The notes under the pieces: model-generated
What the model saw: the letters and a program-made list of their open reading frames with translations, nothing else
Database searches by the model: none
Told to the model about the DNA's origin: nothing
Source: an uncultured Chloroflexia bacterium
Lineage (GTDB): Bacteria; Chloroflexota; Limnocylindria; Limnocylindrales; CSP1-4
Assembly (NCBI GenBank): GCA_963740825.1
Contig: CAVUFD010000002.1
Span: 1,070,990-1,134,989 of the forward strand
Length of the DNA stretch: 64,000 nt
Direction of reading: 5' to 3'
Shown: positions 1 through 64,000 of the stretch, piece after piece
Numbering within the stretch: position 1 is the first letter of the stretch
Layout: each line of letters starts with the position of its first letter
Made by a program: the position numbers and the translations under genes

Positions 1-53
1 CGCCTCGCTGTGGAACACCTACGTGCTGCGGCGATAGACGAGATCCGAGTCCA

Positions 54-1289
54 TCAGCTCGTCGGCCGCGAGACGTCGACGAGCGACACGGGTCCGAGCC
101 CCTGGAGGAGCGCGCTGCCGGTCGAGGTCAGCTCGAAGCGGTCCGGCGGCAGTGCCGCCGCCAGGCCGTCCGGCACCCAGAGCCGACCGTCCGGGGCGAC
201 ATCCGAGATCCGCGCGGACAGGTTGACGGTGCGGCCGAAGACGTCACCGTCGCGGGCGATGAGCGACCCGCTCGCGACGCCCGCGTGGCCCGACGGGAGG
301 CCGGCCCCGGGGAGGGCCGCCAGGAGGTCGAGGGTCGCGTCGACGGCGGCGACCGCATCGTCGAACCGGATCAGCACGCCGTCGCCGAGCAGCTTCACCA
401 CGCGCCCGTCGTGCGGCCGCGCCACCTCCACCGTGAGATCACCGAGCCGGAGCGCGAGCGCCGCGGCCACCTCGTCGCCGCGCTCCTCGGTCAGCCGCGT
501 GAACCCCGTCAGGTCGACGAACGCGACGGCGGGCGGCGCGTCGACCCGTTCGGCGACGAAGCCCGCTTCCCGGAGGATGCGCTCGCTTTCGACGATGCTG
601 TACTCGTCGATCGCGCGGCTCAGGTGGCGGCCCGACAGCCAGCCGGCGAGCGGGGTCGACTGGCGGGCGAAGCGAGCCCACGGCCGAAGCTGCCGATCGA
701 ACTGCTCGTCGACCGGCAGGCCCGCGAGGTCGTAGCCGAGCCTGAGGACGGCCTCGCCGTACACCCCGAGGGCGGCGTCGGCGGCTCGCCTCGCGCCCTC
801 GCCGAACATGCGGACGGCACGCAGCGCGAGGTCCGGCTGGCCGGTGGCGACGACGATGTCGAGGATCCCACCGATCACGGCCTCGTCCTCGACCGTGAGG
901 ACGACGGCGTCGTCCGGCTCGGCGATGCCGAACGCGGCGAACAGCTGGGCGAGGTGGCGACGGCCCTCGCCGAGCGACGCTTCGAACGCCGCGTACGTCC
1001 GGCCGGACAGCGGCGGCGGTGCGGGGTGCAACTCGCCGTAGTAGCGCAGGCTGATCTGGCCGGCGTCGCTCGCGGCGACCAGCGCGTCGAGCGGGATCCC
1101 CGCGTCTTCGAAGGCCTTCAACAGGCGCACGCGGTGGACATCGCCTGGATCGAAGGTGCCGTCCGCCGCCGCGTCGATCACCCCCGCCTGGGCCAGACGC
1201 TCGACCCAGGCGACGTCGACGCCCAGCCGGACCGCGAGGTCCGCCGCGGACAGCCTGGCGGGTCCATCCGGATGCGTGTCGCGCGCCAT
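54..1289 (-). CDS. Adenylate/guanylate cyclase (class III) with N-terminal MerR-like HTH
   Basis: VAFVDLTGFTRLTE, VKLLGDG and DVFGRTVNLSARI cyclase motifs. Start moved to ATG 1289 (MARDTH) to avoid overlapping the ferritin gene. Confidence 0.88.
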   Translation of the reverse strand: MARDTHPDGPARLSAADLAVRLGVDVAWVERLAQAGVIDAAADGTFDPGDVHRVRLLKAFEDAGIPLDALVAASDAGQISLRYYGELHPAPPPLSGRTYAAFEASLGEGRRHLAQLFAAFGIAEPDDAVVLTVEDEAVIGGILDIVVATGQPDLALRAVRMFGEGARRAADAALGVYGEAVLRLGYDLAGLPVDEQFDRQLRPWARFARQSTPLAGWLSGRHLSRAIDEYSIVESERILREAGFVAERVDAPPAVAFVDLTGFTRLTEERGDEVAAALALRLGDLTVEVARPHDGRVVKLLGDGVLIRFDDAVAAVDATLDLLAALPGAGLPSGHAGVASGSLIARDGDVFGRTVNLSARISDVAPDGRLWVPDGLAAALPPDRFELTSTGSALLQGLGPVSLVDVSRPTS

Positions 1290-1353
1290 CACCCGATTGT
1301 GCCGCGCCGATGCCGTACGCTCCGGGTTATCAGCGCACGGACGGGGAGACGGG

Positions 1354-1833
1354 ATGATCAGCGAGCAGGCGTCGAAGCTGCTGGTAGCGCAGATCGCATA
1401 CGAGCTCAACGCCCACCAGATGTACATGGGCATCTCGCTCTACTTCGAGCGGCAGAGCCTCAAGGGCTGGGCGAAGCTGTACCACGATCAGGCGGTCGAG
1501 GAAGCCGGGCACGGCGGCAAGATCATGGCCTTCCTGATCGACAACGAGGTCGAGTTCGCCCTGCCCGCGGTTCGCGGCGCCCCGACGACCTACGCGTCCG
1601 CCCGTGAGGCCGTCGAGACGGCGCTCGCCAGCGAGCAGAAGGTCAGCGGGCTGTTCGAGACGCTGGTCAACACCTGCCGCGACGTCCAGGACAACCGGTC
1701 GCTGCAGTTCCTGTGGTGGTTCGTCGAGGAGCAGGTGGAGGAGGAGCGAACCGCCCGTGCGCTGCTCGACCTCATCGACAGCGGCATCAACCTGTTCCAG
1801 GCGGAGTCGATGCTCGGGGACATCACCGGCTAG
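1354..1833 (+). CDS. Ferritin (non-heme, FtnA-like)
   Basis: Ferroxidase-type motifs YELNAHQMY, EEAGHG and FLWWFVEEQVEEE. GGGGAG upstream of ATG 1354. Confidence 0.9.
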   Translation: MISEQASKLLVAQIAYELNAHQMYMGISLYFERQSLKGWAKLYHDQAVEEAGHGGKIMAFLIDNEVEFALPAVRGAPTTYASAREAVETALASEQKVSGLFETLVNTCRDVQDNRSLQFLWWFVEEQVEEERTARALLDLIDSGINLFQAESMLGDITG

Positions 1834-2081
1834 GGGAGGAGCGGCTCGCCTGATCGGCGTCGCTCGGCCCGGGGGGCAGTCGGTCCGAGGGGCGCGGCCA
1901 TCGATCGCTGCCAGCGATCATTTGCGCGCCCAGGCCGGCATGGGACGGTCCGAGCAGCAGGATCCATCGTCACGGGAGATAGATCCGCCTCGCGGCGGGC
2001 GCGAATCCGGCGTTCGACGCGATAGCGTTCGCTGTCACCGATCGCCATGGACGCCGCGCGGGATAACGCGGCGAGCGCCGC

Positions 2082-2702
2082 TCAGTAGACGCACTTGAAG
2101 CACACGTCGTCCGAATGGACGATCGTGAAGATGCTGTTGCCCTTCGCGTTGGTCGCCCGGATCAGGATCGCGGAGTAGGGGCCGGGTCCGACCTCGCCGA
2201 TGTCCCAGGACACGTTCAGGGACCGCTGGTCCCCGGGGGCCACGCCGATCTGCACCAGCTTGTCGGCCGGAATCTTCATCCCCCGCGCGACGCACGGCTT
2301 GTTGTCGAACGCCTTCGAGTAGCGCAGGCAGTCGGGCAACCCGAACACCAGGAACGAGTCGGCGACGCCGTTCGGCTCGGTCCACGTGATCTTGTACTCC
2401 AGCGTGGAGGTGCCGCCCGCACCCGGCGTCTCCTTCAGGAGCTTGAACGTCGGGTTGCCGGGCTTCGGTGGCGGGCCCTTGATCGCGACCGCGGTGGCCG
2501 CGGGCTCGGACGGCGCCGCCGAAGCCGTCCCGGCGCTGGCCGACGGCTGGGGCGACGCGACGACGACGACCGACGCGCCAGGCTGCGAGGCGTCGTCCTC
2601 GACGGCCGACGACGGCTGGCTCGATCCGCAGCCCGACACGGCCACGGCGAACAGGACGCCGGCGACGGCGACGGCGCGCACGCGTGCGGTCATCCCGGTC
2701 AC
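2082..2702 (-). CDS. Putative lipoprotein, Cys-containing Fn3-like C-terminal domain
   Basis: Signal peptide with lipobox VSGC, Ser/Pro/Ala linker, beta-rich domain. Confidence 0.7.
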   Translation of the reverse strand: MTGMTARVRAVAVAGVLFAVAVSGCGSSQPSSAVEDDASQPGASVVVVASPQPSASAGTASAAPSEPAATAVAIKGPPPKPGNPTFKLLKETPGAGGTSTLEYKITWTEPNGVADSFLVFGLPDCLRYSKAFDNKPCVARGMKIPADKLVQIGVAPGDQRSLNVSWDIGEVGPGPYSAILIRATNAKGNSIFTIVHSDDVCFKCVY

Positions 2703-2733
2703 GCTGTCGTCCCCACCCCGACGCGCACGGCCT

Positions 2734-3894
2734 TCAGGCGGTCCGCGTCATCGGTCGCCTGATCCAGCGCCGGAACGCTCGTCGCATGCGCCGGCGCGTC
2801 CCGCGCATCGTGGGCATGCCCGGTCCGACCGCGACGCCGGGCCCGCTGTCGTCCTGTCCGGCCGGCATATCGGCGACCTCCGAAAGCTCGGTCACCCCGC
2901 GATTCGACGGCGCGATCTCCATCACCTTCACGTGGACCCGCTTGCGGGCGTACGCGACCGTCGAGTCGTAGGCGATCGCCTGCGATCGCCGGATGACGTG
3001 GCCGTACCGCTCGGCGAGGTCATCGAGGCTGGACGCCGTCGTCCGGGGGCTGGCGTCGCCATCGGCGACCTCACCCAGCGACGCCCAGGCGGCCTCGGCG
3101 ATCTCGACCAGCTCGGCGGGCAGGTCCATGCCGTCCCAGGTCGGCTCGTGGCGACGCAGGCTGGCGTCGATGAAGTCGTCAACGGGGTGCGGGTCGTCGC
3201 CATCGAGCGCCGGGTCCAGGTCGAGGGACAGTGCGTCCCTCACGGATCGCATCGTCCGTCGCCAGTCCTCGAGCAGGGCCTCGTAGCGGACGATCGTCCG
3301 CCGCCGGCCGCGTGTCTCGCGCTCGACGCCCAGGTTCACGTTGATCCACGTGCACAGGTTGCGGACGTGGTACCGCCACTCGTCCTGCGGGCGGCTCGAG
3401 CCGTAGTAGGTCCAGCGGCTGGCGATCACCTCTGCCGGGTGGCGCAGGGTCGCCAGGAACCCGATCCGCGCGCCCAGCGAGTCGGCCGTGTCCGCCCACA
3501 GCGTCGGCACCCACATCGAGCGCGGGTCCTTGACCACGACCCTCGGCGTCTCGCCGAAGATCGTCGACAGCCAGGCCTTGAGATCGTTGCGTGCCCTCGG
3601 CGTGATCGCGTCGGCGACCAGACGGTACGCCTCGGGACGGGAGTCCGTCGGGGCAACCACGGCCGCGTCGAGGAGCCGGTGGTGGAACTTCACCGGCCAT
3701 CGCGATTCGAAGAAGCCGGCGGGATTGCTGTCGTTGGGTTTCAGCACCGGCGTCGGGACGTGCATCCCGAGGTGGTGCAGCGTGCCCGCGGCCATGCTCG
3801 TGCCGCTGCGGGTGCTGCCGGTCACGAGGACCAGCTGCCGGGCTAGGGGCGGGGGCGCATCCACTGCGCCAAGGATACGCGGCGCGGCGTTCAC
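2734..3894 (-). CDS. Sulfotransferase family protein
   Basis: VTGSTRSGTS PAPS-binding loop; NPAGFFES, VVKDPR, LRHPAEVIAS and VRYEALL motifs. Confidence 0.85.
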   Translation of the reverse strand: MNAAPRILGAVDAPPPLARQLVLVTGSTRSGTSMAAGTLHHLGMHVPTPVLKPNDSNPAGFFESRWPVKFHHRLLDAAVVAPTDSRPEAYRLVADAITPRARNDLKAWLSTIFGETPRVVVKDPRSMWVPTLWADTADSLGARIGFLATLRHPAEVIASRWTYYGSSRPQDEWRYHVRNLCTWINVNLGVERETRGRRRTIVRYEALLEDWRRTMRSVRDALSLDLDPALDGDDPHPVDDFIDASLRRHEPTWDGMDLPAELVEIAEAAWASLGEVADGDASPRTTASSLDDLAERYGHVIRRSQAIAYDSTVAYARKRVHVKVMEIAPSNRGVTELSEVADMPAGQDDSGPGVAVGPGMPTMRGTRRRMRRAFRRWIRRPMTRTA

Positions 3895-3919
3895 CGAATC
3901 GCCGTTCTCGCCGTGATGG

Positions 3920-4624
3920 CTACCCGCCCACCGGCTGGATCGACACCCACTTGCCCTCCCAGGCCATGTGGATCGAGCCGTAGTGCCAGCGCGTGAAGAA
4001 CCCCTTGAGCTGCTTGCGGGTCAGCCGCTTGTCGGGGTGCATGTCGTAGCCGAAGGTGCTGTTCTGGCGCCCCCACAGCGGTCCGACCACGCGGACGCTG
4101 GTGACCTTGAAGTCGCTCGTCTTGGCGGGATCGGCGGTCGCGGTGAACCCGGTCAGGACCCAGGCGTGGTTCCCGTGGGAGACCGTGATGCCCACCGGCA
4201 GCTTCGTCCTGCGCAGGCTCGTCACCGCCGACCGCAGCGCCTCCCCGAAGGTATCGCTCGCCACCCGCTTGTACCGGCTGTCCACGAAGCGGCGCAGGCC
4301 GGCCGCCCAGCCGGCGGGATCGACCCCGTCCGAGGCGGGGATCGGATAGCGGTTGTGGTTCCGCAGGTAGCGGTAGAACCGCTCCTGCTGGTCGCGCGAG
4401 TGATTGGTCGTGTCGCGGACGATGTTGCGGATGATCTGGACGTCGGCGGCCGTGCACCAGCGCCAGGTCTTCTGCGTCGAGAACACGCCCGACCGGTAAA
4501 GGTCCATCGAGCCGTCCCACGCCGCCGAGGCGCCGCTCGGCGCGACGCCCAGCACGAGGGTCGCGAGCGCGGCCGCGGCCAGCAGGATCCGGGCTCGGGT
4601 GGCGAGGCGCGCGTTGCCGGCCAT
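3920..4624 (-). CDS. Secreted papain-fold (peptidase C39-like) protein
   Basis: Signal peptide, Q-x5-C (TQKTWRWCTAA) and NHAWVLTGF. Start at ATG 4624. Confidence 0.6.
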   Translation of the reverse strand: MAGNARLATRARILLAAAALATLVLGVAPSGASAAWDGSMDLYRSGVFSTQKTWRWCTAADVQIIRNIVRDTTNHSRDQQERFYRYLRNHNRYPIPASDGVDPAGWAAGLRRFVDSRYKRVASDTFGEALRSAVTSLRRTKLPVGITVSHGNHAWVLTGFTATADPAKTSDFKVTSVRVVGPLWGRQNSTFGYDMHPDKRLTRKQLKGFFTRWHYGSIHMAWEGKWVSIQPVGG

Positions 4625-4691
4625 CACCCCATGGTAGGCAGCGGGGCAAACGGACCGGTCGGCCAAGCGCATGGGACGGCCGACGGAATCG

Positions 4692-5279
4692 TCAGATCCA
4701 GACCCAGGCGACGGTCGCGGCGACGATCCCGGCGAGGGCGAGCGATACGTATCGGTGCGTCCGGGCACCGGCGATCAGGCCGTTCAGGGCGCCGCCGCCC
4801 GCCGCCCACAGCTCGGCGGTCGGGACGATCACCAGCATCATCGTGGCCGCGACGAGCAGGCTCCCGGTCGCGATCGGGAGCCCGGCCGGCCGGAACGTCG
4901 TGATCGCGCCGAGGGCGAACACCCAGGCCTTGGGGTTGACGAGCTGGAACGACGCCGCCTCGACGACTCCCAGCGGTCGCGAGACGGTGGCCGCCTCCAG
5001 GGCGCCCGAGCGGGCGATCTGCCACGCGAGGTAGAGGAGGTAGGCGGAGCCCGCGACCTTCATCGCCGTCCCGAGCATCGGCGCCGTGGTGATCAGGGTC
5101 CCGAGGCCAGCCGCGACCGCGAGCGCCATGGCCCCGATCCCCAGCGCCGTGCCGACGACGTGGCGCGTCGTTCGCCGAACGCCGAACGTGGCCCCGGACG
5201 CCCACAGCATCACGTTGTTGGGGCCGGGCGTGACCGAGCTCACAAAGGCGAAGCCGAGGAGGGCGAGGAGCTCGTTCAT
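4692..5279 (-). CDS. LysE family translocator
   Basis: TPGPNN, YLLYLAWQI and VNPKAW motifs; hydrophobic. Confidence 0.92.
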   Translation of the reverse strand: MNELLALLGFAFVSSVTPGPNNVMLWASGATFGVRRTTRHVVGTALGIGAMALAVAAGLGTLITTAPMLGTAMKVAGSAYLLYLAWQIARSGALEAATVSRPLGVVEAASFQLVNPKAWVFALGAITTFRPAGLPIATGSLLVAATMMLVIVPTAELWAAGGGALNGLIAGARTHRYVSLALAGIVAATVAWVWI

Positions 5280-5313
5280 TCGATCGGGACGCTAGCCGGA
5301 GCCGTTGCCCCCG

Positions 5314-5329
5314 GTCTTGTACGATCCTG
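5314..5329. promoter_or_regulatory. Putative AraC-type operator between divergent lysE and araC
   Basis: Relatively AT-rich GTCTTGTACGATCCTG in the 55-bp divergent spacer; assignment is an inference. Confidence 0.3.
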
Positions 5330-5334
5330 CGGCG

Positions 5335-6216
5335 ATGGACGCCATCGACGCGATCGAGGAGCTGGGTCCGGCCGGACGGGTGTCGATCCGTGCGTGGAAG
5401 CCACCGGTCCCGGGCGTGCGCGAGGTCCTCGAGGCGACCTTCGCCGAGCACGCCTACCCGCCCCACACCCACGACGTCTGGACGCTGTTCCTCATCGACG
5501 AGGGCGGGGTGCGCTATGACCTCGACCGCACCGAGCACGCCGCGGAGCCGTCGATGGTGTCGATCCTGCCGCCGCACGTCGTCCACGACGGTCGGCCCGC
5601 GACGAGCGACGGCTACCGGAAGCGCGCCATCTACCTCGAAGCCGGCGTCCTCGGCGAGCACCTGGTCGGGCGCGCGGTCGACCGCCCGTTCCTGCGCGAC
5701 CCATCGCTCCGTGGCCGGGTCGCCGCCCTCCACGACGCCCTCGGCCACGCCGACGGCGCCTTCGAGGCCGAGGTCCGGCTCCACGACGTCGCGGAGCGGC
5801 TCCGATTGGCGATGGGGGAGACCACGCCCGACCTCGTCGCCGACGTCCGCCGGCACCGGGACCTCGCCGAGGCGCTCCGCGCCTACCTCGACGATCGGCT
5901 GTTCGACGCTCCCACGCTGATCGAGGCAGCCCACCACCTGGCGGCCAGCCCGACCCAGCTCTCTCGGGCGTTCGCGGACGCGTTCGCGATCCCGCCCCAC
6001 GCCTACGTCGACGGCCGGCGCCTGGAGATCGCACGTGCCCGGATCCTCGACGGCACCCCGCTGGCGGACGTCGCCGCGGAGGTGGGGTTCGTCGACCAGG
6101 CGCACCTGACGCGCCGGTTCAAGCGCTTCCTGGGCACTACGCCGGGACGCTTCGGCGCACCTCGCGGGGGCACGCGCGATCGGCGAGCAGGCGAGGCCGC
6201 CGCGGCCCAAGATTGA
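5335..6216 (+). CDS. AraC family transcriptional regulator
   Basis: Cupin HAYPPHTHD and C-terminal LADVAAEVGFVDQAHLTRRFKR HTH. Confidence 0.93.
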   Translation: MDAIDAIEELGPAGRVSIRAWKPPVPGVREVLEATFAEHAYPPHTHDVWTLFLIDEGGVRYDLDRTEHAAEPSMVSILPPHVVHDGRPATSDGYRKRAIYLEAGVLGEHLVGRAVDRPFLRDPSLRGRVAALHDALGHADGAFEAEVRLHDVAERLRLAMGETTPDLVADVRRHRDLAEALRAYLDDRLFDAPTLIEAAHHLAASPTQLSRAFADAFAIPPHAYVDGRRLEIARARILDGTPLADVAAEVGFVDQAHLTRRFKRFLGTTPGRFGAPRGGTRDRRAGEAAAAQD

Positions 6217-6286
6217 CCGCTCGCCGCCGGACCCGACGCCGCCGCCGATGGCGCCGGACGCCGGCGGGCCCCACAGGAGGTGCCTC

Positions 6287-6787
6287 GTGCGCACGATCGG
6301 CCTCGCGTCCCTGTCGTCGCTGGTGCTCGCGGCGGTCGTCGCCGCACCCGCGCTCGCGGCCCCGCCGACCAAGGAGCCGCTTCCCACCGGCGTCCAGGAG
6401 TTCGCGGCCGGCGACGTGTGCGACTTCCCGCTGCAGATCGAGAACGTCGGCAATCCCAAGATCATCACATTCGATCGGCGCGATGGACAGTTGAAGCAGA
6501 ACGTCAGCGGGCACGTCGTCACGACGGCGACCAACCTGGCCACGGGTGCCAGCGTCACCCGCGACTCGTCGGGTCCCGAGCGGGTGTCGATCAACGACGC
6601 CGGCCACATCGTCCTTCGCCTCGGCGGCGCCAGCGTGCTGACCTTCTTCGACAGCGACGTCACCGGCCGGGGGCTGCTGTACATCAAGGGCGGCGGGGCC
6701 GAGTTCGAGATCGGGGATGACGGATTCTTCTACGTCCGGGCCGTGTTTCCGGCCCATGTCGAGGACCTCTGCGCCGCCCTGGGCTGA
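6287..6787 (+). CDS. Secreted hypothetical protein
   Basis: AGGAGG RBS before GTG 6287; signal peptide ending ALA; CDFP motif. Confidence 0.7.
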   Translation: MRTIGLASLSSLVLAAVVAAPALAAPPTKEPLPTGVQEFAAGDVCDFPLQIENVGNPKIITFDRRDGQLKQNVSGHVVTTATNLATGASVTRDSSGPERVSINDAGHIVLRLGGASVLTFFDSDVTGRGLLYIKGGGAEFEIGDDGFFYVRAVFPAHVEDLCAALG

Positions 6788-6805
6788 CCGCGAGGTCGCC
6801 GCGCG

Positions 6806-7291
6806 ATGCCCGAGCTGACGTACCGGGCGACGCTCGACCAGCCGCCGGGCGTCGTGTTCGACTACGTCGCGGACGCCGAGAACAACCCGACCTGGCACGA
6901 GCACGTCCGAGAGACGCGGTGGATCGACGATGGACCGACGCGCCTCGGGCGGCGCGGACGCCAGACGGGCCACCTGCTGTGGCGCGACTGGGAGTTCGTC
7001 GCGGAGGTCGCCGCGTGGGACCCGCCGCACCTGGTCGCGTTCCAGGTGGTCGAGGGCACCCGGATTCGGACGACGATCCGCGTCGAGCCGGCGGGCGACG
7101 GCACGTTGATGTCGCTCACCGTCCGGACCCCGCGGATCCTCGGCCGCCGCATCGACGGCCTGATCAGCCGCGTCATGCAGCGGACCACGGCCAAACGGGA
7201 GCGAGGGGACATCACGCGCCTCCGGGCCGCCCTGGCGGCGCGCGACGATGGGCCTAGCTCGACGCGCCCTCCGGCAGCGGGATCGGGCTGA
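6806..7291 (+). CDS. SRPBCC family protein
   Basis: VFDYVADAENNPTW START-fold signature. Confidence 0.85.
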   Translation: MPELTYRATLDQPPGVVFDYVADAENNPTWHEHVRETRWIDDGPTRLGRRGRQTGHLLWRDWEFVAEVAAWDPPHLVAFQVVEGTRIRTTIRVEPAGDGTLMSLTVRTPRILGRRIDGLISRVMQRTTAKRERGDITRLRAALAARDDGPSSTRPPAAGSG

Positions 7292-7631
7292 CCAGCTGGA
7301 AGTAGTTGCCGTCGGGATCGCTGAACGTCGCGATCCACGCATCGGGCGCCATCTCGAAGGTGTAGGGCTCGCGAACGACCGTCGCGCCGGCGGCCTTGAA
7401 CGTCGCGAAGTCGCCCTTCACGTCGGGGGTCTCGATGTTGATGATCAGCCGCCCGGGCTCGGGGTTGGTGCCGTGCACCTCGCTGTGCGGTCCGACGGTG
7501 AGCCCGCCCGAGCCGACGATCCAGCCCACGTACCCGCCGTCGTCCCAGCCGGGCTTCCCGAGCAGCTTCGTGTAGTAGTCCGCCACCCGCTGCGGGTTCT
7601 CGGAGCCGATGAGGATGCCGTTGAGATTCAC
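7254..7631 (-). CDS. VOC/glyoxalase family protein
   Basis: ATFSDPDGNYFQL motif; 125 aa. Confidence 0.9.
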   Translation of the reverse strand: MNLNGILIGSENPQRVADYYTKLLGKPGWDDGGYVGWIVGSGGLTVGPHSEVHGTNPEPGRLIINIETPDVKGDFATFKAAGATVVREPYTFEMAPDAWIATFSDPDGNYFQLVSPIPLPEGASS

Positions 7632-7757
7632 GATGCCTCCTTCGCCTGCCCGTCCACCCTACCCACGTGCGGTCACCGGCGCCAGCCGGGTCGGCGCCGC
7701 AGGCGCGAAGATGGCGCGACAGTCGGGAGCGGGGCTCGCGCGAACGGAGGTGGTGCG

Positions 7758-8783
7758 ATGGCCGAGAACGTGCTCGATCGGGTGGGCGAGGCGGCGCTCT
7801 ACCGGGCGCTGCGGCGCTTCTGGCACCCGGTCATGTGGGCCGACGACCTGGGGGACCGTCCGGCGGCGGCTACCCTGCTCGACGAGCCGCTTGCGATCGT
7901 GCGCCTCGACGGCGCGGTCCGAGCGTTCAAGGACCTGTGCGTCCACCGGGGCACGGCGCTGTCGCTGGGCTGGGTCGCCGACGGGCACCTGGTGTGCGCG
8001 TACCACGGCTGGACCTACGACCCTGAGGGGGTCTGCACCCGGATCCCCGCCAGCCATGGGACCAACATCCCGAGCAAGGCGCGGATCGTCCGCCACCGCG
8101 CCGCCGAGCACGCAGGCCTGATCTGGGTCTGCCTCGACGACGAGCCCGCGATGGGCCTGCCCGCCTTCCCCGAGTGGGCCGACGACGCGTACCGCAAGAT
8201 CAGGATCCCGCAGTACGACTGGCACTGCAGCGCCGCGCGGCGGGTCGAGAACTTCGTCGACTTCAGCCACTTCGCGTGGGTGCACGAGGGCATCCTGGGC
8301 GACCGTTCGAAGCCCGAGATCCCTGATCACGACGTCGTCCGGGGCGCGACCACGCTGTCGTTCGAGCTCGGGATCGAGGAGCCGGCGAACCCGGTCAAGG
8401 GCGATGCGGGCGACGCGGGGCGGATCCAGCGCACGCCGAGCCGGTACACGATCTCGATGCCGTTCTCGGTCCATCTCGACCAGCCGCTCGAGGACGGCAT
8501 CCACTTCGTGCTGTTCGTCGCCTCGTGCCCGCTGTCGGCCAAGGAGACGCGCAACTTCACCTGGAACGCGCGCAACTACGAGCTGGACCCGGCCGCCGAT
8601 CGGGGCTTCGTCGACTTCCAGCAGGTGATCCTGGACCAGGACCGCGTCGTCGTGGAGTCGCAGCGCCCCGAGGAGCTGCCGATCGACCTGTCCGAGGAGC
8701 TCCACATCAAGGGCGTCGACCGCGTGTCCATCGACTACCGCCGCTGGCTCGGCGAGATCGCGACCCTGGAGGCCCAGCGATGA
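7758..8783 (+). CDS. Rieske non-heme iron oxygenase alpha subunit (VanA/demethylase-like)
   Basis: Rieske motifs DLCVHRG and CAYHGW; mononuclear Fe motif ENFVDFSHFAWVH; GGAGG RBS. Confidence 0.92.
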   Translation: MAENVLDRVGEAALYRALRRFWHPVMWADDLGDRPAAATLLDEPLAIVRLDGAVRAFKDLCVHRGTALSLGWVADGHLVCAYHGWTYDPEGVCTRIPASHGTNIPSKARIVRHRAAEHAGLIWVCLDDEPAMGLPAFPEWADDAYRKIRIPQYDWHCSAARRVENFVDFSHFAWVHEGILGDRSKPEIPDHDVVRGATTLSFELGIEEPANPVKGDAGDAGRIQRTPSRYTISMPFSVHLDQPLEDGIHFVLFVASCPLSAKETRNFTWNARNYELDPAADRGFVDFQQVILDQDRVVVESQRPEELPIDLSEELHIKGVDRVSIDYRRWLGEIATLEAQR

Positions 8784-9526
8784 ACGCCCTGAGGTACCGG
8801 CTCCGCAACCCCCGTTTCCACCCGTCGGCGATCCTGCTCGCGACCCAGCTCGTCGGCGTCATCCTCTACGCCTTCGTCGACGCCGACCGCGGTCGGGCGC
8901 TGCTGTCCCTGTTCGGTCTGCTGGTGCTCGTCCTCGTGGCGCGCGCCGTGGAGCGGACGCCGGCGCTGACCTGGGTCTCGATCCTGATCGGCGTGCCGAT
9001 CGTCATCCTGATCGCGCTCGAGCTCGCGTTCCCGGACGACCTCACCATCCTGCTGGTGCTGTCGATCCTGCTGTCGGCCTACTACCTGTACGCGTCATAC
9101 GCGCTCGTCCGCTACATGTTCCACGACGGGATCGTGACCCCCGACGAGCTCTATGCGACGGGCGCCACGTTCACGGTGCTCGCGTGGGGGTTCGCGTACA
9201 TCTTCCTCGCCGTCCAGACGGCATGGCCCGGGTCGTTCACCGGACCCGGCGATCCGGGCGCGGCACAATCCTGGTTCGCGCTCCTGTTCCTGTCGTTCAC
9301 GACGCTCACGAGCGTCGGGCTGTCGGACATCCTTCCCGTGCTGTCCCAGGCGCGCTCCGCGGTCATGATCGAGCAGGTGGTCGGGCTGATGTACGTGGCG
9401 ATCGTCATCAGCCGGGTCGTCGCGCTGACGGTCGCGCGCCAGCGGTTCGAGGGCGTGCGGGCCGTGCGGAGCGCGCCGGCCTCACCGGTTGCCGCCGGCC
9501 AGCCAGATGTCGACGAGGTGGGCTGA
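8780..9526 (+). CDS. Potassium/ion channel family membrane protein (Ion_trans_2)
   Basis: FLSFTTLTSVGLSDILP pore motif; multiple TM helices; ATGA overlap with the upstream gene. Confidence 0.85.
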   Translation: MNALRYRLRNPRFHPSAILLATQLVGVILYAFVDADRGRALLSLFGLLVLVLVARAVERTPALTWVSILIGVPIVILIALELAFPDDLTILLVLSILLSAYYLYASYALVRYMFHDGIVTPDELYATGATFTVLAWGFAYIFLAVQTAWPGSFTGPGDPGAAQSWFALLFLSFTTLTSVGLSDILPVLSQARSAVMIEQVVGLMYVAIVISRVVALTVARQRFEGVRAVRSAPASPVAAGQPDVDEVG

Positions 9527-9570
9527 GTGCGCCGCCTGGTCGCTGCGCCGTCGCGGTTGCCTCCCCCCGC

Positions 9571-10620
9571 TCAGACGTCGAACAGCTCGGACCAGCTCGG
9601 CTCCCCGCCGGAGAGGGCCTGGTCCACCGACATCGCGAGCTTCATGCGCTTGCTGAGGTCGTAGTCCTCACCGATCAGGCCGGCGAACCCGAGGTCGTCC
9701 TTGAGCCCGGCGTAGTCGTTCTTGAGCTGCGTCTTGACACGGGTCCGATCGGCGGTCGTGAGCTCCGGCGCCTCGTGCGCGGCGATGATCGCGGCGCGGT
9801 AGAACCCGTCTGCCTTCTCGAGGTCCTGGTCGGCGAGCGCCTCACTGGCCGCCTTCACATGCGCCGCGATCGCGCTCAGGCTCCGATACTCCGGGCCTGC
9901 CTCGGTGACCTCGAGCCGGAACAGGAGGTGGTCGATCCCCTCGAGCGGTGAATTGTTGGCGCCGAAGCGGAGCTGGCCGTTGGCCACGCTCAGCTGGCTC
10001 GGATCGACCTCCTGCTCGGTCGCCCTGATGGCCGCCCAGTAGCCGCCCCGCTGACCGGCGGCGAAGGCATCGTGCAGCGCGAGGTGGATCCCCCCGTCGT
10101 TCAGCAGCGACTGCAGTCCGGTCGCCAGCGGCGACGCGATGTTCAGGGCGCTCGAGAACTGGGGAACCGCCAGGAGCGCCGAGAAGCTGCTCAGGGTGGT
10201 GATGAAGCTCTTGAGGTAGTTCTCCCCCTGGACGGCGATCAGCCCGGCGTCCAGGCTCACGACCCCACCGTTGAACGGGATGAGAGGCGTCAGGACGAAG
10301 TTCCTCGCGATCACGTCCCCGCTCGCCTCCTGGGTCAGGCCGGCCCGGCTGGCGTCGGCGATGGTCGGGAAGTCCACCGGCTGGCCCTGGAAGTCGAACC
10401 TCACGAGGGCATGGACCGCGGGATACCAGGTCTGGAGGTACTGCACCTGCTTGGCGAGGTAGACGTTCGCGATCCAGAGGCGGAGGTAGTGCCGCCCGTA
10501 TTCGAGCGGCACGTAGTCGGTCGTGACGTCGACCCGAGCCGCATCGATCGGGACGTACACCATCTGCTTGGTCGTCTTGTCCCAGAGGTCTGTGAGGCGC
10601 TGCCTCAGGTCATCGAGCAC
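9571..10620 (-). CDS. Hypothetical protein, last gene of the CHAT/STAND operon (putative effector or substrate)
   Basis: Well-formed ORF; GGAGG 7 nt before GTG 10620 (alternative start 10635); central amphipathic helical hairpin. Confidence 0.8.
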   Translation of the reverse strand: MLDDLRQRLTDLWDKTTKQMVYVPIDAARVDVTTDYVPLEYGRHYLRLWIANVYLAKQVQYLQTWYPAVHALVRFDFQGQPVDFPTIADASRAGLTQEASGDVIARNFVLTPLIPFNGGVVSLDAGLIAVQGENYLKSFITTLSSFSALLAVPQFSSALNIASPLATGLQSLLNDGGIHLALHDAFAAGQRGGYWAAIRATEQEVDPSQLSVANGQLRFGANNSPLEGIDHLLFRLEVTEAGPEYRSLSAIAAHVKAASEALADQDLEKADGFYRAAIIAAHEAPELTTADRTRVKTQLKNDYAGLKDDLGFAGLIGEDYDLSKRMKLAMSVDQALSGGEPSWSELFDV

Positions 10621-10642
10621 TCCCGGTCCTCCCACCGTATGG

Positions 10643-13600
10643 TCAGCCCTGCCGCCGCGTCGGCATGTCGAACACGCAGACGTCGAGGGCTCGCTCCCAG
10701 GCGTCGGGCCGTTGCCCGGACGTCAGGACCGCAGCCTGCACCTTCGTCACCGCTGACAGGATGCCCGCCGGTCCGCCAGTCGCGAACCCGGCCGCGGCGC
10801 GATTGACGGCGTCCCAGGCGGTGGTCGCCAGCGACGGCTCCAGGGGCGGGATCACGACGACCCGCGACCCGAGACGCGCCAGCTCCGTGGCGAACAGGCG
10901 GGTGAGGTTGGCCGCCTCGCGGTCGCTCCCCACGCGCCCCGTCGCCTCCTCGGGCGGGTATCCCTGGACGATGAACAGGCCGGCCTGCGGATAGGCGCGC
11001 CGCAGGTCCTCAGGTCGCAGGACCTGGTCCGACGCGGTGTCGGCGACGGCGCTCGAGGACGAGGGGGCGACCTGCGACCCGTATGCGCGGGCCGGCGCGA
11101 GCCGCAACGCGCGTCCGCCGTGGTCCTCGACGGTGATGCCAATGACGTGCACGACGTCGGAAGCTGCTGGCTCACCGGTGTCCGGCGATCGAGCAGCACG
11201 GACGAGTGACCACGCGATCTTGCCCCCCGTCCGCTTCTCGAGGGCCCGGCGCACGATGCCGGCCGCGACGTCATCACCCGCGATCGTTTCGCCGATGAGC
11301 CGGCCCGCGTGAGCCCGACGGACGTCGGGCCGGCTCGCGTCGGCAAGGCGCGTGACCCGAACGGGCAGGTCGGTCGGCGCCGCCTCGGGACCGGTCATCG
11401 CGAGCGCGAGCATCGCCTCCCAGTTGAATCGGTGGAGGTCGCCTCGCGGGGAGAGCCGGACCTGCCATGGCGGTCGCATCAGCGGCACCTGGGCCGCCAC
11501 CAGCCCCTTGAGGCCGTCGGGCACCGACCTCGCGAGCGCGACGTACGCATCGAGGTCGGACACGACGGCCACCTCCGACGGATGTGCGCGGTACGGGCGG
11601 AGCTGCAGTGGAGGGAGACCGCGCACCGGTCGCAGGATCCACATCGTGGGGGTCAGCTTGACCGCGACTCGTCCGCTCCCACTCGACGAGGCGTTCGTGA
11701 GGCTCGGGCTGTCGCCGGGCGAGGTACCACCCGGCGCGTCCGAGAGTTGGATGTCGACGTCCAATCGTGTCCACAGCAGCGTCAGGGTCTTCATCGAGTC
11801 GCCGAACCGCCGACCGATCCAGATGAGCAGGCCGAACGCGGCGAGCGTCAGGCCGTACAGCGCGAACTGCTGCCAGAACCCGAGGCTGTCGACGCCGGAC
11901 CAGAGCAGCGCGACGAGGTAGTGCCACCCGATGAACAGGCCGACGACCAGGCCGATCGCCGTGCCGACGAGCGTCGCGATGTCCCGCCCAGCCGACGGGG
12001 CCGCGGGCAGCTCGAGATCGACAGGCCCGGAACCCCGGCGGCTGCGGTACCGCGCCCACTCCGTCGGCAACGCGACCCCGGTGGCCGAGGACACGCCGTA
12101 GCGCTGCTCCAGCCACGTCGCGAACGCGTCGGCGGCTGCGACGCCTGACGGTCCGTTCGCCGTGCTGCGCACGGCCAGCGAGGCGATCAGCCGGGCGAAC
12201 CAGGGACGAAGCTCAGGTGGCTCGAGCTGGTCGAAGGCGGCGTCGGTCGGCGCGGCCGCGATCGCCTCCAGCTCCTCTGTCGTCGCGAGCGTGGACACGC
12301 CTCTTCGTCCGAGGTCGATCGCCATCGCCAGATACGCCGCGAGCGCCGCGGCGGCGAACGGCGCGGCATCGTCCGAGGTCCCTCCTGGCCCCTCCTCCGT
12401 TGCTTGCGGGTGCGTCCCGAGCAGGGCCGCGAGCGCCGCCGTCGAGAACGCCCCGAACGCGTCGCGGCAGGTGGCATACCGGGCGTTCGCCCACGCGAGG
12501 ATCGGCACTGCCGCCTCCGGCAGGCGCAGGGCGAGCAGCTCCGCCTCCTCGAAGGCGATCTCCGCGCAGCGTCGGGGACCGATGCGCTCGAGGAGGCTCG
12601 CCGGGACCATCGCCTCGATCGATGGCATGCCCTCGCCCAGCACGGCGTCCCGGAGGACGACCCGGAGTGTCCCCTCAGGCCGACCCGGGTAGCGGGCCGA
12701 CCAGGCCGGCCCGGACCGCTCGATGCTGACCGTGAAGCTGCGGCCCGGCAGGTGGACGCCGTACGCCGCCGCAACGAGCACGAGCTCACGGAGGTCGCGA
12801 AACAGCATGTCGCTGTCCGCGACGCCGACGCTGGGCACGGCCGTCGCCGCGGGCTCGACCGTCGCGAGGCCCCATGTCACGAGATCCCGGGCCGACCCAC
12901 GATCGATGGCGTAGCTCGCCTGCCACGTCAGGTGGATCTCCTCCGGTGGGACCTGTCCGCGGTCGAGGGGTTGCGCCGGCCCGGCGAGGCCTTGGAGCGA
13001 CCGGAACAGGGCCCTGTCCGCGAGGCGAGGCGACGACGCAAGGGAGCCTGCGACGGTCTCACCCTCGTCGGTCGAACGTAGTCGGCGACTCAGCCATGCC
13101 ATCGCACGGTCGGCGCTCCGCTGCAGCTCCATGTTCTGCGCCGCGCTCGCGGTCGCTGCCGCGGCCTGCAGGTGGCGCCGGGCCTGGGCGTAGAGGCCGA
13201 AGGCGCTCTGGAGCTCCGCGACGCGGACGAACAACGGCGGCACGAGCCGGTGTGCGTTGATCGGCTCAAGGCCCATCGTGACGACGTTGGGCACGAGGAG
13301 CCACTTGGCGACGTCCTTCCAGCCGGCCACCATGCCCTCGGGCGTCTCGGTAAGCCGTTCCGCGAGCCTCATCGCCAGGATCGTCGAGACGAGCCGGTCG
13401 CCATCGGCCGTCGAGACATCGGCATCGACGACCCCGAGCATCGCGATGGTCTCCGCGGGCGATCGGACGGCAGGGTAGGCCGTGCGCGCCACCTCGAGGC
13501 GGACGCGCGTGGCGACATCGGGCGGCGCCTGCCAGTCGACCCATGGCACTTCCGGTCGCTGAGCAGGCACAAGCTCGAGGGCCCGGGCGAGGAGGTGTCC

Positions 13601-16600
13601 GGCCCAATCCGGGTCGGGAGCGAGCACAGCGGCCCGGCCCGCCTGGAGATGCAGCATGGCCCGGAGGGCATCGATCGCCGCCGGCCCGCCTTCGGTATCC
13701 GCGAGCCACGACGAATGCGTGCGTTCCACTTCAGCCGCGACCCACTGCGGACCGGACGTCGTCAGCCCGATGCCCTCACGGGCCGACCGGGTGTTGTGCA
13801 GGTCGACCCACGGCGTTGGAACCTCGATCTCGTAGGCCACGCGATCAACCGATGTCAGCGGGCCAAAGTCCGGGTGGTCGATCGTCCATCCGCCGCCCGT
13901 CGCGAGCGTGGCGACGATGGCCAGCGAGTCGTCGCCCGGATGGTTCGGGTCGTAGATCCGGATCTCGATGTGGTCGGCGGCCTCTGCCGCCGCAAACCCC
14001 ACCACGTGGTGGCGGCCATCCCTCGCCGCGTCGCCTTGCCGGGCGGGTGTCCTGAACGAGAGCCTGAGCGGGACGGGCCGACCTGCGGCAATGTCTGCCC
14101 GGATTGAAGGCCACGTCTCGGCGAACGAGTGCGTCGAACCGCGACGAACCAGCAGGGTCTGCCGCCTCGCGAGGTAGGCGAACTCCGGGCTGCCATTCGG
14201 CGGCGGCGAGGTGTCGTCCGGCGGAGCGATGCCGCGCATCCACAGGTCGACGGCGGCGACCGCCATGCCGCCGTCGAGCCCATCAGCCGCGTCCCCGATG
14301 GACAGCCCGCTGACCTTCGCGATCGGGCCGGGCGGAAAGCTGTTGACGAATCGCCAGGCGTTCCGCGACGGCCGGAAGCCGGTGTCCAGCTCGTCCGCGG
14401 CCCGCGACGCCGTCGGTGCGAATCCGGGGCCGGGCCGGGGCAGCTCCAGGAGCTTCCGGTTGGCCGCCGGGTCAAGCTCGACGAAATCGACCAGCGTCTC
14501 GATCGCGGCCAGCGCCGATGCCGCCTCCTGGGCGTTCGCGAACGGCAGATCCGCCGCCTGCCAGGCGACCCACAGCTCATGGACGAGGTCGGCTGACGGC
14601 GGGGCGCCGGCGTGCCTCGCCGCGGCGACCTGCCCCGCCAGCGCACGCCGATAGAGGCGTTCGAGCAGCGGCGTCTTCGCGTGGGCCCGCGCCGCCTCGG
14701 CCACCTCGAGCCAGGCCGACCCGAGGGCGACGGCGTCGCCCGCCTGCTGGAGCAGGCGGACCCGAGTGGCCAGGACGAACGGGCGTAGCGGGTTCTCGCT
14801 GACGCCGATCGGGTCGTCGGGCTCGACGGGCCGGGCCGCCCCGTCGCTGGACAGGACGCGGTCGAGCACCTCCCGCATCCAGGCCGGCCGTTCCGCGAAC
14901 AGGCGGTGCTGGACCATGGTCCACCACGTCGCGCCTCGGGCGGGGTCGTGGGCGAGGACGCGCAGGCCGCTGTCGAAGTCGGCCCAATCGAGCGCGCCGA
15001 GGTCACCCTCGATCGTCAGCTGCTCGATGGCGCGCGCGCTCGGCTCGAGCTCCGACGCCTGCGGTCGGCCATGCCCGGCGAAGTAGCGCACCAGCATGTC
15101 GCGGACGTCCGGGGCCAGGTCCAGGATCTCGCGCTCCGGCTCGCCGCCCGAACGGTGCATGCCGACCCACTCCTGGTCGGCCAACGCCCTGAACTGGCGC
15201 TCGCCCTCTTCCTCGCCCAGGTTCGCGGCGGCGCGGAAGGTGGTCAGGTCGAAGTGGCCCAGCGTCGCCACGCGTGGCAGGACCTCCTCGAGCCCCGCGT
15301 CGCGCAGGCGCTGGATGAGCCGGAGCTCGACGTACCGCCCCGAGCCCGCGGTCTCCACCATCTCGGGCGTGGGCGGGGGCGTCGATCGCGCCCAGTCGAG
15401 GTACATCCGCACCAGGTAGGGGTTGCAACGAGGGACGTCGCGCGGGCCGTCGTCGGGATCGTCGTAGTCGACCTCGATGCTGGTCCTCAGGTCGGGCGAG
15501 CTGGCCCGGATGACCGGCTCGACCAGCAATTCGGGCACCTTCTCGTGCTTCAGGTACAGCCGTGTCTCGTCGTGGGAGAAGCCGCGGATCTCGTGGATCC
15601 GCAGGTACGGCCGATCGGGCAGCGTGGAGCTGGGAACGTTCCAGCCGGCCCCGCCTGCGGCGAGCGCGCGCCTGCCGGAGAAGATCACGCGGAGGCCCGG
15701 GACGCCGCCGTTCGGCGGCGCCTGGTCGTCCACGAGCGCATCGGGGCCGTCGTGCAGGGCGCGGAGGATGCGGAACGTCTCCTCGAGGGTCGAGTCCGTG
15801 CCGGCCTCCGGCTCGACCTTGGCGAGCTCCTCGCAGGTGTCGAGCACGATCACCACGCGCTTCCCGATCGATTGGATGGCCTCGATGTAGGCGCGAATCC
15901 CCGCGGCCATGCGCGGGTCGAGGGTCGCGCGTTCGCGCCTGAGGCCGTCAGCCTTCTGGGTCTCGTGCAGGAGCGTGAACTGCTCCTCGGCCCGGTCGAA
16001 CAGGTTGTTCGTGGTCACGTTGCCGGCCGGACGCAGCTCGGCCGCCAGATCGACCAGGAGCAGCCCGGGATTGAGCCTCGGGTAGTCGAGGTTCAGATAG
16101 TCGAAGTCCACTCGCGCGACCGCCGCCTCGCGGTCGAACGGGCGGGGATCGCCGGAGCATGGCGACCCGGGCGCCTGGGTCATCAGGCAGGTCGCGTAGC
16201 GAACGACCATCGTCTTGCCCACGCCACCCGGCCCGATGAGGTGCAGCGCCCACCGGTCGTCCGGACCGTCGACGAGGGTCCGGATCGCCTCGATCTGCTC
16301 CTCGCGCCGGTGGAAGGCCATGAGGTGGCGGAAGTCGAGCTCTCGCCGCTTCGAGAGTTCGATCGTGCGGCCGGCGCCGGCGATCGCGAGGCTGAGATCC
16401 CTCGCGGCCGCGTATTCGAACAGGACGGCCAGCGGCCGGGCGACGTCGATCCAGTCGCGGATCGTCGCGACGTCCAGAACCTCGAAGGCGATCGCCAGCT
16501 TCTGCTCGAACGCCTTGGCGGCGGCCTTGGCATCCTCCGCATGGATCGCCAGCTCACTCCAGTCGAGCATCGGTTCGGGGACGGCGGCCACTGGGCGGAC

Positions 16601-17128
16601 GGCGTGGACCTGCGCACCGATCTGCGCCGTCGTCGCGAGCAGGCTCCCCGCGCCACGGATGACTTCCGGACGTCCCCGTGCCGTCGCCGTCTGGCGTGCG
16701 CGGAGGAGCGGCGACTCGGCTGCCCGACGCTGGCCGCCGGCCGGTGGATCGCCGGCGCCGTCGTTGCGTTCGACGGCGAGGTACGCCCGCATCGTCTCGG
16801 CTCGGGCGACCGCGGTCATCACGTAGTAGTCCGCGTCCGGTCCCGCGTCAGGTCCTGCGTCGACCGGATAGACGTCGACGACACCCGCGGCGCGCAGCCG
16901 CGCGAGGGCGTCTGCGACGCTCTCGTCGGGGGCCGTCGGGAACCCGCATGCCTCCGCGAGGCGGATCGTCCAGCCCGGTGCAAGGGCGGCCCAGACGCGT
17001 GCCGGTTCCTGTGCGGCCGACGTTCGAGACCGCTCCGCCTCCTCCAGGACGGTGGCCATGGACTCGTCGAGTCGGCGACTCAGCTCGACGAGGTCGGGAT
17101 CGCTCGGCCCAGGCGGGGCGGCGGTCAC
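10643..17128 (-). CDS. Giant STAND-type ATP-binding protein with inserted papain-like pseudo-protease, 2 TM helices and a degenerate C-terminal CHAT-like domain
   Basis: 2161 aa. Walker A GPGGVGKT (~16211-16234), Walker B VIVLDTCEE, sensor VIFSGRR, IRGFS..E and CNP motifs; GLDGGM/HHVV/IYDPN insert; TM ~11815-11980. Confidence 0.82.
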   Translation of the reverse strand: MTAAPPGPSDPDLVELSRRLDESMATVLEEAERSRTSAAQEPARVWAALAPGWTIRLAEACGFPTAPDESVADALARLRAAGVVDVYPVDAGPDAGPDADYYVMTAVARAETMRAYLAVERNDGAGDPPAGGQRRAAESPLLRARQTATARGRPEVIRGAGSLLATTAQIGAQVHAVRPVAAVPEPMLDWSELAIHAEDAKAAAKAFEQKLAIAFEVLDVATIRDWIDVARPLAVLFEYAAARDLSLAIAGAGRTIELSKRRELDFRHLMAFHRREEQIEAIRTLVDGPDDRWALHLIGPGGVGKTMVVRYATCLMTQAPGSPCSGDPRPFDREAAVARVDFDYLNLDYPRLNPGLLLVDLAAELRPAGNVTTNNLFDRAEEQFTLLHETQKADGLRRERATLDPRMAAGIRAYIEAIQSIGKRVVIVLDTCEELAKVEPEAGTDSTLEETFRILRALHDGPDALVDDQAPPNGGVPGLRVIFSGRRALAAGGAGWNVPSSTLPDRPYLRIHEIRGFSHDETRLYLKHEKVPELLVEPVIRASSPDLRTSIEVDYDDPDDGPRDVPRCNPYLVRMYLDWARSTPPPTPEMVETAGSGRYVELRLIQRLRDAGLEEVLPRVATLGHFDLTTFRAAANLGEEEGERQFRALADQEWVGMHRSGGEPEREILDLAPDVRDMLVRYFAGHGRPQASELEPSARAIEQLTIEGDLGALDWADFDSGLRVLAHDPARGATWWTMVQHRLFAERPAWMREVLDRVLSSDGAARPVEPDDPIGVSENPLRPFVLATRVRLLQQAGDAVALGSAWLEVAEAARAHAKTPLLERLYRRALAGQVAAARHAGAPPSADLVHELWVAWQAADLPFANAQEAASALAAIETLVDFVELDPAANRKLLELPRPGPGFAPTASRAADELDTGFRPSRNAWRFVNSFPPGPIAKVSGLSIGDAADGLDGGMAVAAVDLWMRGIAPPDDTSPPPNGSPEFAYLARRQTLLVRRGSTHSFAETWPSIRADIAAGRPVPLRLSFRTPARQGDAARDGRHHVVGFAAAEAADHIEIRIYDPNHPGDDSLAIVATLATGGGWTIDHPDFGPLTSVDRVAYEIEVPTPWVDLHNTRSAREGIGLTTSGPQWVAAEVERTHSSWLADTEGGPAAIDALRAMLHLQAGRAAVLAPDPDWAGHLLARALELVPAQRPEVPWVDWQAPPDVATRVRLEVARTAYPAVRSPAETIAMLGVVDADVSTADGDRLVSTILAMRLAERLTETPEGMVAGWKDVAKWLLVPNVVTMGLEPINAHRLVPPLFVRVAELQSAFGLYAQARRHLQAAAATASAAQNMELQRSADRAMAWLSRRLRSTDEGETVAGSLASSPRLADRALFRSLQGLAGPAQPLDRGQVPPEEIHLTWQASYAIDRGSARDLVTWGLATVEPAATAVPSVGVADSDMLFRDLRELVLVAAAYGVHLPGRSFTVSIERSGPAWSARYPGRPEGTLRVVLRDAVLGEGMPSIEAMVPASLLERIGPRRCAEIAFEEAELLALRLPEAAVPILAWANARYATCRDAFGAFSTAALAALLGTHPQATEEGPGGTSDDAAPFAAAALAAYLAMAIDLGRRGVSTLATTEELEAIAAAPTDAAFDQLEPPELRPWFARLIASLAVRSTANGPSGVAAADAFATWLEQRYGVSSATGVALPTEWARYRSRRGSGPVDLELPAAPSAGRDIATLVGTAIGLVVGLFIGWHYLVALLWSGVDSLGFWQQFALYGLTLAAFGLLIWIGRRFGDSMKTLTLLWTRLDVDIQLSDAPGGTSPGDSPSLTNASSSGSGRVAVKLTPTMWILRPVRGLPPLQLRPYRAHPSEVAVVSDLDAYVALARSVPDGLKGLVAAQVPLMRPPWQVRLSPRGDLHRFNWEAMLALAMTGPEAAPTDLPVRVTRLADASRPDVRRAHAGRLIGETIAGDDVAAGIVRRALEKRTGGKIAWSLVRAARSPDTGEPAASDVVHVIGITVEDHGGRALRLAPARAYGSQVAPSSSSAVADTASDQVLRPEDLRRAYPQAGLFIVQGYPPEEATGRVGSDREAANLTRLFATELARLGSRVVVIPPLEPSLATTAWDAVNRAAAGFATGGPAGILSAVTKVQAAVLTSGQRPDAWERALDVCVFDMPTRRQG

Positions 17129-19446
17129 GGCTCGCCTCCCGTCCGTCCGGCCGCGCGCTTGGCTTCCGCGTCGAGCGCGTCGTCGTCGTTTGCCGTCCGC
17201 ATCTGCGGCGTGAGGTCCCGCAGCATGTTGATCGCATTCGTCACGACCTCTTGGTCGAGCTTGGCCGGGACGCCCCAGCCGGTCGACTGCGCCAGGTTGA
17301 AGACGATGAGCCGGTCCAGCGAGTCACGGGCCGCGATGCTCAGTGGGGTCGGCACGTGCTCGGGCCGCCACCCGAGCAGGAACTGGCGGTACACCAGCGA
17401 CGCCTCCTGATAGACGGGTGCGTCGTCCGTCGAGTCCTGCTTGAGGAATCTCCCGTGCAGCGGGCCGAGGGGCAGGCGATCGACGTCGCTCGACTGCAGG
17501 AAGTCGTTGATCGCGTTGATCGTGGTCGCCTGGGGCTCGACCGGGATCGTGTGATAGGTCAGCACGGCGCGTGTCGACGTTCGTGCGCGCTCGTCGACGA
17601 GCCCCTGACTGCCAAACAGTTCGACGAACGTGTCCCAGAACAGGAGATCGTGTGCGTCCTCCAGGAACAGGACGACCTTCACGTCCGCCTCCGCGCTCAC
17701 AAGGCCGCGCTGCTCGCAGACGACGCGTCGGATCTCGAGCAGATCGAGCATCAGCGCCTTCGCGAGCTTCTGATCGTCGCTGAGTCCGAATGCGGCGAAT
17801 TCGCCCGGCAGGCCACTCACGGGCGGATCGGCGAGCAGCTGGCGCGTCAATGCCCAGAACTCGGGCAGGCGTCCCTGAAGGGCTGCGTGCTCGGGCATGT
17901 GGCCGAGGAATGTCACGGTGTTGGCGAAGGCCTTGGCGATCAGCTCGACAAAGACCCCCGGGCGGCTCGGCCACTTGTGATTTGAGATTCCGAGCTGGAC
18001 CTTGCTGACGAGGATCGGGATGTGCCCATCGCGCAGCGCCTCGCCCGCCAGCTCCTGCAGGAGTCGCTCGCTGCCGTATTGGGGCTGAGACTGCTGGTCG
18101 CTGTCGGTCGCGTCGCGCCGGTCGACCGGGATCACGAGGAATTGCTTGCCGCCGTTCGAGACCAGGTTTCGATAGGCGGCGAAGAAGGACCATCGGCCGC
18201 AGAACACCGGGTAGTCCGGTTTCCGCGTGAACATCTGGGCGGCCTCGAGGCGCGCCTGATCAGGGTCGGTGACCGTGAGGTCGATGCTCACCGGCCCGAT
18301 GGCTTCGGCCATGTACAGCGTCGGGAGGGCCCAGTCGATCTGCGATCGAGCGTCGTAGTTACCGAACAGGATTCCGGCACGCCGGCCCTTGGCCGCCGCC
18401 TGCGCGATCTCATCGCCGCTCAACAGCGACGTGTAGAAGCCGCGCGTGAACAGGCGGCAGGCCTGGTCCGCGACGTTGCCGGACATGCCGACCACCACCG
18501 GGATGCCGCGCGCCACGAGCTCCGCGGCCATCGGTCGCCCGATCGACACCTCTTCGGCGGACGTCGGGGCGCAAGCGTTCAGCACGACCAGGCCGGGCAG
18601 CGTCAGGTTCGCCTCGGTCGCGAGGAGGCCGAGGAGCCGCTCCGCGTCGACCGGGTCATCCATCGTCTTGTCCGGCTCGCCGCGGAAGGCGATGACCGGC
18701 CGGTCATCGGACATCTTGCCGTGCCCGATGACGTGGACGACGTTCGGCTTGAACGACTGGATGGCCCGTGAGACGTCCGACGCTGTCGCCCCGATCAGCA
18801 GTCGGGTGTTGAGCACCTTGTTCACGTGCTTCAGCGCGCGAAGCAGCCCGAGGTACTCGGCACCGGCACGGATGTTCGGGTCGCCGAGCTCGGACGCAAC
18901 GACGACGAGCACCTTGGGCGGCGACGGGAGGTGCGTGATGCGCCGGGCGTCGTCGCCCGTGCCGGCGACCCGCCGTGTCATCTGCACGCCAGAGGCGGCG
19001 AGAAAGGCCGCATCGGGTCCCGTGGTGTGCATCACATCCCAGGGCAGGACGTTCATCTTCGAGTCCGCCGGCCAGGTGAGCGCGAGCTCGATCTCGTCGC
19101 GCCGCGTCGCAGCCGCGACGATCTTCGTCCACAGCTCACTGCCGAGCAGCGTGTTGAACAGGTAGACGCCGAACCGCTGGACACCGTCCTGCGCGGCGGC
19201 CTGGTTCATCACGTTCCGGAACTCCATGTCCAGCCCATCCGCGGTGATCCCGTCAGGGAGCGCATCGGGGCTCCCGATCGGAGGGAGCGGGTAGGCCGAC
19301 GTGTCGGTCGCCACCTCTACGAGCACTCGCGGCTCGGGAAGGATCAGGTCCTGTGAGCCCGGCACGCGCATCGGCTGGCCATCCAGGTCGAGCACGCGCA
19401 CGCTCCAGCCGTGCGGCAGCGTCTCGACGTCGATGGTGAACCGCAT
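17125..19446 (-). CDS. CHAT domain protease fused to a degenerate (inactive) STAND NTPase
   Basis: LPWDVM, VHVIGHG (His), LVVLNACA (Cys), GIPVVVGM and DWALPTLY; C-terminal FCGR...YGSERLL...VVLFLEDAH. Its stop overlaps the next start (GTGA). Confidence 0.85.
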   Translation of the reverse strand: MRFTIDVETLPHGWSVRVLDLDGQPMRVPGSQDLILPEPRVLVEVATDTSAYPLPPIGSPDALPDGITADGLDMEFRNVMNQAAAQDGVQRFGVYLFNTLLGSELWTKIVAAATRRDEIELALTWPADSKMNVLPWDVMHTTGPDAAFLAASGVQMTRRVAGTGDDARRITHLPSPPKVLVVVASELGDPNIRAGAEYLGLLRALKHVNKVLNTRLLIGATASDVSRAIQSFKPNVVHVIGHGKMSDDRPVIAFRGEPDKTMDDPVDAERLLGLLATEANLTLPGLVVLNACAPTSAEEVSIGRPMAAELVARGIPVVVGMSGNVADQACRLFTRGFYTSLLSGDEIAQAAAKGRRAGILFGNYDARSQIDWALPTLYMAEAIGPVSIDLTVTDPDQARLEAAQMFTRKPDYPVFCGRWSFFAAYRNLVSNGGKQFLVIPVDRRDATDSDQQSQPQYGSERLLQELAGEALRDGHIPILVSKVQLGISNHKWPSRPGVFVELIAKAFANTVTFLGHMPEHAALQGRLPEFWALTRQLLADPPVSGLPGEFAAFGLSDDQKLAKALMLDLLEIRRVVCEQRGLVSAEADVKVVLFLEDAHDLLFWDTFVELFGSQGLVDERARTSTRAVLTYHTIPVEPQATTINAINDFLQSSDVDRLPLGPLHGRFLKQDSTDDAPVYQEASLVYRQFLLGWRPEHVPTPLSIAARDSLDRLIVFNLAQSTGWGVPAKLDQEVVTNAINMLRDLTPQMRTANDDDALDAEAKRAAGRTGGEP

Positions 19447-19457
19447 GGTGGGCCGCC

Positions 19458-20921
19458 CTACTCTGGCTGCGTGGCGGCGCGGAGCTCGTGGCTCCGACCG
19501 AGCAGCCACTCGCCGAGCGCCGTGCCCTGCGCGGCGAGCTCGGGTCGCTCCGTCCCTGCCCGTGTGCCCTCAGGGCCGCTGGTCGCGAGTGCCACATTCG
19601 CGTTCGCGGCCAGCTGGTCGATGGCCTTGCGCCGCTCGTCAGTCGACGGCAGGCCCGCGGTGCGCTGCCAGGCGAGGAACGACGCACAGACGAGGTAGCG
19701 AGGGCTGAGCAGGCTGCGGACCGGCGCGCCGGCGCCGAGCGCGAGCTCGCCGGCCCATGAGCGCGCCTTGGTCGTCAGCCCGTCGCGGACCGCCGTGAGG
19801 CCGCACAGCTCCGCGATGGTCTTCCCGCCCTCGGTGAGCGGACCGAGCGCTCGATCCAGGACTCGATCCACGTCGCCCATGTCGGCGACGACCTGGGCCG
19901 TGGCCGATGAGGCGGCCGGATCGATCCCTTCGATGGCCTCGGTGCCGCTCATCCCGAGGCGATCGGCCGCACGGGCCATCAGCACGAGGCGGACGATCGG
20001 CGCCGGATAGGCGCCCGACGGACGCGCCATCTCCTCGGGGGGACCGAGCACGAGCTCCCGCAGCGCCTTGATGGCCCAGGGCCCGATCATCGCTACGGAG
20101 ACCAGGTCCGCGAACAGCTCGGCGCTCCACCTGCCCCAGCGCTCCGCTCGGGCGGTGGCTTCGGGTTCGGCGGGCTGCCAGGCCGCGGCCACGACCGCCC
20201 GGAACGGTTGGACGAGGCCGAGCTCCTGCTGGATGTTGTGGCCGACTTCGTGGGCGATGAAGACCAGCCACCAAGGCGAGTCGATGCACCACGTCGGCAG
20301 CCGCAGGGTCGGAACGGGGAGGTTCGCCAGGAAGGACTCGAGGCCGCCGATGTCCGTGGCCTCGCGGAGGGCTGATGGCGCCTGCTTCGCCGCCTCCCAG
20401 GTCGCCGGCGAGTACTCGGCCTCCACGTAGGCAAGGGGCGCCGGGCCGATCCGGACGCCTGGCGGCAGCCCGGTCGAGACGAAGACGTGCCGGTAGCAGC
20501 TCCAGACGACCTCATCCGCCGCCTTGAGCGTAGGCGCGAGGACAGGATCGTCGCGCTGGTCGAACTTCTCCCGGTAATAGGTCCAGACCCGGTGCATCCA
20601 GACGACCGCCTCGTCGATCTCGCGGCAGTCCACGTTGACGTCGGCTGCGCTGCGGCCGAGGGTGACATCGACGGACTCGAGGGCCGACGACAGCGCCGCG
20701 AGCCCGCCCTTCAGGACCTGTTCGAGGGCGTCGAGGCGCGTCCGGTGGAGCTGGGCGAACGGGGTGTCGCCGGTCGAATCGGCCCTTCGCCGTACGAACC
20801 AAGCATTGATCGCCGTTCCGAGCCGAGCCAGCTCGCGCTCGGACTGCTCGCGACGCACGATCGCCGGCATCGCACTCCCCGGCGCAGCCGATTGGCCGCC
20901 AGCGACCGGGCCTGTGACCAT
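19458..20921 (-). CDS. HEXXH zinc metallopeptidase-like protein
   Basis: FIAHEVGHN with downstream ELFADL third-ligand motif and YPAPIVR. Confidence 0.75.
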   Translation of the reverse strand: MVTGPVAGGQSAAPGSAMPAIVRREQSERELARLGTAINAWFVRRRADSTGDTPFAQLHRTRLDALEQVLKGGLAALSSALESVDVTLGRSAADVNVDCREIDEAVVWMHRVWTYYREKFDQRDDPVLAPTLKAADEVVWSCYRHVFVSTGLPPGVRIGPAPLAYVEAEYSPATWEAAKQAPSALREATDIGGLESFLANLPVPTLRLPTWCIDSPWWLVFIAHEVGHNIQQELGLVQPFRAVVAAAWQPAEPEATARAERWGRWSAELFADLVSVAMIGPWAIKALRELVLGPPEEMARPSGAYPAPIVRLVLMARAADRLGMSGTEAIEGIDPAASSATAQVVADMGDVDRVLDRALGPLTEGGKTIAELCGLTAVRDGLTTKARSWAGELALGAGAPVRSLLSPRYLVCASFLAWQRTAGLPSTDERRKAIDQLAANANVALATSGPEGTRAGTERPELAAQGTALGEWLLGRSHELRAATQPE

Positions 20922-21197
20922 CGGCGACCCCCATCTGCCCGGACACGGTCCGCCGCCTCCGGGATTGGCGCGGCCGGCCCCCTGTGGTCCCTGGATCAGG
21001 CTGCTCGAGCGTCGCCTCGACCAGCAAGGCGACGGCGGTCAAATGGGATGTGATCCCACGGCATTATCCGGGCGGTGTCCATCCCCCGTCGAGCACGCGG
21101 GTGGTGCACGGCGCACCCGGGCACCAGACCATCGCCGCCCGACAGGTGACGTCCTCGCCCCTCGACCGGCGCGAGCTCGCGCGAGATGCTGGACGAC

Positions 21198-22877
21198 ATG
21201 CGATCTCAATTCGTCGCGTGGTTCGGCCTGCTCGCGATCGTGGCGGGCCTCGGCGTCCCGGCCGCGCATCCGGCGGGACGTCGTGGCGGCCGCACCTCCA
21301 CCGCCGCCATCCCCGCCGCGTGGCCCTTCGACCGGCTCGAGATCGGATTCGCCAATTCACCGGGCGGCGCCGCGGACCTCCGGGCCGATGCCCCGTTCGG
21401 CCTCCGCTACCAGTACCTCGCGGGTGGCGTGAACACCGGCAACGGCTGGGCGACCTGGAACACCAACGGCGACTTCGTGAACTGGTACGTCCAGGACTCG
21501 GTCGCCAACGGGATGGTCGCCGTGTTCCCGTACTACCAGCTCCTCCAGAGCTCGCCTGCGAGCGGCAGCGGCGAGTCCGGGAAGGACCTCAACAACCTCA
21601 AGAACGCCTCGACGATGGGCGCCTACTGGGCCGACGTCCGCCTGTTCATGCAGAAGGCCGCCGCCGGCGCGTCCGGGCATCCCGTGGTGCTGCACGTCGA
21701 GCCGGACCTGTGGGGCTACATCGAGCAGGCGGCGACCGACAACGATGCGAAGAACGTGCCGGCGTCCGTGGCCTCGAGCGGTGACGATGACCTCGTCGGC
21801 CTGCCCAACACCGCCGTCGGCTTCGCAGCTGCGTTCGTCAGGCTGCGCGACCTGTACGCGCCCAACGTGCTGCTCGCCTACCACGCGTCCGTGTGGGGGA
21901 CGATGTTCGACCTCCACGTCAGCCAGACGAGCGACGCGCAGACGGACCAGCTCGCGGCCAAGGCGGCGGCCTTCTACGGCTCGCTGAACGCGGACTTCGA
22001 CCTCGTCTTCACCGACCTCGCCGACCGCGACTCCGGCTTCTACCAGCACCAGTACGGCGATGGCGGGGCGGCGTGGTGGAACGCCTCCGACTTCCCGCGC
22101 TACGGGCGGTTCATCGGCGGGCTGTCGGCTGGGACCGGCAAGCGCGTCGTCGTGTGGCAGATCCCGATGGGCAACACGCTGATGCGCGCGACCAACGACA
22201 CGTGGGGCCATTACGCGGACAACCGGCCCGAGTGGTTCCTCGACGACGTGAGCGACGGGCACCTCGCCTCGTGGCGCGACTGGGGCGTCGTGGCGCTGCT
22301 GTTCGGTGGCGGTGCCGACGGGACGACGTGCGCCTGCGACGGGGTAGGCGATGGCGTGACCAACCCCGCGGCATCCGGGACGCACACTCGCGCCTCGCTC
22401 TCGGCCGACGATGACGGCGGCTACCTCCGCGATCGGGTCGGCGCCTACTACGACGCCGGCGGGCTCTCGCTCGTCGCCGGCGACGACACCCCGCCTCCGC
22501 CGCCTCCGCCGCCCGACGACCCGCCCGGCGGCGATCCGACGCCGCCGCCGGCCGTGACCTACGCGACCGGTGCGACCGCGAAGCCCGACGTCGTCCATCG
22601 CCGCCACGACACGACGATCAAGTCCCACGTCCGCGCGTCGGGAGCGACGCACGTCCTGCTCGACGTCGAGGTCGACGGCCCGCGCGGACACCGGGTGAAG
22701 CAGCGGACGTGGACCCTGAGCCTGGCGGCCGGCCAGACCCTGGCGCGCTCGTTCGACTGGCACGTGAAGCGCAGCCGCGCGAAGGGCACCTACACGGTCA
22801 AGGTCGGGGTCTTCCTCCCCGGCTGGGCCGGCCTCCTCGACTGGAACAACCGCGCTACGACGTTCAAGGTCCGCTGA
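21198..22877 (+). CDS. Secreted putative glycoside hydrolase-like protein with Pro-rich linker and C-terminal Ig-like domain
   Basis: Signal peptide; Trp/Tyr/Asp-rich barrel with RYQYLAGG, VLHVEPDLWGY and VWQIPMGN; poly-Pro linker; GTYTVKVGVF. Confidence 0.7.
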   Translation: MRSQFVAWFGLLAIVAGLGVPAAHPAGRRGGRTSTAAIPAAWPFDRLEIGFANSPGGAADLRADAPFGLRYQYLAGGVNTGNGWATWNTNGDFVNWYVQDSVANGMVAVFPYYQLLQSSPASGSGESGKDLNNLKNASTMGAYWADVRLFMQKAAAGASGHPVVLHVEPDLWGYIEQAATDNDAKNVPASVASSGDDDLVGLPNTAVGFAAAFVRLRDLYAPNVLLAYHASVWGTMFDLHVSQTSDAQTDQLAAKAAAFYGSLNADFDLVFTDLADRDSGFYQHQYGDGGAAWWNASDFPRYGRFIGGLSAGTGKRVVVWQIPMGNTLMRATNDTWGHYADNRPEWFLDDVSDGHLASWRDWGVVALLFGGGADGTTCACDGVGDGVTNPAASGTHTRASLSADDDGGYLRDRVGAYYDAGGLSLVAGDDTPPPPPPPPDDPPGGDPTPPPAVTYATGATAKPDVVHRRHDTTIKSHVRASGATHVLLDVEVDGPRGHRVKQRTWTLSLAAGQTLARSFDWHVKRSRAKGTYTVKVGVFLPGWAGLLDWNNRATTFKVR

Positions 22878-22910
22878 GTCGCGGGGCACCTCGGGTCCCG
22901 GCCGCCGGTC

Positions 22911-23090
22911 CGTCGTATGCGCACCACGTTTACCAGGCGCCAATCGCACCCGTCATGAGCCGGGTCGGGCGTCCTGAGGCCACGTGTATGCTCACCACGC
23001 ATCATTCGCTGAACAAGGCCGCGGATCGACCATCGCCGGTGCGCCCGGGCGCGAACATCGGTGCGCGGTAAACCTCGTACGCATACGGCG
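22911..23090. repeat. Intergenic cluster of three degenerate GTATGC.CAC.A.G units (two direct, one inverted)
   Basis: 22911-22944 matches the reverse complement of 23057-23090 at 26/34; 22915-22928 matches 22986-22999 at 13/14. Confidence 0.6.
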
Positions 23091-23164
23091 CGACCCGATC
23101 ACATGCCGTTGTCGATCGCGCGGGACCGGACCGCCGGGCCGGCGACGGCCACCACCGGACACCG

Positions 23165-23467
23165 TCAGGGCCAGTCCTCCTCCGACCACGCCTCGTCGTC
23201 GAGCGCGGCAGGTCGAAGCGAGCGCGCGACCTCCATGGCCTCATCGGCCCGCGCCGCGGACGCGGAGCGGGCGTTCGGGTCGAGCGCCTCGAGGCGGTCG
23301 GCGATCACGGCGACCTCGCGGTAGATCCGGGCGACGGTCGCCCAGTCGCTTCCCGCGAAGGCTTCCTCGAGGTCCACGACCCGGTGCCGGATGTCGGCCT
23401 CCAGTGCGGCCACCTCGGCGGCAATCGACGGGCCGTGGCGGCCCACGGGTTCGATCGGCCCGGTCAT
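23165..23467 (-). CDS. Hypothetical protein (coiled-coil)
   Basis: 100-aa ORF with protein-like composition; ATGA-coupled to the upstream MBL gene. Confidence 0.6.
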   Translation of the reverse strand: MTGPIEPVGRHGPSIAAEVAALEADIRHRVVDLEEAFAGSDWATVARIYREVAVIADRLEALDPNARSASAARADEAMEVARSLRPAALDDEAWSEEDWP

Positions 23468-24276
23468 GGCTCGAGAGTACCGCCGCTCCTCGCCGAGGCC
23501 GGCAATACCCGTCCCGGCACCGTGATCGAGGCGGCGCCACCGGGCTCGATGACCCGCACGTCGGCTCCCGGGGCCATGCCGGCGGCGTGGGTCGCGAAGC
23601 TCGTCCCCGGCTGGCGGAGCGGCCGGTCCCAGACCCGCGACAGGCGACGGGGGTAGAGCGTGCCCCAGTGGATCGGCACGGCGGCCGGAGCGCCCAGTCG
23701 CGCGAGGAGCTCGGCGGCCGACCGAGGCCCGAGGTGCCCCGGGCCGAGGTGCGGCCCCCAGGTCCAGACCGGCAGCAGCGCGATGTCGACGCGGCCGGCG
23801 AGGTCGTCGAGGCCAGGGAACGATCCCGTGTCGCCGGCGAAGTACACGACCGGCGTCCCGGGCACGCGGAGCAGATACCCGACGGGCTCGGCTCGGGGCG
23901 CGCCCGGCGTGATCCAGTGCCGGGCGGGCACGACCTCGATCTCCAGCGATCCGAGGCTGATCCGGTCTCCCGTCGCGACCTCGACCACGGGTCCGGCGAC
24001 GACCTGCGCCGCGCGTCGACCGAGCCCGCGAGGCACGACGACGGTCGCCTCCCCGCCGACCTTCGCGAGGGAGCGCGGATCGAAGTGGTCCGGGTGGCCA
24101 TGCGAGATCAGGACGGCCTGAACGCCGTCGAACCAGGCGGCGTCCGGCGTGGCGCCATGCCGCTCGAGCGGGCCGAGCGAGGTCCGGAGCATCGGATCCG
24201 TCGCGATCCGCACCGGACCGAGGTCGAGGACCGTCGTCGCGTGCCCGACGAACCGGACGTCGACCGTGCCGCTCAC
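23464..24276 (-). CDS. MBL fold metallo-hydrolase
   Basis: FVGHAT, ISHGHPDHFD, YFAGDT and PIHWGT motifs. Confidence 0.92.
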   Translation of the reverse strand: MSGTVDVRFVGHATTVLDLGPVRIATDPMLRTSLGPLERHGATPDAAWFDGVQAVLISHGHPDHFDPRSLAKVGGEATVVVPRGLGRRAAQVVAGPVVEVATGDRISLGSLEIEVVPARHWITPGAPRAEPVGYLLRVPGTPVVYFAGDTGSFPGLDDLAGRVDIALLPVWTWGPHLGPGHLGPRSAAELLARLGAPAAVPIHWGTLYPRRLSRVWDRPLRQPGTSFATHAAGMAPGADVRVIEPGGAASITVPGRVLPASARSGGTLEP

Positions 24277-24286
24277 CGCCAGAACC

Positions 24287-25012
24287 TCAGCGGCCGTGCA
24301 CCAGCGTGTCGGCGCCGCGACCCGGCACGCGTCGGAGGCGGGCGGGGTGGCGCATCAGCGTGACCAGGCCACCGAGCAGCGCGCCGGCGCTCGTCTCGAT
24401 GAGGTCGGCCATGGTGTCCCGATAGGTCAGGTTCATGCCCCGCGCACCGAGCTTGAGGCCGACCCATTCGGCGATCTCCCAGGCCGTGGCCGCGGACGTG
24501 CCGGTGGCCGCGGCGATGCCCGCCGCCTCCCACGACGTCTGCGTGCGCGGCGTGACCAGGGCGCCGACGACGGACGAGAGGATGGCCCCGTTCGCGAAGT
24601 GGATCGCGTCGTCGACGTGCGCACGCTGGTAGATGCCCACGGCGTTGCCGGCCGCGTCCACGAGCAGCGGCAGCGTGACGGCGAGGTCGAGCTCGCGGGG
24701 GTACGGGTCCCGGCGTCCGTGCAGCCGCCACGCGATCGGGACGACGAACAGCGCGCCCGTGTATCCCACCGCGCGCACGCGCATCCCCTTGCCGCTCAGC
24801 CGCGGCGTGTCGGCGTTGACGAACGAGTCGACGGCGAGCGCGACGACGGCCGCCTTGGCTGCGGCGATCGCCGCGAACCATGCGACGTCGGCGACGCTCG
24901 GCGGCGTGGCGGCGGCCGGGGCGTCGGCGGCGGCCGGGGATCCGGGCTCGGTCGGGTGGTCGGCGTCGGACGGGGATTCGGTGTCGGCTGCGGGCGTGAC
25001 TGCGGTGGTCAT
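24287..25012 (-). CDS. Membrane protein (DUF2238-like)
   Basis: DDAIHF, AWEIAEW and DTMADL motifs in TM helices; start chosen at MTTAVT. Confidence 0.65.
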   Translation of the reverse strand: MTTAVTPAADTESPSDADHPTEPGSPAAADAPAAATPPSVADVAWFAAIAAAKAAVVALAVDSFVNADTPRLSGKGMRVRAVGYTGALFVVPIAWRLHGRRDPYPRELDLAVTLPLLVDAAGNAVGIYQRAHVDDAIHFANGAILSSVVGALVTPRTQTSWEAAGIAAATGTSAATAWEIAEWVGLKLGARGMNLTYRDTMADLIETSAGALLGGLVTLMRHPARLRRVPGRGADTLVHGR

Positions 25013-25067
25013 GGGCACCATGATGCGACGCGCGTCCGATCTGCGCCCGCGGCGGGCTGGTGCGTCG

Positions 25068-27344
25068 CTAGGGCGTTGGCGGCAGCCAGCGAGGCGGGGG
25101 AGGCGGCGGGAGCAGGGGCGGGGACGTCGGGGTTGGCCCACGCCGACCGACCACGAGGTACCGCACCGCGGTCGTGACGGCGGCCGCGACGGCGGCTCCG
25201 ACGATGCCGACGGTCAGGACGGGCGCGCCGAAGTCGTGGAGGTACCCGAGGACGGGCGGCTTGCCGCACTCGCGCCCGACGGCGACCGACATCGCCGGCA
25301 CGCAGCCCTGCGTCGCCTGGCTCAGCCCGGCGACGACGATCCCGCCGATCCCCGCGACGGACCCCGCGAGCGCGCCGTGCAGCGTGCCGAACGCGCGGGC
25401 ACCGGCGGCCGCCCCGATCCCGGCGATCAGCTGCCACAAGAACGTGATGCTGACCTGCCACAGGATGAACGCGAGCAGGAACTCGTCGCGGTCCCGGGTC
25501 GCCGGCTCGTACCCCGCGTGGAGCGCGAGGTGGAGCGTCAGCGACGTCGTGGCGATCCCCAGGCCGGCGGCGAGGCCCACCCCAATGGCCCATCGCGCGC
25601 GAAGGTCGGGCCGGTCGATGACAGGTGGCGTGGCACCCTCGTCGAGGGCGCCCCATGACGCGGCCGGGGCGACCGGGATGCGCGAGTAGAAGGGGGCGGC
25701 GGCCCACGGGACCAGCACGAGGAGGGCGAAGAATGCCAGCACCGGCGGCTCGTCGACCAGGATCCTGACCTCGGTCCCGAAGACCAGGTGCCACAGCCAC
25801 TCGGGGCCCACGATCGGAATCACGCTCTGAACGGACAGGTACAGGTCGTCCGGCAGCGCGAGGGCGAACTCGACCGCCTCGCGGGTCGCGACGATGTTCT
25901 CGAAGATTCCGAGAGCGATCGTCAGGAGGGCCGCGGCACCGAGGGCGATCGGCAGCGAGGCGCGCGCCGGCGACCGCAGGCGTGTGGCGACGGGCAGCCA
26001 GACCCTCGCCGTCGCGACCAGCCACGCGACGAACAGGATCGCGCCGATGGCAACCAACATCGTCAGCCCCAGATGGAACGGTGCGGGGTCGGGCCGGAGC
26101 AGGACGGCGTCGTCGCCGAGGGCCGTGGTGAGGCCCAGGCGCTGGCCGACGAGCAGCCCCGCCACCAGGGCCAGGCCGAGGGGCACGACCTGCACGGCGT
26201 TGCGTCCGGTCGCGAGGAACGCGAAGGTCTGTCGCCACGTTCCCAGCGCCACGACGATCGCCACCAGCGGCCCAAAGGCCAGCGCGGCCAGGCCCCGTGT
26301 CCAGATCGGGTCGAGCCCGAAGTAGCCGACGACCATCGCCACCTCTTCGTAGGCCAGCGTGCCGACGACCCCGACGCCGAACGCGTCCAGCAGGCCAAGC
26401 CGCAGCAGCGGTGACGGGTCATCGAGGACGTCGACCCGGTTGGCGGCCGATGGATGCCACGCGACCAGCCGTCTGACCCTCGACGGCGTCGGCTCGCGCG
26501 CGGCGGCCGCGGCCAGGACGCGCCGGATCTCGGGCTCGCGGGTCGACGCACGGACGTCCGCGTCGTGCTCGCGGGCGCGCAGGATCGCGCTCCGGATGAC
26601 GTACACCAGCGGGACCAGGACGACGAACCGCCATCCGAACGCGGTCACCGTCGCCGGATCGTGGGGCAACGCCCGGAGCAGCGACAGCGCGAACGGCACC
26701 ATCGCGAGCACGAGCAACGCCCGCCAGATCCCGATCGCGTAGTACGAGAGGTCGACGTCTCGGTTCCGGAGGTGCGCAAGCTCGTGGAGGACGATGGCGC
26801 GGAAGGCCGACCGATCGCGGATCGAGAGGGGAACGAGCCCGCCGGTGACCGCGAGCTCCCTGCCGCCGGGCGGCCCGAAGGCGAGCCCGAGCGCCCGGCG
26901 GTTGAGAGGCCGCCAGCGAAGCCGGGGCGCCGGCTGGACGCCGAGCTCGGTCGCGAGGGACCCGACCGCGTCGGCGAATGCCGGCGCGTCGTCGTGCGCG
27001 AGGGGCCGATAGCGGCGGCGGACGAGGGCCACCGCGATCGCGTAGGCGACCAGGCCGCCGACGAGCAGGGCGACGATCCCGAGCAGGATGAAGGCGCGCC
27101 GGGGCTCGTTGACCTCGGCCAGGCAGGCAGTGAAGGCCGCGTTCTGCGCGTCCGTGGGGAGCTGTCCCGGCGGCACCCGCGTGAGCGGCAGGCACGCGAG
27201 GATGGCCGCGGCCTCGGCTCCGAGGTCGCTGAACACGCCGTAGATCCACTCGAACGCGAGCAGGCTGACGCCGACGATCGCCGCGATGAACAACAGGAAC
27301 CGGAACGTCGTGTCGGACGGGAAGGCGAAGGGGTTCAGCCGCAT
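25068..27344 (-). CDS. M48 family membrane metalloprotease with long multi-TM C-terminus
   Basis: LHELAHLRNRD, REHDAD and WHP motifs; many TM segments. Confidence 0.88.
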   Translation of the reverse strand: MRLNPFAFPSDTTFRFLLFIAAIVGVSLLAFEWIYGVFSDLGAEAAAILACLPLTRVPPGQLPTDAQNAAFTACLAEVNEPRRAFILLGIVALLVGGLVAYAIAVALVRRRYRPLAHDDAPAFADAVGSLATELGVQPAPRLRWRPLNRRALGLAFGPPGGRELAVTGGLVPLSIRDRSAFRAIVLHELAHLRNRDVDLSYYAIGIWRALLVLAMVPFALSLLRALPHDPATVTAFGWRFVVLVPLVYVIRSAILRAREHDADVRASTREPEIRRVLAAAAAREPTPSRVRRLVAWHPSAANRVDVLDDPSPLLRLGLLDAFGVGVVGTLAYEEVAMVVGYFGLDPIWTRGLAALAFGPLVAIVVALGTWRQTFAFLATGRNAVQVVPLGLALVAGLLVGQRLGLTTALGDDAVLLRPDPAPFHLGLTMLVAIGAILFVAWLVATARVWLPVATRLRSPARASLPIALGAAALLTIALGIFENIVATREAVEFALALPDDLYLSVQSVIPIVGPEWLWHLVFGTEVRILVDEPPVLAFFALLVLVPWAAAPFYSRIPVAPAASWGALDEGATPPVIDRPDLRARWAIGVGLAAGLGIATTSLTLHLALHAGYEPATRDRDEFLLAFILWQVSITFLWQLIAGIGAAAGARAFGTLHGALAGSVAGIGGIVVAGLSQATQGCVPAMSVAVGRECGKPPVLGYLHDFGAPVLTVGIVGAAVAAAVTTAVRYLVVGRRGPTPTSPPLLPPPPPPRWLPPTP

Positions 27345-27376
27345 AAGGGCGCCCCGCTCTCAGCGCGCATCGCGCG

Positions 27377-27952
27377 TCAGCGCACGATCGCACCCACGAT
27401 GGCGTCGGCGACCACGTTCGCCTTGTCGCGCTCCATGCCCATCCGCTCGGCAGTCTTGAGGGCGACCTTGCGCACCTCGGCCAGCTGGTCGTCGGTGAAC
27501 GGCGGCGGCTCGTCCGACGGCTTTGCCTCGGCCTTCGCGGCGCGGTCGTCGTCCTTCGGCGCCTCCATCGGCTCGCCGGGCTTCGGCTTGCCATGGAGCA
27601 GGCGCTTCACGAACGCCGCGATCATGGGCTTGGCCTCCTCCTTGAAGGCCGTCTGGAGCTCGCCGACGACGTAGCCGATCACGCTCTGGGCGACCTCGAG
27701 GGCCACCGGGGTCACGAGCATCGCCGCCGCCGCCGCATCGACGCCGAACCCGAGCATCTCATCCGCGTCGGAGCTGCCGTCGGTCGAACGCGTCGGGTCG
27801 AAGTAGGCCTCCGACATCGGCCCGAACAGCGGCGCCTCCTCGGGCGCGACCTCGTCCACCGTCGTTCTCGCGAGCGCAGACACCACGGCCTGCTCGTCCT
27901 CGGAGCTCAGCCCGGCCGGCGCTGCCGCCGGCACAGGGACGCCGTCACCCAT
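27377..27952 (-). CDS. Hypothetical protein upstream of the M48 protease
   Basis: GGAGG RBS; APEE.PLF and DEMLGFG motifs followed by a hydrophobic helix. Confidence 0.75.
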   Translation of the reverse strand: MGDGVPVPAAAPAGLSSEDEQAVVSALARTTVDEVAPEEAPLFGPMSEAYFDPTRSTDGSSDADEMLGFGVDAAAAAMLVTPVALEVAQSVIGYVVGELQTAFKEEAKPMIAAFVKRLLHGKPKPGEPMEAPKDDDRAAKAEAKPSDEPPPFTDDQLAEVRKVALKTAERMGMERDKANVVADAIVGAIVR

Positions 27953-28116
27953 TCCCGTCCTCCCCGTCGTCCCTCGCGCTGAGCGTTGCCGTCAGCGCCT
28001 GCGCGCCCGCCCGAGCCGAGGTCTGCGCCTAGTCAACACCCAACGTCAATGCGGGCCGCGGACGCCCCGGAGTCCGCATGGCGACGCGACATTGCGGAAC
28101 CCCGGATACTGGCGCC

Positions 28117-29136
28117 ATGACCTTCGACCTCATCGTGTGGCCCGTCGCCCGCCAGCTTTCGACCGAGGAAGCCCTGGCCGAGGTGGAGCGGTTCGGGGGC
28201 CGCCCCTCGTTCCTCGGCGGGCACGACAAGCGCCTGGACCCGTTCATCGCGGCGATCGAGGCGCGCTACCCGGGGATCCGCGGCGGGCAGGGCGACGTCC
28301 CGTGCGAGTTCGACGTCATGCGCGACCACATCTTCCTGGGCATCTCGAGGGGCCGGGTCGAAGAGGTCGTCAAGGTGGTGTCCGAGACGGCCTGGCGCAC
28401 CGGTGTCGCGGTCTACGACCCCCAGCGCGAGGCGATCGGCCTCCCGGCTCCCTTCGCCGGCGCGCCGATGACCACGTCCGGCGTCGAGCCGCACGTGGCG
28501 ACGGCCGAGCGTGCCTTCGACGCGGTCGAGACGGGCGCGGCCCTGGCCGCCGGCGACGACGAGGCGACGATCAGCGGATCCGTCGCCAACGAGCTGCGCG
28601 CGGCCGGGTTCCGCGAGATGAGCCCGTTCGGCTTCGAGATCACGCCCGACCTCGAGGCCGAGGTGCGGGCCGACCCGGCCGGCATGCCGACGAGCCTCCA
28701 GACGCCCGAGCACAAGGCCGAGCTGATCGCGGCCGTCGCGTCGTCGAAGCCGGGGGAGCGCCATCGAGCGCTGATCCAGCTGGCCGGTTGGGACGAGGAT
28801 GCCGAGGTCGCCGCAGCCCTTCGACCGATGATCGCCTCGGACGACGTGTTCGAGGCGAGCCAGGCGGCGACCGGCCTCGCGCGCCAGGGCGACATCACCG
28901 ACTTCCCGGCGCTGGTCGCCCTCGTCCACCGGATGTCGCCCTCGGACGGCGGCACCTTCGAGGCGATGCTGCTCGCGCTCCCGCCCGCGATGGACCTGGC
29001 GAAGGTGGCCGGTCCCGTGGCGGTTGACGGCCTCCGCGAGCGAGCGCGCCAGTGGCGCGGCGAACTGTCGGGCCGCGCGCAGCCCTGGCAGGCGGACGCC
29101 TACCGGGCGATCGACGCCCTGCTCGATCCGTCCTAG
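28117..29136 (+). CDS. Hypothetical protein: N-terminal 'FDLIVWP' domain plus HEAT-like repeats
   Basis: N-terminal ~125 aa clearly paralogous to 45595-46008; C-terminal helical repeats (ERHRALIQL, EASQAATGL). Confidence 0.75.
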   Translation: MTFDLIVWPVARQLSTEEALAEVERFGGRPSFLGGHDKRLDPFIAAIEARYPGIRGGQGDVPCEFDVMRDHIFLGISRGRVEEVVKVVSETAWRTGVAVYDPQREAIGLPAPFAGAPMTTSGVEPHVATAERAFDAVETGAALAAGDDEATISGSVANELRAAGFREMSPFGFEITPDLEAEVRADPAGMPTSLQTPEHKAELIAAVASSKPGERHRALIQLAGWDEDAEVAAALRPMIASDDVFEASQAATGLARQGDITDFPALVALVHRMSPSDGGTFEAMLLALPPAMDLAKVAGPVAVDGLRERARQWRGELSGRAQPWQADAYRAIDALLDPS

Positions 29137-29155
29137 GCGGCCCAAGCCCGTCGGC

Positions 29156-29593
29156 TCACGCCTCGAGCGCCGCCTCGGCCTCGTCCAGGTGCTCGTCCCG
29201 GTGGAAATGGCGCCGGATCCAGCGCGGGTGCATCTCCAGCACCGTCGCGACCAGGCCCTCGGCGTAGCCGTCGATGCGCGCGTCCAGCGCCTCGGCCGTC
29301 TCGATCGCGATCCGCGTCGCGTCGGGCGGCGGCACGGCGGCCCAGATCGGCAGCGACAAGTCGTTGACGACGAGATCGATGTCGACCTGCGTGTCCTGGC
29401 CCGCCTGCTCGATGCGGTCGAGCATCGCCAGGCACCGGCGGTCCCAGAACGCGAGATGCACGAACACCATCGACACGGTCCAGTGCTCGCCGACCGGCCG
29501 CCGGAACTGCTCGTCGCTCAGGCGCCCGGCGAGCGAGCGGACGCGGGCTGTGGCGGCGTGGTTGGCGTCGCGGATCCCGGGGTCGAGGGCCAT
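29156..29593 (-). CDS. DinB/MDMPI family protein
   Basis: WTVSMVFVHLAFWD and HRDEH motifs. Confidence 0.8.
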   Translation of the reverse strand: MALDPGIRDANHAATARVRSLAGRLSDEQFRRPVGEHWTVSMVFVHLAFWDRRCLAMLDRIEQAGQDTQVDIDLVVNDLSLPIWAAVPPPDATRIAIETAEALDARIDGYAEGLVATVLEMHPRWIRRHFHRDEHLDEAEAALEA

Positions 29594-29634
29594 GCCTGTC
29601 TCCTGACTATGAGCGTCTGCTATGATATTCAGCC

Positions 29635-29919
29635 ATGAGAACCGTCACGCCGCTCGATCTGCGCCGATCGCTGGGCTCGATCCTCGACGAGGCTTCCGCC
29701 GGGCAGCGTTTCCTGATCGAGCGTGATCATCGTCCGATCGCCGTGCTCGTGTCGGTCGAGGACGGGCATCGCCTCGACGGCGCAGATGAGCGGCGGCAGC
29801 GGTCGCTCAAGGCTCTGGACCGGCTCGTCGCGTTGGGCGTGGCACAGCGGGAGCGGCATCCCGGTGGGCCCACGTCGACCGAGGCGATCCGCGACGAGCG
29901 CGACCGCGACCATGGCTGA
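29635..29919 (+). CDS. Type II antitoxin, Phd/YefM family
   Basis: DLRRSLGSILDEASAGQRFLIERDHRPIAVLVS. Confidence 0.88.
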   Translation: MRTVTPLDLRRSLGSILDEASAGQRFLIERDHRPIAVLVSVEDGHRLDGADERRQRSLKALDRLVALGVAQRERHPGGPTSTEAIRDERDRDHG

Positions 29920-30424
29920 GCGGCTCGTCCTCGATGCCTCGGCGGCGCTTGCGATCCTGCGTGCCGAGCCCGAGGGCGGCGACATCGTGCGCGCACTCCA
30001 GGCTGAGGACGCAGGGACGATCGTCGTGCCGGATCACTTCTGGCTCGAGGTGACCAACGTCCTCATCAGGCGGTTCGGCTGGGATCCAGGCGCGGTGGTT
30101 GAGGCGCTCCACGCGCTCGACGATCTCGGCATCGAGACGGCGCCGATCGAACGTCCACTCGTCCTGCTTGCGATCGACCTGATGGCAGGCCACCGACTGT
30201 CGGCCTATGACGCCGCGTACCTCGCGCTGGCCGTGATCGACGACGCGCCGCTGGTCACATTGGACGCCGAGCTCGGACGGGCGTCGGGCGGCCGGGCGCG
30301 ATCCCGATCCCGTCGACGCATGAGCGAGGCTCGCGCCCGCTACGGATCTCCCGCCGCCGGCGCGCCATGGGCCGCGAATGGCCGCTACATCGCCGAACTC
30401 CGACGCAAGCTCGTATCCGCCTGA
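29912..30424 (+). CDS. vapC: Type II toxin, VapC/PIN family
   Basis: LVLDASA, LEVTNVL, LSAYDAAYLALA and LVTLD motifs; overlaps the antitoxin stop. Confidence 0.9.
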   Translation: MAERLVLDASAALAILRAEPEGGDIVRALQAEDAGTIVVPDHFWLEVTNVLIRRFGWDPGAVVEALHALDDLGIETAPIERPLVLLAIDLMAGHRLSAYDAAYLALAVIDDAPLVTLDAELGRASGGRARSRSRRRMSEARARYGSPAAGAPWAANGRYIAELRRKLVSA

Positions 30425-30440
30425 CGCCAGGTCGGCGCCG

Positions 30441-31274
30441 TCAGCGGTCCGGGCCGTCGAGGAAGGCGAGGATCGTCTGCGCGAACACCGGCGACGTCAG
30501 GACGTTGTAGTGCTGGACGCCGGGCAGGATCGCGAGGGCGTGACCGCCGCGGGGTCGGCCTTCGCCCATCCAGCCGCCGTCGCGCTGGCCGCCGTCGAGC
30601 AGCGCGAACGCCTCGACCGCGTGGCTGGGCGGGAACATGTCGGCGTCGGCGGCGACGAACATCGTCGGGACCTTGAGCCCGCGGACCTCGTCCCTGAAGT
30701 CGAAGTCCTCGGCCATCGCGGCGCCCATCTTGTCCAGCAGCCGCCCGAAGTCCTCGGGCCGCGGCGCCAGCCGCATGTACGACTCGTACATCGGCGTGCC
30801 GTTGAGGTTCTCCACCGCCGCCGAGCTCACCTGGCCCTGCTCGCCGAGCATGTCCGGGTAGATCGCGCTGCGCCTGACGTTGGTCGAGATGATGACCAGC
30901 TTCCGCACGAGCTCCGGGTGGTTTACCGCGGTCTGGAACGCGACGCCGCCGCCGAGCGAGTAGCCGACGAGGTCGGGCTTGTCGAGGCCGAGGTGCTCGA
31001 TCAGGGCCGCGATGTCGTCGCCCATGGTGACGACGCTGATCGGCCGGTCGACGTCGGCCGTGCGTCCGTGGCCCTGGAGGTCGGGGGCGACGACCCGGTG
31101 GCCGGCGGCGAGCTGGTCGATCACGGGCCCGAACATCTCGCTCGAACCCAGGCCGCCGTGGAGCAGGACCAGCGGCCTGCCGCTGCCGTAGATCTCGTAG
31201 TACAGGTTGATGCCGTTGACCTCGGCATAGGCACCCGCGCCCTTGGCCTCGGTGGCCCACTCGGTGGTCGTCAT
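30441..31274 (-). CDS. Alpha/beta hydrolase
   Basis: LLHGGLGS, DLQGHGRT and GYSLGG nucleophile elbow; start MTTTEW. Confidence 0.92.
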   Translation of the reverse strand: MTTTEWATEAKGAGAYAEVNGINLYYEIYGSGRPLVLLHGGLGSSEMFGPVIDQLAAGHRVVAPDLQGHGRTADVDRPISVVTMGDDIAALIEHLGLDKPDLVGYSLGGGVAFQTAVNHPELVRKLVIISTNVRRSAIYPDMLGEQGQVSSAAVENLNGTPMYESYMRLAPRPEDFGRLLDKMGAAMAEDFDFRDEVRGLKVPTMFVAADADMFPPSHAVEAFALLDGGQRDGGWMGEGRPRGGHALAILPGVQHYNVLTSPVFAQTILAFLDGPDR

Positions 31275-31363
31275 CGGAGTCCTCCGCTTCGCATCGGTCT
31301 CGAACCATGAGAGCACGGACGGCGATGCGGGCGCGACACCGATGCCGGGCGTCTCCGACGAGT

Positions 31364-31388
31364 GATCCGTTGCCGGACCCGCCGCGCA
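31364..31388 (+). promoter_or_regulatory. Putative SigK-type ECF promoter (GATCC-N16-CGCA)
   Basis: Same geometry as the element at 32811-32835; ends 9 nt before ATG 31398. Confidence 0.35.
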
Positions 31389-31397
31389 TCCCCGGCT

Positions 31398-32789
31398 ATG
31401 CGCCGACACGACCGCCAGATCGGTGCCGCCTGGCTCATCGTCATGGTCCTCGCGCTCGTCCCGGCTGGGTGCGGGTCGAATCCGGCGCAGACGGCCCCAC
31501 CCCCAAGCCCGCCGGCCACGGCCGCGAGCCTCCCCGCGCCATCGACATCGCCCCAAGCAGCCGCGTCGCCGCCCGCGGCCTCACCGCCCACCCCGCCGGC
31601 CGCCGCCCAGCCGGTCGACCCGGGGGCCCGGGCGGAGGTCACCCGCCTCCAGGCCGCCGTCGACGCCAATCCCGCCGACCCGGACACCCAGCGCGAGCTC
31701 GGGCAGGCCCTCCTCCAGCTGTTCCGCGAGACCCTCGATCCCGCCCTCTACGGGCCGGCCGAGCAGGCGCTCCGCGAGTCGGACCGCCTCCAGCCCGACG
31801 ACGGGCGCACCCTCACCTCGCTCGGGGCGCTCCAGCTCGGGCGCCACCAGTTCGCCGTCGCGCTCCAGACCGGCCGCCGCGCCGTGCGCTACTCGCCCGC
31901 GCTGACCGCCGCGCACGGCGTCGAGGTCGACGCGCTGGTCGAGCTCGGCCGGTACGACGAGGCCCAGAAGGCCGCCGCGCGGATGTTCGCGGTCGGCGAG
32001 GACCTCGGGTCGCTCGCCCGGATGTCCTACGTCCAGGAGCTCCATGGCAACCTCGAGGCGGCCCGTCGGCTGATGGCGACGGCCGCGGACGGGCCCGGCG
32101 CCGCGCCCGAGAACCGGGCGTTCGCGCTGGCCGTGCTCGGCAACCTGGAACGCTGGACGGGCGATCCCGCCGCGGCGCGCGCGACCTTCAACGAGGCCCT
32201 GCAGCTCGTGCCCGGCCATCCGCCCTCGCAGGCGGGCCTGGCGCGCCTCGCGATCGGCGACGGCGACCTGGCGGAGGCCGCCAGGCGCTTCCAGCAAGCG
32301 GCCGACGTCGTCCCGCTGCCCGAGTACGTCATCGCGCTGGGCGAGGTGGAGGCGGCCCGTGGCGACCCCGACGCGGCGAAACGCAGCTTCGACCTCGCCG
32401 CGGCGGAGATCCAGCTGTTCAAGGCCAACGGCGTGACCGTCGACCTCGACCTCGCGCTGTTCGAAGCCGACCACGGCGACCCGGCGCGGGCCCTCGAGTA
32501 CGCCCGGACCGCCTATGCCGCGACGCCGACGACGCGCGCCGCCGATGCCGTCGCCTGGGCGCTCCACCGCGCCGGCCGCGACCCAGACGCCCGCCGGTGG
32601 ACCGTCAGGGCCCTGCGCCTCGGCACCCACGACCCGTTGCTCCGGTTCCACGCGGGCGCCATCGAGGCCGCACTCGGCGACACGAAGGCCGCCCGAGCCG
32701 ACCTGAAGCTCGCGCTCGCGACCGATCCCGGCTTCTCCGCCACCGGTGCCGCCGAGGCCCGCGACCTGCTCGCGTCCCTCGGCGGGTGA
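31398..32789 (+). CDS. Tetratricopeptide repeat lipoprotein (DUF4331 partner)
   Basis: Lipobox PAGC, Pro-rich linker, TPR helices (DALVELGRYDEA, ADAVAWALHRAG). Confidence 0.85.
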   Translation: MRRHDRQIGAAWLIVMVLALVPAGCGSNPAQTAPPPSPPATAASLPAPSTSPQAAASPPAASPPTPPAAAQPVDPGARAEVTRLQAAVDANPADPDTQRELGQALLQLFRETLDPALYGPAEQALRESDRLQPDDGRTLTSLGALQLGRHQFAVALQTGRRAVRYSPALTAAHGVEVDALVELGRYDEAQKAAARMFAVGEDLGSLARMSYVQELHGNLEAARRLMATAADGPGAAPENRAFALAVLGNLERWTGDPAAARATFNEALQLVPGHPPSQAGLARLAIGDGDLAEAARRFQQAADVVPLPEYVIALGEVEAARGDPDAAKRSFDLAAAEIQLFKANGVTVDLDLALFEADHGDPARALEYARTAYAATPTTRAADAVAWALHRAGRDPDARRWTVRALRLGTHDPLLRFHAGAIEAALGDTKAARADLKLALATDPGFSATGAAEARDLLASLGG

Positions 32790-32810
32790 TCCGATCCCGC
32801 GGATGTCGCG

Positions 32811-32835
32811 CATCCACCCCCGAACCCTCGGCGTT
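32811..32835 (+). promoter_or_regulatory. Putative SigK-type ECF promoter (CATCC-N16-CGTT)
   Basis: Resembles the mycobacterial SigK consensus CCATCC-N15-CCGAA; lies upstream of DUF4331. Confidence 0.4.
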
Positions 32836-32913
32836 AGTCGCGACACGTCGAGCGGGGAGCCCACCCGAGGGCCCGCGGAGGAGCGGACCCCATTGATCAC
32901 AAGAGGAGATCCC

Positions 32914-34395
32914 GTGTCTACTCGTTCCCGCGTGGCGGCCCTCGCAGGTGCCCTCGCGATCGCCGCTTCGGCGACCGGTGGGGCCCTCGCGTCGAGCCAC
33001 CGCGAGGCTCCGCTCATCGCCGGAGACCCGGCGGCCGACAACACGGACCTGTACGCGTTCGTCAGCCCCGACGACCCGTCCAAGGTGACGATCATCGCCA
33101 ACTACATCCCGCTCGAGGAGCCGGCGGGCGGCCCGAACTTCAACCTGTTCGATCCCGCCGTCCGCTACGAGATCCACATCGACAACAACGGCGACGCCAA
33201 GGACGACGTGGCCTACCGGTTCAAGTTCCATACCAAGCAGGCGTCGGGCAAGAACGGCGTCAAGTCGTTCCTGTACAACGGCGGCCAGGTGGCCTCGCTG
33301 ACCGACCCCGACCTCCTGGTCCGCCAGACCTACTCGGTGACCCGGATCAAGGACGGCCACGAGCACGAGCTCGGCGACAACCTCAAGGCCGTCCCAGCCA
33401 ACATCGGCCCCCGGTCAACGCCCGACTACGCGTCCCTCGCGGACGCCGGCGTCCAGTCGATCGGCGCGCGCCGCGTCTACGCCGGCCCGCGCGACGATGC
33501 GTTCTTCGTGGACCTCGGCTCCATCTTCGACCTGGGCGGCCTGCGGCCGTTCAACACGTTCCACCTCCTGCCCCTCGATACGGCCGACGGCGTCGACGGC
33601 GTGGCCGGCTTCAACACCAACACGATCGCCATCCAGGTGCCGGTCAGCGAGCTGCGCCGCAACGCCGCTCATCCGACCATCGGCCTCTGGGCCTCCGCCA
33701 GCCGCAGGGCCGAGCGGACGATCAACTCCAAGGGCAAGGTCCATTGGAGCGGCAAGTGGGTCCAGGTGTCCCGGCTCGGGAACCCCCTCATCAACGAGGT
33801 GATCATCCCCCGCCATCTCAAGGACTACTGGAACGGCCAGAAGCCCAGGAACGACAAGCAGTTCGAGAAGTACTACCTGAAGCCTGAGCTCGCCGGGCTC
33901 GTGAACGCGCTCTACCCGGCGCTTCCCGACGCGGCCACCTCCGGCCGGGCCGACCTGTCGCTCATCCTGCTGCAGGGCGTCCCCACCGTGAACAACACGG
34001 GCCCGGTGAAGGCCGACATGCTGCGGCTCAACACCTCGATCGCTCCCTGCACCGCCGACGCAGCCGACGACAACGACGGCATGTGCCGCAACCTGGGCGT
34101 GTTCCCGACCGACCCCGCCGCCGAGGCGGACGACTACGCGGCCGACCTCGCGGCCTTCCCGAACGGGCGGCGCCTCGAGGACGACGTGACCGACATCGAG
34201 ATCCGGGCCGTCGCCCAGGGCTACGGGCCGATCCTCAACAGCCTGTTCGGTCTGCCGAACCTGGCCCCCAACAACATCGTCGGCGACGGACTCAGCACGA
34301 ACGCTGACATGCCGTTCGTGACGAGCTTCCCGTACATCGGCCTGCCGCACGCCGGGTACGAGCACGTTCACCACGGGGCGATGCTGGCGAGCTGA
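32914..34395 (+). CDS. DUF4331 domain-containing secreted protein
   Basis: ASSHREAP, DNTDLYAF, QVSRLGNPLINE and FPNGRRLEDDV motifs; AGAGGAG RBS. Confidence 0.92.
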   Translation: MSTRSRVAALAGALAIAASATGGALASSHREAPLIAGDPAADNTDLYAFVSPDDPSKVTIIANYIPLEEPAGGPNFNLFDPAVRYEIHIDNNGDAKDDVAYRFKFHTKQASGKNGVKSFLYNGGQVASLTDPDLLVRQTYSVTRIKDGHEHELGDNLKAVPANIGPRSTPDYASLADAGVQSIGARRVYAGPRDDAFFVDLGSIFDLGGLRPFNTFHLLPLDTADGVDGVAGFNTNTIAIQVPVSELRRNAAHPTIGLWASASRRAERTINSKGKVHWSGKWVQVSRLGNPLINEVIIPRHLKDYWNGQKPRNDKQFEKYYLKPELAGLVNALYPALPDAATSGRADLSLILLQGVPTVNNTGPVKADMLRLNTSIAPCTADAADDNDGMCRNLGVFPTDPAAEADDYAADLAAFPNGRRLEDDVTDIEIRAVAQGYGPILNSLFGLPNLAPNNIVGDGLSTNADMPFVTSFPYIGLPHAGYEHVHHGAMLAS

Positions 34396-34410
34396 CCCCG
34401 TCCCTCCCGC

Positions 34411-35136
34411 TCATACCGGCCCGGTCGCCTTCGGCGACCGGGCCTCTTTCCATGGTTTCGCCAATGGCGCCGCGCGCCGCCGCTCGAGGCCGTCGAGGAT
34501 GAGGTCGAGGCCGAACGCGAACTCGACGTCGTCGTCGCACGCCCCGAGGACGCCCTCGTGGCTGACCGACGTCGCGAGCTCGGTGATGCGCGGGAACTGG
34601 GCGGCCATCGCGCCGGCCATGATCGGATCCGCCGCCCCGGACGGCTCATCGCTCGAGTCCTCGAGCAGGTCCTGGCTGAAGCCGAAGATCCGGCTGCCGA
34701 GCACGTGCATCGAGTGGTGGGCGAGGTCGAGCGAGAAGCCCCCGTCGTGGAGGATGGCGAGGATCCGCTCGATATAGGCGAGGATCGTTGGCCCGGTGGT
34801 GCCGCGCTCCTCGAGCACCTGCCGCGCCCACGGGTGGCGGAGCATGACACGACGGGCCTCCATCACCTGCCGGCGCAGCGCCACCTTCCAGGCCTTGGCC
34901 GGCCTGGGCCGCTCGATCTGGCCGACGATCACCTCGAGCACGCCGTCGAGCAGGTCGTCCTTGTCGCGTACGTGTCGGTACAGCGCCATCGCCTCGACGC
35001 CCAGCTCCTGGCCGAGCCTGCGCATGCTCAGTCCCTCGAGGCCGTCGCGATCGGCGAGCTCGACGGCGGCAAGCAGCACACGCTCGCGCGTCAGGGGGAT
35101 GCGCTGATCGGGCTTGGGGACCGCCTCGGTTGCCAC
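34411..35136 (-). CDS. TetR/AcrR family regulator (TetR_C type)
   Basis: LSMRRLGQELGVEAMALYRHV HTH; EFAFGLDLILDGL. Confidence 0.93.
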   Translation of the reverse strand: MATEAVPKPDQRIPLTRERVLLAAVELADRDGLEGLSMRRLGQELGVEAMALYRHVRDKDDLLDGVLEVIVGQIERPRPAKAWKVALRRQVMEARRVMLRHPWARQVLEERGTTGPTILAYIERILAILHDGGFSLDLAHHSMHVLGSRIFGFSQDLLEDSSDEPSGAADPIMAGAMAAQFPRITELATSVSHEGVLGACDDDVEFAFGLDLILDGLERRRAAPLAKPWKEARSPKATGPV

Positions 35137-35189
35137 TTGACGAGTTTACGCTGTAGCGGCTATGTTTACAGCGTAGTTTACGGCGTAAG
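35137..35189 (+). promoter_or_regulatory. Sigma70-like promoter overlapped by three TetR-type operator units
   Basis: TTGACG (35137)-N18-TATGTT (35161); GTTTAC-N3-GTA at 35144, 35164 and 35176. Confidence 0.6.
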
Positions 35190-35214
35190 CAACGGGACGA
35201 AGGTGGTGACCGAC

Positions 35215-35685
35215 ATGACCGCGACGACCAAGCCGATGCCCCAGGTGCCCCGCTGGCTCGTTCGGACGATCTGGATCGGGCATCGCGCCGCCTACCGGAT
35301 CACGGGGGGCCGGTTCGGGCTGCGGACGGCGAACCCCACCCGCTGGGGCATGCTCCGGATGCACACGATCGGGCGGCGGTCGGGCCAGGAGCGCGTCGCG
35401 ATCCTCGGCTACATCGAGGACGGCCCGAACATCGTCACGCCGGCGATGAACGGTTGGGCCGACCCGGAGCCCGCGTGGTGGCTCAACCTGCAGGCCGATC
35501 CCGACGCGACCATCGAGCTGCCCGGCGGCACGCGCCGGGTCACGGCCCGGGCCGCGGTCGGCGAGGAGCGGGAGCGGCTGTGGCGGGCATTCGTCGACCT
35601 CGGCTCGACCGCGTTCACCGACGCCAACGCGACCCTCCGGTCGCGCGAGACGGCGATCGTGGTGCTGGAGCCGCGGGTCGCCTAG
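35215..35685 (+). CDS. Deazaflavin (F420)-dependent nitroreductase family protein
   Basis: TIGRRSGQER and PAWWLNLQADP motifs. Confidence 0.88.
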   Translation: MTATTKPMPQVPRWLVRTIWIGHRAAYRITGGRFGLRTANPTRWGMLRMHTIGRRSGQERVAILGYIEDGPNIVTPAMNGWADPEPAWWLNLQADPDATIELPGGTRRVTARAAVGEERERLWRAFVDLGSTAFTDANATLRSRETAIVVLEPRVA

Positions 35686-35723
35686 CGCGGCAGACCGGCG
35701 CATCGGTGGGGGATACTTCCCGC

Positions 35724-36779
35724 ATGACGGCGACATCGCGGGATCCCGCCGGGCGATGGCGGCTTCCCGCCACGGTCCTGCCCGAAGGCGACGCAATCGA
35801 CCTCTGGATCGCGGACGGCCGGCTCAGCACCGCGCCGGTCGACGGTGCCGAGCTGCTGCCCGGTCGCTTCGTGCTCCCAGGGCTCGTCGATGCGCACGCC
35901 CATCTCGCGCTCGCGCCCGGGCCGGGCGACGATGTGACCCTCGACAGGGTCGTGGCCTCCTTGCGCCTGAACCGGGATGCCGGCGTGCTGCTCGTCCGCG
36001 ATGTCGGCGCGCCGCAGAGCATCACCCTCATGCTCGGGGTCGACCCGACGCTGCCTCGTTTCCAGGTCGCGGGCCGTTGGCTGGCGCGCAAGGACCGGTT
36101 CTTTCCTCAGTGGCATGACCCGGTCGAGCCTGACGAGCTGATCCAGGCGGCCGCCGCCGAGATCCGGGCCGGCGCGCGCTGGGTCAAGGTGCTCGCAGAC
36201 TGGCGGTCGCCGGGCCTGACCTACGAAGCCGAGCTCCTCACCCGACTCGCGACCGCGGTCCATGCCGCGCGTGCGCGGCTCGCGGTCCATTGCCAGTGGG
36301 ACCAGGTCGACGAGGTCGTCGCCGCGGGGGCGGACTCGATCGAACACGGCTGCAGCATCGACGGAGCCACGATCGCCCTGATGGCGGAGCGCGGGACCGC
36401 CTGGACGCCGACCCTCAGCGCATTCGCCAGGCCGCTCCCGGACGATGCACCGGCCGCCGCTGTCGAGAAGCAGGCGACACGGCTCGAGCGTTATCGCGCG
36501 ATGCTTCCAGCCGCGGCCGCGGCCGGCGTCACCATCCTGACCGGCACGGACACCGCCGGATCGGTGGTCGACGAGGTCGGACTGCTGATCGAGTACGGGC
36601 TCACCCCCGTGCAGGCGCTCCGGGCGGCCACCGTCGATGCGCGGCGCTTCCTGGACGAGCAATCGATCGAGAACGGGGCACCTGCCGACGTCGTCACGTT
36701 CGAGGAGGACCCGCGCCAGGACCCGACGGCGCTGGCGCGGCCCGTCGCCATCGTGCTCGGTGGCGTGCGCGTGGCGTAG
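35724..36779 (+). CDS. Amidohydrolase family protein
   Basis: PGLVDAHAH, AVHC, DSIEHG and LTGTD motifs. Confidence 0.9.
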   Translation: MTATSRDPAGRWRLPATVLPEGDAIDLWIADGRLSTAPVDGAELLPGRFVLPGLVDAHAHLALAPGPGDDVTLDRVVASLRLNRDAGVLLVRDVGAPQSITLMLGVDPTLPRFQVAGRWLARKDRFFPQWHDPVEPDELIQAAAAEIRAGARWVKVLADWRSPGLTYEAELLTRLATAVHAARARLAVHCQWDQVDEVVAAGADSIEHGCSIDGATIALMAERGTAWTPTLSAFARPLPDDAPAAAVEKQATRLERYRAMLPAAAAAGVTILTGTDTAGSVVDEVGLLIEYGLTPVQALRAATVDARRFLDEQSIENGAPADVVTFEEDPRQDPTALARPVAIVLGGVRVA

Positions 36780-36794
36780 GGCGCGGCCTGCCGG

Positions 36795-37805
36795 TCAGCC
36801 GCCGTACGCGCGGCGGAAGGTCCAGGTGGGATCGGGTGCCACCGTGGCCTTGGGGTTGAGGTCGCCGTGCTGGTCGGCCCACTGGGTGGCGATCTCGAGG
36901 GCGAGCGGTCCGTCCTCGCAGGCGAAGTGGATGGTCCGGCGACGACGATCCGTGATGTAGGCGCAGTCGACGGCGATGCCGGCCAGGCTCTCGGCCAGCG
37001 CCTCCGCCGCAGCGGCGTTGGCCCGGCCCTGGCGGCCGTCCGGGTCGTCCAGCCCGCTGTCGAACGACACCTCCAGGTGGTTGGCGTCGAAGGGGTGGTC
37101 GATCCGCTTGATCGAGGCGTTGTAGCGGACGATGACCGGGTCGCCCTGGTCGTCGGCACCCTCGGCAACGGCCCACTGGTCACCGGTCGCCGCCTCGGCC
37201 TGCCGGCGCACCTCGTTGGCGAGCGCCTCGGGCGTCTCCCCGGTCCGTGCGGTCTCGTCGATCTCGATGGCCCCGATCCATCGTTCGACGTCGTCCTCGC
37301 CCAGCACGTTGTCCAGGAACAGGAACGCGACCTGGCCCCGGATCTTCTCGGGCATGCGTTCGAACGCCGGGTGCCACAGCTGGACGGACAGCAGCTCGCG
37401 GCTCGCGTCCCACGTCGATCTCGTCCGCATCTGGGACAGCTCGACGGTCGCGCCACCGACCACGATCGTTCGTGGCTCGCCGGGCTGGCGTGACGCGCGA
37501 TATTCCCAGACGGCATCGGCCTCCGGTGCCGACTGGAGCCAGGCGAGCGCGATCGGCCTGACCTCCGCGCTGCCCTCGGGCGTGACGATCAGCATGTGCT
37601 GCGACGTCTTGCCCGGCGAGAGCTCCCACGCGAGGCGTTTGTCGATGGCGGCGACGGCGCTCGAGATCTCGTTCGTCCTGCGGGCGACCTGGCGCGCCGG
37701 GATGTCCCTGGCGATGGCGTCCTTGGCGCCGGCCCACCAGGCCCAGAAGCGCTCGAGCCTGGGCTCGAGTCCCTCCTCGCTTGCTCCGCGTCGCAGGAAT
37801 CGCAT
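36795..37805 (-). CDS. DUF695 domain-containing protein
   Basis: FWAWW and FLFLDNVLGEDDVERWIG motifs. Confidence 0.75.
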   Translation of the reverse strand: MRFLRRGASEEGLEPRLERFWAWWAGAKDAIARDIPARQVARRTNEISSAVAAIDKRLAWELSPGKTSQHMLIVTPEGSAEVRPIALAWLQSAPEADAVWEYRASRQPGEPRTIVVGGATVELSQMRTRSTWDASRELLSVQLWHPAFERMPEKIRGQVAFLFLDNVLGEDDVERWIGAIEIDETARTGETPEALANEVRRQAEAATGDQWAVAEGADDQGDPVIVRYNASIKRIDHPFDANHLEVSFDSGLDDPDGRQGRANAAAAEALAESLAGIAVDCAYITDRRRRTIHFACEDGPLALEIATQWADQHGDLNPKATVAPDPTWTFRRAYGG

Positions 37806-37852
37806 GGCGGCGGCCTCCCGTGTTCTGGAGGCACGATACCCACCCTAGGGCG

Positions 37853-38734
37853 TCAGAGGTCGGCAACGGCGGGGATGACCTCGCGGCCCATCACCTCGAT
37901 CGGCTCGATGCGGTCCACCCCGACGACCCAGCCGATCACGGTCTCGATGCCCATGCCCGACAGCCACTTGAGCTGGTCCACCACCTGGCCCGCCTTCGAC
38001 CCGTCCTCGCCGACGTCGAAGCCGAACGGCGCCGTCTTCTCGATCGCGTCGTAGTCGCGGCCCGCCTCGTCGCACAGCCGGCGCAGGAGATCGAGCTGCC
38101 GCGGGACCTCCGGGGACGGCGGGATGTTGCATGCGTCCGCGTACCGGGCGACTAGCGGGAGGGTCCGCTTCTCGCCGCCGCCGGCGATGAGGATCGGCGG
38201 GTGCGGCCGGCTGAGGCTCTGGGGCACGTTCAGCGCTCGACCGAGCCTGGCGTGCCGGCCCTGGAACGGCTGCTCGTCGCCGCGTTCGCCTGCCCACATC
38301 TGCAGGCAGACCTGGACGGTCTCCTCGAGGATCTCGAACCGCTCGCGCAGGGACGGGTAGGGGAGCCCGAGCCCCACGGCCTCCGCCTGGTAGTCGCCCG
38401 CCCCGATGCCCAGCATCATCCGGCCGCCGGACAGCACGTCCAGGGTCGTCACCATCTTGGCCAGCAGGCCGGGTGGCCGGTACGACGCCGCCGTGGCAAG
38501 CGCGAGCAGGCGGGCTCGCTCGGTGTGCGCAGCGATGAACCCGAGCGTCGTGTAGGCCTCGACCTCGCTCTCCAGGTCCCCGCCCAGGTAGTGGCTCTGC
38601 CAGAGGTGGTCGGCGACGTCGATCGTGTCGAAGCCGGCCGCCTCAGCGGCTTGGACGACGTCCTTGAGCGTGTTCCGGAGCGCGGGCGCGCCACCGCGCC
38701 ACGATGTCTCCGCGATGTGCAGTCCGAGCTTCAT
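37853..38734 (-). CDS. LLM class F420-dependent oxidoreductase
   Basis: VADHLWQ, TLDVLSGGR and ILIAGGGEKRTL motifs. Confidence 0.92.
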   Translation of the reverse strand: MKLGLHIAETSWRGGAPALRNTLKDVVQAAEAAGFDTIDVADHLWQSHYLGGDLESEVEAYTTLGFIAAHTERARLLALATAASYRPPGLLAKMVTTLDVLSGGRMMLGIGAGDYQAEAVGLGLPYPSLRERFEILEETVQVCLQMWAGERGDEQPFQGRHARLGRALNVPQSLSRPHPPILIAGGGEKRTLPLVARYADACNIPPSPEVPRQLDLLRRLCDEAGRDYDAIEKTAPFGFDVGEDGSKAGQVVDQLKWLSGMGIETVIGWVVGVDRIEPIEVMGREVIPAVADL

Positions 38735-38902
38735 GTGATCTCCCGATGCATCCGGACAGCGTCCGCCTTGGCGGGCTGCGACCGGGCCGGCCGCGTTCGC
38801 GGACCGGTTGCAATCGCCTGTAGCCCGAGGTTAGGAGCGGTCCATGCAGACCCGACGCGGATTCGATGCAGGAGATGTGCGCGTATTCGAGCTCTTCGGG
38901 CG

Positions 38903-40921
38903 CTAGGGTGCGGGCGGCACCTCCGGGAGCGAGGCGAGGACGTCGAGGATGCCGTCGCCATACTTCTCGAGCTTGGCCGGGCCCATGCCCTTGACTCGTC
39001 GCAGGGCGCTGAGCGACGCCGGGCGGGCCTCGGCGATCGCGGCGAGCGTCGCGTCGTGGGCGATCACGTACGGGGGCATGCCCTCGTCGCGCGCGACTCC
39101 GGTGCGCCACTCGCGGAGGGCCGCGAAGACCGGGTCGCCGTCGTCGCCCGGTCGGGGTGCCCGGACGCGCGGCACCGGCGGGCCACCGAGGTCGCGCACC
39201 CGCGCAGGCCCGCGGACGTCCAGCAGGAACCGGCTCGGCTGACGGCGCGCCTCCCGGCCGCGGGTCTCGCGTCGCTCCGCCCAGGACAGTGCCAGGTGCA
39301 CGCGGGCGCGCGTGATCCCCACGTAGAGGAGGCGCCGCTCCTCGGCCAGGGCCTCGTCGCCGTCCAGCGCCTGGCGGATCGGCAGCGAGCCCTCCTCGAG
39401 CATCGGCAGGAAGACGGCGTCCCACTCGAGCCCCTTGGCCCGGTGGTAGGTCAGGAGGTTGACGCCGTCGCCGGCGTTGTCTCGTTCGTGCGCGGCTCGG
39501 GTCTCCAGCTCGGCGATGACACTCGACACATCGGCCGATGGTGTCGCGCGAACGAACGACGTGATGATGGCGAGCAGCGTCTCCAGCGACGACTGCCGCT
39601 CCTGGGCCTCGCGCCCCTCAGTCGCGGACGCCCCGTCTTCCTCGAAGCCCACGTCCTCGACCCATCGTCGCCTCGCGGCCCCGAGCAGCGCGAGCCCGGT
39701 CTCGTCGAGCCCGGGCCTCCGCAGGCTCGAGATCGCCGCTTTGACCTCGGGCCGGTCGTAGAACCGGACGCCGCGCACCTGGTACGCGATGGCGGCCTCG
39801 GTCAAGGCCGCCTCGATCGGCTCGATCTGGGCGTTCATCCGCACGAGCACGGCGATCTCGGCTGGGGCGGTGCCGTCGGCGATCAGGCCGCGCATCGCCG
39901 CGACCGCGTCGTCCAGCTCAGCCTCGGCGGAGGCATGCTTGGTGATCGTCGGCTGTGGGCCGGCGTCGCGGCTCGTCGACAGCCGTTTCGACCGGCCATC
40001 GGCCGCGATCAGCCGGTTGGCGAGCTCGAGGACCTGCGGCGTGGAGCGGTAGTTCCGCGTCAGATCGAGCACCCGGGCGCCGGGATGGCGCTCCGCGAAC
40101 GTGGTCAGGTAGTCGGACGACGCGCCGGTGAACGTGTAGATCGTCTGGTCGACGTCGCCGACGACGCACACGTCCGTTCGCTCGCCCAGCCACAGCTCGA
40201 GCAGCCGCTGCTGGAGCGGACTGGTGTCCTGGTATTCGTCGACGCTGAACCAGCGCTTCCGGGCGCGGACCGTCTCGGCGGCGTCGACGTCGTCCTCGAG
40301 CAGGCGGACGGTCTCGACGAGGAGGTCGTCGAAGTCCATCCGTCCCTGGCGGGTCTTCGCGCGCTCGTAGTTCTCGAAGGTGCGGACGAACAGGTCGACG
40401 GGGATCGGCGGCTCGCGGCCGGGCGCGACCCGGGCGACCGCGCGCTCGTACTCGCGCGGGCCGATCCGGCGCGACTTCGCCCACTCGATCTCGTCGGCCA
40501 GGTCCTTGGCCGGCGTGAATCGATAGTGGCCGGGCAGCTGCCGCGCGAGCCGGCCGAGGATCGGGATCTTGGAGTCGAGCAGCTGGGGGAGTGGCTGCCC
40601 GTCGTGGCGCGACGGCCAGAAGTGGCGCAGCTGGCTGAGCGCGTGCGCGTGAAACGTTCTGGCCGTCACCCCGGGCAGGCCCAGCGACCGCAGCCGCTCG
40701 ACCATCTCGCCCGCGGCCTTGTCGGTGAACGTGACCACCAGCACCTGGTCCGGCGGGACGACGTCGGTCGCGATCGCGTACGCAGTCCGTCGGCTGATCA
40801 CCCGCGTCTTGCCCGTTCCCGCGCCCGCCAAAATGGCGACCGGGCCGCTGGTCGCGACCACCGCCTCGCGCTGTTCGGGATCGAGGTCGTCGAGCAGGCG
40901 TTCGGGCTCCAGTCGCGGCAT
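38903..40921 (-). CDS. uvrD2: ATP-dependent DNA helicase UvrD2 (C-terminal HRDC)
   Basis: AGAGTGKT, VDEYQD, NYRSTPQ, HRAKGLEWD and EERRLLYVGITRA; HRDC PPYVIAHD. Confidence 0.9.
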   Translation of the reverse strand: MPRLEPERLLDDLDPEQREAVVATSGPVAILAGAGTGKTRVISRRTAYAIATDVVPPDQVLVVTFTDKAAGEMVERLRSLGLPGVTARTFHAHALSQLRHFWPSRHDGQPLPQLLDSKIPILGRLARQLPGHYRFTPAKDLADEIEWAKSRRIGPREYERAVARVAPGREPPIPVDLFVRTFENYERAKTRQGRMDFDDLLVETVRLLEDDVDAAETVRARKRWFSVDEYQDTSPLQQRLLELWLGERTDVCVVGDVDQTIYTFTGASSDYLTTFAERHPGARVLDLTRNYRSTPQVLELANRLIAADGRSKRLSTSRDAGPQPTITKHASAEAELDDAVAAMRGLIADGTAPAEIAVLVRMNAQIEPIEAALTEAAIAYQVRGVRFYDRPEVKAAISSLRRPGLDETGLALLGAARRRWVEDVGFEEDGASATEGREAQERQSSLETLLAIITSFVRATPSADVSSVIAELETRAAHERDNAGDGVNLLTYHRAKGLEWDAVFLPMLEEGSLPIRQALDGDEALAEERRLLYVGITRARVHLALSWAERRETRGREARRQPSRFLLDVRGPARVRDLGGPPVPRVRAPRPGDDGDPVFAALREWRTGVARDEGMPPYVIAHDATLAAIAEARPASLSALRRVKGMGPAKLEKYGDGILDVLASLPEVPPAP

Positions 40922-40978
40922 CGTCCGAGGCTAGCAGGCGCCGCTTACGTGAACCGCACGCCGCGAGGCGAGCAGGGT

Positions 40979-43532
40979 CTACTTGATGACGACCAGCGAA
41001 TCCAGGTCCACACGATGCCGGCCCGGCGTCCCCTCGACCTTGATCGTGATCTTCCGTTCGCTGCGCGTGGTCCACGAGCCGACCCACGCGACGACGGGAC
41101 TCGCGCTCTTCGGCGCCCAGAGATCGACCGTCGCGACCTTGTGCCCATCGATCCAGACCGACGCCCGGCCTCGACCGGGTCCACGCGCCGCGATCCACGC
41201 CACGCTCCATCCCTTGAATGTCATCGACGCCTTCGCGCCCGCTTCGTCAGATTTGGCGGCGGATCCACCGAGGAATGACGCCGACGACGCTGGCCTCCAG
41301 TCGCCACGATAGCGGATCGCCGCATTGGCCTCCGAGATTCGACGGAGGTCGTACACGATGCTCGACCGATACGTGCTCGTGTTCTGGTGCTCATCGGTCG
41401 CTCGGACATGGAACTGATATCGATGGTTGGGGACGAGCGACAGGTTCCACGACGGATGACACCAGATGGGCATCGAGCGTGATCCACTGTCCTCCGTCGA
41501 CCTGTCGAATGAGCGCGTAGTCACGGATCAGGCTGCCCGCGTCAGATGCCGTCCACGACAGGCGGATGTCGAACCTGCCGCCGGTCACCGGGTGGTAGTT
41601 CGGCATCGAAAGCCGAATCGGCCCGACAACGGGCGGGTTCGTGTCAGGGCCCGGCTCCTGGTTGTAGAAGATCGTCGACACGACGGGCTCCGACCAGTTG
41701 CCGGCGTCGTCCTTCCAGCGGGCCCAGACGGAGCGCGGGCCAGGATCAGGGCCGTACGCAGCCTGCGTCAGCGACCACGAGTTGTCCGGCATCGGGAAGT
41801 CGCTCGTCGTCCACGTCGCGCCGTCGGGCGAGACGGCAACCATCTTCACGCTGGTGACGGCGTCCTCGGCAGGAAGGTCGAGCAGGATCGAATCCGCCGC
41901 CGTCGACGTCGCTCCGCCGAGCAGCACGTTCCGCCCGACCGGGGGCGAGGTGTCGACGACGGTCATCGAGCGGATGGGCGATGTGGCGGACGCGACGTTG
42001 CGCCCGGCCGTGACCCTCCAGTAGTACGCCCCCGGCTCAAGGGTGTCGCGGGACACGCCCCAGCGTGCGTCAAAGGGGCCGAATTGAGTCGGCTCGGCGA
42101 AGTCGGAGGTCTTGCTCACCTCGACCGTGTAGATCCGCGAGGTCGCGTGCTCCGACCAGCGGAAGATGAGGTCGTCGTTGGCGACCGTGGCGCCGTCGGC
42201 GGGCTCGAGGAGGCCGACCGGGGCTTGGCCGGCTGTGGTGAATCCGCGAACCTCCGACCATGGGCCATGGGTATTCGACGGACCCGTCGCTCGGACTCGC
42301 CAGACGTAGGAGGTGGCCCCATCCAGGTTCCAGGTGACAGGCGGCAGCGAAGCGACGTTGTCGAAGGGCGTCGGGTCGTCGCTCCAGAACGGCTGCCCTT
42401 GCGGACTGACCTGGAGCTGGTACCCGACCGCGCCGGCGACGAGGTTGAACCTGAACGGGCCCGTGCTTGGCGTCACGCCGGTCGCCCCGTCCGCAGGCCC
42501 GGTGAGCTGAACGGCCGGGAGGTCGATCGCTGGCGCATCGGGCGCAGCCGGTGCCGCGTCATCGACGTGGACGGTGCGAGGCGCGGACCACGCCGTCAAC
42601 GCCGCGTCCTCGCCCATGGCCCGAACTCGCCATTGCAGCGTCGTGCCTGAAGCCGCCGACCAGGTTGCGGAGGTCGAATCGGTGTCGGTGCCGCCGATCG
42701 GGTTGGCGAAATTCGGATCGTCGGCCGCCGCGACCTGGACAAGGTAGCGCCGGGCGCCCGCCATCGGCGACCACACGAACCGCAGCGCGGACACCGTCGC
42801 GTCGTCGGCCGGAGAGACCACCGTGATGGTGTTGGGCCAGCGAACGGTGAATGACCGAGGAGACGACCACGGCCCGGCCGTGACCTGGCCGATGGACACG
42901 GCGCGGACCCGCCAGTACTGCTTCCTGCCTATGACGCCCAGCGGCACGCGGAGGGTCTCGGTATCGATGAGCGCATAGGCGAGGTTCGGGTCGGGGCCGG
43001 GGAACGACGGGTCGTCGGCGACCTGCACCTGGTAATGCCCGGCGTCGGGGATCGGCGACCAGCGGAGCAGCGCGAGGCCCGCTGGATAGTCGAGGATCGC
43101 GCCGTTGGCCGGCGCGATGAGGAGCGGCGCGCTGGTGAGTCCGGGGAGCACGATGAACTGGCGACTCGCCGACCAGGCTCCGCGCTGATGCTCGACGCCA
43201 ACCGCACGAACGTGCCAGTAGTAGACGTTCGGCCGGAGGTCCGGACACAGGAAGTGCGGTGGCTCGGTGTCGCCGCTGCACGCCGCCCCTCCGCTGAGTT
43301 GAGGGTTCGTGAAGACCTCGACCTCGTACGAGAGCGCGTTCGTCGTCGCGCCCCAGCGCAGGAGCGGATTGACGGCGGAGCTCGCACCGTCGGCAGGTTC
43401 GAGCAGCGCCGGTGCGGCGATCGTGCGTGGCTCAGACGGCCCGGCGAGCGCGGCCGCCGGGGCGACCATGCTCGAAAGGACGACAACCGCCGCTACCACC
43501 AGCGACCGTGCGGCGCGAGACGGCTTACCCAT
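40979..43532 (-). pseudogene. Large secreted Fn3/Ig-repeat protein split by a single frameshift near 41445-41465
   Basis: The 713-aa ORF has repeated P.L..PA.G/YYWRVRA/GPWS units. The ORF at 40979-41524 supplies the expected next strand (YQFHVRATD) and a GPGRGRASVWIDG C-terminal domain. May be an assembly indel. Confidence 0.75.
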
Positions 43533-43626
43533 GACCCCTCACTGTCCGCTGGGTGACGCCAGCGGTCAGGCACGATCCTACGGGTCTCCGTTCGGCTGTC
43601 CAGTCCCCATCTGGGGGCATCGGACG

Positions 43627-44325
43627 TCAGGGGTGCGCCACCTCCTGGCGACAGCGCTCGAGCTGCTCGACGAGCTCGCGCGGGCGGCTCAGGGCGACCA
43701 TGTGGCCGCCGTCGATCACGTCGACCTCGATGCCCACGCGGTCGCGGGCGACGCGGCGCTGGAAGTCGACCGGGAACAGGCGATCGTCGCGGCCGGCGAG
43801 CACCCGGGTCGGGACGTCGGGCCAGGCGTCCAGCGGCCAGGGTTGGCCCATGGGGGTCATCGACTGCTGCGGCTCGCCACGCGCGAACGCCTCCTCGACG
43901 ACGGGGTCCGGCACGTCGTGGAAATAGACGAGGCGGTCGTCCGAGGCGTCGGACTCGGACAGGCCGAGCGAGGCGAGGTACGTGCGATGTGCCTCGCCGC
44001 TGCCAGTGTTCCCCCACCAGTCGTTGCCGGTCTCGCCGGGGAGCGGGATCATCGCGTTGAGGAGGACGAGGAGGTCGATCGGGCGCCGCACACAGACGAG
44101 CGGCGCGGTGAAGCCCGCGAGCGACTGCGCGACGAGCACGACGTCGCGGCGATCGCCGATGGCCGCCACGACCGCATCGGCGTACTCGTTCCAGCCCGCG
44201 CCGTCATCGCCCGACGGGAGCTCGACGGGGATCGCGGCATGGCCCCTCGCCTCGAGCTCGCGCGCGACGAGGTGCCACTGCCAGGCGTCACCGCCGGCGC
44301 CGGGGATCAGGGCGTAGGTCGCCAC
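43627..44325 (-). CDS. Alpha/beta hydrolase
   Basis: LIPGAGG, AQSLAG, DRLFP and GGHM motifs. Confidence 0.88.
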   Translation of the reverse strand: MATYALIPGAGGDAWQWHLVARELEARGHAAIPVELPSGDDGAGWNEYADAVVAAIGDRRDVVLVAQSLAGFTAPLVCVRRPIDLLVLLNAMIPLPGETGNDWWGNTGSGEAHRTYLASLGLSESDASDDRLVYFHDVPDPVVEEAFARGEPQQSMTPMGQPWPLDAWPDVPTRVLAGRDDRLFPVDFQRRVARDRVGIEVDVIDGGHMVALSRPRELVEQLERCRQEVAHP

Positions 44326-44376
44326 GTTCGCCCTCCTTCTGCTCGGTTCGACGGTAACCCGCGGTCGCGACGGTCG

Positions 44377-45474
44377 TCAGGCTGGCGCAATCCGCTCGAC
44401 GACCTCGAGGCCGAGCCACGAGGCGAGTGCCTCGATCTCTGCGTCGACGGCCGCGGTGATGTCGCGGGTGAACGGGATGTCCTGGTGGACGGCGCGGACG
44501 CGGAGCGTCGAGGCCTTGTGGTCGGCGCTGGCGTCCAGCTTCCCGATGAGCCGGTCGTGGTGGAGGATCGGCAGCGCGAAGAAGCCCCAGCGTCGCTTCG
44601 CTTCGGGCTTGTACATCTCGAGGACGTACTCGAAGTCGAACAGGTCGACGGCCCGCTTGCGGTCGTAGGTCAGGCGGTCGAACGGCGACAGGAGCGCCGT
44701 GCGGCCCTCGAACGGTCGGCCCAGCTGCTCGGAGTCGACGCGCCAGGTGCCGCGGACACCCTCGACCGTCGCCGGCTCGCCGGCCTCGCCCACGACGTTC
44801 GAGTCGACCGGCACGGCCGTCCCCGTCCCGCGCGCGATGCCCAGCGAGCGCAGGCGTCGCTCGGCCCTGATCCGCTTCGCCTCGTCCGACGGGACGACCG
44901 CCGTGTCGGGCGGGTACACCCGCTCGGCGAGGTCCCAGAGGCGCTGCCGCCCCATTCGCGCCGAGATCGCGATGTCCCCGCGGAGGGCGAGGATCTCGAG
45001 CATCTGGGTCACGTTGCGGTCGTTGGTCCACCCAGTCGACGGCCACGGGACCTCGCTCGTGTCCGGGATGTCGCGCGACAACAATGGCCCCGATTCGCCG
45101 AGCCGCTCGAGGATGTCTCGTCGGAACCGATCGTTCGCCGCGAGCCAGTCCCGCGCCTTCTCGCCGGTGGGCCGGGCCGTCATGTCCGCGAGGAACAGGC
45201 GGAGGTCGCCCATGGGTCGGATCAGCGCGTCCAGCTCGAACAGCGTCCGATCCTGCTCCTGTGCCTGCTGCAGGTCAGCCGGCCGGTAGGTCGATCCAAG
45301 CCTGCTCCAGGCCACGAGGTCTGCGGTCGGCGCGACCGCGGCCGTCGGATCGATCTGCAGGAACGTCAACCGATCGACGACGTCGAGCAGGTCGGTGGGT
45401 CGCTTCGCATCGAGCAGCTGGGCGCGGATCGCGATCCGTCGCGCCTCCGCAAGCTCGAGTCGATGGGCGGCCAC
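44377..45474 (-). CDS. Crosslink-repair DNA glycosylase YcaQ/AlkZ family (winged helix HTH_42)
   Basis: LQIDPT, LLSPFDRL and EMYKPEAKRRWGFFALPIL motifs; start 45474 or 45486. Confidence 0.88.
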   Translation of the reverse strand: MAAHRLELAEARRIAIRAQLLDAKRPTDLLDVVDRLTFLQIDPTAAVAPTADLVAWSRLGSTYRPADLQQAQEQDRTLFELDALIRPMGDLRLFLADMTARPTGEKARDWLAANDRFRRDILERLGESGPLLSRDIPDTSEVPWPSTGWTNDRNVTQMLEILALRGDIAISARMGRQRLWDLAERVYPPDTAVVPSDEAKRIRAERRLRSLGIARGTGTAVPVDSNVVGEAGEPATVEGVRGTWRVDSEQLGRPFEGRTALLSPFDRLTYDRKRAVDLFDFEYVLEMYKPEAKRRWGFFALPILHHDRLIGKLDASADHKASTLRVRAVHQDIPFTRDITAAVDAEIEALASWLGLEVVERIAPA

Positions 45475-45594
45475 GTCCTCGAGCATACAAAGGCCGGCGG
45501 AGCCAAGCGTCGTGCCGCGCGCGATGGCGCCACGCTCATCGCGGGTGATACTGGTAAAGCAGGACGGACTGCCCGGCCGAAGGTAGGAGACAAC

Positions 45595-46008
45595 GTGAGC
45601 TACGACCTCATCGTGTGGCCGGTGGACCGGGCGCTGACCCTCGAGGAGGCCAAAGCCGAGGTCGAGCATCTCAGCGGCGGGCTCCAGTTCGGCCTCGGGC
45701 ACGACAAGCGTGTCGACCACTTCGTTGAGGTGATGCGAGAGCGCTACCCCGGCCTGCATGGGAACGAGGAGCATCGACCGTTCGAGTTCGACGTCATGCG
45801 CAAGCACGTGTTCGTCGGCGTTCCGGACTCGGCTGCGGTCCAGGTCGCCGAGGTGGTGGCTGACGCCGCCTGGACCGCGGGCGTTGCCGTGTTCGACCCC
45901 CAGCGCGAGGTCGTCGCGCTCCCGTCGCCCTTCGGCGACGCGCCGATGAGCCTCGACGGCATCGACACCCACGTCGCGGAAGCCGAGGCGCAAGCGGGGG
46001 ACCGATGA
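45595..46008 (+). CDS. Hypothetical 'YDLIVWP' domain protein
   Basis: AGGAGA RBS and GTG 45595; paralog of the N-terminus of the 28117 gene. Confidence 0.8.
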   Translation: MSYDLIVWPVDRALTLEEAKAEVEHLSGGLQFGLGHDKRVDHFVEVMRERYPGLHGNEEHRPFEFDVMRKHVFVGVPDSAAVQVAEVVADAAWTAGVAVFDPQREVVALPSPFGDAPMSLDGIDTHVAEAEAQAGDR

Positions 46009-46942
46009 GCCAGCCCACGTGACCCGTGGCGGACATTGATTCGGCGATCGATCGACTCCTCCGCGTCGCGGCCGCGCTCGACCTGCCGGCGCCGCTGAAC
46101 CCGGCGGCGAGGCTGAGCTTGAGGGGCTCCGCGCCGCAGTCCTGCCGCTCCGGCTGCCGAGTGACCTCGAGCGTCTGTGGCGCCGCCTCCAGGCCGGCCC
46201 GCCCGGGATGATCGACCGGCTCGACCTGATGCCGGTCTCGCAGGCGATCGAGTTCCGGGCCATCCAGGACGCGCCGAGTGCGCTGCTGACCGTCGCATAC
46301 GAGTCGCAGTGGTCCCGCGTCGTCGAGCTCGACGATCGGGATGGGACCGGTGGCGGCGCCGTGTGGGAGGGCGATGTCGGCGATTTCGAGCTGCGGGAGG
46401 TCGCGCCTTCGCTGGCCCAGCTGGTCGACGCCGTTGCGACCGCGATGGAACAGGGGATCGCCCGACCCTACGAAATCGGCGGGTTCCGGGTCCTCCAATG
46501 GGACGACGAGGCGTGGGATCGGATGAGGGCCGAACGCTGGCCGAACCGGCGAACGGTCAGTGTCCGGATCACTCGCTGGCTGCCGCGCTGGCTCGAGATC
46601 GAGGGCCTGGATCCGAGCGAGGCGCTCCCGCGCGGCGCCACGACCACGAGTGCGGCCCTCCGCGAGATGGGCACGGCGTGGACGGACACGGCGACGATCA
46701 GCGGGTCGATCCGGGGGCTGGTCGGGACCGCCGAGGGCGGCGGCGGACCGCTGGACGACGGCACCGGCCGGCTCTTCGTGTTCGTTCCACGGACCGCAGA
46801 CACGTTCCAGCTCCTGCAGAACGGCACGCCCCTCGAGCTCGATGTTCGCCCGTTCGACGACGGGGTCGAGGTCGGATCGACGTTCGATCGCTCAGTCTTC
46901 GAGGCGGTCGCGACGGCCGTGCGACGGGAAGAGAACCCTTGA
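46005..46942 (+). pseudogene. SMI1/KNR4-like protein with C-terminal OB-like region, disrupted near its 5' end
   Basis: Coupled ATG 46005 has an in-frame TGA at 46020. Joining frames near 46108 gives ..LNPA/EAELEGLRAAVLPLRLPSDLERLWR.., which continues into ORF 46208-46942. Confidence 0.6.
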
Positions 46943-47016
46943 CCGGAGATATTTGAACCGTCGGGTTGCTCGGCCCGCCGTAGGGTGTGACTCCTCCCTC
47001 GGCAGCCGAGGTCCGC

Positions 47017-47565
47017 ATGAGACTCGATCTGGTCGAACAGGCACGGCACGGCGATCGCGACGCGTTCGACGTGCTGATGCTCGATGTGATCGACCGGCTC
47101 TACGCCATCGCGCGGCTCGTCGCGCAGGACGCCGACGTCGCCGAGGACGCCGTCCAGGAGGCGCTCGTCCGCTGCTGGCGCGACCTGCCCGGGCTCCGCG
47201 ACACGACCAGGTTCGAGCCGTGGCTGCGCAGGCTGCTGCTCAACTCGATCGCTGAAGAGTTCCGGGGCCGACGCCGGTTCGAGGCGAAGGTCCGGGTCCT
47301 CAAGGTCGAGCCCGCGGTGCCCGATGCCGCCGACGACCTGGCGGACCGCGACGAGCTCCAGCGGGCCTTCCGGTCATTGTCGATCGACCATCGGACGATC
47401 ATCGTCCTCCACCACTACCTCGGCCTGTCGGTCGACGAGGCCGCGGCGAACCTCGGGATCCCGCCGGGCACCGCCAAGTCGCGGCTCCACTACGCGCTCG
47501 AGGCCCTCCGGGCGACGCTCGACTCGGACGCCCGCGAACCGTGGTCCGGGAGGCTGCACGCATGA
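47017..47565 (+). CDS. ECF RNA polymerase sigma factor
   Basis: AEDAVQEA, FEPWL and region 4 LGIPPGTAKSRLHYA. Confidence 0.92.
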   Translation: MRLDLVEQARHGDRDAFDVLMLDVIDRLYAIARLVAQDADVAEDAVQEALVRCWRDLPGLRDTTRFEPWLRRLLLNSIAEEFRGRRRFEAKVRVLKVEPAVPDAADDLADRDELQRAFRSLSIDHRTIIVLHHYLGLSVDEAAANLGIPPGTAKSRLHYALEALRATLDSDAREPWSGRLHA

Positions 47566-48515
47566 CCGACCGGCCGGACCTCGAGGCTCGCCTGACGCGG
47601 TTCCTCGTCGACGAGGCGCCCCCGCGCGCACCGGAGCGGCTCATCGATGCGGCTCGGAGCCGCGTCGCCGGCACGCGCCAGAACCGGCGGATCGGTGGGC
47701 TCGACTGGCGGCTACCGAGCTGGCTCCTGTCGCCCGCCGGGGCCGTGGCGGCCGTCGCGGTGATCGCGGTGCTCAGCACGGTGTTGTTCTTATCTGGCCG
47801 AAACGTACCGTCGGTCGGGTCCGGGCCGCCGACGCCGGCTCCGTCCGCCTCGCCGTCGTTGTCGACGTCGCCGTTCCCGTGCCCGTCCGGCTCGGGGACC
47901 TGCCTCGGGCTGCTCCAGCCCGGGACGCATCGGTCGACGTCGTTCCTTCCGGCCTTCAGCTACACCGTCGCCGGCGGCTGGGCGAACACCCTCGACGTCC
48001 GCGGCCAGCTGGATCTCTCGTACGCGACCGGCGGCGACTACACGTACCCGGACGGCCTCTCATTCCACGACGGGATCTCGATCTTCCGCATGCCCGTCGC
48101 CGAGTCGACGACGTCCAGGGCACCGCAAGCCGGCGTCGGGACCACGGCGAACGACCTCGCCCAGTGGCTCGTCGCCCACCCGGGCCTTGATGCCACCGCA
48201 CCGACGCCGGAGACCATCGGCGGGGCGACGGGATTCCGGCTGACCCTCACCGTCCCCACGGGGACCACGGCCACCTCGGATCACTGCTCGACCGACCACC
48301 GGGAGCCGCGGTGCGCGAGCCTGTTCCTCAGCTCGGACCCCGCCGCGACGTACGGATTCGGGCTGGTCGGCCCCGAGATCGCCGACGTCTTCCTGCTCGA
48401 CACGCCGTCGGGCGACACCGTGATGGTCGTCATCGACGACGTCGACGGTGTCGATCAGCCTCGGCTCGAAGCCGCAGCCATGCCGATCGTGAACAGCCTC
48501 TCGTTCTCTCGCTGA
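47562..48515 (+). CDS. Putative anti-sigma membrane protein
   Basis: ATGA-coupled to the sigma gene; short cytoplasmic N-terminus, one TM helix, extracytoplasmic domain. Confidence 0.7.
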   Translation: MTDRPDLEARLTRFLVDEAPPRAPERLIDAARSRVAGTRQNRRIGGLDWRLPSWLLSPAGAVAAVAVIAVLSTVLFLSGRNVPSVGSGPPTPAPSASPSLSTSPFPCPSGSGTCLGLLQPGTHRSTSFLPAFSYTVAGGWANTLDVRGQLDLSYATGGDYTYPDGLSFHDGISIFRMPVAESTTSRAPQAGVGTTANDLAQWLVAHPGLDATAPTPETIGGATGFRLTLTVPTGTTATSDHCSTDHREPRCASLFLSSDPAATYGFGLVGPEIADVFLLDTPSGDTVMVVIDDVDGVDQPRLEAAAMPIVNSLSFSR

Positions 48516-48540
48516 TCCCACCGGTTCGAAAAGGAGTGCC

Positions 48541-49677
48541 ATGCCTGTTCAACGACGCCCTCGTCCTGTCGTCCTCCTGGCTTCGCTCGTGATCGTCGCG
48601 GCCTGCGGCGGGACCGCGGTCGGGCCGTCTCCGAGCCCGGCGACCGCGAGCCCGGCGACCGCGAGCCCGGCGACCGCGAGCCCCTCGACGGGGTCAGTCC
48701 AACCGACGGCAGCTCCGTCGGCGAGCTCGACCGCATCAGTCGCGCCGGCACTCGAAGGTCAGATCGTGTTCGAGGACTCTGGCCAGGACTTCCAGCAGAG
48801 CCAGATCTGGCTCGAGAACGCCGACGGCACGAACGTCCGGCAGGTGGTCTCGGACCAGTCCACGGACAACAGCGCCTCGTTGTCGCCGGACGGCACGAAG
48901 ATCGTCTTCTACCGCGTGTTCACGGACTCCCCCGAAGCTGCGGTGGCAGATCCGAGCCTGTTCGGCACGCTCACGCTCGTGAACACCGACGGCTCGGATC
49001 TCCACGAGGTCGGCACCGCGGACCGCGCCAAGCTCTGCGACGTGGCGCCGGAGGGGGACGCGTGGTCGCCCGACGGCAGCCGCATCGCCTATGTGCGGTA
49101 CTGCTTCGACAAGAAGGCCCAGCCGGTCGAGGCGGGGGTTTGGACGCTCAAGGCCGATGGGACCGATGCACAACAGGTCACCCGCACCCTCCCCGACTCC
49201 AACGTCCAGGACCATCGCGTCGGCTGGTCGCCGGACGGCAAGTCACTGACGTTCGAGCGGATCGACACCTCGACGACCCCGGAACGCGCGGCCCTGTTCA
49301 CGATCGGCGTCGACGGCAAAGACCTGTTCCAGGTCACGCCGTGGTCGGTCGACGGCAACGATCCCGACTGGTCACCCGACGGCTCGCTGATCGTGTTCAA
49401 CGCCTCGGCGGAGCCCAGCCCCACGCAGAACATCTGGTCGATCCGCCCAGACGGCACCGGCCTCACCCAGCTCACGACCTACAACGAGCCCGGCCAGGCG
49501 ACCTTCCATCCGACGTGGTCGCCGGACGGCTCGCAGATCCTGTTCTCGCACAGCCCCTCGACCGACGGCTGGGGCGACTTCTTCGTCATGAACCGCGACG
49601 GCACCGACCAGCACGTGATCGCGAAGACAGCGATGCACGAGAACCACGGCCAGTGGGGCCCGAACGCGGCGCCGTAG
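48541..49677 (+). CDS. TolB-like PD40 beta-propeller lipoprotein
   Basis: Lipobox VAAC; repeated WSPDG motifs; AAGGAG RBS. Confidence 0.88.
   Translation: MPVQRRPRPVVLLASLVIVAACGGTAVGPSPSPATASPATASPATASPSTGSVQPTAAPSASSTASVAPALEGQIVFEDSGQDFQQSQIWLENADGTNVRQVVSDQSTDNSASLSPDGTKIVFYRVFTDSPEAAVADPSLFGTLTLVNTDGSDLHEVGTADRAKLCDVAPEGDAWSPDGSRIAYVRYCFDKKAQPVEAGVWTLKADGTDAQQVTRTLPDSNVQDHRVGWSPDGKSLTFERIDTSTTPERAALFTIGVDGKDLFQVTPWSVDGNDPDWSPDGSLIVFNASAEPSPTQNIWSIRPDGTGLTQLTTYNEPGQATFHPTWSPDGSQILFSHSPSTDGWGDFFVMNRDGTDQHVIAKTAMHENHGQWGPNAAP
48632..48683 (+). repeat. 15-bp tandem repeat (3.5 copies) encoding (SPATA)n linker
   Basis: CGAGCCCGGCGACCG x3 plus a partial copy. Confidence 0.9.
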
Positions 49678-49691
49678 GCGGCCGACGCCCG

Positions 49692-50987
49692 TCAGCAGCC
49701 GCCCGGAGCGGGTCTTGGCGTCGGCTTGGGTGCGATGACGGGCGGCGCCGCGATCGTCGCCGTCCACGTCTCGGACGCGGTTCCGTCCTCGCCACGAAGG
49801 CCGAGGCCGACCCCGATGAGCTCCGAACCCTCGGGGATCAGCCCGGTGACCGCGCTGCCCTTCTTGAGCCCGGATGCCGGCATCGATCGCCACGTCGACC
49901 CGTCCTCCGAGGTCCATGTCTCGCCGATGATGTCCTTCTGGACGAGCACGCAGCCGCCGCCCGACGAGGTAGAACCCGTTGCGACGAACCCGTCCGCGAT
50001 GCCGACGGCCGAGGTCGGCGAACCGGACGGCGGCTTCGCGGCGGCCGTCCACGTCACGCCGTCGGGCGACGTCCACGCCGTCTCGTCGAGGCACTCCCTG
50101 CCGCATCCGAACGCGACCCAGCCCCGCGCGCCGCTGGCCACGAGCTTGAACCGCCCTGCCTCGCTGTCGGCGATGGAGCCCACCTCCGTCCACGGATCGC
50201 CGCCGGTCGACCGCCACACCGCGATCGGCGCCTCGGACGGGACATAGACGCTGACGCCGTCGGGGGATCCGGCCACGGTCGCGTCGCCCTCGAGCGCGAA
50301 CGGCGATCCGGCGAAGGTCGTGACATCCACCGGCCCGGCCCACGTCGCGCCATGCGCGACCTCCCCGAGCAGCCACTGCTGGCCATCGGAGAGCGGCGAT
50401 GTGTCCGTGCTCGACCACGAGATGCCGTCGGGCGACGTCCACATCGCAGGTCCGTCATCGGTCTCGGCCCACGCGACGAGCCCGGGGCCGCCCTTGGTGA
50501 CGGCCGCGAGCTGGAACTCGCCGCTGACGCCCGGCAGCATGGACGCCGTCCAGTGGATGCCGTCCTCGGAGGACCATGTCTGGGGCGTCGTGTCGTAGCC
50601 GATGACCATGACCGTCCGGTCCCCGAGCGTCGTCCATACGGGCGCCTGGTCGCCGAGCGCCTCCCAGTCCCTGGCGCTCCCGGTGGCGGGGCGAGCCGCC
50701 ACGTCCCAGGTCACGTCGAACGGGCCGCCGCCCGCCGTCATCGGCGCGTCGCTGAAGGCCGGGGACGGCGGGATTGTCGTGGGGGACGACGAGGCCGAGG
50801 GCGACGAGGCCGACGGGCTTGCCGGCGACGCCTCGGCGGCCGTCGCGGTCCGAGCGGCGAGGCTCGGGCTCGCCACAGCCGGGCTGCTGGGCGTCGCCGC
50901 CGATGCGCACGAGGCGAGCAAGCAGGTCGACGCCAGGCAGCCGATGGCCGCGCGCCACGGGCGCCGGGTCGGCCGCATCGTCGTCAT
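49692..50987 (-). CDS. Lipoprotein with WxSxDGxxW (BNR-like) repeats
   Basis: Lipobox LASC; WSSEDGIHW, WTSPDGISW and WTSPDGVTW repeats. Confidence 0.8.
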   Translation of the reverse strand: MTTMRPTRRPWRAAIGCLASTCLLASCASAATPSSPAVASPSLAARTATAAEASPASPSASSPSASSSPTTIPPSPAFSDAPMTAGGGPFDVTWDVAARPATGSARDWEALGDQAPVWTTLGDRTVMVIGYDTTPQTWSSEDGIHWTASMLPGVSGEFQLAAVTKGGPGLVAWAETDDGPAMWTSPDGISWSSTDTSPLSDGQQWLLGEVAHGATWAGPVDVTTFAGSPFALEGDATVAGSPDGVSVYVPSEAPIAVWRSTGGDPWTEVGSIADSEAGRFKLVASGARGWVAFGCGRECLDETAWTSPDGVTWTAAAKPPSGSPTSAVGIADGFVATGSTSSGGGCVLVQKDIIGETWTSEDGSTWRSMPASGLKKGSAVTGLIPEGSELIGVGLGLRGEDGTASETWTATIAAPPVIAPKPTPRPAPGGC

Positions 50988-51691
50988 GGGACGCGCCCGA
51001 GCACCGTCATCGCCTGGGTCTTCATGGCGTCCTCGGACGGGGCCTTCTTACCCCGGACCAGGTCGTTGAAGCCGACGAACGTCGTCCCTCGCAGGAGGTA
51101 CATCCCGCGTCCGCTGATCGACTGCCCGCCCAGGCTCGCGGACCCGTCGAGAATCACGGCGTCCGTCTGGTCGGCGAAGCCGGGCAGCTTCGTCACGTTG
51201 AACGGAACGCCAAAGCTCTGCGCGTTGTCCTTGAGATCCTGCTCGGCGGCCTTCTCGGCTGCCTTGGCGGTCGCCACGTCCGGTGCGATGGCCACGAGGA
51301 CCATGAACACGTTGGGGGTCCCCGCGCCGTACGTGCAGATCCGTGCGTGGCCCGACGTCTCCTCCACCTTGCCCGCCGTGAACGTCGCGCCCGCGAGCTG
51401 TCCCGCCTCGTCGGCCGTGATCACCTGGCACGGGTCGATGTCCGTCGGGACGGCGCTCGGCAGGTCCGAAGGGTTCGTCGTGGGCTCACCGGAACCCGAG
51501 GGTGCAGGGGTGTCGGTCGGGTTGGCTGAGGGCTGGACGACGGCGACACCGATCGACGGCGGGACGACTGCGCCGGCCGGCGGCGTGGCGCTCGGCGACG
51601 GGGTCGCCCCGGAGCTGGTGCATGCCGAGGCCACGACGGCCGACGATGCGAGGAGGACAGCAAGCGCGCTGGACCGAAGGGTTCGGGACAT
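50984..51691 (-). CDS. Lipoprotein (DUF3558-like)
   Basis: Lipobox ASAC; DPCQVIT and CTY motifs. Confidence 0.7.
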   Translation of the reverse strand: MSRTLRSSALAVLLASSAVVASACTSSGATPSPSATPPAGAVVPPSIGVAVVQPSANPTDTPAPSGSGEPTTNPSDLPSAVPTDIDPCQVITADEAGQLAGATFTAGKVEETSGHARICTYGAGTPNVFMVLVAIAPDVATAKAAEKAAEQDLKDNAQSFGVPFNVTKLPGFADQTDAVILDGSASLGGQSISGRGMYLLRGTTFVGFNDLVRGKKAPSEDAMKTQAMTVLGRVP

Positions 51692-51695
51692 CGAA

Positions 51696-52010
51696 TCACC
51701 TCGTACTGGTTGCAGGGGTCAGGAGCGCGATCGCGACCGCGATTCGGTCGACCGGGAGACCGGCCCGCTCGTTGACGCGCCGGACGACGCCCTCGTCGCC
51801 GGCGGCGATGAGGGAGAACACGACCTCGTCGACGGGCATGAGGATCGAGCCGATGTGCTCGACCGGGATCCCCTCCGCCGTCATCGTGCGTGCCGCCGCG
51901 TCGAGCCTTGGGAGCATCGCCCGGAGCTGGCCGAGGTCGATGCCCGGCCAGTAGCGCTCCACGAGGAACGTGACCGCAGAATTGGGCGCGACAACGGCGG
52001 GTCGGTCCAT
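51696..52010 (-). CDS. DUF4242/SCO4226-like small protein
   Basis: FLVERYWPG, DEVVFSL and RAGLPVDRI motifs. Confidence 0.7.
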   Translation of the reverse strand: MDRPAVVAPNSAVTFLVERYWPGIDLGQLRAMLPRLDAAARTMTAEGIPVEHIGSILMPVDEVVFSLIAAGDEGVVRRVNERAGLPVDRIAVAIALLTPATSTR

Positions 52011-52062
52011 GCGGCGACGATGGCCGACCGGGGTTGCCCGATGAAAGGGGCGACTACCCCGA

Positions 52063-54864
52063 TCAGTCCGGCGCGGGCGCGTTCCCCTCCATCGCCATCA
52101 GGGCACCGAGCTCGGCCCGGGAGTGGATGCCGAGCTTCTCGTAAACGCGGCCGAGGACATTGCCGACGGTCTTGGGGGCGAGGAACGCGCGCTCGGCGAT
52201 CTCGCGGCTGGTCAGGCCCGACGCCGCGAGCTCGGCGACCCGCCGCTCGGTGTCGGTGAGGTCGGTCGGGGCGTGTGGGCGGCGGCCGACACGTCCGAGC
52301 TCGGCCCTCGTGATCGATGCCCAGTCCGGCGCCCCGAGCGCCTCGAAGCACGCGAGCGCCTCGCGCAGCGCCTCATCGGCGAGTCGCTTCTCTTTGTTGC
52401 GGCGATGCAGCCGGCCCTTCGCCAGCAGCGTGCGGCCCAGCTCGAACGGCATCGGCAGGTTGCCGTGGGCTTCGAGCGCCGTCGTCAGCCGCTCGATCGC
52501 CCCGTCCAGGTCCCCTCGTGCCGCCGCGACGAGCCCTGCCGATCGGGCGCCCACGGCGACGACCCATGGCGTCGGCGCGATCCGGGCGGCCTCGTCCAGC
52601 CGGTCGACGACGGCCTGGGCCCGGTCGATGTCGCCCAGCGCGAGCGCCGCCTCGACCTGGTCGCCCGCGAACTTGAAGCGCCCGTGGTGACGGACGGCCA
52701 TCCGATCGGCTAGGGCTGCGGCCGCCGTGAGCTGGGCGTCGGCCTCCGACCACGCCCCGGTCGTCAGCGCGACGAAGCCGAGGATGTGGTGGTGGAACAG
52801 CGTGAGGACGGCGTCCCCTCGCTCGCTGGCACGCCCTACGCCCTCCGTCGCCCAGGCGCGCGCCTCGTCGAGCCGGCCGTCGTGCGCCGCCACCAGGGCG
52901 AGGCCACGAAGGGCCCACGCCGGGTGGATCTCGGCACCCTCGCCCTGGTACTCGTCGGCCGCGGCCTCGGCCTGGCGGCGCGCCTCGGGCCAGTCGCCGC
53001 GGAACAGGAGGAGGCCCGACAGCATCACGACGTTGAACGGGTCGTCGCCGCCCGGCCCGGACTTGGCGCGGATCGTCTCCCGGGTCATCGCGATCGCGCG
53101 GTCCAGGTCGTCGGTGGCGCGGGCGAGTCCGAACGCGCTGCCCTCGGCTCCCTCCTTCTCCCACGACCGGCCGCTTGCCGAGATCAGGTCGAGGCCGCGC
53201 TGGACGTCGCCTGGCCGTGTCGGCTGGACGAGCCCGATCTCCCCGGCCGCGCGCAGGAGCAGGACGTTCGCGCACGTATCGGGATCGACCGGCCTGTCGC
53301 CGTCGGCCGCCTCCAGGATTCCGACGGCCTCGTCGAGCAGGCCGACCCCGCGCTCCAGATCGAGCTGCATCACGAGGTACCCGAGCCGCCCGAGCACCTT
53401 CGCGCGCAGCCCAGGGCCGTCGCCGGCCTCCTCGAGTGCAAGCTCGCCCAGCTCGATCCCCTCGGGCACGCGCCCGTGGTAGTAGCGGATGATCGCGCGC
53501 AGGCTGAGCGCGTCGGCCCGCGCGGGGCCTGGCGGGGCCCGATCGATCGCCGCCTCGAGGATCCGGTCGGCCTCGAGATACTCGGACACGTCGATGAACA
53601 GGCACTCGGCGGCGAGGCGGGCTCGGTCGAGCGCGGCCACCGGATCGTCCGAGGGCGTCAGGCGGCTCGCCTCCTGGTAGAGGCTCGCGGCGTCGAGGGT
53701 CGCGCCGCGGTTGCGGGCGTGCTCGGCGGCCTGTTCGAGGGTCGCCGCGACCGTCTCGTCCGGGCCGACCGCCGCGTGTGCGAGATGGCGTGCCCGGGCG
53801 TCCTCAGACTGCGTCGCTCCCGACAGGGCTTCGTGCGCCGACCGAAGCTCGGTCGCAGGCGCGAGGCTCAGCACCGACTGTGCGAACAATGGATGGGCGA
53901 ACCGGACGACACCATCTTCGATGACCACGAGTTGGTCCTCGACCGCCGGCTGCAGGCCGGCCACGATCCCAGGACTCGCCCGATCCAAGGTCGCGACCGT
54001 TGGCTCCGCAGCGGCCGCGGCGAGGAGCATCGCGTGGCGGGTCGGCTGCTCGAGGCGCGACACGCGGCCGGCGATGAGCGAGCCCAGGCTGTCGGGCACG
54101 GGGAGCGTTCCGTGGGCATCGGTCGGGATCCCGGTCCTCAGCAGCGCACGGCCGAGCTCCAGCGCATAGAGCGGGTTGCCGCCCGACGCCTCCTCGATCC
54201 GCACCAGCACGAGGCGTGGGAACGACCGCCCGAGCCGGACTTGGAACAGCTTGTGGAGCGCCGCGAGGTGCATCGGCCCGAGCGCGACGCGCTCCAGCCG
54301 GTCCGCGGGCACCGCGGCCATGAGCCCGGCCGATGCCGGCGTCTCGGCGCCCGTGCGCACAGTCGCGAGCAGCCCGACCGGCTGGTCGACGAGCCGTCGA
54401 AGCGCGTAGGCGAGGATCCCGGCGGTGCTCTCATCGAGCCACTGGGCGTCGTCGATCGCGATCAGGACCGGCTGCTCCGCGGCAAGGAGCCGCAGCAACC
54501 CCGCCACCGCGACCGACAACGTCCGCTGGTCCGGCGACTCAGTGCCGGGCTCGATCCGCAGCAGCGCCACCCCGAGCGCCCGGCGTTGGGGAGCGGGGAG
54601 TCGCCCGAGCGTCTCGTCGGCGACGTCCCCAAGGAGGTCGGTCAGCCCGCCGAGCGTGAGCCCCTGCTCGGACCGCGCCGGCCGCGACGTCCGGACGAGC
54701 CACCCTCGGGAGTTCGAAGCGTCAAGGGCGCCCTCCCAGACCGTCGACTTCCCGATGCCAGCCTCGCCCTCGAATACGAGCGCCGCCAGCCCCCCCGCCG
54801 CACGGTCAAGGAACGTCGCGACGGCAGCGAGCTCGCTCCCCCGCACGACGATCTCGTCCGCCAC
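52063..54864 (-). CDS. LuxR family regulator with N-terminal AAA/STAND ATPase
   Basis: GEAGIGKS, IAIDDAQWLD, SGGNPLYALEL; C-terminal LTDTERRVAELAASG HTH. Confidence 0.93.
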   Translation of the reverse strand: MADEIVVRGSELAAVATFLDRAAGGLAALVFEGEAGIGKSTVWEGALDASNSRGWLVRTSRPARSEQGLTLGGLTDLLGDVADETLGRLPAPQRRALGVALLRIEPGTESPDQRTLSVAVAGLLRLLAAEQPVLIAIDDAQWLDESTAGILAYALRRLVDQPVGLLATVRTGAETPASAGLMAAVPADRLERVALGPMHLAALHKLFQVRLGRSFPRLVLVRIEEASGGNPLYALELGRALLRTGIPTDAHGTLPVPDSLGSLIAGRVSRLEQPTRHAMLLAAAAAEPTVATLDRASPGIVAGLQPAVEDQLVVIEDGVVRFAHPLFAQSVLSLAPATELRSAHEALSGATQSEDARARHLAHAAVGPDETVAATLEQAAEHARNRGATLDAASLYQEASRLTPSDDPVAALDRARLAAECLFIDVSEYLEADRILEAAIDRAPPGPARADALSLRAIIRYYHGRVPEGIELGELALEEAGDGPGLRAKVLGRLGYLVMQLDLERGVGLLDEAVGILEAADGDRPVDPDTCANVLLLRAAGEIGLVQPTRPGDVQRGLDLISASGRSWEKEGAEGSAFGLARATDDLDRAIAMTRETIRAKSGPGGDDPFNVVMLSGLLLFRGDWPEARRQAEAAADEYQGEGAEIHPAWALRGLALVAAHDGRLDEARAWATEGVGRASERGDAVLTLFHHHILGFVALTTGAWSEADAQLTAAAALADRMAVRHHGRFKFAGDQVEAALALGDIDRAQAVVDRLDEAARIAPTPWVVAVGARSAGLVAAARGDLDGAIERLTTALEAHGNLPMPFELGRTLLAKGRLHRRNKEKRLADEALREALACFEALGAPDWASITRAELGRVGRRPHAPTDLTDTERRVAELAASGLTSREIAERAFLAPKTVGNVLGRVYEKLGIHSRAELGALMAMEGNAPAPD

Positions 54865-54991
54865 GCGGACCCTCCGATATCAGGGCCATCCGCTCTTCAC
54901 CGGCCGGACCCGCCCGACACGGCCGATGCGACGCTACATCAAACCGAAGCGAAGGCTCCGAAGTGGCGTGGCCGCGCCTCGACGACGCCCC

Positions 54992-55204
54992 GTCAACGGC
55001 AACGACCCGGACTGGCCCCGGACGGCTCGCTGATCGCGTTCAATGCCTCGGCGGAGCCGAGCCCCACGCAGAACATCTGGACGATCCGTTCTCGCACAGC
55101 CCCTCGACCGACGGCTGGGGCAACTTCTTCGTCATGAACCGCGACGGCACCGACCAGCACGTGATCGCGAAGACAGCGATGCACGAGAACCACGGGCAGT
55201 GGGG
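54992..55204 (+). pseudogene. Degenerate duplicate of the 3' end of the TolB-like gene (49348-49658) with an internal deletion
   Basis: Near-identical stretches, e.g. CTTCTTCGTCATGAACCGCGACGGCACCGACCAGCACGTGATCGCGAAGACAGCGATGCACGAGAACCACGG. Confidence 0.88.
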
Positions 55205-55236
55205 AGTAGCCGAGCGCCGTGAAGCAAGGTGACGGC

Positions 55237-55374
55237 CTGAACTACGACTTCATCGTGTGGCCAGTGGACCCGGGCGCTGACCGTCGAGGAGGCGATCGTC
55301 GAGGTCGAGCATCTCGGTGCCGCGTTGAAGTTTGGCCTTCGGCCACGACAACCGACTCAACGGCTTCGTCGAGG
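55237..55374 (+). pseudogene. Frameshifted 5' fragment of a 'YDLIVWP' gene copy (paralog of 45595)
   Basis: TACGACTTCATCGTGTGGCCAGTGGACC...GAGGTCGAGCATCTC...CACGACAA aligns with 45601-45730. Confidence 0.82.
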
Positions 55375-55756
55375 TCACTCGCATCACGATCGCCAGGGTC
55401 GTGCTCCTCTGCGTCGCGTCCGAAGATCGAGACATCGGCATCGTCCGATGAGGTGGGTCGCGACCGATGACGATGTTGACCCTAAGATACCTGCCGTTCG
55501 ACCGGGAACCGAGCAGGCACGGGCATTGCCGTCGCTGCATGGTGGACAGCCACAGTACGGTGGGCTGCGAGAACCGTGGCTCGCTCCGGTGCGCCGAACG
55601 GGTCAGCCAACTCAGAATCGCCTCATCTGCGCTCGAGGGAGCCAATGATGAGAACCCGAAAACGACGGCTGACTGCCATCTGCCTGGCCGCTACGATCGT
55701 GGCTCGCGAAGGCAGGACAGACGCTGCCGCGACGGTCGGGGGCTAGAGGCGGAGTC

Positions 55757-58700
55757 GTGGCACCGACCCGCGCAGAATCCGTCATCAAGCTCGCCGCCGA
55801 CGTATCGCTGGAACGGCTCCTGGATCTCGTCATCGCTCACCCGGATTGGCTGCGAATCGACCTCCAGCAGGAACTCGCGGGTAGAGCGGAGCCCTTGGCC
55901 CGCAATCTCGCCGCCAGCCTTGCGGCCATGCGTACCGCCTTGCTCGCCGATCCGCGGCCGTTGCAAGATGCGGAATCGCCCATCGCGAAGCTCTGGCTGG
56001 ACATCGACGTCGAGATCTCGTTTCCGGACGCGTTGAAGCTCGCGGCTTCACCCGCCATCGCCGAGTGCCTTGTCGAGCCGTATGCGGCCGCACTCGCCGG
56101 CCTCGTTGGCGAGACGGTAATCGATCCGGCGCGGATCGCCGAGGGTCGGGATCTGCTCGAGTTGATGTCGGCGATCGCGGACGTCGCGATCGGACCCGAA
56201 GCCGAGGGCGTCCAATTCCAGGTCGACACGCTTCTCGTGGAATTTGCGAGGACAACACTTTCCGAGATCTTCGACCCAACCCTGTTCCAGCGCGCCGTGG
56301 CGATCGCGACGCGTTTCGCGACCGACGCTGAGAGGGATCGCGATTCGGAGCGCCACGCCGAGTGGCTCACGGAGCTGGCGCTCGTGCTGAGCGAGCCATT
56401 TGTCCGGTCCGCGGCCATCCACAAGGGATCGGCGATGCGACGGGCCGCGGAGCGGGCCGCCGCAAACCCGCATCAGCGAACCCTCGACACCCAGGCGATC
56501 GCGTGGGCGATCGACTTCGACGCCCGGTTGGACGAGGCACTCGCAGCCGTCGACCGGGCGCTCGAGATCGGTGCCAAGGCGGGCCGGCCCAGGCGGGCGT
56601 TCGTAAAGCTGAACATCCTCCGCCGAGCCGTGTCGTATGACCGCCCAGTCGATCGCCGGGTCTTCGACGAACTTGTGAAGATGTCGTCCTCGCTGGCAAA
56701 GGATCGGGACCTAGTCCCGCGGATCACGTACCTTGCGGCGATCGCGCCACGCGAGGAGCGTCATCTCGCCGAGGCCGTCGAGGAGATGACGGCATACCTC
56801 GCTGCCCATCCGGACGCCCTCACCGCGACCGACGCCAGCCCGATCCTCCTCGCCAATCTCGTTGCCGAGGCGGCCGAAGCGCTGCCGTTCCGGCCGGACA
56901 CGGGCCTGGCCGCGATCGGGCTTTTCCGCACCCTGCTGCCGGACCTCCCCGAGCGCTCTCGTCTCCACCTGCTCCAGGCCGAGAACGTGCTCCTCGGTCC
57001 GCTCCTGGTGCGGCGCAAGGGGGTAGCCGCGGCACTCCCGCTGCTGAGGGATCCGCAATCACCGGAGGCGGTCCGCGACGCCCTCCGGCGATCCGGCGCA
57101 CTCGACGAGGACCGCCCGGCCGAAGACCGGGCCGCGCTGCTCCTATTGGCCGCAGGGCCGATCGTCCTGCCGGAGGATCCCGGCGAACCGTTGAAGATGA
57201 TCGGCCAGGCGTTCGCTCTCGCTCCCGATCTCCTCTGGCCACATCACGATGCGATCGAGCTGTCGATCGCAGGCGCCTATGCCGGGCGGTTCAGCGCTGC
57301 CGTTGCGAGAGGCGACCATCGCCTGGCACTCGATTGCCTGCAGATCTCGACCGAATACTATGCGCGGCTTGGGTTCGTGGACGCGGTCGAGGAATTGCTG
57401 AACCTGATCGAGTACTGGCGCGAAACGGGCGGACCTGGGGTCGACCCATTCGTCGCGCTATTCGTCGTTACCGAGTACCCGGTGATCGACCCCATCCTGC
57501 CCGACTCCGGGCGACGTGTCCTTCGCCGGCTGGCCGACGGACTCCTCGCCCGACTGCAAACGTTCCACCACGGGCTGGCACTCGGCATCATCGCGTCTCT
57601 CGGCGGCAACCTGTTCGCGAGTGTCCTGGCGAGCGAACCGGGTCGGCTCGACGACACCGCCGTGGAGATCGCTGACGAGCTTCGAAGCCTTCACGACCTG
57701 CGCGAGGACGAGCCGCTTGCAGCAGAGCGAAGGAAACAGGAAATCGAGCTCCTCCTGCCGCAGCGTGGATATCTCGCGGACGAGGGAGTACCGACAAGGA
57801 CCCGTGTCCGGCAGCTCCATCAGCGGTCGGTCGACGAGCAGCTATGGCGGGCGACCACGGCGGCTGACGAAGCGCCGAAGGCGAGCCACGAGGCCGTCGC
57901 CGCCCAGCTTGGGCCGGAGGACGCGGTCGTGATCTTTCACGTCGCGAGGGAGCACCTGACGTTCACGATCGTCGGGACCGAGGACCTCTGGGTTGTCCAG
58001 CAGCCGAACCTTCCGGACGCCATGAGAATTCAAGCGAGCCGGGCTTGGCTGACAATCAGCGCGCTCGAGTCCGAGCTCTTCCTGACCCGCGAAGCCGTCC
58101 AGGACGACCCGGGACCCTTCGATGTGTCGAGTGCAGGGCGCGAGCGGCTGCGCCGGATGGGAGATGGCTTCTTTGGTGAGCTGGAGGCCCAGCTCGTCGC
58201 CCTCGAGAAGCGTGGCGTGAAGCACATGTGCATCGTGGCTTCGGACGCGCTGCTGATGATGCCGTTCCACCTCGCCGAGGTCGGTGGAGGCTTGTTCCTA
58301 GATCGCTTCCGGATCTCCTACGCGGGGCAATGGCGGCTCGCCGGTCGGGCTAATCCCTCAATCCGCGCACCGGGCGTCATGGCGTTCGGTGTGACGGGAG
58401 GCGGCGGTCGCCTGCCCGCCCTGGCAAATGCCGCCGACGAAGCCAGGACGATTGCCGCGGCGTGCGGGGGGACAGCCGTGACAGACGGGAACGCGACGAC
58501 GATGGCGATCCGGGCCGCCCTCGCCTCGTCGCGATTCGTGCATCTCGCGGCGCACGGTGGACAGGTCCCCTACGCGTCGTCGCTCCACTGGCTGCAGACC
58601 GGCGAGCGCGGCGGCGATGGGCGGCTGCGTGCGCTGGATCTTCTTGACCTCGACTTGCGCGGTCTGGATCTCGTGACCCTCTCGACGTGCGAGTCCGGGA

Positions 58701-58954
58701 CGAGCGTCTTCGACGAGTTCGGGGATCAGCGTGGAATCCCCGCGGTGTTGTTCGCCCGCGGCGCCCAGGCCGTGGTCGGGACCTCGTGGCCGGTCGAGTC
58801 GAAGGTGTCGCAACGGTTCTTCGAGCAGCTCTACACGCAGATTGGCGCCGGACTCGAGCCGTTCGCAGCCTTCTGCGCCGCGCAGGAATTGGTTCGAGCG
58901 GAGCATCGCCAACTCCGCGACTGGGGCGCATTTTTCTATAGCGGGAGGTGGTGA
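55757..58954 (+). CDS. CHAT domain protease with long helical (TPR-like) N-terminus
   Basis: LMMPFHL, LPALANAADEA, FVHLAAHG (His), LVTLSTCESG (Cys), VVGTSWPV and DWGAFFYSG. Confidence 0.9.
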   Translation: MAPTRAESVIKLAADVSLERLLDLVIAHPDWLRIDLQQELAGRAEPLARNLAASLAAMRTALLADPRPLQDAESPIAKLWLDIDVEISFPDALKLAASPAIAECLVEPYAAALAGLVGETVIDPARIAEGRDLLELMSAIADVAIGPEAEGVQFQVDTLLVEFARTTLSEIFDPTLFQRAVAIATRFATDAERDRDSERHAEWLTELALVLSEPFVRSAAIHKGSAMRRAAERAAANPHQRTLDTQAIAWAIDFDARLDEALAAVDRALEIGAKAGRPRRAFVKLNILRRAVSYDRPVDRRVFDELVKMSSSLAKDRDLVPRITYLAAIAPREERHLAEAVEEMTAYLAAHPDALTATDASPILLANLVAEAAEALPFRPDTGLAAIGLFRTLLPDLPERSRLHLLQAENVLLGPLLVRRKGVAAALPLLRDPQSPEAVRDALRRSGALDEDRPAEDRAALLLLAAGPIVLPEDPGEPLKMIGQAFALAPDLLWPHHDAIELSIAGAYAGRFSAAVARGDHRLALDCLQISTEYYARLGFVDAVEELLNLIEYWRETGGPGVDPFVALFVVTEYPVIDPILPDSGRRVLRRLADGLLARLQTFHHGLALGIIASLGGNLFASVLASEPGRLDDTAVEIADELRSLHDLREDEPLAAERRKQEIELLLPQRGYLADEGVPTRTRVRQLHQRSVDEQLWRATTAADEAPKASHEAVAAQLGPEDAVVIFHVAREHLTFTIVGTEDLWVVQQPNLPDAMRIQASRAWLTISALESELFLTREAVQDDPGPFDVSSAGRERLRRMGDGFFGELEAQLVALEKRGVKHMCIVASDALLMMPFHLAEVGGGLFLDRFRISYAGQWRLAGRANPSIRAPGVMAFGVTGGGGRLPALANAADEARTIAAACGGTAVTDGNATTMAIRAALASSRFVHLAAHGGQVPYASSLHWLQTGERGGDGRLRALDLLDLDLRGLDLVTLSTCESGTSVFDEFGDQRGIPAVLFARGAQAVVGTSWPVESKVSQRFFEQLYTQIGAGLEPFAAFCAAQELVRAEHRQLRDWGAFFYSGRW

Positions 58955-58960
58955 ACGTCA

Positions 58961-59650
58961 ATGATCGAGATCGACGTTCCCGAGCTGCGGATGGCCGAGG
59001 TTCAATTCGTTCCGGACGCCCGCCAGCTTCGCGGGCCGGGGTCAATCGTGCCGGACCCGCCGCTCGACGGGCTCGCTTCGATGGGCGTGCCAGTGGTCGT
59101 CGGTCTCGATGATGCCTACCTAGCCCAGGACCCCGAGTTGGCCGCGTTCGTCGCGTCCCAGCAACCAACCTATCGCTTCGCGCTCGTCCACCTGGCAGTC
59201 ACCTTCCGGCCGGACCGGAAGGACCTTAGCCCGAAGAAGGCCTGGGCGATGTTCAGCCTCAATGCGCCCGCGTCGGCAATCGCCAGTGCCCCGATCGTCT
59301 GGTCGATGCAGCCCGACCGGCTCGAAACGGAGGAGAAGATTCCGTCCACGGTTAAGCTCGGCGCCAAGCTGTCGCTCGTCGAGCTGACGGGGGAGCGATC
59401 GACGATAGAGACGCGCCGGACCACGACCGTCGAGGCATTCGGGCTGCAGGAGACCCGTGCGACGTGGGAGTTCTCGGCGGGCGGCCGGCCCCGCTTGCTC
59501 GGATCGCAGCGCCTGGCGCTCGTCACCCGATTGCCGCCGGAGCCGTGCACCGGCGCCTTCGACCTGCGTCTCCAGGTCCAGCAGCGACGGTTCGGGCTGT
59601 TCTCGGCGGATGCCCAATTCGAGGCGGGCGAAGGCACCATCGCCATCTAG
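58961..59650 (+). CDS. Hypothetical beta-rich protein, CHAT partner
   Basis: ATG 6 nt after the CHAT stop with GGAGGTG RBS; alternating beta-strand pattern. Confidence 0.8.
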   Translation: MIEIDVPELRMAEVQFVPDARQLRGPGSIVPDPPLDGLASMGVPVVVGLDDAYLAQDPELAAFVASQQPTYRFALVHLAVTFRPDRKDLSPKKAWAMFSLNAPASAIASAPIVWSMQPDRLETEEKIPSTVKLGAKLSLVELTGERSTIETRRTTTVEAFGLQETRATWEFSAGGRPRLLGSQRLALVTRLPPEPCTGAFDLRLQVQQRRFGLFSADAQFEAGEGTIAI

Positions 59651-59789
59651 GCAAACGGACACCTGACTCGGGGACAGGTGCCTAACGCACCATCTGGATC
59701 GGTCGGTTGTCAGCCGATCGAGAACGCTTGGCCGCGCAACGGGCTAGACGCCACAAGATCTTGTGGCATTGGCTGGCCGTCCGACGTAG

Positions 59790-60020
59790 ATCAGCTGCTC
59801 TGTAGTCAGGCCCGAACGCGCACGCAGGTCGGCGAGGTGACGCTGCGACGACCCCCATGCGGACGAGTTCGGCGTTCGCGGCGACGTTCGCGGCTGTGGC
59901 CGCGGCATTGCCAGCGGCGTGCAGCTTGGGATCCACGAACCCTTCGGCAAAGCCGCCGAAGATGCCGACGAGTAGATAGAAGACACCGGCGATTCTCGCC
60001 AGCTGCTTGGGTGAGGACAT
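59790..60020 (-). pseudogene. Truncated/frameshifted DUF4386 family gene
   Basis: MSSPKQLARIAGVFYLLVGIFGGFAEG...VRMGVVA, then HLAD in another frame; similarity lost afterwards. AGGAGA RBS. Confidence 0.65.
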
Positions 60021-60188
60021 GTTGTCTCCTGCGTGGGGCGACCATCACGGGCGAGGTCGCGATCTGTTCGAACCATCAAGTTCAGGAAGCCGTCGACATG
60101 TGAACGTCACGCCGAGTTCGGTGAAGGGCCCCGGAGGCGAGCTCCGGGGCCCTTCCCATCAAGTGGCGGATACCACCATGAGCGACGC

Positions 60189-60668
60189 CTACGCGGTGAC
60201 TCCTGCACCGGTGCGAGGCTCGAGCACGACGATCGCGGTGTTCTCGGAACGGAGCGCCGCCCAGCCGTCGTACTGGTCGCCGAACTCGACCCACCGAGCC
60301 CAGAGCCGATCACGCTCGTCGCCTTCCGCAGCGCGACCACGGACGTAACGCACGCCGTCATCCAACGCGACGACGGTGTCCGGGTGCGCCTGCAGGTTCA
60401 GCCACCAGGCGGGGTCCGCCTCGGCCCAGCCGTTCATCGCCAACGTGACCAGGTTCGGGCCGTCCTCGTAGTACCCAACGATCGCGACTCGTGGCTGACC
60501 CGAGCGGCGCCCAACCGTCGTCAGGCGCAGCAGCCCGAGCTTGTCGCCCGGAGCCCGCAGCCCGACCCGTCCCCCGCTGAACCGAAGGAGTGCGCGGTGC
60601 AGCAGCCAGGCAACACGGATGACCACTCGCGGCGGGACACGAGTCGGCCGCGCCTCGGTGGCGGTCAC
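60189..60668 (-). CDS. Deazaflavin (F420)-dependent nitroreductase family protein
   Basis: TTVGRRSGQPR and PAWWLNLQAHP motifs; GTGA-coupled to DUF4386. Confidence 0.88.
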   Translation of the reverse strand: MTATEARPTRVPPRVVIRVAWLLHRALLRFSGGRVGLRAPGDKLGLLRLTTVGRRSGQPRVAIVGYYEDGPNLVTLAMNGWAEADPAWWLNLQAHPDTVVALDDGVRYVRGRAAEGDERDRLWARWVEFGDQYDGWAALRSENTAIVVLEPRTGAGVTA

Positions 60669-61474
60669 GCTGCACCCGCCGTCGTCGCGACGGCGATCGG
60701 TGACAGGACTGCCGGTGCCGATCCGTGCGGGCTCTCCGCCTCGGCCGCGGCCTCGACCATCAGCGGCGCTTCCTTGCGGAACCCCTTGAAGGTCATCCAC
60801 AGGCCGAGCGACAGCTCCCAGAGAAAGATCGGGAGGAGCGCGATAAGAGACCACACCGAGATCTTCTCGTTGATGCCGAGGATCTGTCCGATCACGGAAG
60901 ACGTCATCAAGACGCCGCCGACGAGTCCGATCGCGGGAATGAGTCGCGGCACGAGGCTGGATCGGTACATCAGGTACCCGAGCAGGAGGGCATTCATCGC
61001 GGGCATGAGGGTCCCGCCGATCAGGAACGCCGCGTTGTACGTCCCGACGAGCGAGGCGCCACTGGTGAGAAGCGCGGTCGAGTCGGCGCCGGCCGCGGCG
61101 CCCACCTGGTGCAGGGACGCGAGCGAGAGAAGGCTCACGACACCCGTGAGGAGCATCGCGCCCTCGATGACGCGCGAGGTGACGAATCCGAGCGCGAACG
61201 TCTCGTTCTGGCGCCTGACGACCGGGTACAGCGTGATGGCGGTGCCGATGCCGGCGAGCGCGACGATCACCTCGATGAGGGCGCCCCAGCGCAGGCCGGT
61301 GTCGCCGCCGGAGCTCAGGATGTAGGCCGGGTCCTTCAGCACCGGGCTGTAGAGGGTCAGTGTCGCGACCGAAATGAAGGTGATCAGGTAGAGGATGCCC
61401 GCGACGAGCGCGGTCTTCCGCATCGAATCCATCGGCGGTCGTTTCGTTGCGGCGGTTCGAACGGCGGTTGTCAT
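60665..61474 (-). CDS. DUF4386 domain-containing membrane protein
   Basis: ALVAGILYLIT, YRSSLVPR and WELSLGLWMTFKGF motifs. Confidence 0.9.
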   Translation of the reverse strand: MTTAVRTAATKRPPMDSMRKTALVAGILYLITFISVATLTLYSPVLKDPAYILSSGGDTGLRWGALIEVIVALAGIGTAITLYPVVRRQNETFALGFVTSRVIEGAMLLTGVVSLLSLASLHQVGAAAGADSTALLTSGASLVGTYNAAFLIGGTLMPAMNALLLGYLMYRSSLVPRLIPAIGLVGGVLMTSSVIGQILGINEKISVWSLIALLPIFLWELSLGLWMTFKGFRKEAPLMVEAAAEAESPHGSAPAVLSPIAVATTAGAA

Positions 61475-61505
61475 GTCGGTTTCCCTTTCGTGTGTTCGTG
61501 TTGGG

Positions 61506-61781
61506 CTATCGAGGCTCGGTGCCGGGCGTCCCGGTCGGGTCGGCGTCGACTTGCGTCACCGAGACCAATGGCAATCCGGTGTCGCGCACCTTTTGGAGCA
61601 GGCCATGGAGCGCCGCCTGATCGGGTACGCCGCCACGGATGACGGTGACGCCCTCGCTCTCGTGGCTGAGGCTCAGGCCGTCAAACCAGGCAGCCCATCG
61701 GCCATCCAGGTGTCCCTTGAGGCGAATCTCGTAGCGGCCGTCCTCGTGACGGTCACCGTCGATGCGTGTCGTTCCGCTCAT
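61506..61781 (-). CDS. Conserved small hypothetical protein (ACT-like)
   Basis: YEIRLKGHLDGRWAAWFDG...DQAALHGLLQKVRD motif, which I recall next to MalT-like regulators. Confidence 0.85.
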   Translation of the reverse strand: MSGTTRIDGDRHEDGRYEIRLKGHLDGRWAAWFDGLSLSHESEGVTVIRGGVPDQAALHGLLQKVRDTGLPLVSVTQVDADPTGTPGTEPR

Positions 61782-61856
61782 CTGCTCCCTTCCGCCGGTC
61801 CTGCGATCTGTCTGCCGGCGTGGTCCCGAGCATCGGAGCGGACGTGGGGAGCGAGC

Positions 61857-61874
61857 ATCCCCACATGTGGGGAT
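61857..61874. promoter_or_regulatory. Perfect 18-bp palindrome, probable operator of the MalT-like LuxR regulator
   Basis: ATCCCCACATGTGGGGAT is its own reverse complement; lies between the regulator and the downstream operon. Confidence 0.6.
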
Positions 61875-61944
61875 TTGACGTGATGAATCTTCGATCGAGC
61901 CGCGAGGCGACTTGCGGCGGCCGACCGGGGGCTTCGCGCCTCGG

Positions 61945-64000
61945 CTACGGTCGGTTGCGGGCTCGCGACAGGAGGTCGAGTTCCTCGGCCCGGGTCACGG
62001 CGGACCGGCGGTTGTTCGCCCCGAGCTTGGCGTAGATGGCCTTGGTGTGACTCCGCACCGTGCTCAGCGACACCACGAGCTCACGGGCGATCTCCGGTCC
62101 GGCCAGATCCGTTGCAAGCAGCCGCAGCACGTCAAGCTCACGGTCGCTCAGCGGCTCGATGAGCGCCTCCTTGTTCCCGGCGTTGTCCTCGGGGCGGACA
62201 GCGGCCGTCAGAAGGCGGCGAACGTAGCCCGGGGCGATTCCCCGGTTCGCGGCGTCCTGCAGCAGGGCCGCCATGGGTGGGCCTTCATCGAGGAAGACGC
62301 GAACATAGCCTTCCGGTTCGCCAAGCACCAGGGCACGTCCGAGGGCGGCAAGAGCGGCAGGCATGTCGCCTCGCTGGTGGGCAAGCGCCAGCAGGACAAG
62401 GATTTCGATGACATTGCCCGTCCGCTGACCGTCCTCCGCTGCTCGCAGCAGGCGACCCAGTAGCGCGAAGGCGTCACGGGCAGACCCGTCCGAAGGGTCC
62501 AGCGTGGATTGGGCCAGGAGCACCCTCGCAAGCGTGACGTGCTCGAACTCGCGCAGATACGCCAGGTCGTCGTGAGGCGACAGGCCTCGCGCCCGAGCCC
62601 ACGCATTCGCTTCGGCCAACTGCCCCTGCCTGAGCAGGATTCGCGCCTCTTGCGCCGGCAAGGGACGCACGTCCGGGATGAAGTCCGGCATGTACAGGCG
62701 CTGTGCCTCGTGGAGTGCATCGAGCGCGCCATCGAGGTCGCCTTCAGCCTGCCGGATGCGGGCCGTCACGACATGCAGCCGATAGCGGTTCTGCGGGTAG
62801 CCCATGTGCTCGCCCAGGTCCTTGCTCGCCTGGAGATGCCGTGTGGCGGCCTGGAGGTCGCCCTGCTCACGGGCGAGGTCGCTCAGTCCCACGTACATGT
62901 CCGCCGTGGCCCGCAGGACTGGCTCGCCATGCTTCGCCGACAGTTGCAATGCCTGCTCGTACGTCCGGATCGCGTCACGCAGCCGTCCCTGGGTGATCCG
63001 GATGTCAGCCAGGGCGATCGCAGCACCGAGCGCATCAGAGAGGCTGCCAGACCGCTGCACCCGCGCCATCCCAGCGCCGTAGATTCGATGCGCGGCCTCG
63101 AGGTCCCCGCTCGCCCATGTGGCCAATCCCAAGAGCGCCTCCGCTGCCCCGCGGAGGAGATCGTCGTCCTCGGGAGCCAGATTCAGTGCCTCGCGAGCGT
63201 GCCGGACGGTCGTCGCGACGTCGCCTCGGATCTGGGCAAGCACGGCTCGGTAGACCGCGATCAGCGCAGCCAGGAGGCTGAACTCGCGCCGGTCTACGAC
63301 GACCATCTCCGGCCGCCCGGCTCCGGCTTCATCTGGCACACCGTGGGGCGCCGTGAGCCAGCGCTCGCCGTCTCCCAGACGGCGCTCGACGTCCTCGAGC
63401 TCGCCGATGGACAACAGCGCCCAGGCGTAGGCGACGCTCAGGACCGGTCTTCGCCCGATGACCTCATCCGGCAGAGCCCTAAGCCACCGGAGCGCCGTCA
63501 CCTCGTGATGACCCTGCCGCAGCGCCGGCACCGCCAACTCAATCAGGCTGGCGGCTCGGTCGAAGTCCTCGCCCGCCAGCGCGTGCCGGATTGCCTCGGA
63601 GCGGTCACCGTTGTGCTCGTACCAGTCGCTGGCACGACGGTGCAGGTCGGGCACCCACGCTGGCTGCTCATCGAAGAGGTGCGTGCGCAGCACGTCGGCA
63701 AAGAGCTGGTGGTAGCGATACCAGCGCCGGCGGTCATCAAGCGGGACGAGGAAGAGGTTCCCGCGATCGAGCGCCTCCAGCATCGCCGTGCCGCCCTCAT
63801 GACCAGTAACGGCATCGCAGAGAGGGCCAGTCAGCCGACCGAGGATCGAGGTCTGCAGTAGGAACTGGCGGACATGTTCGGGTTGACGGTGCAAGACCTC
63901 GTCGGCCAAGTAGTCAACGATGTACCGATCGTCGCCGGCAAACCCGGCGATGAAGTCGGCCGGATCGTGGCGGCCTTGGATCGAGAGCGCGGCCAGTTGC
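61945..64000 (-). CDS. MalT-like LuxR family transcriptional regulator (5' part outside window)
   Basis: FLLQTSIL, WYRYHQLFAD, TPR-like region, EPLSDRELDVLRLL...HTH; frame is open to the window end. Confidence 0.92.
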   Translation of the reverse strand, partial: QLAALSIQGRHDPADFIAGFAGDDRYIVDYLADEVLHRQPEHVRQFLLQTSILGRLTGPLCDAVTGHEGGTAMLEALDRGNLFLVPLDDRRRWYRYHQLFADVLRTHLFDEQPAWVPDLHRRASDWYEHNGDRSEAIRHALAGEDFDRAASLIELAVPALRQGHHEVTALRWLRALPDEVIGRRPVLSVAYAWALLSIGELEDVERRLGDGERWLTAPHGVPDEAGAGRPEMVVVDRREFSLLAALIAVYRAVLAQIRGDVATTVRHAREALNLAPEDDDLLRGAAEALLGLATWASGDLEAAHRIYGAGMARVQRSGSLSDALGAAIALADIRITQGRLRDAIRTYEQALQLSAKHGEPVLRATADMYVGLSDLAREQGDLQAATRHLQASKDLGEHMGYPQNRYRLHVVTARIRQAEGDLDGALDALHEAQRLYMPDFIPDVRPLPAQEARILLRQGQLAEANAWARARGLSPHDDLAYLREFEHVTLARVLLAQSTLDPSDGSARDAFALLGRLLRAAEDGQRTGNVIEILVLLALAHQRGDMPAALAALGRALVLGEPEGYVRVFLDEGPPMAALLQDAANRGIAPGYVRRLLTAAVRPEDNAGNKEALIEPLSDRELDVLRLLATDLAGPEIARELVVSLSTVRSHTKAIYAKLGANNRRSAVTRAEELDLLSRARNRP

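Follow-up and report, generated by a model that had tools for sequence, protein, structure and literature searches.

A four-gene cassette from an uncultured Chloroflexia bacterium with live and degenerate CHAT and NTPase domains split over two proteins: a possible NLR-like, protease-coupled conflict system

In the gasdermin operon of Lysobacter enzymogenes, four genes are brought together: those for a STAND/NLR-like ATPase, for two proteases, and for a gasdermin that is cleaved to kill the cell. The available part of that account adds that the operon can do without one of its two proteases, and that related operons carry other effectors in place of the gasdermin (PMC10312443). A second body of work, by Kaur, Burroughs, Iyer and Aravind, describes NTP-dependent conflict systems, System 4 (EACC1-caspase) and iSTAND among them (PMC7159879, in its available portion). 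A third concerns the SAVED-CHAT proteolytic cascade associated with type III CRISPR, in which a CHAT protease starts a cascade in bacterial immunity (bioRxiv 10.1101/2023.06.23.546230, likewise available in part).

The window analyzed here is the whole stretch of 64,000 nucleotides from an uncultured Chloroflexia bacterium. Four co-oriented genes, g1 to g4, occupy positions 9571-20921 on its minus strand, with a promoter-like match upstream:

21063-21092, minus strand: sigma-70-like promoter match upstream of g1, a consensus match only
19458-20921, minus strand: g1, a zincin-like metallopeptidase of 487 aa from an uncharacterized family
17125-19446, minus strand: g2, 773 aa, with a predicted active CHAT protease and a putative degenerate STAND-like P-loop domain
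10643-17128, minus strand: g3, 2161 aa, a STAND-like NTPase, predicted to be membrane-anchored, with a pseudo-CHAT tail
9571-10620, minus strand: g4, 349 aa, non-enzymatic, modelled as a C2-like beta-sandwich with an amphipathic insert, a helical bundle and a tail

The corresponding ORFs on that strand run over 19458-20921 (g1), 17125-19509 (g2), 10643-17128 (g3) and 9571-10635 (g4). The true ATG of g2 is at 19446, inside the longer ORF; g4 starts at 10620, where the database gene call gives a protein of 349 aa beginning MLDDL; in g1, the Met at residue 18 may be the true start. The junctions given by an earlier, sequence-only reading of this DNA were all reproduced from the coordinates: 11 nt separate the stop of g1 (TAG) from the ATG of g2; g2 (end 17125) and g3 (start 17128) overlap by the four nucleotides GTGA; and 22 nt lie between the stop of g3 and the start of g4. 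GC3 is 0.88-0.92 in each of the four ORFs, as expected of real genes in DNA of 71% GC. The promoter match is the one such site in 8700-21300, against 0.4 expected from shuffles.

The flanking genes are metabolic and regulatory. Among 20 flanking ORFs scanned, no known defense genes and no mobile-element genes were found, so the surroundings lend no support to a defense island; MoxR, vWA, gasdermin and Cas families were absent from these ORFs and from the four proteins, as the same reading had held. Two neighbors were considered as a fifth member, an 85-aa ORF at 9151-9408, downstream of g4, and a divergent gene of 563 aa; both were rejected, as neither has a counterpart in the related loci L009, L005, L011, L012 and L006.

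The four genes are a conserved unit, inherited together. The same order of g1 to g4 is found in three complete loci: that of the window, L009 (a metagenome contig of 50% GC) and L005 (a Ktedonobacteraceae MAG of 57% GC). Identities to g1, g2, g3 and g4 of the window are 46, 45, 44 and 58% in L009, and 34, 28, 31 and 34% in L005; the short contigs L007 and L010 carry a g3 tail directly upstream of g4. Wider co-occurrence was gauged by a proxy, an equal contig size in two match lists being taken as a shared contig, and the counts are lower bounds: at least 7 of 10 g4 matches (contigs of at least 9 kb), at least 19 of 58 g2 matches (contigs of at least 10 kb) and at least 4 of 10 g1 relatives have the same contig size as some g2 or g3 match in the lists. 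The proteins g2 and g3 also diverge together, with a Pearson r of 0.90 over 20 pairs that was reached by 0 of 2000 permutations. A conserved four-gene order, proposed earlier as a check on the unity of the locus, is what the related loci display, and the homologues co-occur.

One could still suppose that the four ORFs are adjacent by chance, or are frame artifacts of high-GC DNA, and have no joint function. Such DNA does contain many long spurious ORFs; this supposition nevertheless has to face the GC3 of all four, junctions that are tight or overlapping, homologues for every one of them, a shared order in DNA of 50% and 57% GC, and the co-divergence of g2 and g3. It is very improbable.

In gross plan, the cassette resembles the Lysobacter operon as the available part of its description presents it (PMC10312443): both have four genes, which encode a STAND ATPase, a pair of proteases and one further protein that is not a protease. 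The parts differ. The proteases are a zincin and a CHAT enzyme here, two trypsin-like enzymes there; g4 has no gasdermin match in Pfam or PADLOC, and its fold is modelled as C2-like; among the four proteins, nothing like a shared CARD adaptor was detected; and the ATPase here is of ~2000 aa and predicted to be anchored in the membrane. On the best reading, and by analogy, that operon is the functionally closest system, the pairing of pseudo-domains here taking the place of CARD adaptors. As it already exhibits the overall logic (a STAND ATPase, two proteases and a swappable fourth gene), the cassette is not a wholly new kind.

The claim that the system is undescribed therefore survives in one sense and not in another. 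No system model of PADLOC-DB v2.0.0, which dates from 2023 and includes Avs, fits the cassette, just as had been anticipated; only short generic matches of g2 and g1 were returned, with the same outcome for the L009 and L005 orthologues. The architecture was not found described in the literature searched, although the supplementary tables of PMC7159879 and PMC8195603 may cover it. The sense that fails is that of a system with no precedent, given the functional analogue in Lysobacter (PMC10312443, from its available part).

The assignment of g1 depends on two motifs:

20238-20252, minus strand: HEVGH motif of g1 (residues 224-228), with H224, E225 and H228 invariant in 44 aligned relatives
20106-20120, minus strand: ELFAD motif of g1 (residues 268-272), with E268, F270 and D272 invariant in the same 44

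Together these give the zincin pattern of the gluzincin type, HExxH with a downstream Glu, and bear out the earlier description of g1 as an HEXXH metallopeptidase; from the sequence pattern, E268 is likely to be the third zinc ligand. Relatives are plentiful (1150 representatives by phmmer, 325 of them at E<=1e-30). None of the named peptidase families claims g1, the best match, Zn_peptidase, reaching 15.8 bits against a cut-off of 23.2; the same Pfam model matches 11 of the 44 family members, below threshold. A sequence search of the PDB gave no match, PADLOC a short generic match to ZorA only (E 5e-4), and a Kyte-Doolittle scan no hydrophobic segment. Distant g1-like zincins are found in unrelated operons. 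Weak g1-like matches in G009, G090 and G182, and g1-like zincins in L026 and L027, were rejected as instances of the same system, there being no g2 or g3 nearby. What g1 does in the system is a matter of guesswork.

In g2, an apparently live protease is joined to an apparently degenerate NTPase:

18319-19143, minus strand: CHAT domain of g2 (Pfam CHAT, PF12770, E 2e-21, 77 bits against a cut-off of 24)
18721-18723 and 18571-18573, minus strand: catalytic dyad of g2, His242 and Cys292 respectively, from alignment
17128-18219, minus strand: putative C-terminal P-loop-like domain of g2, from hhalign against the g3 NTPase and from motifs
18064-18081, minus strand: Walker-A-like QYGSER of g2, with Ser in place of Lys
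17647-17676, minus strand: Walker-B-like VVLFLEDAHD of g2

At least 143 relatives of g2 were found. The g2 orthologues score 86 and 59 bits against PF12770, and the His and the Cys of the dyad are each kept in 119 of the 120 relatives listed. The nearest solved chain to the CHAT domain by sequence is 8tl0_A (E 5e-10), a 'CHAT domain-containing protein', and this is the point in common with SAVED-CHAT; SAVED, Cas and cyclic-oligonucleotide genes are absent here. The SAVED_CHAT match in PADLOC (E 8.5e-6) covers a short CHAT stretch only. Resemblance of the C-terminal domain to the g3 NTPase is moderate by hhalign (probability 71% over 54 columns, 66% over 289), and in the 289-column alignment Walker A, Walker B and the next strand come in the same order; for 7 of the 120 relatives listed, a precomputed AAA_16 match is on record. 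At the position where relatives have G[KR][TS], g2 reads YGSE. The Walker A Lys column holds K in 31 of the 120 relatives listed, R in 57, L in 10, S in 8, G in 6 and other residues in 8.

The giant g3 presents the reverse arrangement:

15449-16366, minus strand: NTPase core of g3 (Pfam AAA_16, E 6e-6, 27.2 bits, under the cut-off of 32.6)
16211-16234, minus strand: Walker A of g3, GPGGVGKT, invariant in 39 relatives
15827-15856, minus strand: Walker B of g3, VVIVLDTCEE, followed by a conserved FSGRR strand
13769-14446, minus strand: lineage-specific insert of g3, which duplicates a stand-alone protein of 240 aa but is inactivated (Cys to Asp)
11813-11983, minus strand: two hydrophobic, predicted transmembrane segments of g3 (residues ~1716-1742 and ~1752-1772, Kyte-Doolittle scan)
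10646-11461, minus strand: pseudo-CHAT domain of g3, from hhalign against the g2 CHAT profile
11132-11149 and 10958-10966, minus strand: dyad columns of g3, with Ile1998 at the His position (first interval) and Tyr2057 at the Cys position (second)

At least 177 relatives of g3 were found. Residues G299, G301, G302, G304 and K305, and D430-E434 of the LDTCEE stretch, are invariant in 39 of them, the pattern GxxxxGK[ST] occurs in 109 of the 120 relatives listed, and some of these have a precomputed NACHT or AAA_16 match. A profile search found no solved structure of a relative, PADLOC gave no match, and Pfam at E<=10 gave none in the insert, the middle region or the pseudo-CHAT domain. Downstream of the NTPase core, where STAND proteins carry helical and winged-helix modules and a C-terminal sensor arm, g3 shows conserved regions without an assigned fold. 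A live stand-alone paralogue of the insert, a Cys/His protein of 240 aa, is encoded elsewhere in the same genome, at L020:1492-2214; the sequence-only reading had passed over this inactivated, acquired domain of g3. At least one hydrophobic segment, usually two, is found in 105 of the 120 relatives listed, ~400-450 aa from the C-terminus. Beyond these segments, the C-terminal 320 aa match the g2 CHAT profile with an hhalign probability of 93.6% (E 2e-7, 217 columns), two control pairs giving 0.3% and 0.8%; the Pfam CHAT model does not detect this domain, and the catalytic His and Cys are present together in 0 of the 120 relatives listed.

The sequence-only reading had drawn the two proteins as reciprocal, with live and dead domains exchanged between them, and most of that picture holds family-wide: the CHAT dyad is intact in g2 and missing from the CHAT-like tail of g3, Walker A and B are intact in g3, and the membrane anchoring it proposed agrees with the hydropathy of g3. 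The exception is the NTPase of g2, where the lack of a Walker A Lys is true of this protein but not of every relative, given the K and R counts above. The two homotypic pairs, CHAT with pseudo-CHAT and NTPase with pseudo-NTPase, are the only ones found; other comparisons by hhalign among parts of the four proteins gave no shared domain, all probabilities being below 28%.

Eukaryotes offer the pairing of caspase-8 with the pseudo-caspase cFLIP, and sensor and helper NLRs that work as pairs. By analogy, a dead protease paralogue or a degenerate P-loop could pair with a live partner here; the likeness is one of analogy only, and the domain order differs, CHAT being N-terminal in g2 and C-terminal in g3 (cFLIP is mentioned in the available part of PMC8195603). 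Several themes link the cassette to the systems of PMC7159879, so far as the available part of the paper describes them: STAND NTPases joined in one protein to peptidases of the caspase superfamily, STAND or peptidase domains that have lost catalytic activity, acquired enzyme modules, likewise inactive, for which a decoy role is proposed, an association with the membrane, and enrichment among actinobacteria and social bacteria. Against the same partial account, and judged by architecture, it differs from EACC1-caspase System 4, as its 5' gene encodes a 487-aa zincin and there is no single-TM EACC1; from the vWA-MoxR ternary systems, as neither MoxR nor vWA occurs in the four proteins and 20 flanking ORFs scanned; and from those systems generally in the reciprocal split of live and dead domains over two proteins, with a zincin and a C2-like protein as partners.

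The fourth protein was described earlier as one of ~350 aa belonging to no known family, which fits the finding that g4 has no match in Pfam, NCBIfam or PADLOC at E<=0.1. Its fold was approached through a model of g4 (pLDDT 73, pTM 0.69); for the ESM Atlas, a homologue, P0015, stood in. Among solved structures the model comes closest to the C2 domain 1bci_A (Z 8.3, rmsd 3.3, 116 aligned), a borderline value with a tool that typically returns Z 7-8 even for models with no true match; C2 domains make up most of the rows covering residues 40-243, many at Z 6-7.7, and Foldseek gave 0 matches at E<=1e-3. In the model the protein ends in a helical bundle and a tail; a conserved, amphipathic insert at residues ~134-173 is modelled with low confidence. 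Invariant residues are structural, not catalytic, and no catalytic signature was found. The reading of g4 as a gasdermin is unsupported, as neither Pfam nor PADLOC gives such a match and none appears among the 50 structural rows listed. Pattern scans found two loci with g4 in genome contigs and four in metagenome contigs. In L011, a distant relative of g4 overlaps the end of an nSTAND1 NTPase gene, with no CHAT or zincin nearby.

The best explanation, to which we give about an even chance, supposes that the cassette is a rare, horizontally spread, NLR-like conflict system coupled to proteases, of the programmed cell death or anti-phage type. That is, g3 would be set in the membrane and, its hydrophobic segments being even in number, would expose both large arms to the cytoplasm; its long helical arm, which here holds the inactivated copy of a host Cys/His protein, would sense a trigger; g3 would oligomerize in an NTP-dependent manner and then recruit g2 through the homotypic pairs, pseudo-CHAT with CHAT and NTPase with pseudo-NTPase; the CHAT protease would be switched on by induced proximity or heterodimerization, much as cFLIP does for caspase-8; this protease would remove the C-terminal helical part of g4, either by itself or through a cascade that includes the g1 zincin; finally, the freed C2-like body and the amphipathic insert would attack the membrane, and the cell would be killed or arrested.

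The last of these steps has its own alternatives. By the contig-size proxy, only some of the g2-g3 loci contain g4: it was seen on 3 of the 20 contig sizes common to g2 and g3 among the matches listed. It may be accessory, or not the effector at all. A perspective built on this supposes that the system acts through its proteases directly, by breaking down proteins of host or phage, and that g4, rather than being substrate or executioner, serves as an adaptor, a co-sensor or an inhibitor and tethers the complex to the membrane by its C2-like domain. C2 domains are typically targeting modules, and the modelled fold of g4 suits such a role, as do its want of catalytic residues, its patchy presence beside g2 and g3, and the conservation of two intact proteases in the cassette. 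The locus L011 pulls the other way: there the g4 relative accompanies a different STAND NTPase, and a portable effector fits this better than an adaptor specific for CHAT. The conserved amphipathic insert (134-173) would also be unusual in a plain targeting domain. We regard proteolysis as the end point as unlikely.

A bolder version of the conflict-system explanation is likewise doubtful. It takes g3 for a bacterial NLR with an integrated decoy and a cFLIP-like pseudo-caspase platform, and g4 for a new, C2-like class of executioner. The insert of g3 would act as bait for a phage factor that targets the live Cys/His paralogue, and the pseudo-caspase platform would switch on the separate, live CHAT protease by heterodimerization at the membrane. 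Were this so, g3 would unite two devices that have so far been known from the immunity of eukaryotes, and membrane-attacking executioners of the g4 class, about a thousand unannotated bacterial proteins, would also serve other STAND NTPases.

The conflict-system explanation has consequences in its more general form as well. If it holds, bacterial NLR-like systems can recruit a protease through matched pseudo-enzyme domains, beyond the use of Death-fold adaptors, and a prokaryotic counterpart of the logic of caspase-8/cFLIP and of sensor/helper NLRs would be at hand. A function would be supplied for three families not covered by Pfam, those of the g1 zincin, the g3 NTPase and the C2-like g4 protein; and a bacterial sensor would carry an integrated decoy-like domain while the live paralogue is encoded in the same genome.

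The distribution of the cassette bears on whether it is concerned with conflict in the first place. The g4 HMM finds matches in 3 of 401 genomes of the phylum, in 0 of 3 congeners and in 0 of 23 genomes of the family; the N-terminal part of g3 has matches in 1 of the 401, and the g1 HMM in 1 of 301 genomes of the phylum of L005. In the three congeners the DNA of the cassette finds no match, whereas some of the flanking sequence does. The hosts named for relatives include Ktedonobacteraceae, Sorangium, Polyangiaceae, Actinoplanes and Kribbella, and span several bacterial lineages. These hosts can be read differently, as can the metabolic and regulatory, rather than defensive, flanking genes: the cassette would then be a non-immune, membrane-linked module for regulated proteolysis or signalling, and would resemble CHAT proteins of the HetF type in serving filamentous or social bacteria during development or under stress. 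A weak NCBIfam HetF match of g2 (E 9e-8, far below the model cut-off) points in that direction. The cassette is missing from the 3 congeners and from all 23 family genomes, and recurs across distant hosts and a GC range of 50-71%; such a distribution is that of an accessory conflict module which moves horizontally, rather than of a core developmental pathway. Pseudo-enzymes and decoy-like domains are moreover a hallmark of the conflict systems treated in the available part of PMC7159879. A developmental role is quite improbable. Among the matches listed in sequence runs, none of them RNA, two soil-metagenome DNA runs share a small fraction (0.14) of the words of the locus.

Four genes lie head to tail in the window, and they form a unit:

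19458-20921, minus strand: g1, zincin ORF
17125-19446, minus strand: g2, ORF for a CHAT protease with a putative degenerate P-loop
10643-17128, minus strand: g3, ORF for a giant STAND-like NTPase ending in a pseudo-CHAT domain (CHAT-like, lacking the catalytic His and Cys)
9571-10620, minus strand: g4, ORF for a C2-like protein, with the 349-aa start of the database's own gene call

Spurious long ORFs are frequent at the GC content of the window DNA (71%); GC3 is 0.88-0.92 across g1-g4, as expected of real genes in such DNA. The tight junctions claimed in the sequence-only reading are recovered from the ORF ends: 11 nt from the g1 stop to the g2 ATG, a GTGA overlap of g2 and g3, and, with the database's 349-aa start for g4, 22 nt between g3 and g4. 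A consensus scan finds a single sigma-70-like site (consensus match only) 5' of g1 and none within the block.

The proposal of a four-gene unit also stands when other loci are compared. The rarest part is g4, with 36 relatives at E<=1e-3 in a search of 5.8 billion clusters; used as query, it leads to two long loci that hold all four genes in identical order. One is a metagenome contig (L009; 50% GC; ORFs of 489, 780, 1971 and 356 aa), with g1/g2/g3/g4 identities to the window proteins of 46/45/44/58%; the other is a Ktedonobacteraceae MAG (L005; 57% GC; 486, 797, 1823 and 358 aa), with identities of 34/28/31/34%. Two short contigs (L007 and L010) carry a g3 C-terminus immediately 5' of g4. Four more g4-family loci are without a visible cassette: nothing matches in the mere 286 nt upstream of the gene at L008; the gene reaches the contig edge at L012; g3-like sequence was not found in the 774 nt upstream at L006; and at L011 the gene has another partner, an nSTAND1 NTPase. 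Co-location can be approximated by two matches sharing an identically long longest contig, which gives lower bounds: among the matches listed, at least 7 of 10 g4 matches on contigs >=9 kb and at least 19 of 58 g2 matches on contigs >=10 kb share such a length with a g3 match, as do at least 4 of the 10 g1 relatives looked up with a g2 or g3 match. Over 20 g2-g3 pairs matched by this proxy, pairwise identities in the two families correlate with r 0.90, a value reached by none of 2000 label permutations. That the four genes are adjacent merely by chance is hardly credible.

The two large proteins mirror each other. In g2, the Pfam CHAT domain is matched at E 2e-21, and the closest solved chain is 8tl0_A (E 5e-10). 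Of at least 143 g2 relatives, the best 120 were compared: 119 retain the catalytic His and 119 the catalytic Cys. In g3, a profile comparison links the last ~320 aa to the CHAT domain of g2 over 217 columns (probability 93.6%, E 2e-7, against 0.3% and 0.8% for two control pairs); the Pfam CHAT model does not match this domain, and not one of 120 g3 relatives combines His and Cys in the catalytic columns. The domain keeps residues of its own (of 120, W1903 in 111, E1904 in 109, H1994 in 105 and Q2055 in 105). The 'reciprocal active and dead domains' noted from the sequence thus extend family-wide: with such counts in both families, the live/dead pattern is a conserved property of g2 and g3, not a quirk of one genome.

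The NTPase parts would be arranged the other way round. At least 177 g3 relatives were found (1257-2567 aa, mostly 1600-2500 aa); conservation peaks in the NTPase core, where an alignment of 39 relatives shows no change in Walker A (G299, G301, G302, G304, K305) or Walker B (D430-E434), and GxxxxGK[ST] occurs in 109 of 120. The C-terminal half of g2 opens with an 'F.gR...L' preamble, then has G[KRLS][TS] at the presumed Walker A site and a conserved hhhhDD Walker B. The Walker A Lys column in the 120 best relatives reads K in 31, R in 57, L in 10, S in 8, G in 6 and others in 8; the window's g2 has Ser. Against the g3 NTPase profile this half reaches a probability of 71% over 54 columns, or 66% over 289 columns at a looser setting that aligns Walker A, Walker B and the next strand in order, and AAA_16 is precomputed in seven listed relatives. 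These columns, the profile comparison and the AAA_16 matches back the P-loop assignment moderately, not strongly; g2 would then combine a live protease and, in the same chain, a STAND-like P-loop that is mostly degenerate. No other region pair among g1-g4 reaches a probability of 28%, so homotypic contacts, if any, would have to form between CHAT and pseudo-CHAT or between NTPase and pseudo-NTPase.

g3 has two hydrophobic segments (residues ~1716-1772); at least one is found in 105 of 120 relatives, usually two, ~400-450 aa before the C-terminus. An even number would put both arms of g3 on one side of the membrane. Among g3-family proteins, P0280 (1745 aa) has a precomputed TIR match (PF13676) and P0220 has TPR repeats, which hints at fusions to known effector or sensor modules in part of the family.

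The window's g3 also carries a lineage-specific insert, which has a paralogue in the same genome:

13769-14446, minus strand: g3 insert, residues ~895-1120
L020:1492-2214 (same genome, G000:C1), plus strand: stand-alone 240-aa paralogue of the insert

One aligned relative, 77% identical to the window protein, shares the insert. In 36 of the remaining 37 the site spans just 23-88 residues; the last one holds an unrelated insert of 453 aa. Insert and stand-alone ORF share 36% identity (E 3e-30), and neither has a Pfam family. The stand-alone copy reads GLCGGM, the window insert GLDGGM and the close relative GLDAGM (Cys to Asp); all three retain a downstream His motif and YDPNHP. The order Cys...His...Asp/Asn is reminiscent of papain-like peptidases. 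Integrated decoys are known from plant NLRs, and the insert resembles them. By analogy it looks like such a decoy. It also fits a theme of PMC7159879, inactive acquired modules as decoys.

No family in Pfam, NCBIfam or PADLOC matches g4, and its alignment invariants are purely structural (e.g. Y45, P67, P115, G168, G193). An AlphaFold model (22 sequences, pLDDT 73.3, pTM 0.69) consists of a beta-sandwich (residues ~40-240), a highly conserved helical insert (134-173) modelled at low confidence, and a three-helix bundle with a flexible tail after it. Foldseek returns no match at E<=1e-3. An exhaustive structure aligner ranks the C2 domain of cPLA2 first (Z 8.3, rmsd 3.3, 116 aligned), Z 7-8 being common without true kinship; C2 domains, perforin's included, make up most aligner rows across residues 40-243. 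The ESM Atlas, queried with a homologue of 58% identity, gives unannotated look-alike clusters of 671, 155, 101 and 68 members (TM 0.62-0.77).

At L011, a distant g4 relative of the same overall layout (463-1575, minus strand; 370 aa; HMM E 1e-11) overlaps the 3' end of a gene (1556-4627, minus strand) for a 1023-aa NTPase of Pfam nSTAND1 (E 2e-31), with no g1, g2 or g3 nearby. The pair appears to be a separate STAND system with the same kind of fourth protein; g4-type proteins then have at least two sorts of STAND NTPase as partners, as expected of a portable effector. Were g4 instead an adaptor, the proteases themselves would be the output; we regard this as unlikely, if worth keeping in mind. 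Upstream of the L011 pair, on the same strand, are three unknown ORFs (376, 382 and 218 aa).

The predicted zincin g1 keeps HEVGH (224-228) and ELFAD (268-272) unchanged across 44 aligned relatives. When all 1.84 billion representatives are searched with HMMER, 1150 relatives pass E<=1e-3 and 325 pass E<=1e-30; almost all are 450-500 aa long. No Pfam family is above threshold (Zn_peptidase is sub-threshold in 11 of 44 members), and sequence and profile searches match no solved structure; with invariant motifs and no such match, g1 is, as judged from its sequence, an intact zincin of an undescribed family.

The cassette's anatomy and conservation are observed; from them we infer binding, cleavage, membrane attack and defence. 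The best-supported reading, held with belief and doubt in about equal measure, is an NLR-like, protease-coupled conflict system: g3 would perceive a trigger and oligomerise; g2 would be recruited and switched on through the matched pseudo-domains; g4 would be processed, possibly with g1 as second protease; processed g4 would then act on the membrane.

As the sequence-only reading expected, no named system in PADLOC-DB v2 fits the cassette, which gives only short generic matches there. Full-text searches of the literature brought up no description of the architecture; supplementary tables of the Aravind group might contain one. The closest described analogue (PMC10312443) is a Lysobacter operon of a STAND ATPase, two trypsin-like proteases and a gasdermin; its relatives carry other effectors in place of the gasdermin. 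Systems that combine a STAND NTPase, a protease and an effector are known, and the cassette is of this kind; it differs in its reciprocal pseudo-domain split, predicted membrane anchor, zincin partner and C2-like fourth protein.

Few genomes have the cassette, and its distribution is patchy. Of 401 genomes sampled from the phylum of the window, 3 match the g4 profile (two being distant relatives); no match comes from three congeners or from 23 genomes of the family. Among the 401, the N-terminal 900 aa of g3 match in the window's own genome only. A g1 search returns that genome and three weak partial matches. The g1 profile is found in 1 of 301 genomes of the phylum of the Ktedonobacteraceae MAG and in 3 of 169 of its class: that MAG and two with distant zincins from other operons. 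The latter (L026:16729-18270, minus strand, 513 aa, E 2.3e-22 to the g1 HMM; L027:4178-5512, minus strand, 444 aa, E 1.9e-24) belong to another conserved operon of unknown ORFs, where ORFs of ~265, ~465 and ~400 aa come after the zincin gene in both; no CHAT or STAND gene is near.

With 20 kb of DNA as query, pieces of the flanks match the three congeners and nothing from 9571-20921 does. Twenty flanking ORFs scanned are regulatory or metabolic (e.g. AraC, SRPBCC, Rieske oxygenase, MBL, M48-like, LysE, DUF4331), with no recognisable defence or mobility gene. A developmental or signalling module is a second alternative to the conflict-system reading, and one we consider improbable. In one congener (G349:C1:2092946-2093955), the counterparts of window 4004-4625 and 7282-7633 adjoin each other; the AraC/SRPBCC block that separates them in the window thus varies too, and gene flux extends over the whole neighbourhood. 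A 563-aa gene without Pfam family (21186-22877, plus strand) diverges from g1; congener G079 has it too, at 78% DNA identity, which marks it as resident and not as a member of the cassette. Another 4 kb on is a gene (25068-27344, minus strand) whose 758-aa product matches M48 peptidases weakly. A second, unrelated CHAT protein (55757-58954, plus strand; 1065 aa), with a C-terminal CHAT domain (Pfam 119.9 bits) that retains the Cys motif, sits ~35 kb from the cassette in the window's lower-GC part (0.67-0.69).

What the first reader, a model, noticed from the sequence alone, without database searches (positions are those of the whole stretch)
13810..14395. Integrated papain-like pseudo-protease (Cys to Asp) inside the STAND sensor region
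Seen: a discrete ~190-aa insert, GFRPSRNAWRFVNSF...GLDGGMA...WPSIRADIAAGRPVPL...RHHVVGF...IRIYDPNHPGDD, interrupting the helical region. I recall standalone proteins with GLCGGM/NHQVL/YDPN, a papain-like Cys-His-Asp triad. Here the Cys position is GAC (14273-14275), two substitutions from TGC, so a simple sequencing error is unlikely. Inference: an integrated decoy or ligand-binding domain, as in plant NLR-IDs.
Basis: partly seen in the sequence, partly recalled or inferred. Interest (0 to 1): 0.7.

Follow-up and report, generated by a model that had tools for sequence, protein, structure and literature searches.

The report
Dead protease domain inside bacterial NLR-like ATPase
A giant bacterial immune-type (STAND) ATPase has a cysteine-protease-like domain spliced into its sensor arm with the catalytic cysteine replaced by aspartate, most likely a built-in bait or ligand-binding module like the 'integrated decoys' of plant immune receptors.

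Summary
Window 13808-14392 (minus strand) encodes residues 913-1107 of a 2161-aa STAND NTPase (10643-17128). The stretch belongs to a large, unnamed papain-fold family (GLCGGM / NHQV / YDPN; 732 hits, no Pfam model). AlphaFold gives pLDDT 89.5, and the best structural matches are papain-superfamily proteins (Z up to 9.5). The nucleophile column is Cys in 148 of 150 relatives but Asp (GAC, 14273-14275) here and in the only ortholog with the insert. His and Asp of the triad are kept, as are 30 of 37 conserved columns.

The domain is a discrete insertion. The next-closest homologs (46-52% identical) run straight across the site with a 7-aa linker. Only 2 of 71 large homologs and 0 of 79 related metagenomic loci carry it, and one homolog has a WD40 propeller in the same region.

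The same genome keeps a standalone Cys-bearing paralog of the same subclade. The integrated copy sits on a very long branch and has a unique 23-24-column deletion.

The host gene lies in a conserved four-gene operon: HExxH protein, active CHAT protease, STAND, C2-like protein.

Best reading: a catalytically dead, ligand-binding or decoy module added to an NLR-like sensor. The function is inferred, not shown. It is a new variant of a known kind.

The parts
10643..17128 (-). Gene for the 2161-aa STAND-type NTPase (P0001). Layout: N-terminal domain (1-270), P-loop NTPase, long helical arm with the insert, two TM helices, C-terminal CHAT-like domain.
   Evidence: ORF and translation. AAA_16 at 274-436, E 6.4e-6, below Pfam's cut-off. 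Homologs carry AAA_16/NACHT hits. The N-terminus aligns from residue 1 with homologs.
13790..14434 (-). The insertion as delimited by homologs that lack it (residues 899-1113).
   Evidence: P0153-P0156 align q1-898/911 and q1114/1124-2161, contiguous in the subject. Junction alignment: LLELPRPGP | insert | SGPQW, against a 7-aa linker in P0153.
13808..14392 (-). Papain-fold pseudo-peptidase domain proper (residues 913-1107).
   Evidence: Family HMM domain E 2e-56. AF2 pLDDT 89.5, pTM 0.85. VIA-align best rows are papain-superfamily proteins, Z 9.5-5.3.
14273..14275 (-). Asp952 codon (GAC) at the nucleophile position, at the N-terminus of the core helix (model residue 56, helix 56-68).
14009..14011 (-). 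His1040 codon (CAC), the retained catalytic-type His at the start of strand 143-153 of the model. The flanking residues are changed from NHQ to RHH.
   Evidence: Invariant H144 in A1. His in 146 of 146 occupied rows. Sequence read.
13949..13951 (-). Asp1060 codon (GAC) of YDPN, the retained third triad residue.
   Evidence: D in 144 and E in 2 of 146 occupied rows.
16211..16234 (-). Walker A motif GPGGVGKT (residues 299-306). Walker B VVIVLDTCEE starts at residue 425.
   Evidence: Both are invariant in the 11-sequence family alignment.
11813..11977 (-). Two predicted transmembrane helices (about residues 1718-1743 and 1754-1772).
   Evidence: Kyte-Doolittle windows, maxima 2.13 and 1.65. Homologs have hydrophobic segments at the same place.
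10646..11791 (-). C-terminal CHAT-like domain. It lacks the CHAT His and Cys at the aligned positions.
   Evidence: Atlas look-alikes are CHAT clusters, score 0.92. hhalign against the neighbour's CHAT domain: probability 49%, E 1.8e-4, VIGHG/LNAC aligned to VIGIT/VQGY. Family alignment.
17125..19509 (-). Upstream gene: CHAT (caspase-like) protease with His (VIGHG) and Cys (LNAC) intact. Its stop overlaps the STAND start (GTGA).
   Evidence: Pfam CHAT E 2.1e-21. Translation. A homolog lies upstream in 74 of 79 related loci. Motifs are conserved.
19458..20921 (-). First gene of the operon: 487-aa protein with an HEVGH (HExxH, zincin-type) motif.
   Evidence: Translation. No Pfam hit. A homolog is present in 64 of 79 loci. 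HExxH is kept in 62 of 62 homologs that cover it.
9571..10635 (-). Last gene of the operon: 354-aa protein with a C2-like beta-sandwich plus helices (weak fold match).
   Evidence: Translation. A homolog lies downstream in 46 of 79 loci, many of them cut by contig ends. AF2 pLDDT 77.6. Best match is the cPLA2 C2 domain, Z 8.6.

Best explanation
The insert is a catalytically dead papain-fold domain. It was copied from a family of standalone Cys-His-Asp proteins that the same genome still encodes, and spliced into a surface loop of the helical arm that follows the NTPase module of a membrane-anchored, NLR-like STAND ATPase.

It has lost the nucleophile (Cys to Asp) and a 23-24-column segment found in every other member examined. 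It keeps the fold, the His and Asp, and most conserved positions. I infer that it now works as a binding module, not an enzyme. It would hold a peptide or protein ligand in the old substrate cleft. That ligand is most likely either an invader protein that normally targets or inhibits the standalone paralog (integrated decoy) or a substrate-like molecule.

Ligand binding would release the STAND switch (NTP-dependent oligomerisation), which in turn controls the operon's active proteases (CHAT, HExxH) and the downstream C2-like protein.

Shown: the domain's identity, fold, residue changes, insertion boundaries, rarity, standalone paralog and operon. Inferred: loss of catalysis, binding, trigger identity and downstream steps.
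For: 1. Family and fold.
- 732 sequence relatives.
- AF2 pLDDT 89.5.
- About 45 of the 50 best VIA-align rows are, by title, cysteine peptidases or other papain-superfamily proteins, Z up to 9.5.
- Asp56 sits at the N-terminus of the core helix, where the literature places the Cys.

2. Specific loss of the nucleophile with the rest kept.
- Cys column over 152 rows: C 148, D 2 (window, P0003), A 2.
- The window keeps 30 of 37 columns that are >=80% conserved; His and Asp are kept.
- The two orthologs are 72.6% identical over the insert, against 53-85% in other regions, so the insert is not decaying.

3. Discrete, rare insertion.
- P0153-P0156 skip it exactly.
- The HMM finds it in 2 of 71 large homologs.
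- 0 of 79 related loci carry it, and none of the 32 loci with both anchors has more than 80 extra residues there.

4. The site takes other sensor-type modules: P0176 has a WD40 propeller (residues 1248-1560) in the same region.

5. Parent gene in the same genome.
- A standalone 240-aa paralog with GLCGGM/NHQV/YDPN.
- It falls in the same clade: FastTree support 0.875, IQ-TREE SH-aLRT 100.
- The integrated pair has a stem of 1.16-1.27 substitutions per site, above the 95th percentile of branches.
- It also has a deletion seen in 0 of 150 others.

6. Independent parallel: the one KAP-NTPase fusion among the top 150 hits (P0126) has Ala at the Cys column. The other 45 proteins longer than 350 aa in that list keep Cys; the lectin and FG-GAP fusions scanned are among them.

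7. System context.
- Intact Walker A and B.
- Conserved operon with an active CHAT and an HExxH protein.
- The STAND part was found in 0 of 60 other genomes of the same family, so it is an accessory gene (with a stricter first look).

8. Concept in print: inactive copies of cellular enzymes as decoys in prokaryotic NTPase conflict systems (PMC7159879, passages read), and the integrated-decoy model proposed for bNACHT11 (PMC11702601, passage read).
Against: - No ligand, trigger or binding was shown, and no phage protein was tested.
- Loss of activity is inferred from one residue. Asp, His, His and Asp remain in the cleft, so another chemistry cannot be excluded.
- The 'sensor' role of the helical arm is inferred by analogy with other STAND proteins and from the WD40 case. 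The flanks were not folded here.
- The system has no match in PADLOC for the STAND protein and no experimental link to defence.
- The standalone family has no known function (all 'hypothetical'), so what would be mimicked is unknown.
- Only two sequences carry the insert, so conservation rests on a single pair, and dN/dS could not be computed because no DNA of P0003 was available.
- The clade test reused taxa picked from the first tree.
Confidence: 0.6

Rival explanations
1. True integrated decoy in the strict NLR-ID sense. The domain mimics the genome's standalone papain-like enzyme, which is the real target of an invader-encoded inhibitor or modifier, and binding of that invader protein to the dead copy fires the STAND. 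This is a sharper subset of the best explanation, listed separately because it makes extra claims.
For: - Standalone Cys-bearing paralog in the same genome and the same subclade.
- Nucleophile removed, so the bait cannot process or be trapped by a ligand.
- The concept is in print for prokaryotic conflict systems.
Against: - Only 36% identity to the paralog, a unique deletion and several changed conserved positions, so surface mimicry may be poor.
- No invader protein that targets this family is known.
- No homolog of the family in 50,697 phage records.
Confidence: 0.3
2. The domain still catalyses something. For example, Asp952 with His1040 activates water for hydrolysis, or the domain carries out a non-proteolytic reaction. 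It would then be an enzymatic output or self-processing module, not a sensor.
For: - His and Asp of the triad, the Gly-rich GxDGGM turn and most conserved columns are kept.
- Papain-fold enzymes show varied active sites (PMC10318531, passages read).
Against: - The passages read describe the Cys as always present at the helix N-terminus in active members. No Asp-nucleophile example appears among them.
- Both orthologs also lack a 23-24-column segment present in all 150 others, and the Gln after the His is changed (135 of 144 Q).
- The other NTPase fusion has Ala, which cannot be a nucleophile.
Confidence: 0.1
3. Internal regulatory or docking module. The dead protease binds a part of the system itself and tunes autoinhibition or protease recruitment rather than sensing a foreign ligand. 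Candidates are a pseudo-substrate loop of the STAND, the CHAT protease, the HExxH protein or the C2-like protein.
For: - The operon is rich in proteases and protease-like domains.
- Inactive peptidase domains as dominant-negative regulators or peptide binders are proposed in print.
Against: All partner genes are conserved in dozens of loci that work without the insert (0 of 79 with it). An internal partner therefore does not need it.
Confidence: 0.12
4. Functionless passenger. This would be a chance domain insertion tolerated in a surface loop and inactivated by drift.
For: - It is very rare (2 of 71 homologs, 0 of 79 loci).
- Long branch and loss of catalytic Cys.
Against: - The open frame is intact.
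- 72.6% identity between two independent orthologs, similar to the TM region and higher than both termini.
- 30 of 37 conserved columns kept, and a confident fold.
- Both orthologs share the same Asp rather than random residues.
Confidence: 0.08

Closest known systems
Plant NLR-IDs (integrated decoy/integrated domain NLRs, e.g. RRS1-WRKY; RGA5 and Pik-1 HMA recalled from memory)
   Same: - A STAND/NLR-type NTPase carries an extra, non-canonical domain that most relatives lack.
- The domain has a free-standing counterpart in the same genome and has lost its original activity.
- Other relatives carry different modules.
- The RRS1 example and the model are quoted in PMC11702601.
   Different: - Bacterial and membrane-anchored.
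- The domain is spliced into a loop inside the helical arm rather than appended at an end.
- No paired helper NLR was seen.
- Outputs are proteases in an operon.
- No effector or trigger is known.
Prokaryotic NTPase-centred conflict systems with inactive enzyme domains (Kaur, Burroughs, Iyer, Aravind 2020, eLife 9:e52696; PMC7159879)
   Same: - An NTPase plus caspase-like (CHAT) peptidase operon.
[quoted passage not shown]
   Different: - In the passages read, the inactive peptidases are caspase- and trypsin-like domains in the effector position of vWA components.
- A papain-fold domain of this family inside a STAND arm, and this four-gene operon, were not found in those passages. The whole paper and its source data were not read.
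Bacterial STAND/NLR-like phage sensors (Avs, bNACHT11)
   Same: - P-loop STAND core followed by a long helical or repeat sensor region that binds proteins directly.
- A decoy model is discussed for bNACHT11.
- Sensor arms that clamp ligands are described for Avs7 (bioRxiv 10.64898/2026.01.04.697583, passages read).
   Different: - No PADLOC hit for this STAND protein.
- It has TM helices and a CHAT-like C-terminal domain.
- Defence is not demonstrated.
- The terms papain and CHAT do not occur in that preprint's main text.
Papain-superfamily peptidases nearest in fold: BtaeB C-terminal domain (9jdd), streptopain SpeB, interpain, staphopains, C39-like peptidases, IdeS
   Same: Core helix plus beta-sheet fold over about 145-165 aligned residues, Z 7.3-9.5, with His and Asp in canonical order.
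   Different: - 8-12% identity.
- No Pfam model matches. The best are BtrH_N at E 0.15 in 2 of 37 members and DUF3335 at E 0.17 in 1 of 37.
- The nucleophile is Asp.
Known dead protease-fold domains used as binders (cFLIP pseudo-caspase; inactive papain-like Rad4/Rad33, UFSP1, TINAG)
   Same: A protease fold kept while the catalytic residue is lost, then used for binding or regulation (PMC8195603 passage on cFLIP; PMC10318531 passages).
   Different: Those are eukaryotic and are not inserted in a STAND NTPase.

Membership tests
Papain-like (clan CA) fold | Core alpha-helix packed on an antiparallel beta-sheet, with structural similarity to solved members | tested here: met
   AF2 pLDDT 89.5. 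VIA-align: 52 chains at Z>=5. The top rows are BtaeB CTD 9.5, SpeB 8.8, interpain 8.2, staphopain C 8.1, C39-like 7.3. Foldseek alone was weak, best E 8.7e-3.
Papain-like (clan CA) fold | Nucleophilic Cys at the N-terminus of the core helix | tested here: not met
   Asp952 occupies the first residue of helix 56-68 of the model. Its codon GAC is at 14273-14275. The domain is a fold member but not an active cysteine peptidase.
Papain-like (clan CA) fold | His on a beta-strand and a third polar residue (Asp/Asn) on the next strand | tested here: met
   H144 at the start of strand 143-153 and D164 after strand 157-163. His in 146 of 146 and Asp in 144 of 146 occupied family rows.
Unnamed GLCGGM / NHQV / YDPN family (standalone 200-270-aa proteins) | Significant sequence homology over the whole domain | tested here: met
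   phmmer E 1e-21 to standalone members. HMM domain E 2e-56. BLASTP E 2e-30 to the genome's own paralog.
Unnamed GLCGGM / NHQV / YDPN family (standalone 200-270-aa proteins) | Conserved Cys in GxCGG[MF], and the segment after the invariant Arg (consensus ...DSFdlPxGplrYxxwM...) | tested here: not met
   Asp instead of Cys. Consensus columns 89-111 are missing in the window and in P0003 but in 0 of 150 others. It is a divergent, inactive offshoot of the family.
Pfam Peptidase_C39-like families (BtrH_N PF14399, DUF3335 PF11814) | Match to the family HMM at the curated threshold | tested here: inconclusive
   0 of 37 members reach significance. BtrH_N matches 2 of 37 at E 0.15 and DUF3335 matches 1 of 37 at E 0.17. 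Fold similarity to C39-like 3erv is Z 7.3.
STAND NTPase | P-loop NTPase of the STAND/AAA_16/NACHT type with Walker A and B | tested here: met
   GPGGVGKT at 299 and VVIVLDTCEE at 425. AAA_16 E 6.4e-6 but 27.2 bits against a 32.6 cut-off. Homologs carry PF13191/PF05729.
STAND NTPase | C-terminal repeat or helical sensor region | not tested
   The flanks of the insert were not folded. A helical nature is inferred from the sequence, from one homolog named 'TPR repeat protein' by its source, and from the WD40 propeller in the same region of P0176.
NLR-ID (integrated decoy) architecture | Non-canonical domain present in few members and absent from close homologs, with other domains at the same place in others | tested here: met
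   2 of 71 homologs and 0 of 79 loci carry it. P0153-P0156 skip it exactly. WD40 sits there in P0176.
NLR-ID (integrated decoy) architecture | Free-standing counterpart of the integrated domain in the host | tested here: met
   240-aa paralog at G000 C1:2610444-2611130 with an intact Cys-His-Asp, in the same clade.
NLR-ID (integrated decoy) architecture | The integrated domain binds a pathogen effector that targets the free-standing protein | not testable with these tools
   No trigger is known. This needs infection genetics or binding assays.
Prokaryotic NTPase conflict systems with inactive enzyme modules (Kaur et al. 2020) | NTPase and peptidase genes in one operon, with an inactive copy of an enzyme that has an active counterpart in the same cell | tested here: met
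   Conserved HExxH-CHAT-STAND-C2-like operon. Dead papain domain plus an apparently intact paralog. Membership of one of that paper's named systems was not established.

The most novel reading that the evidence does not exclude
This is a genuine bacterial 'integrated decoy'. An NLR-like STAND ATPase captured a copy of a host papain-like enzyme, killed it (Cys to Asp), and uses it as bait for a phage protein that attacks or inhibits the standalone enzyme. The guardee would be identifiable in the same genome. The uncharacterised GLCGGM family (more than 1800 members) would then be marked as a host factor that phages target. Independent Cys-less fusions to STAND and KAP NTPases would show that this bait was recruited more than once.
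Probability: 0.3. Interest if true: 0.85.

Novelty: new variant of a known kind. Interest (0 to 1): 0.64.

Why it matters
Plant NLRs with integrated decoys are a textbook case of how immune receptors gain new specificities. For bacteria the idea has been proposed on comparative grounds and for bNACHT11, but few cases offer all the pieces at once. Here the pieces are:
- the exact insertion point;
- insert-free sister genes;
- a different module at the same site in another relative;
- the surviving parent gene in the same genome.

This locus therefore gives a directly testable system: delete the insert or revert D952C, then look for triggers.

It also brings to notice two uncharacterised things:
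- a large papain-fold family with no Pfam model;
- a conserved four-gene protease/STAND operon found in at least 79 metagenomic loci.

If the decoy reading holds, the standalone family is probably a target of mobile-element proteins.

Tried and rejected
- **Family libraries.** Pfam, NCBIfam and PADLOC on the insert and on P0001 gave no family for the insert. Only a sub-threshold AAA_16 hit appeared for the protein, and PADLOC gave nothing for the STAND. Pfam on 27 homologs and on all 37 members of A1 gave no significant family for the domain.
- **PDB by sequence.** The piece and the profile gave only chance-level hits, E 1.6 and 0.51.
- **Foldseek.** Against PDB there was no match at E<=1e-3; fold assignment needed VIA-align. 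Against viral structures (BFVD) there was no match at E<=1e-3.
- **Phages and plasmids.** tblastn of the standalone paralog against 50,697 phage records found nothing. Plasmids gave 3 'hypothetical' hits.
- **Earlier notes.** Searches by place and by sequence returned nothing.
- **DNA of an insert-bearing ortholog (for dN/dS).** The genome-contig scan found only 28-42% identical copies. The metagenome scan found no insert at all.
- **An 'HHVV' standalone group as possible source.** I considered this group and rejected it. Its motif is offset (HHVV against RHHV), it keeps the segment deleted in the insert, and it is no closer at 36-38% identity.
- **Complex prediction.** The insert against the genome's standalone paralog gave 'no answer' (score 0.00, mark 0.32). 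This is not evidence either way.
- **Literature.**
  - 'BtaeB' gave no functional description of the top fold match in the passage read.
  - 'STAND NTPase' + 'integrated decoy' + 'bacteria' found one paper.
  - 'inactive papain-like' + 'STAND' found only a general papain classification.
  - In these searches and passages I found no description of this insert or of this operon.
- **Context.** Base composition shows no island signal (GC 0.69-0.74 across 1-40 kb). The window has no tRNA. Nine neighbouring ORFs gave no Pfam hit at 1e-5.
Full report
**1. What is at the coordinates**

The finding lies on the minus strand inside one very long ORF, 10643..17128 (2161 aa, P0001). The quoted peptide is there:
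- GFRPSRNAWRFVNSF from residue 917;
- GLDGGM at 950;
- RHHVVGF around 1039;
- YDPN at 1059.

The Asp codon is GAC, the reverse complement of 14273-14275. A profile built from 37 family members matches residues 913-1107 (window 13808-14392) with domain E 2e-56.

**2. The family**

Pfam, NCBIfam and PADLOC give nothing for the piece. A full phmmer scan of 1.84 billion representatives found 732 relatives at E<=1e-3 and 170 at E<=1e-10. One of them is a 2107-aa ortholog (P0003, E 3e-97). Most of the rest are standalone proteins of 200-270 aa, and some are fused to ricin-type or fungal lectins, FG-GAP repeats or an Ig-like domain.

A search from the genome's own standalone copy returned at least 1803 proteins. 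All are 'hypothetical protein' or unnamed, and none has a precomputed Pfam domain. None of the 37 aligned members matches a Pfam model significantly. The best are BtrH_N at E 0.15 in 2 of 37 and DUF3335 ('Peptidase_C39 like') at E 0.17 in 1 of 37. The family is thus large, real and unnamed.

**3. Fold**

AlphaFold2 on the 37-row alignment gave mean pLDDT 89.5 and pTM 0.85. Foldseek against the PDB was weak, with no match at E<=1e-3 and a best of 9jdd_A at 8.7e-3. The exhaustive VIA-align search gave 52 chains at Z>=5, and its list is dominated by papain-superfamily proteins:

| Chain | Protein | Z | Rmsd / aligned residues |
|---|---|---|---|
| 9jdd_A | BtaeB C-terminal domain | 9.5 | 4.8 Å / 156 |
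| 4d8b_A | SpeB | 8.8 | 4.7 Å / 163 |
| 3bba_B | interpain | 8.2 | |
| 8oig_A | staphopain C | 8.1 | 3.9 Å / 145 |
| 3erv_A | C39-like peptidase | 7.3 | |
| 8a47_C | IdeS | 7.3 | |

Below these come cathepsins, UfSP, AvrRpt2 and others. By their titles, about 45 of the 50 rows are cysteine peptidases or other papain-superfamily proteins.

In the model, residue 56 (the Asp) is the first residue of helix 56-68, His144 opens strand 143-153, and Asp164 follows strand 157-163. [quoted passage not shown] The position is therefore the nucleophile position.

**4. The substitution**

The Cys column reads as follows:
- In 152 aligned rows (150 top hits, the window copy and the own-genome paralog): C 148, D 2, A 2. 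The two Asp rows are the window and P0003 (GLDAGM). The two Ala rows are P0072, a 252-aa standalone protein, and P0126, where the domain is N-terminal to a KAP-family NTPase.
- All 36 copies recovered from genomes of the same phylum or family have Cys.
- All 35 copies from species-representative genomes have Cys.

His is present in 146 of 146 occupied rows. The third residue is Asp in 144 and Glu in 2.

Of 37 columns that are at least 80% conserved in the other 150 sequences, the window keeps 30 and P0003 keeps 29. The losses include the Cys, the Gln after the His (Q in 135 of 144, His here) and a Ser next to a deletion. That deletion removes consensus columns 89-111. None of the other 150 members lacks it; their minimum occupancy is 8 of 24 columns.

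Because an independent metagenomic ortholog shares the Asp and the deletion, a sequencing artefact is excluded.

**5. It is an insertion**

A search with the whole protein found 70 other large homologs. Pairwise BLAST shows that the next-closest ones (P0153-P0156, 46-52% identical in the N-terminal 900 residues) align to residues 1-898/911 and then 1114/1124-2161 with no gap on their side, for example s898 to s900.

In the junction alignment the window reads ...LLELPRPGP, then about 215 aa, then SGPQWVAAEV... P0153 reads ...LLALPR-GRNARLG-SGPRWLVSQ....

The rarity is as follows:
- The family HMM finds the domain in 2 of 71 large homologs, P0001 and P0003.
- In 79 related metagenomic loci the insert gave 0 tblastn hits.
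- None of the 32 loci with both flanking anchors has more than 80 extra residues at the site.
- One homolog, P0176, instead has a WD40 propeller (Pfam WD40 E 1.6e-33, residues about 1248-1560) between the equivalents of residues 862 and 1155.

**6. Where the domain came from**

The same genome (4.07 Mb, 4 contigs) encodes a standalone 240-aa member with GLCGGM, NHQV and YDPN on another contig. It is 36% identical to the insert, E 2e-30.

The phylogeny supports a shared origin followed by fast change:
- In a FastTree phylogeny of 147 rows (5 fragmentary rows dropped), the window and P0003 pair sits inside a 16-tip clade (support 0.875) with this paralog. The stem is 1.27 substitutions per site. 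The 95th percentile of all branches is 0.94.
- An IQ-TREE run on 42 rows gave a 15-tip clade with SH-aLRT 100 and a stem of 1.16, the second longest of 82 branches. Those rows were the clade members plus 24 random others, restricted to rows with at least 75% occupancy. The taxa were chosen from the first tree, so this is a consistency check and not an independent test.

After that burst the two orthologs stay 72.6% identical over the insert. Other regions compare as follows: NTPase/helical part 85%, following arm 80%, TM region 72.5%, N-terminal 270 residues 57%, C-terminal domain 53%. The pattern is fast change after capture, then constraint.

**7. The host protein and its operon**

P0001 has, in order:
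- an intact Walker A (GPGGVGKT, 299) and Walker B (VVIVLDTCEE, 425);
- two hydrophobic helices at about 1718-1743 and 1754-1772;
- a C-terminal domain of about 380 aa.

The nearest Atlas clusters to that C-terminal domain are CHAT proteins, score 0.92. It aligns to the neighbouring CHAT domain by hhalign with probability 49% and E 1.8e-4. In that alignment, VIGHG and LNAC of the enzyme face VIGIT and VQGY, so neither catalytic residue is present.

Around the STAND gene:
- The upstream gene (17125-19509) is a CHAT protease (Pfam E 2.1e-21) with both motifs. Its stop overlaps the STAND start.
- Further upstream (19458-20921) is a 487-aa protein with HEVGH.
- Downstream (9571-10635) is a 354-aa protein whose model (pLDDT 77.6) resembles C2 domains only weakly: Z 8.6, 3.4 Å, 116 residues.

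This gene order recurs in the 79 loci. The CHAT gene is present in 74, the HExxH protein in 64 and the C2-like protein in 46; many loci are cut by contig ends. HExxH is kept in 62 of 62 homologs covering the motif, and the commonest CHAT variants keep His-Gly and Ala-Cys.

In 60 other genomes of the same taxonomic family, only the papain domain matched, as standalone copies, and never the STAND part. The tool warned that a stricter first look was used, so weak matches may be missed. Among 401 genomes of the phylum, 32 had the domain and only this genome had the integrated form. The operon therefore looks like an accessory, patchily distributed system. Base composition is unremarkable.

**8. 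Mechanism**

- Shown: a papain-fold module without its nucleophile, under constraint, sits in a loop of the post-NTPase arm of a STAND ATPase that is genetically coupled to active proteases.
- Inferred: it no longer cleaves but still binds. Binding of a ligand reports to the NTPase switch, as sensor repeats do in other STAND proteins. The WD40 module at the same place in P0176 supports reading this region as the ligand-binding part.

The ligand may be a foreign protein that normally targets the standalone enzyme (strict decoy), or a substrate-like molecule. I cannot separate these. A second, independent fusion to a different P-loop NTPase (KAP) that also lacks the Cys supports the idea that dead copies of this domain are useful to NTPase sensors. 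By contrast, 45 of the 47 listed proteins longer than 350 aa keep the Cys; the two that do not are P0003 and P0126.

Rivals are residual catalysis, an internal docking role and a functionless passenger. Each is weighed in its own section. The main argument against an internal role is that the partner genes work without the insert in dozens of loci.

**9. Relation to what is known**

[quoted passage not shown] An integrated-decoy model has also been proposed for bNACHT11 (PMC11702601, passage read).

In the passages read I found no papain-fold insert of this family in a STAND arm and no description of this four-gene operon. My searches turned up none either. Whole papers and supplements were not read.

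I therefore rate this a new variant of a known kind. It is unusually well delimited, with insert-free sisters, an alternative insert and a resident parent gene.

**10. Limits**

- No binding or activity data exist.
- Only two insert-bearing sequences are known, and no DNA was available for the second.
- The flanks were not folded.
- The CHAT-like assignment of the C-terminal domain and the C2-like assignment of the last gene are of modest confidence.
- One complex prediction gave no answer (see Tried and rejected).

Noticed in passing
window 10646-11791 (-), residues ~1780-2161 of P0001: The C-terminal domain of the STAND protein looks like a second dead protease domain. It is CHAT-like (Atlas 0.92; hhalign to the neighbour's CHAT at probability 49%, E 1.8e-4) but lacks the His and Cys at the aligned positions, in P0001 and apparently across the 19 aligned homologs. 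It could pair with the active CHAT protein, as cFLIP does with caspase-8.
   Followed up: partly
window 9571-20921 (-): A conserved four-gene operon: HExxH protein, CHAT protease, STAND/TM/CHAT-like protein, 354-aa protein. It recurs in 79 metagenomic loci (CHAT in 74, HExxH in 64, last gene in 46) with no PADLOC match for the STAND. It may be an undescribed conflict system.
   Followed up: partly
window 9571-10635 (-), P0343: The last operon gene folds (pLDDT 77.6) into a beta-sandwich with weak likeness to lipid-binding C2 domains (cPLA2 C2, Z 8.6), plus two long inserted helices and a C-terminal three-helix bundle resembling MIT domains (Z ~7). It may be a membrane-directed effector or a protease substrate.
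   Followed up: partly
window 19458-20921 (-), P0342: A 487-aa protein with no Pfam hit but an HEVGH motif that is kept as HExxH in 62 of 62 homologs. It is probably an unclassified zincin-like metallopeptidase.
   Followed up: partly
P0126 (814 aa): An independent fusion of the same papain-like domain (residues 12-225) to a KAP-family P-loop NTPase (Pfam E 1.3e-27). The nucleophile Cys is replaced by Ala.
   Followed up: partly
P0176 (2642 aa): A homolog of the STAND protein with a WD40 beta-propeller (about 1248-1560) in the same region where the window has the papain-like insert, plus about 580 extra N-terminal residues.
   Followed up: partly
L001:1495-2217 (+) = G000 C1:2610444-2611130: The standalone Cys-bearing paralog of the insert (240 aa). 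Close homologs (60-90% identity) occur in 11 of 23 sampled genomes of the same family, and at least 1803 relatives are all unnamed. It is a large uncharacterised putative cysteine peptidase or amidase family with no Pfam model.
   Followed up: partly
P0003 (2107 aa), C-terminal ~130 residues: The only insert-bearing ortholog diverges completely from P0001 after about residue 1977, into Arg/Gly-rich sequence. This looks like a frameshift in that metagenomic contig.
   Followed up: no
P0158 (2567 aa): This homolog has two tandem copies of the NTPase/helical module: query 15-782 and 281-901 match subject 14-744 and 813-1433.
   Followed up: no
window 7248-8783 (+) and 8525-9526 (+): Just downstream of the operon, on the other strand, lie a Rieske/VanA-type oxygenase (E 1e-18 to 2e-22) and an ion-channel-like ORF (Ion_trans_2, E 5e-8). 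The listed ORFs overlap by about 260 nt, so one start is probably later.
   Followed up: no
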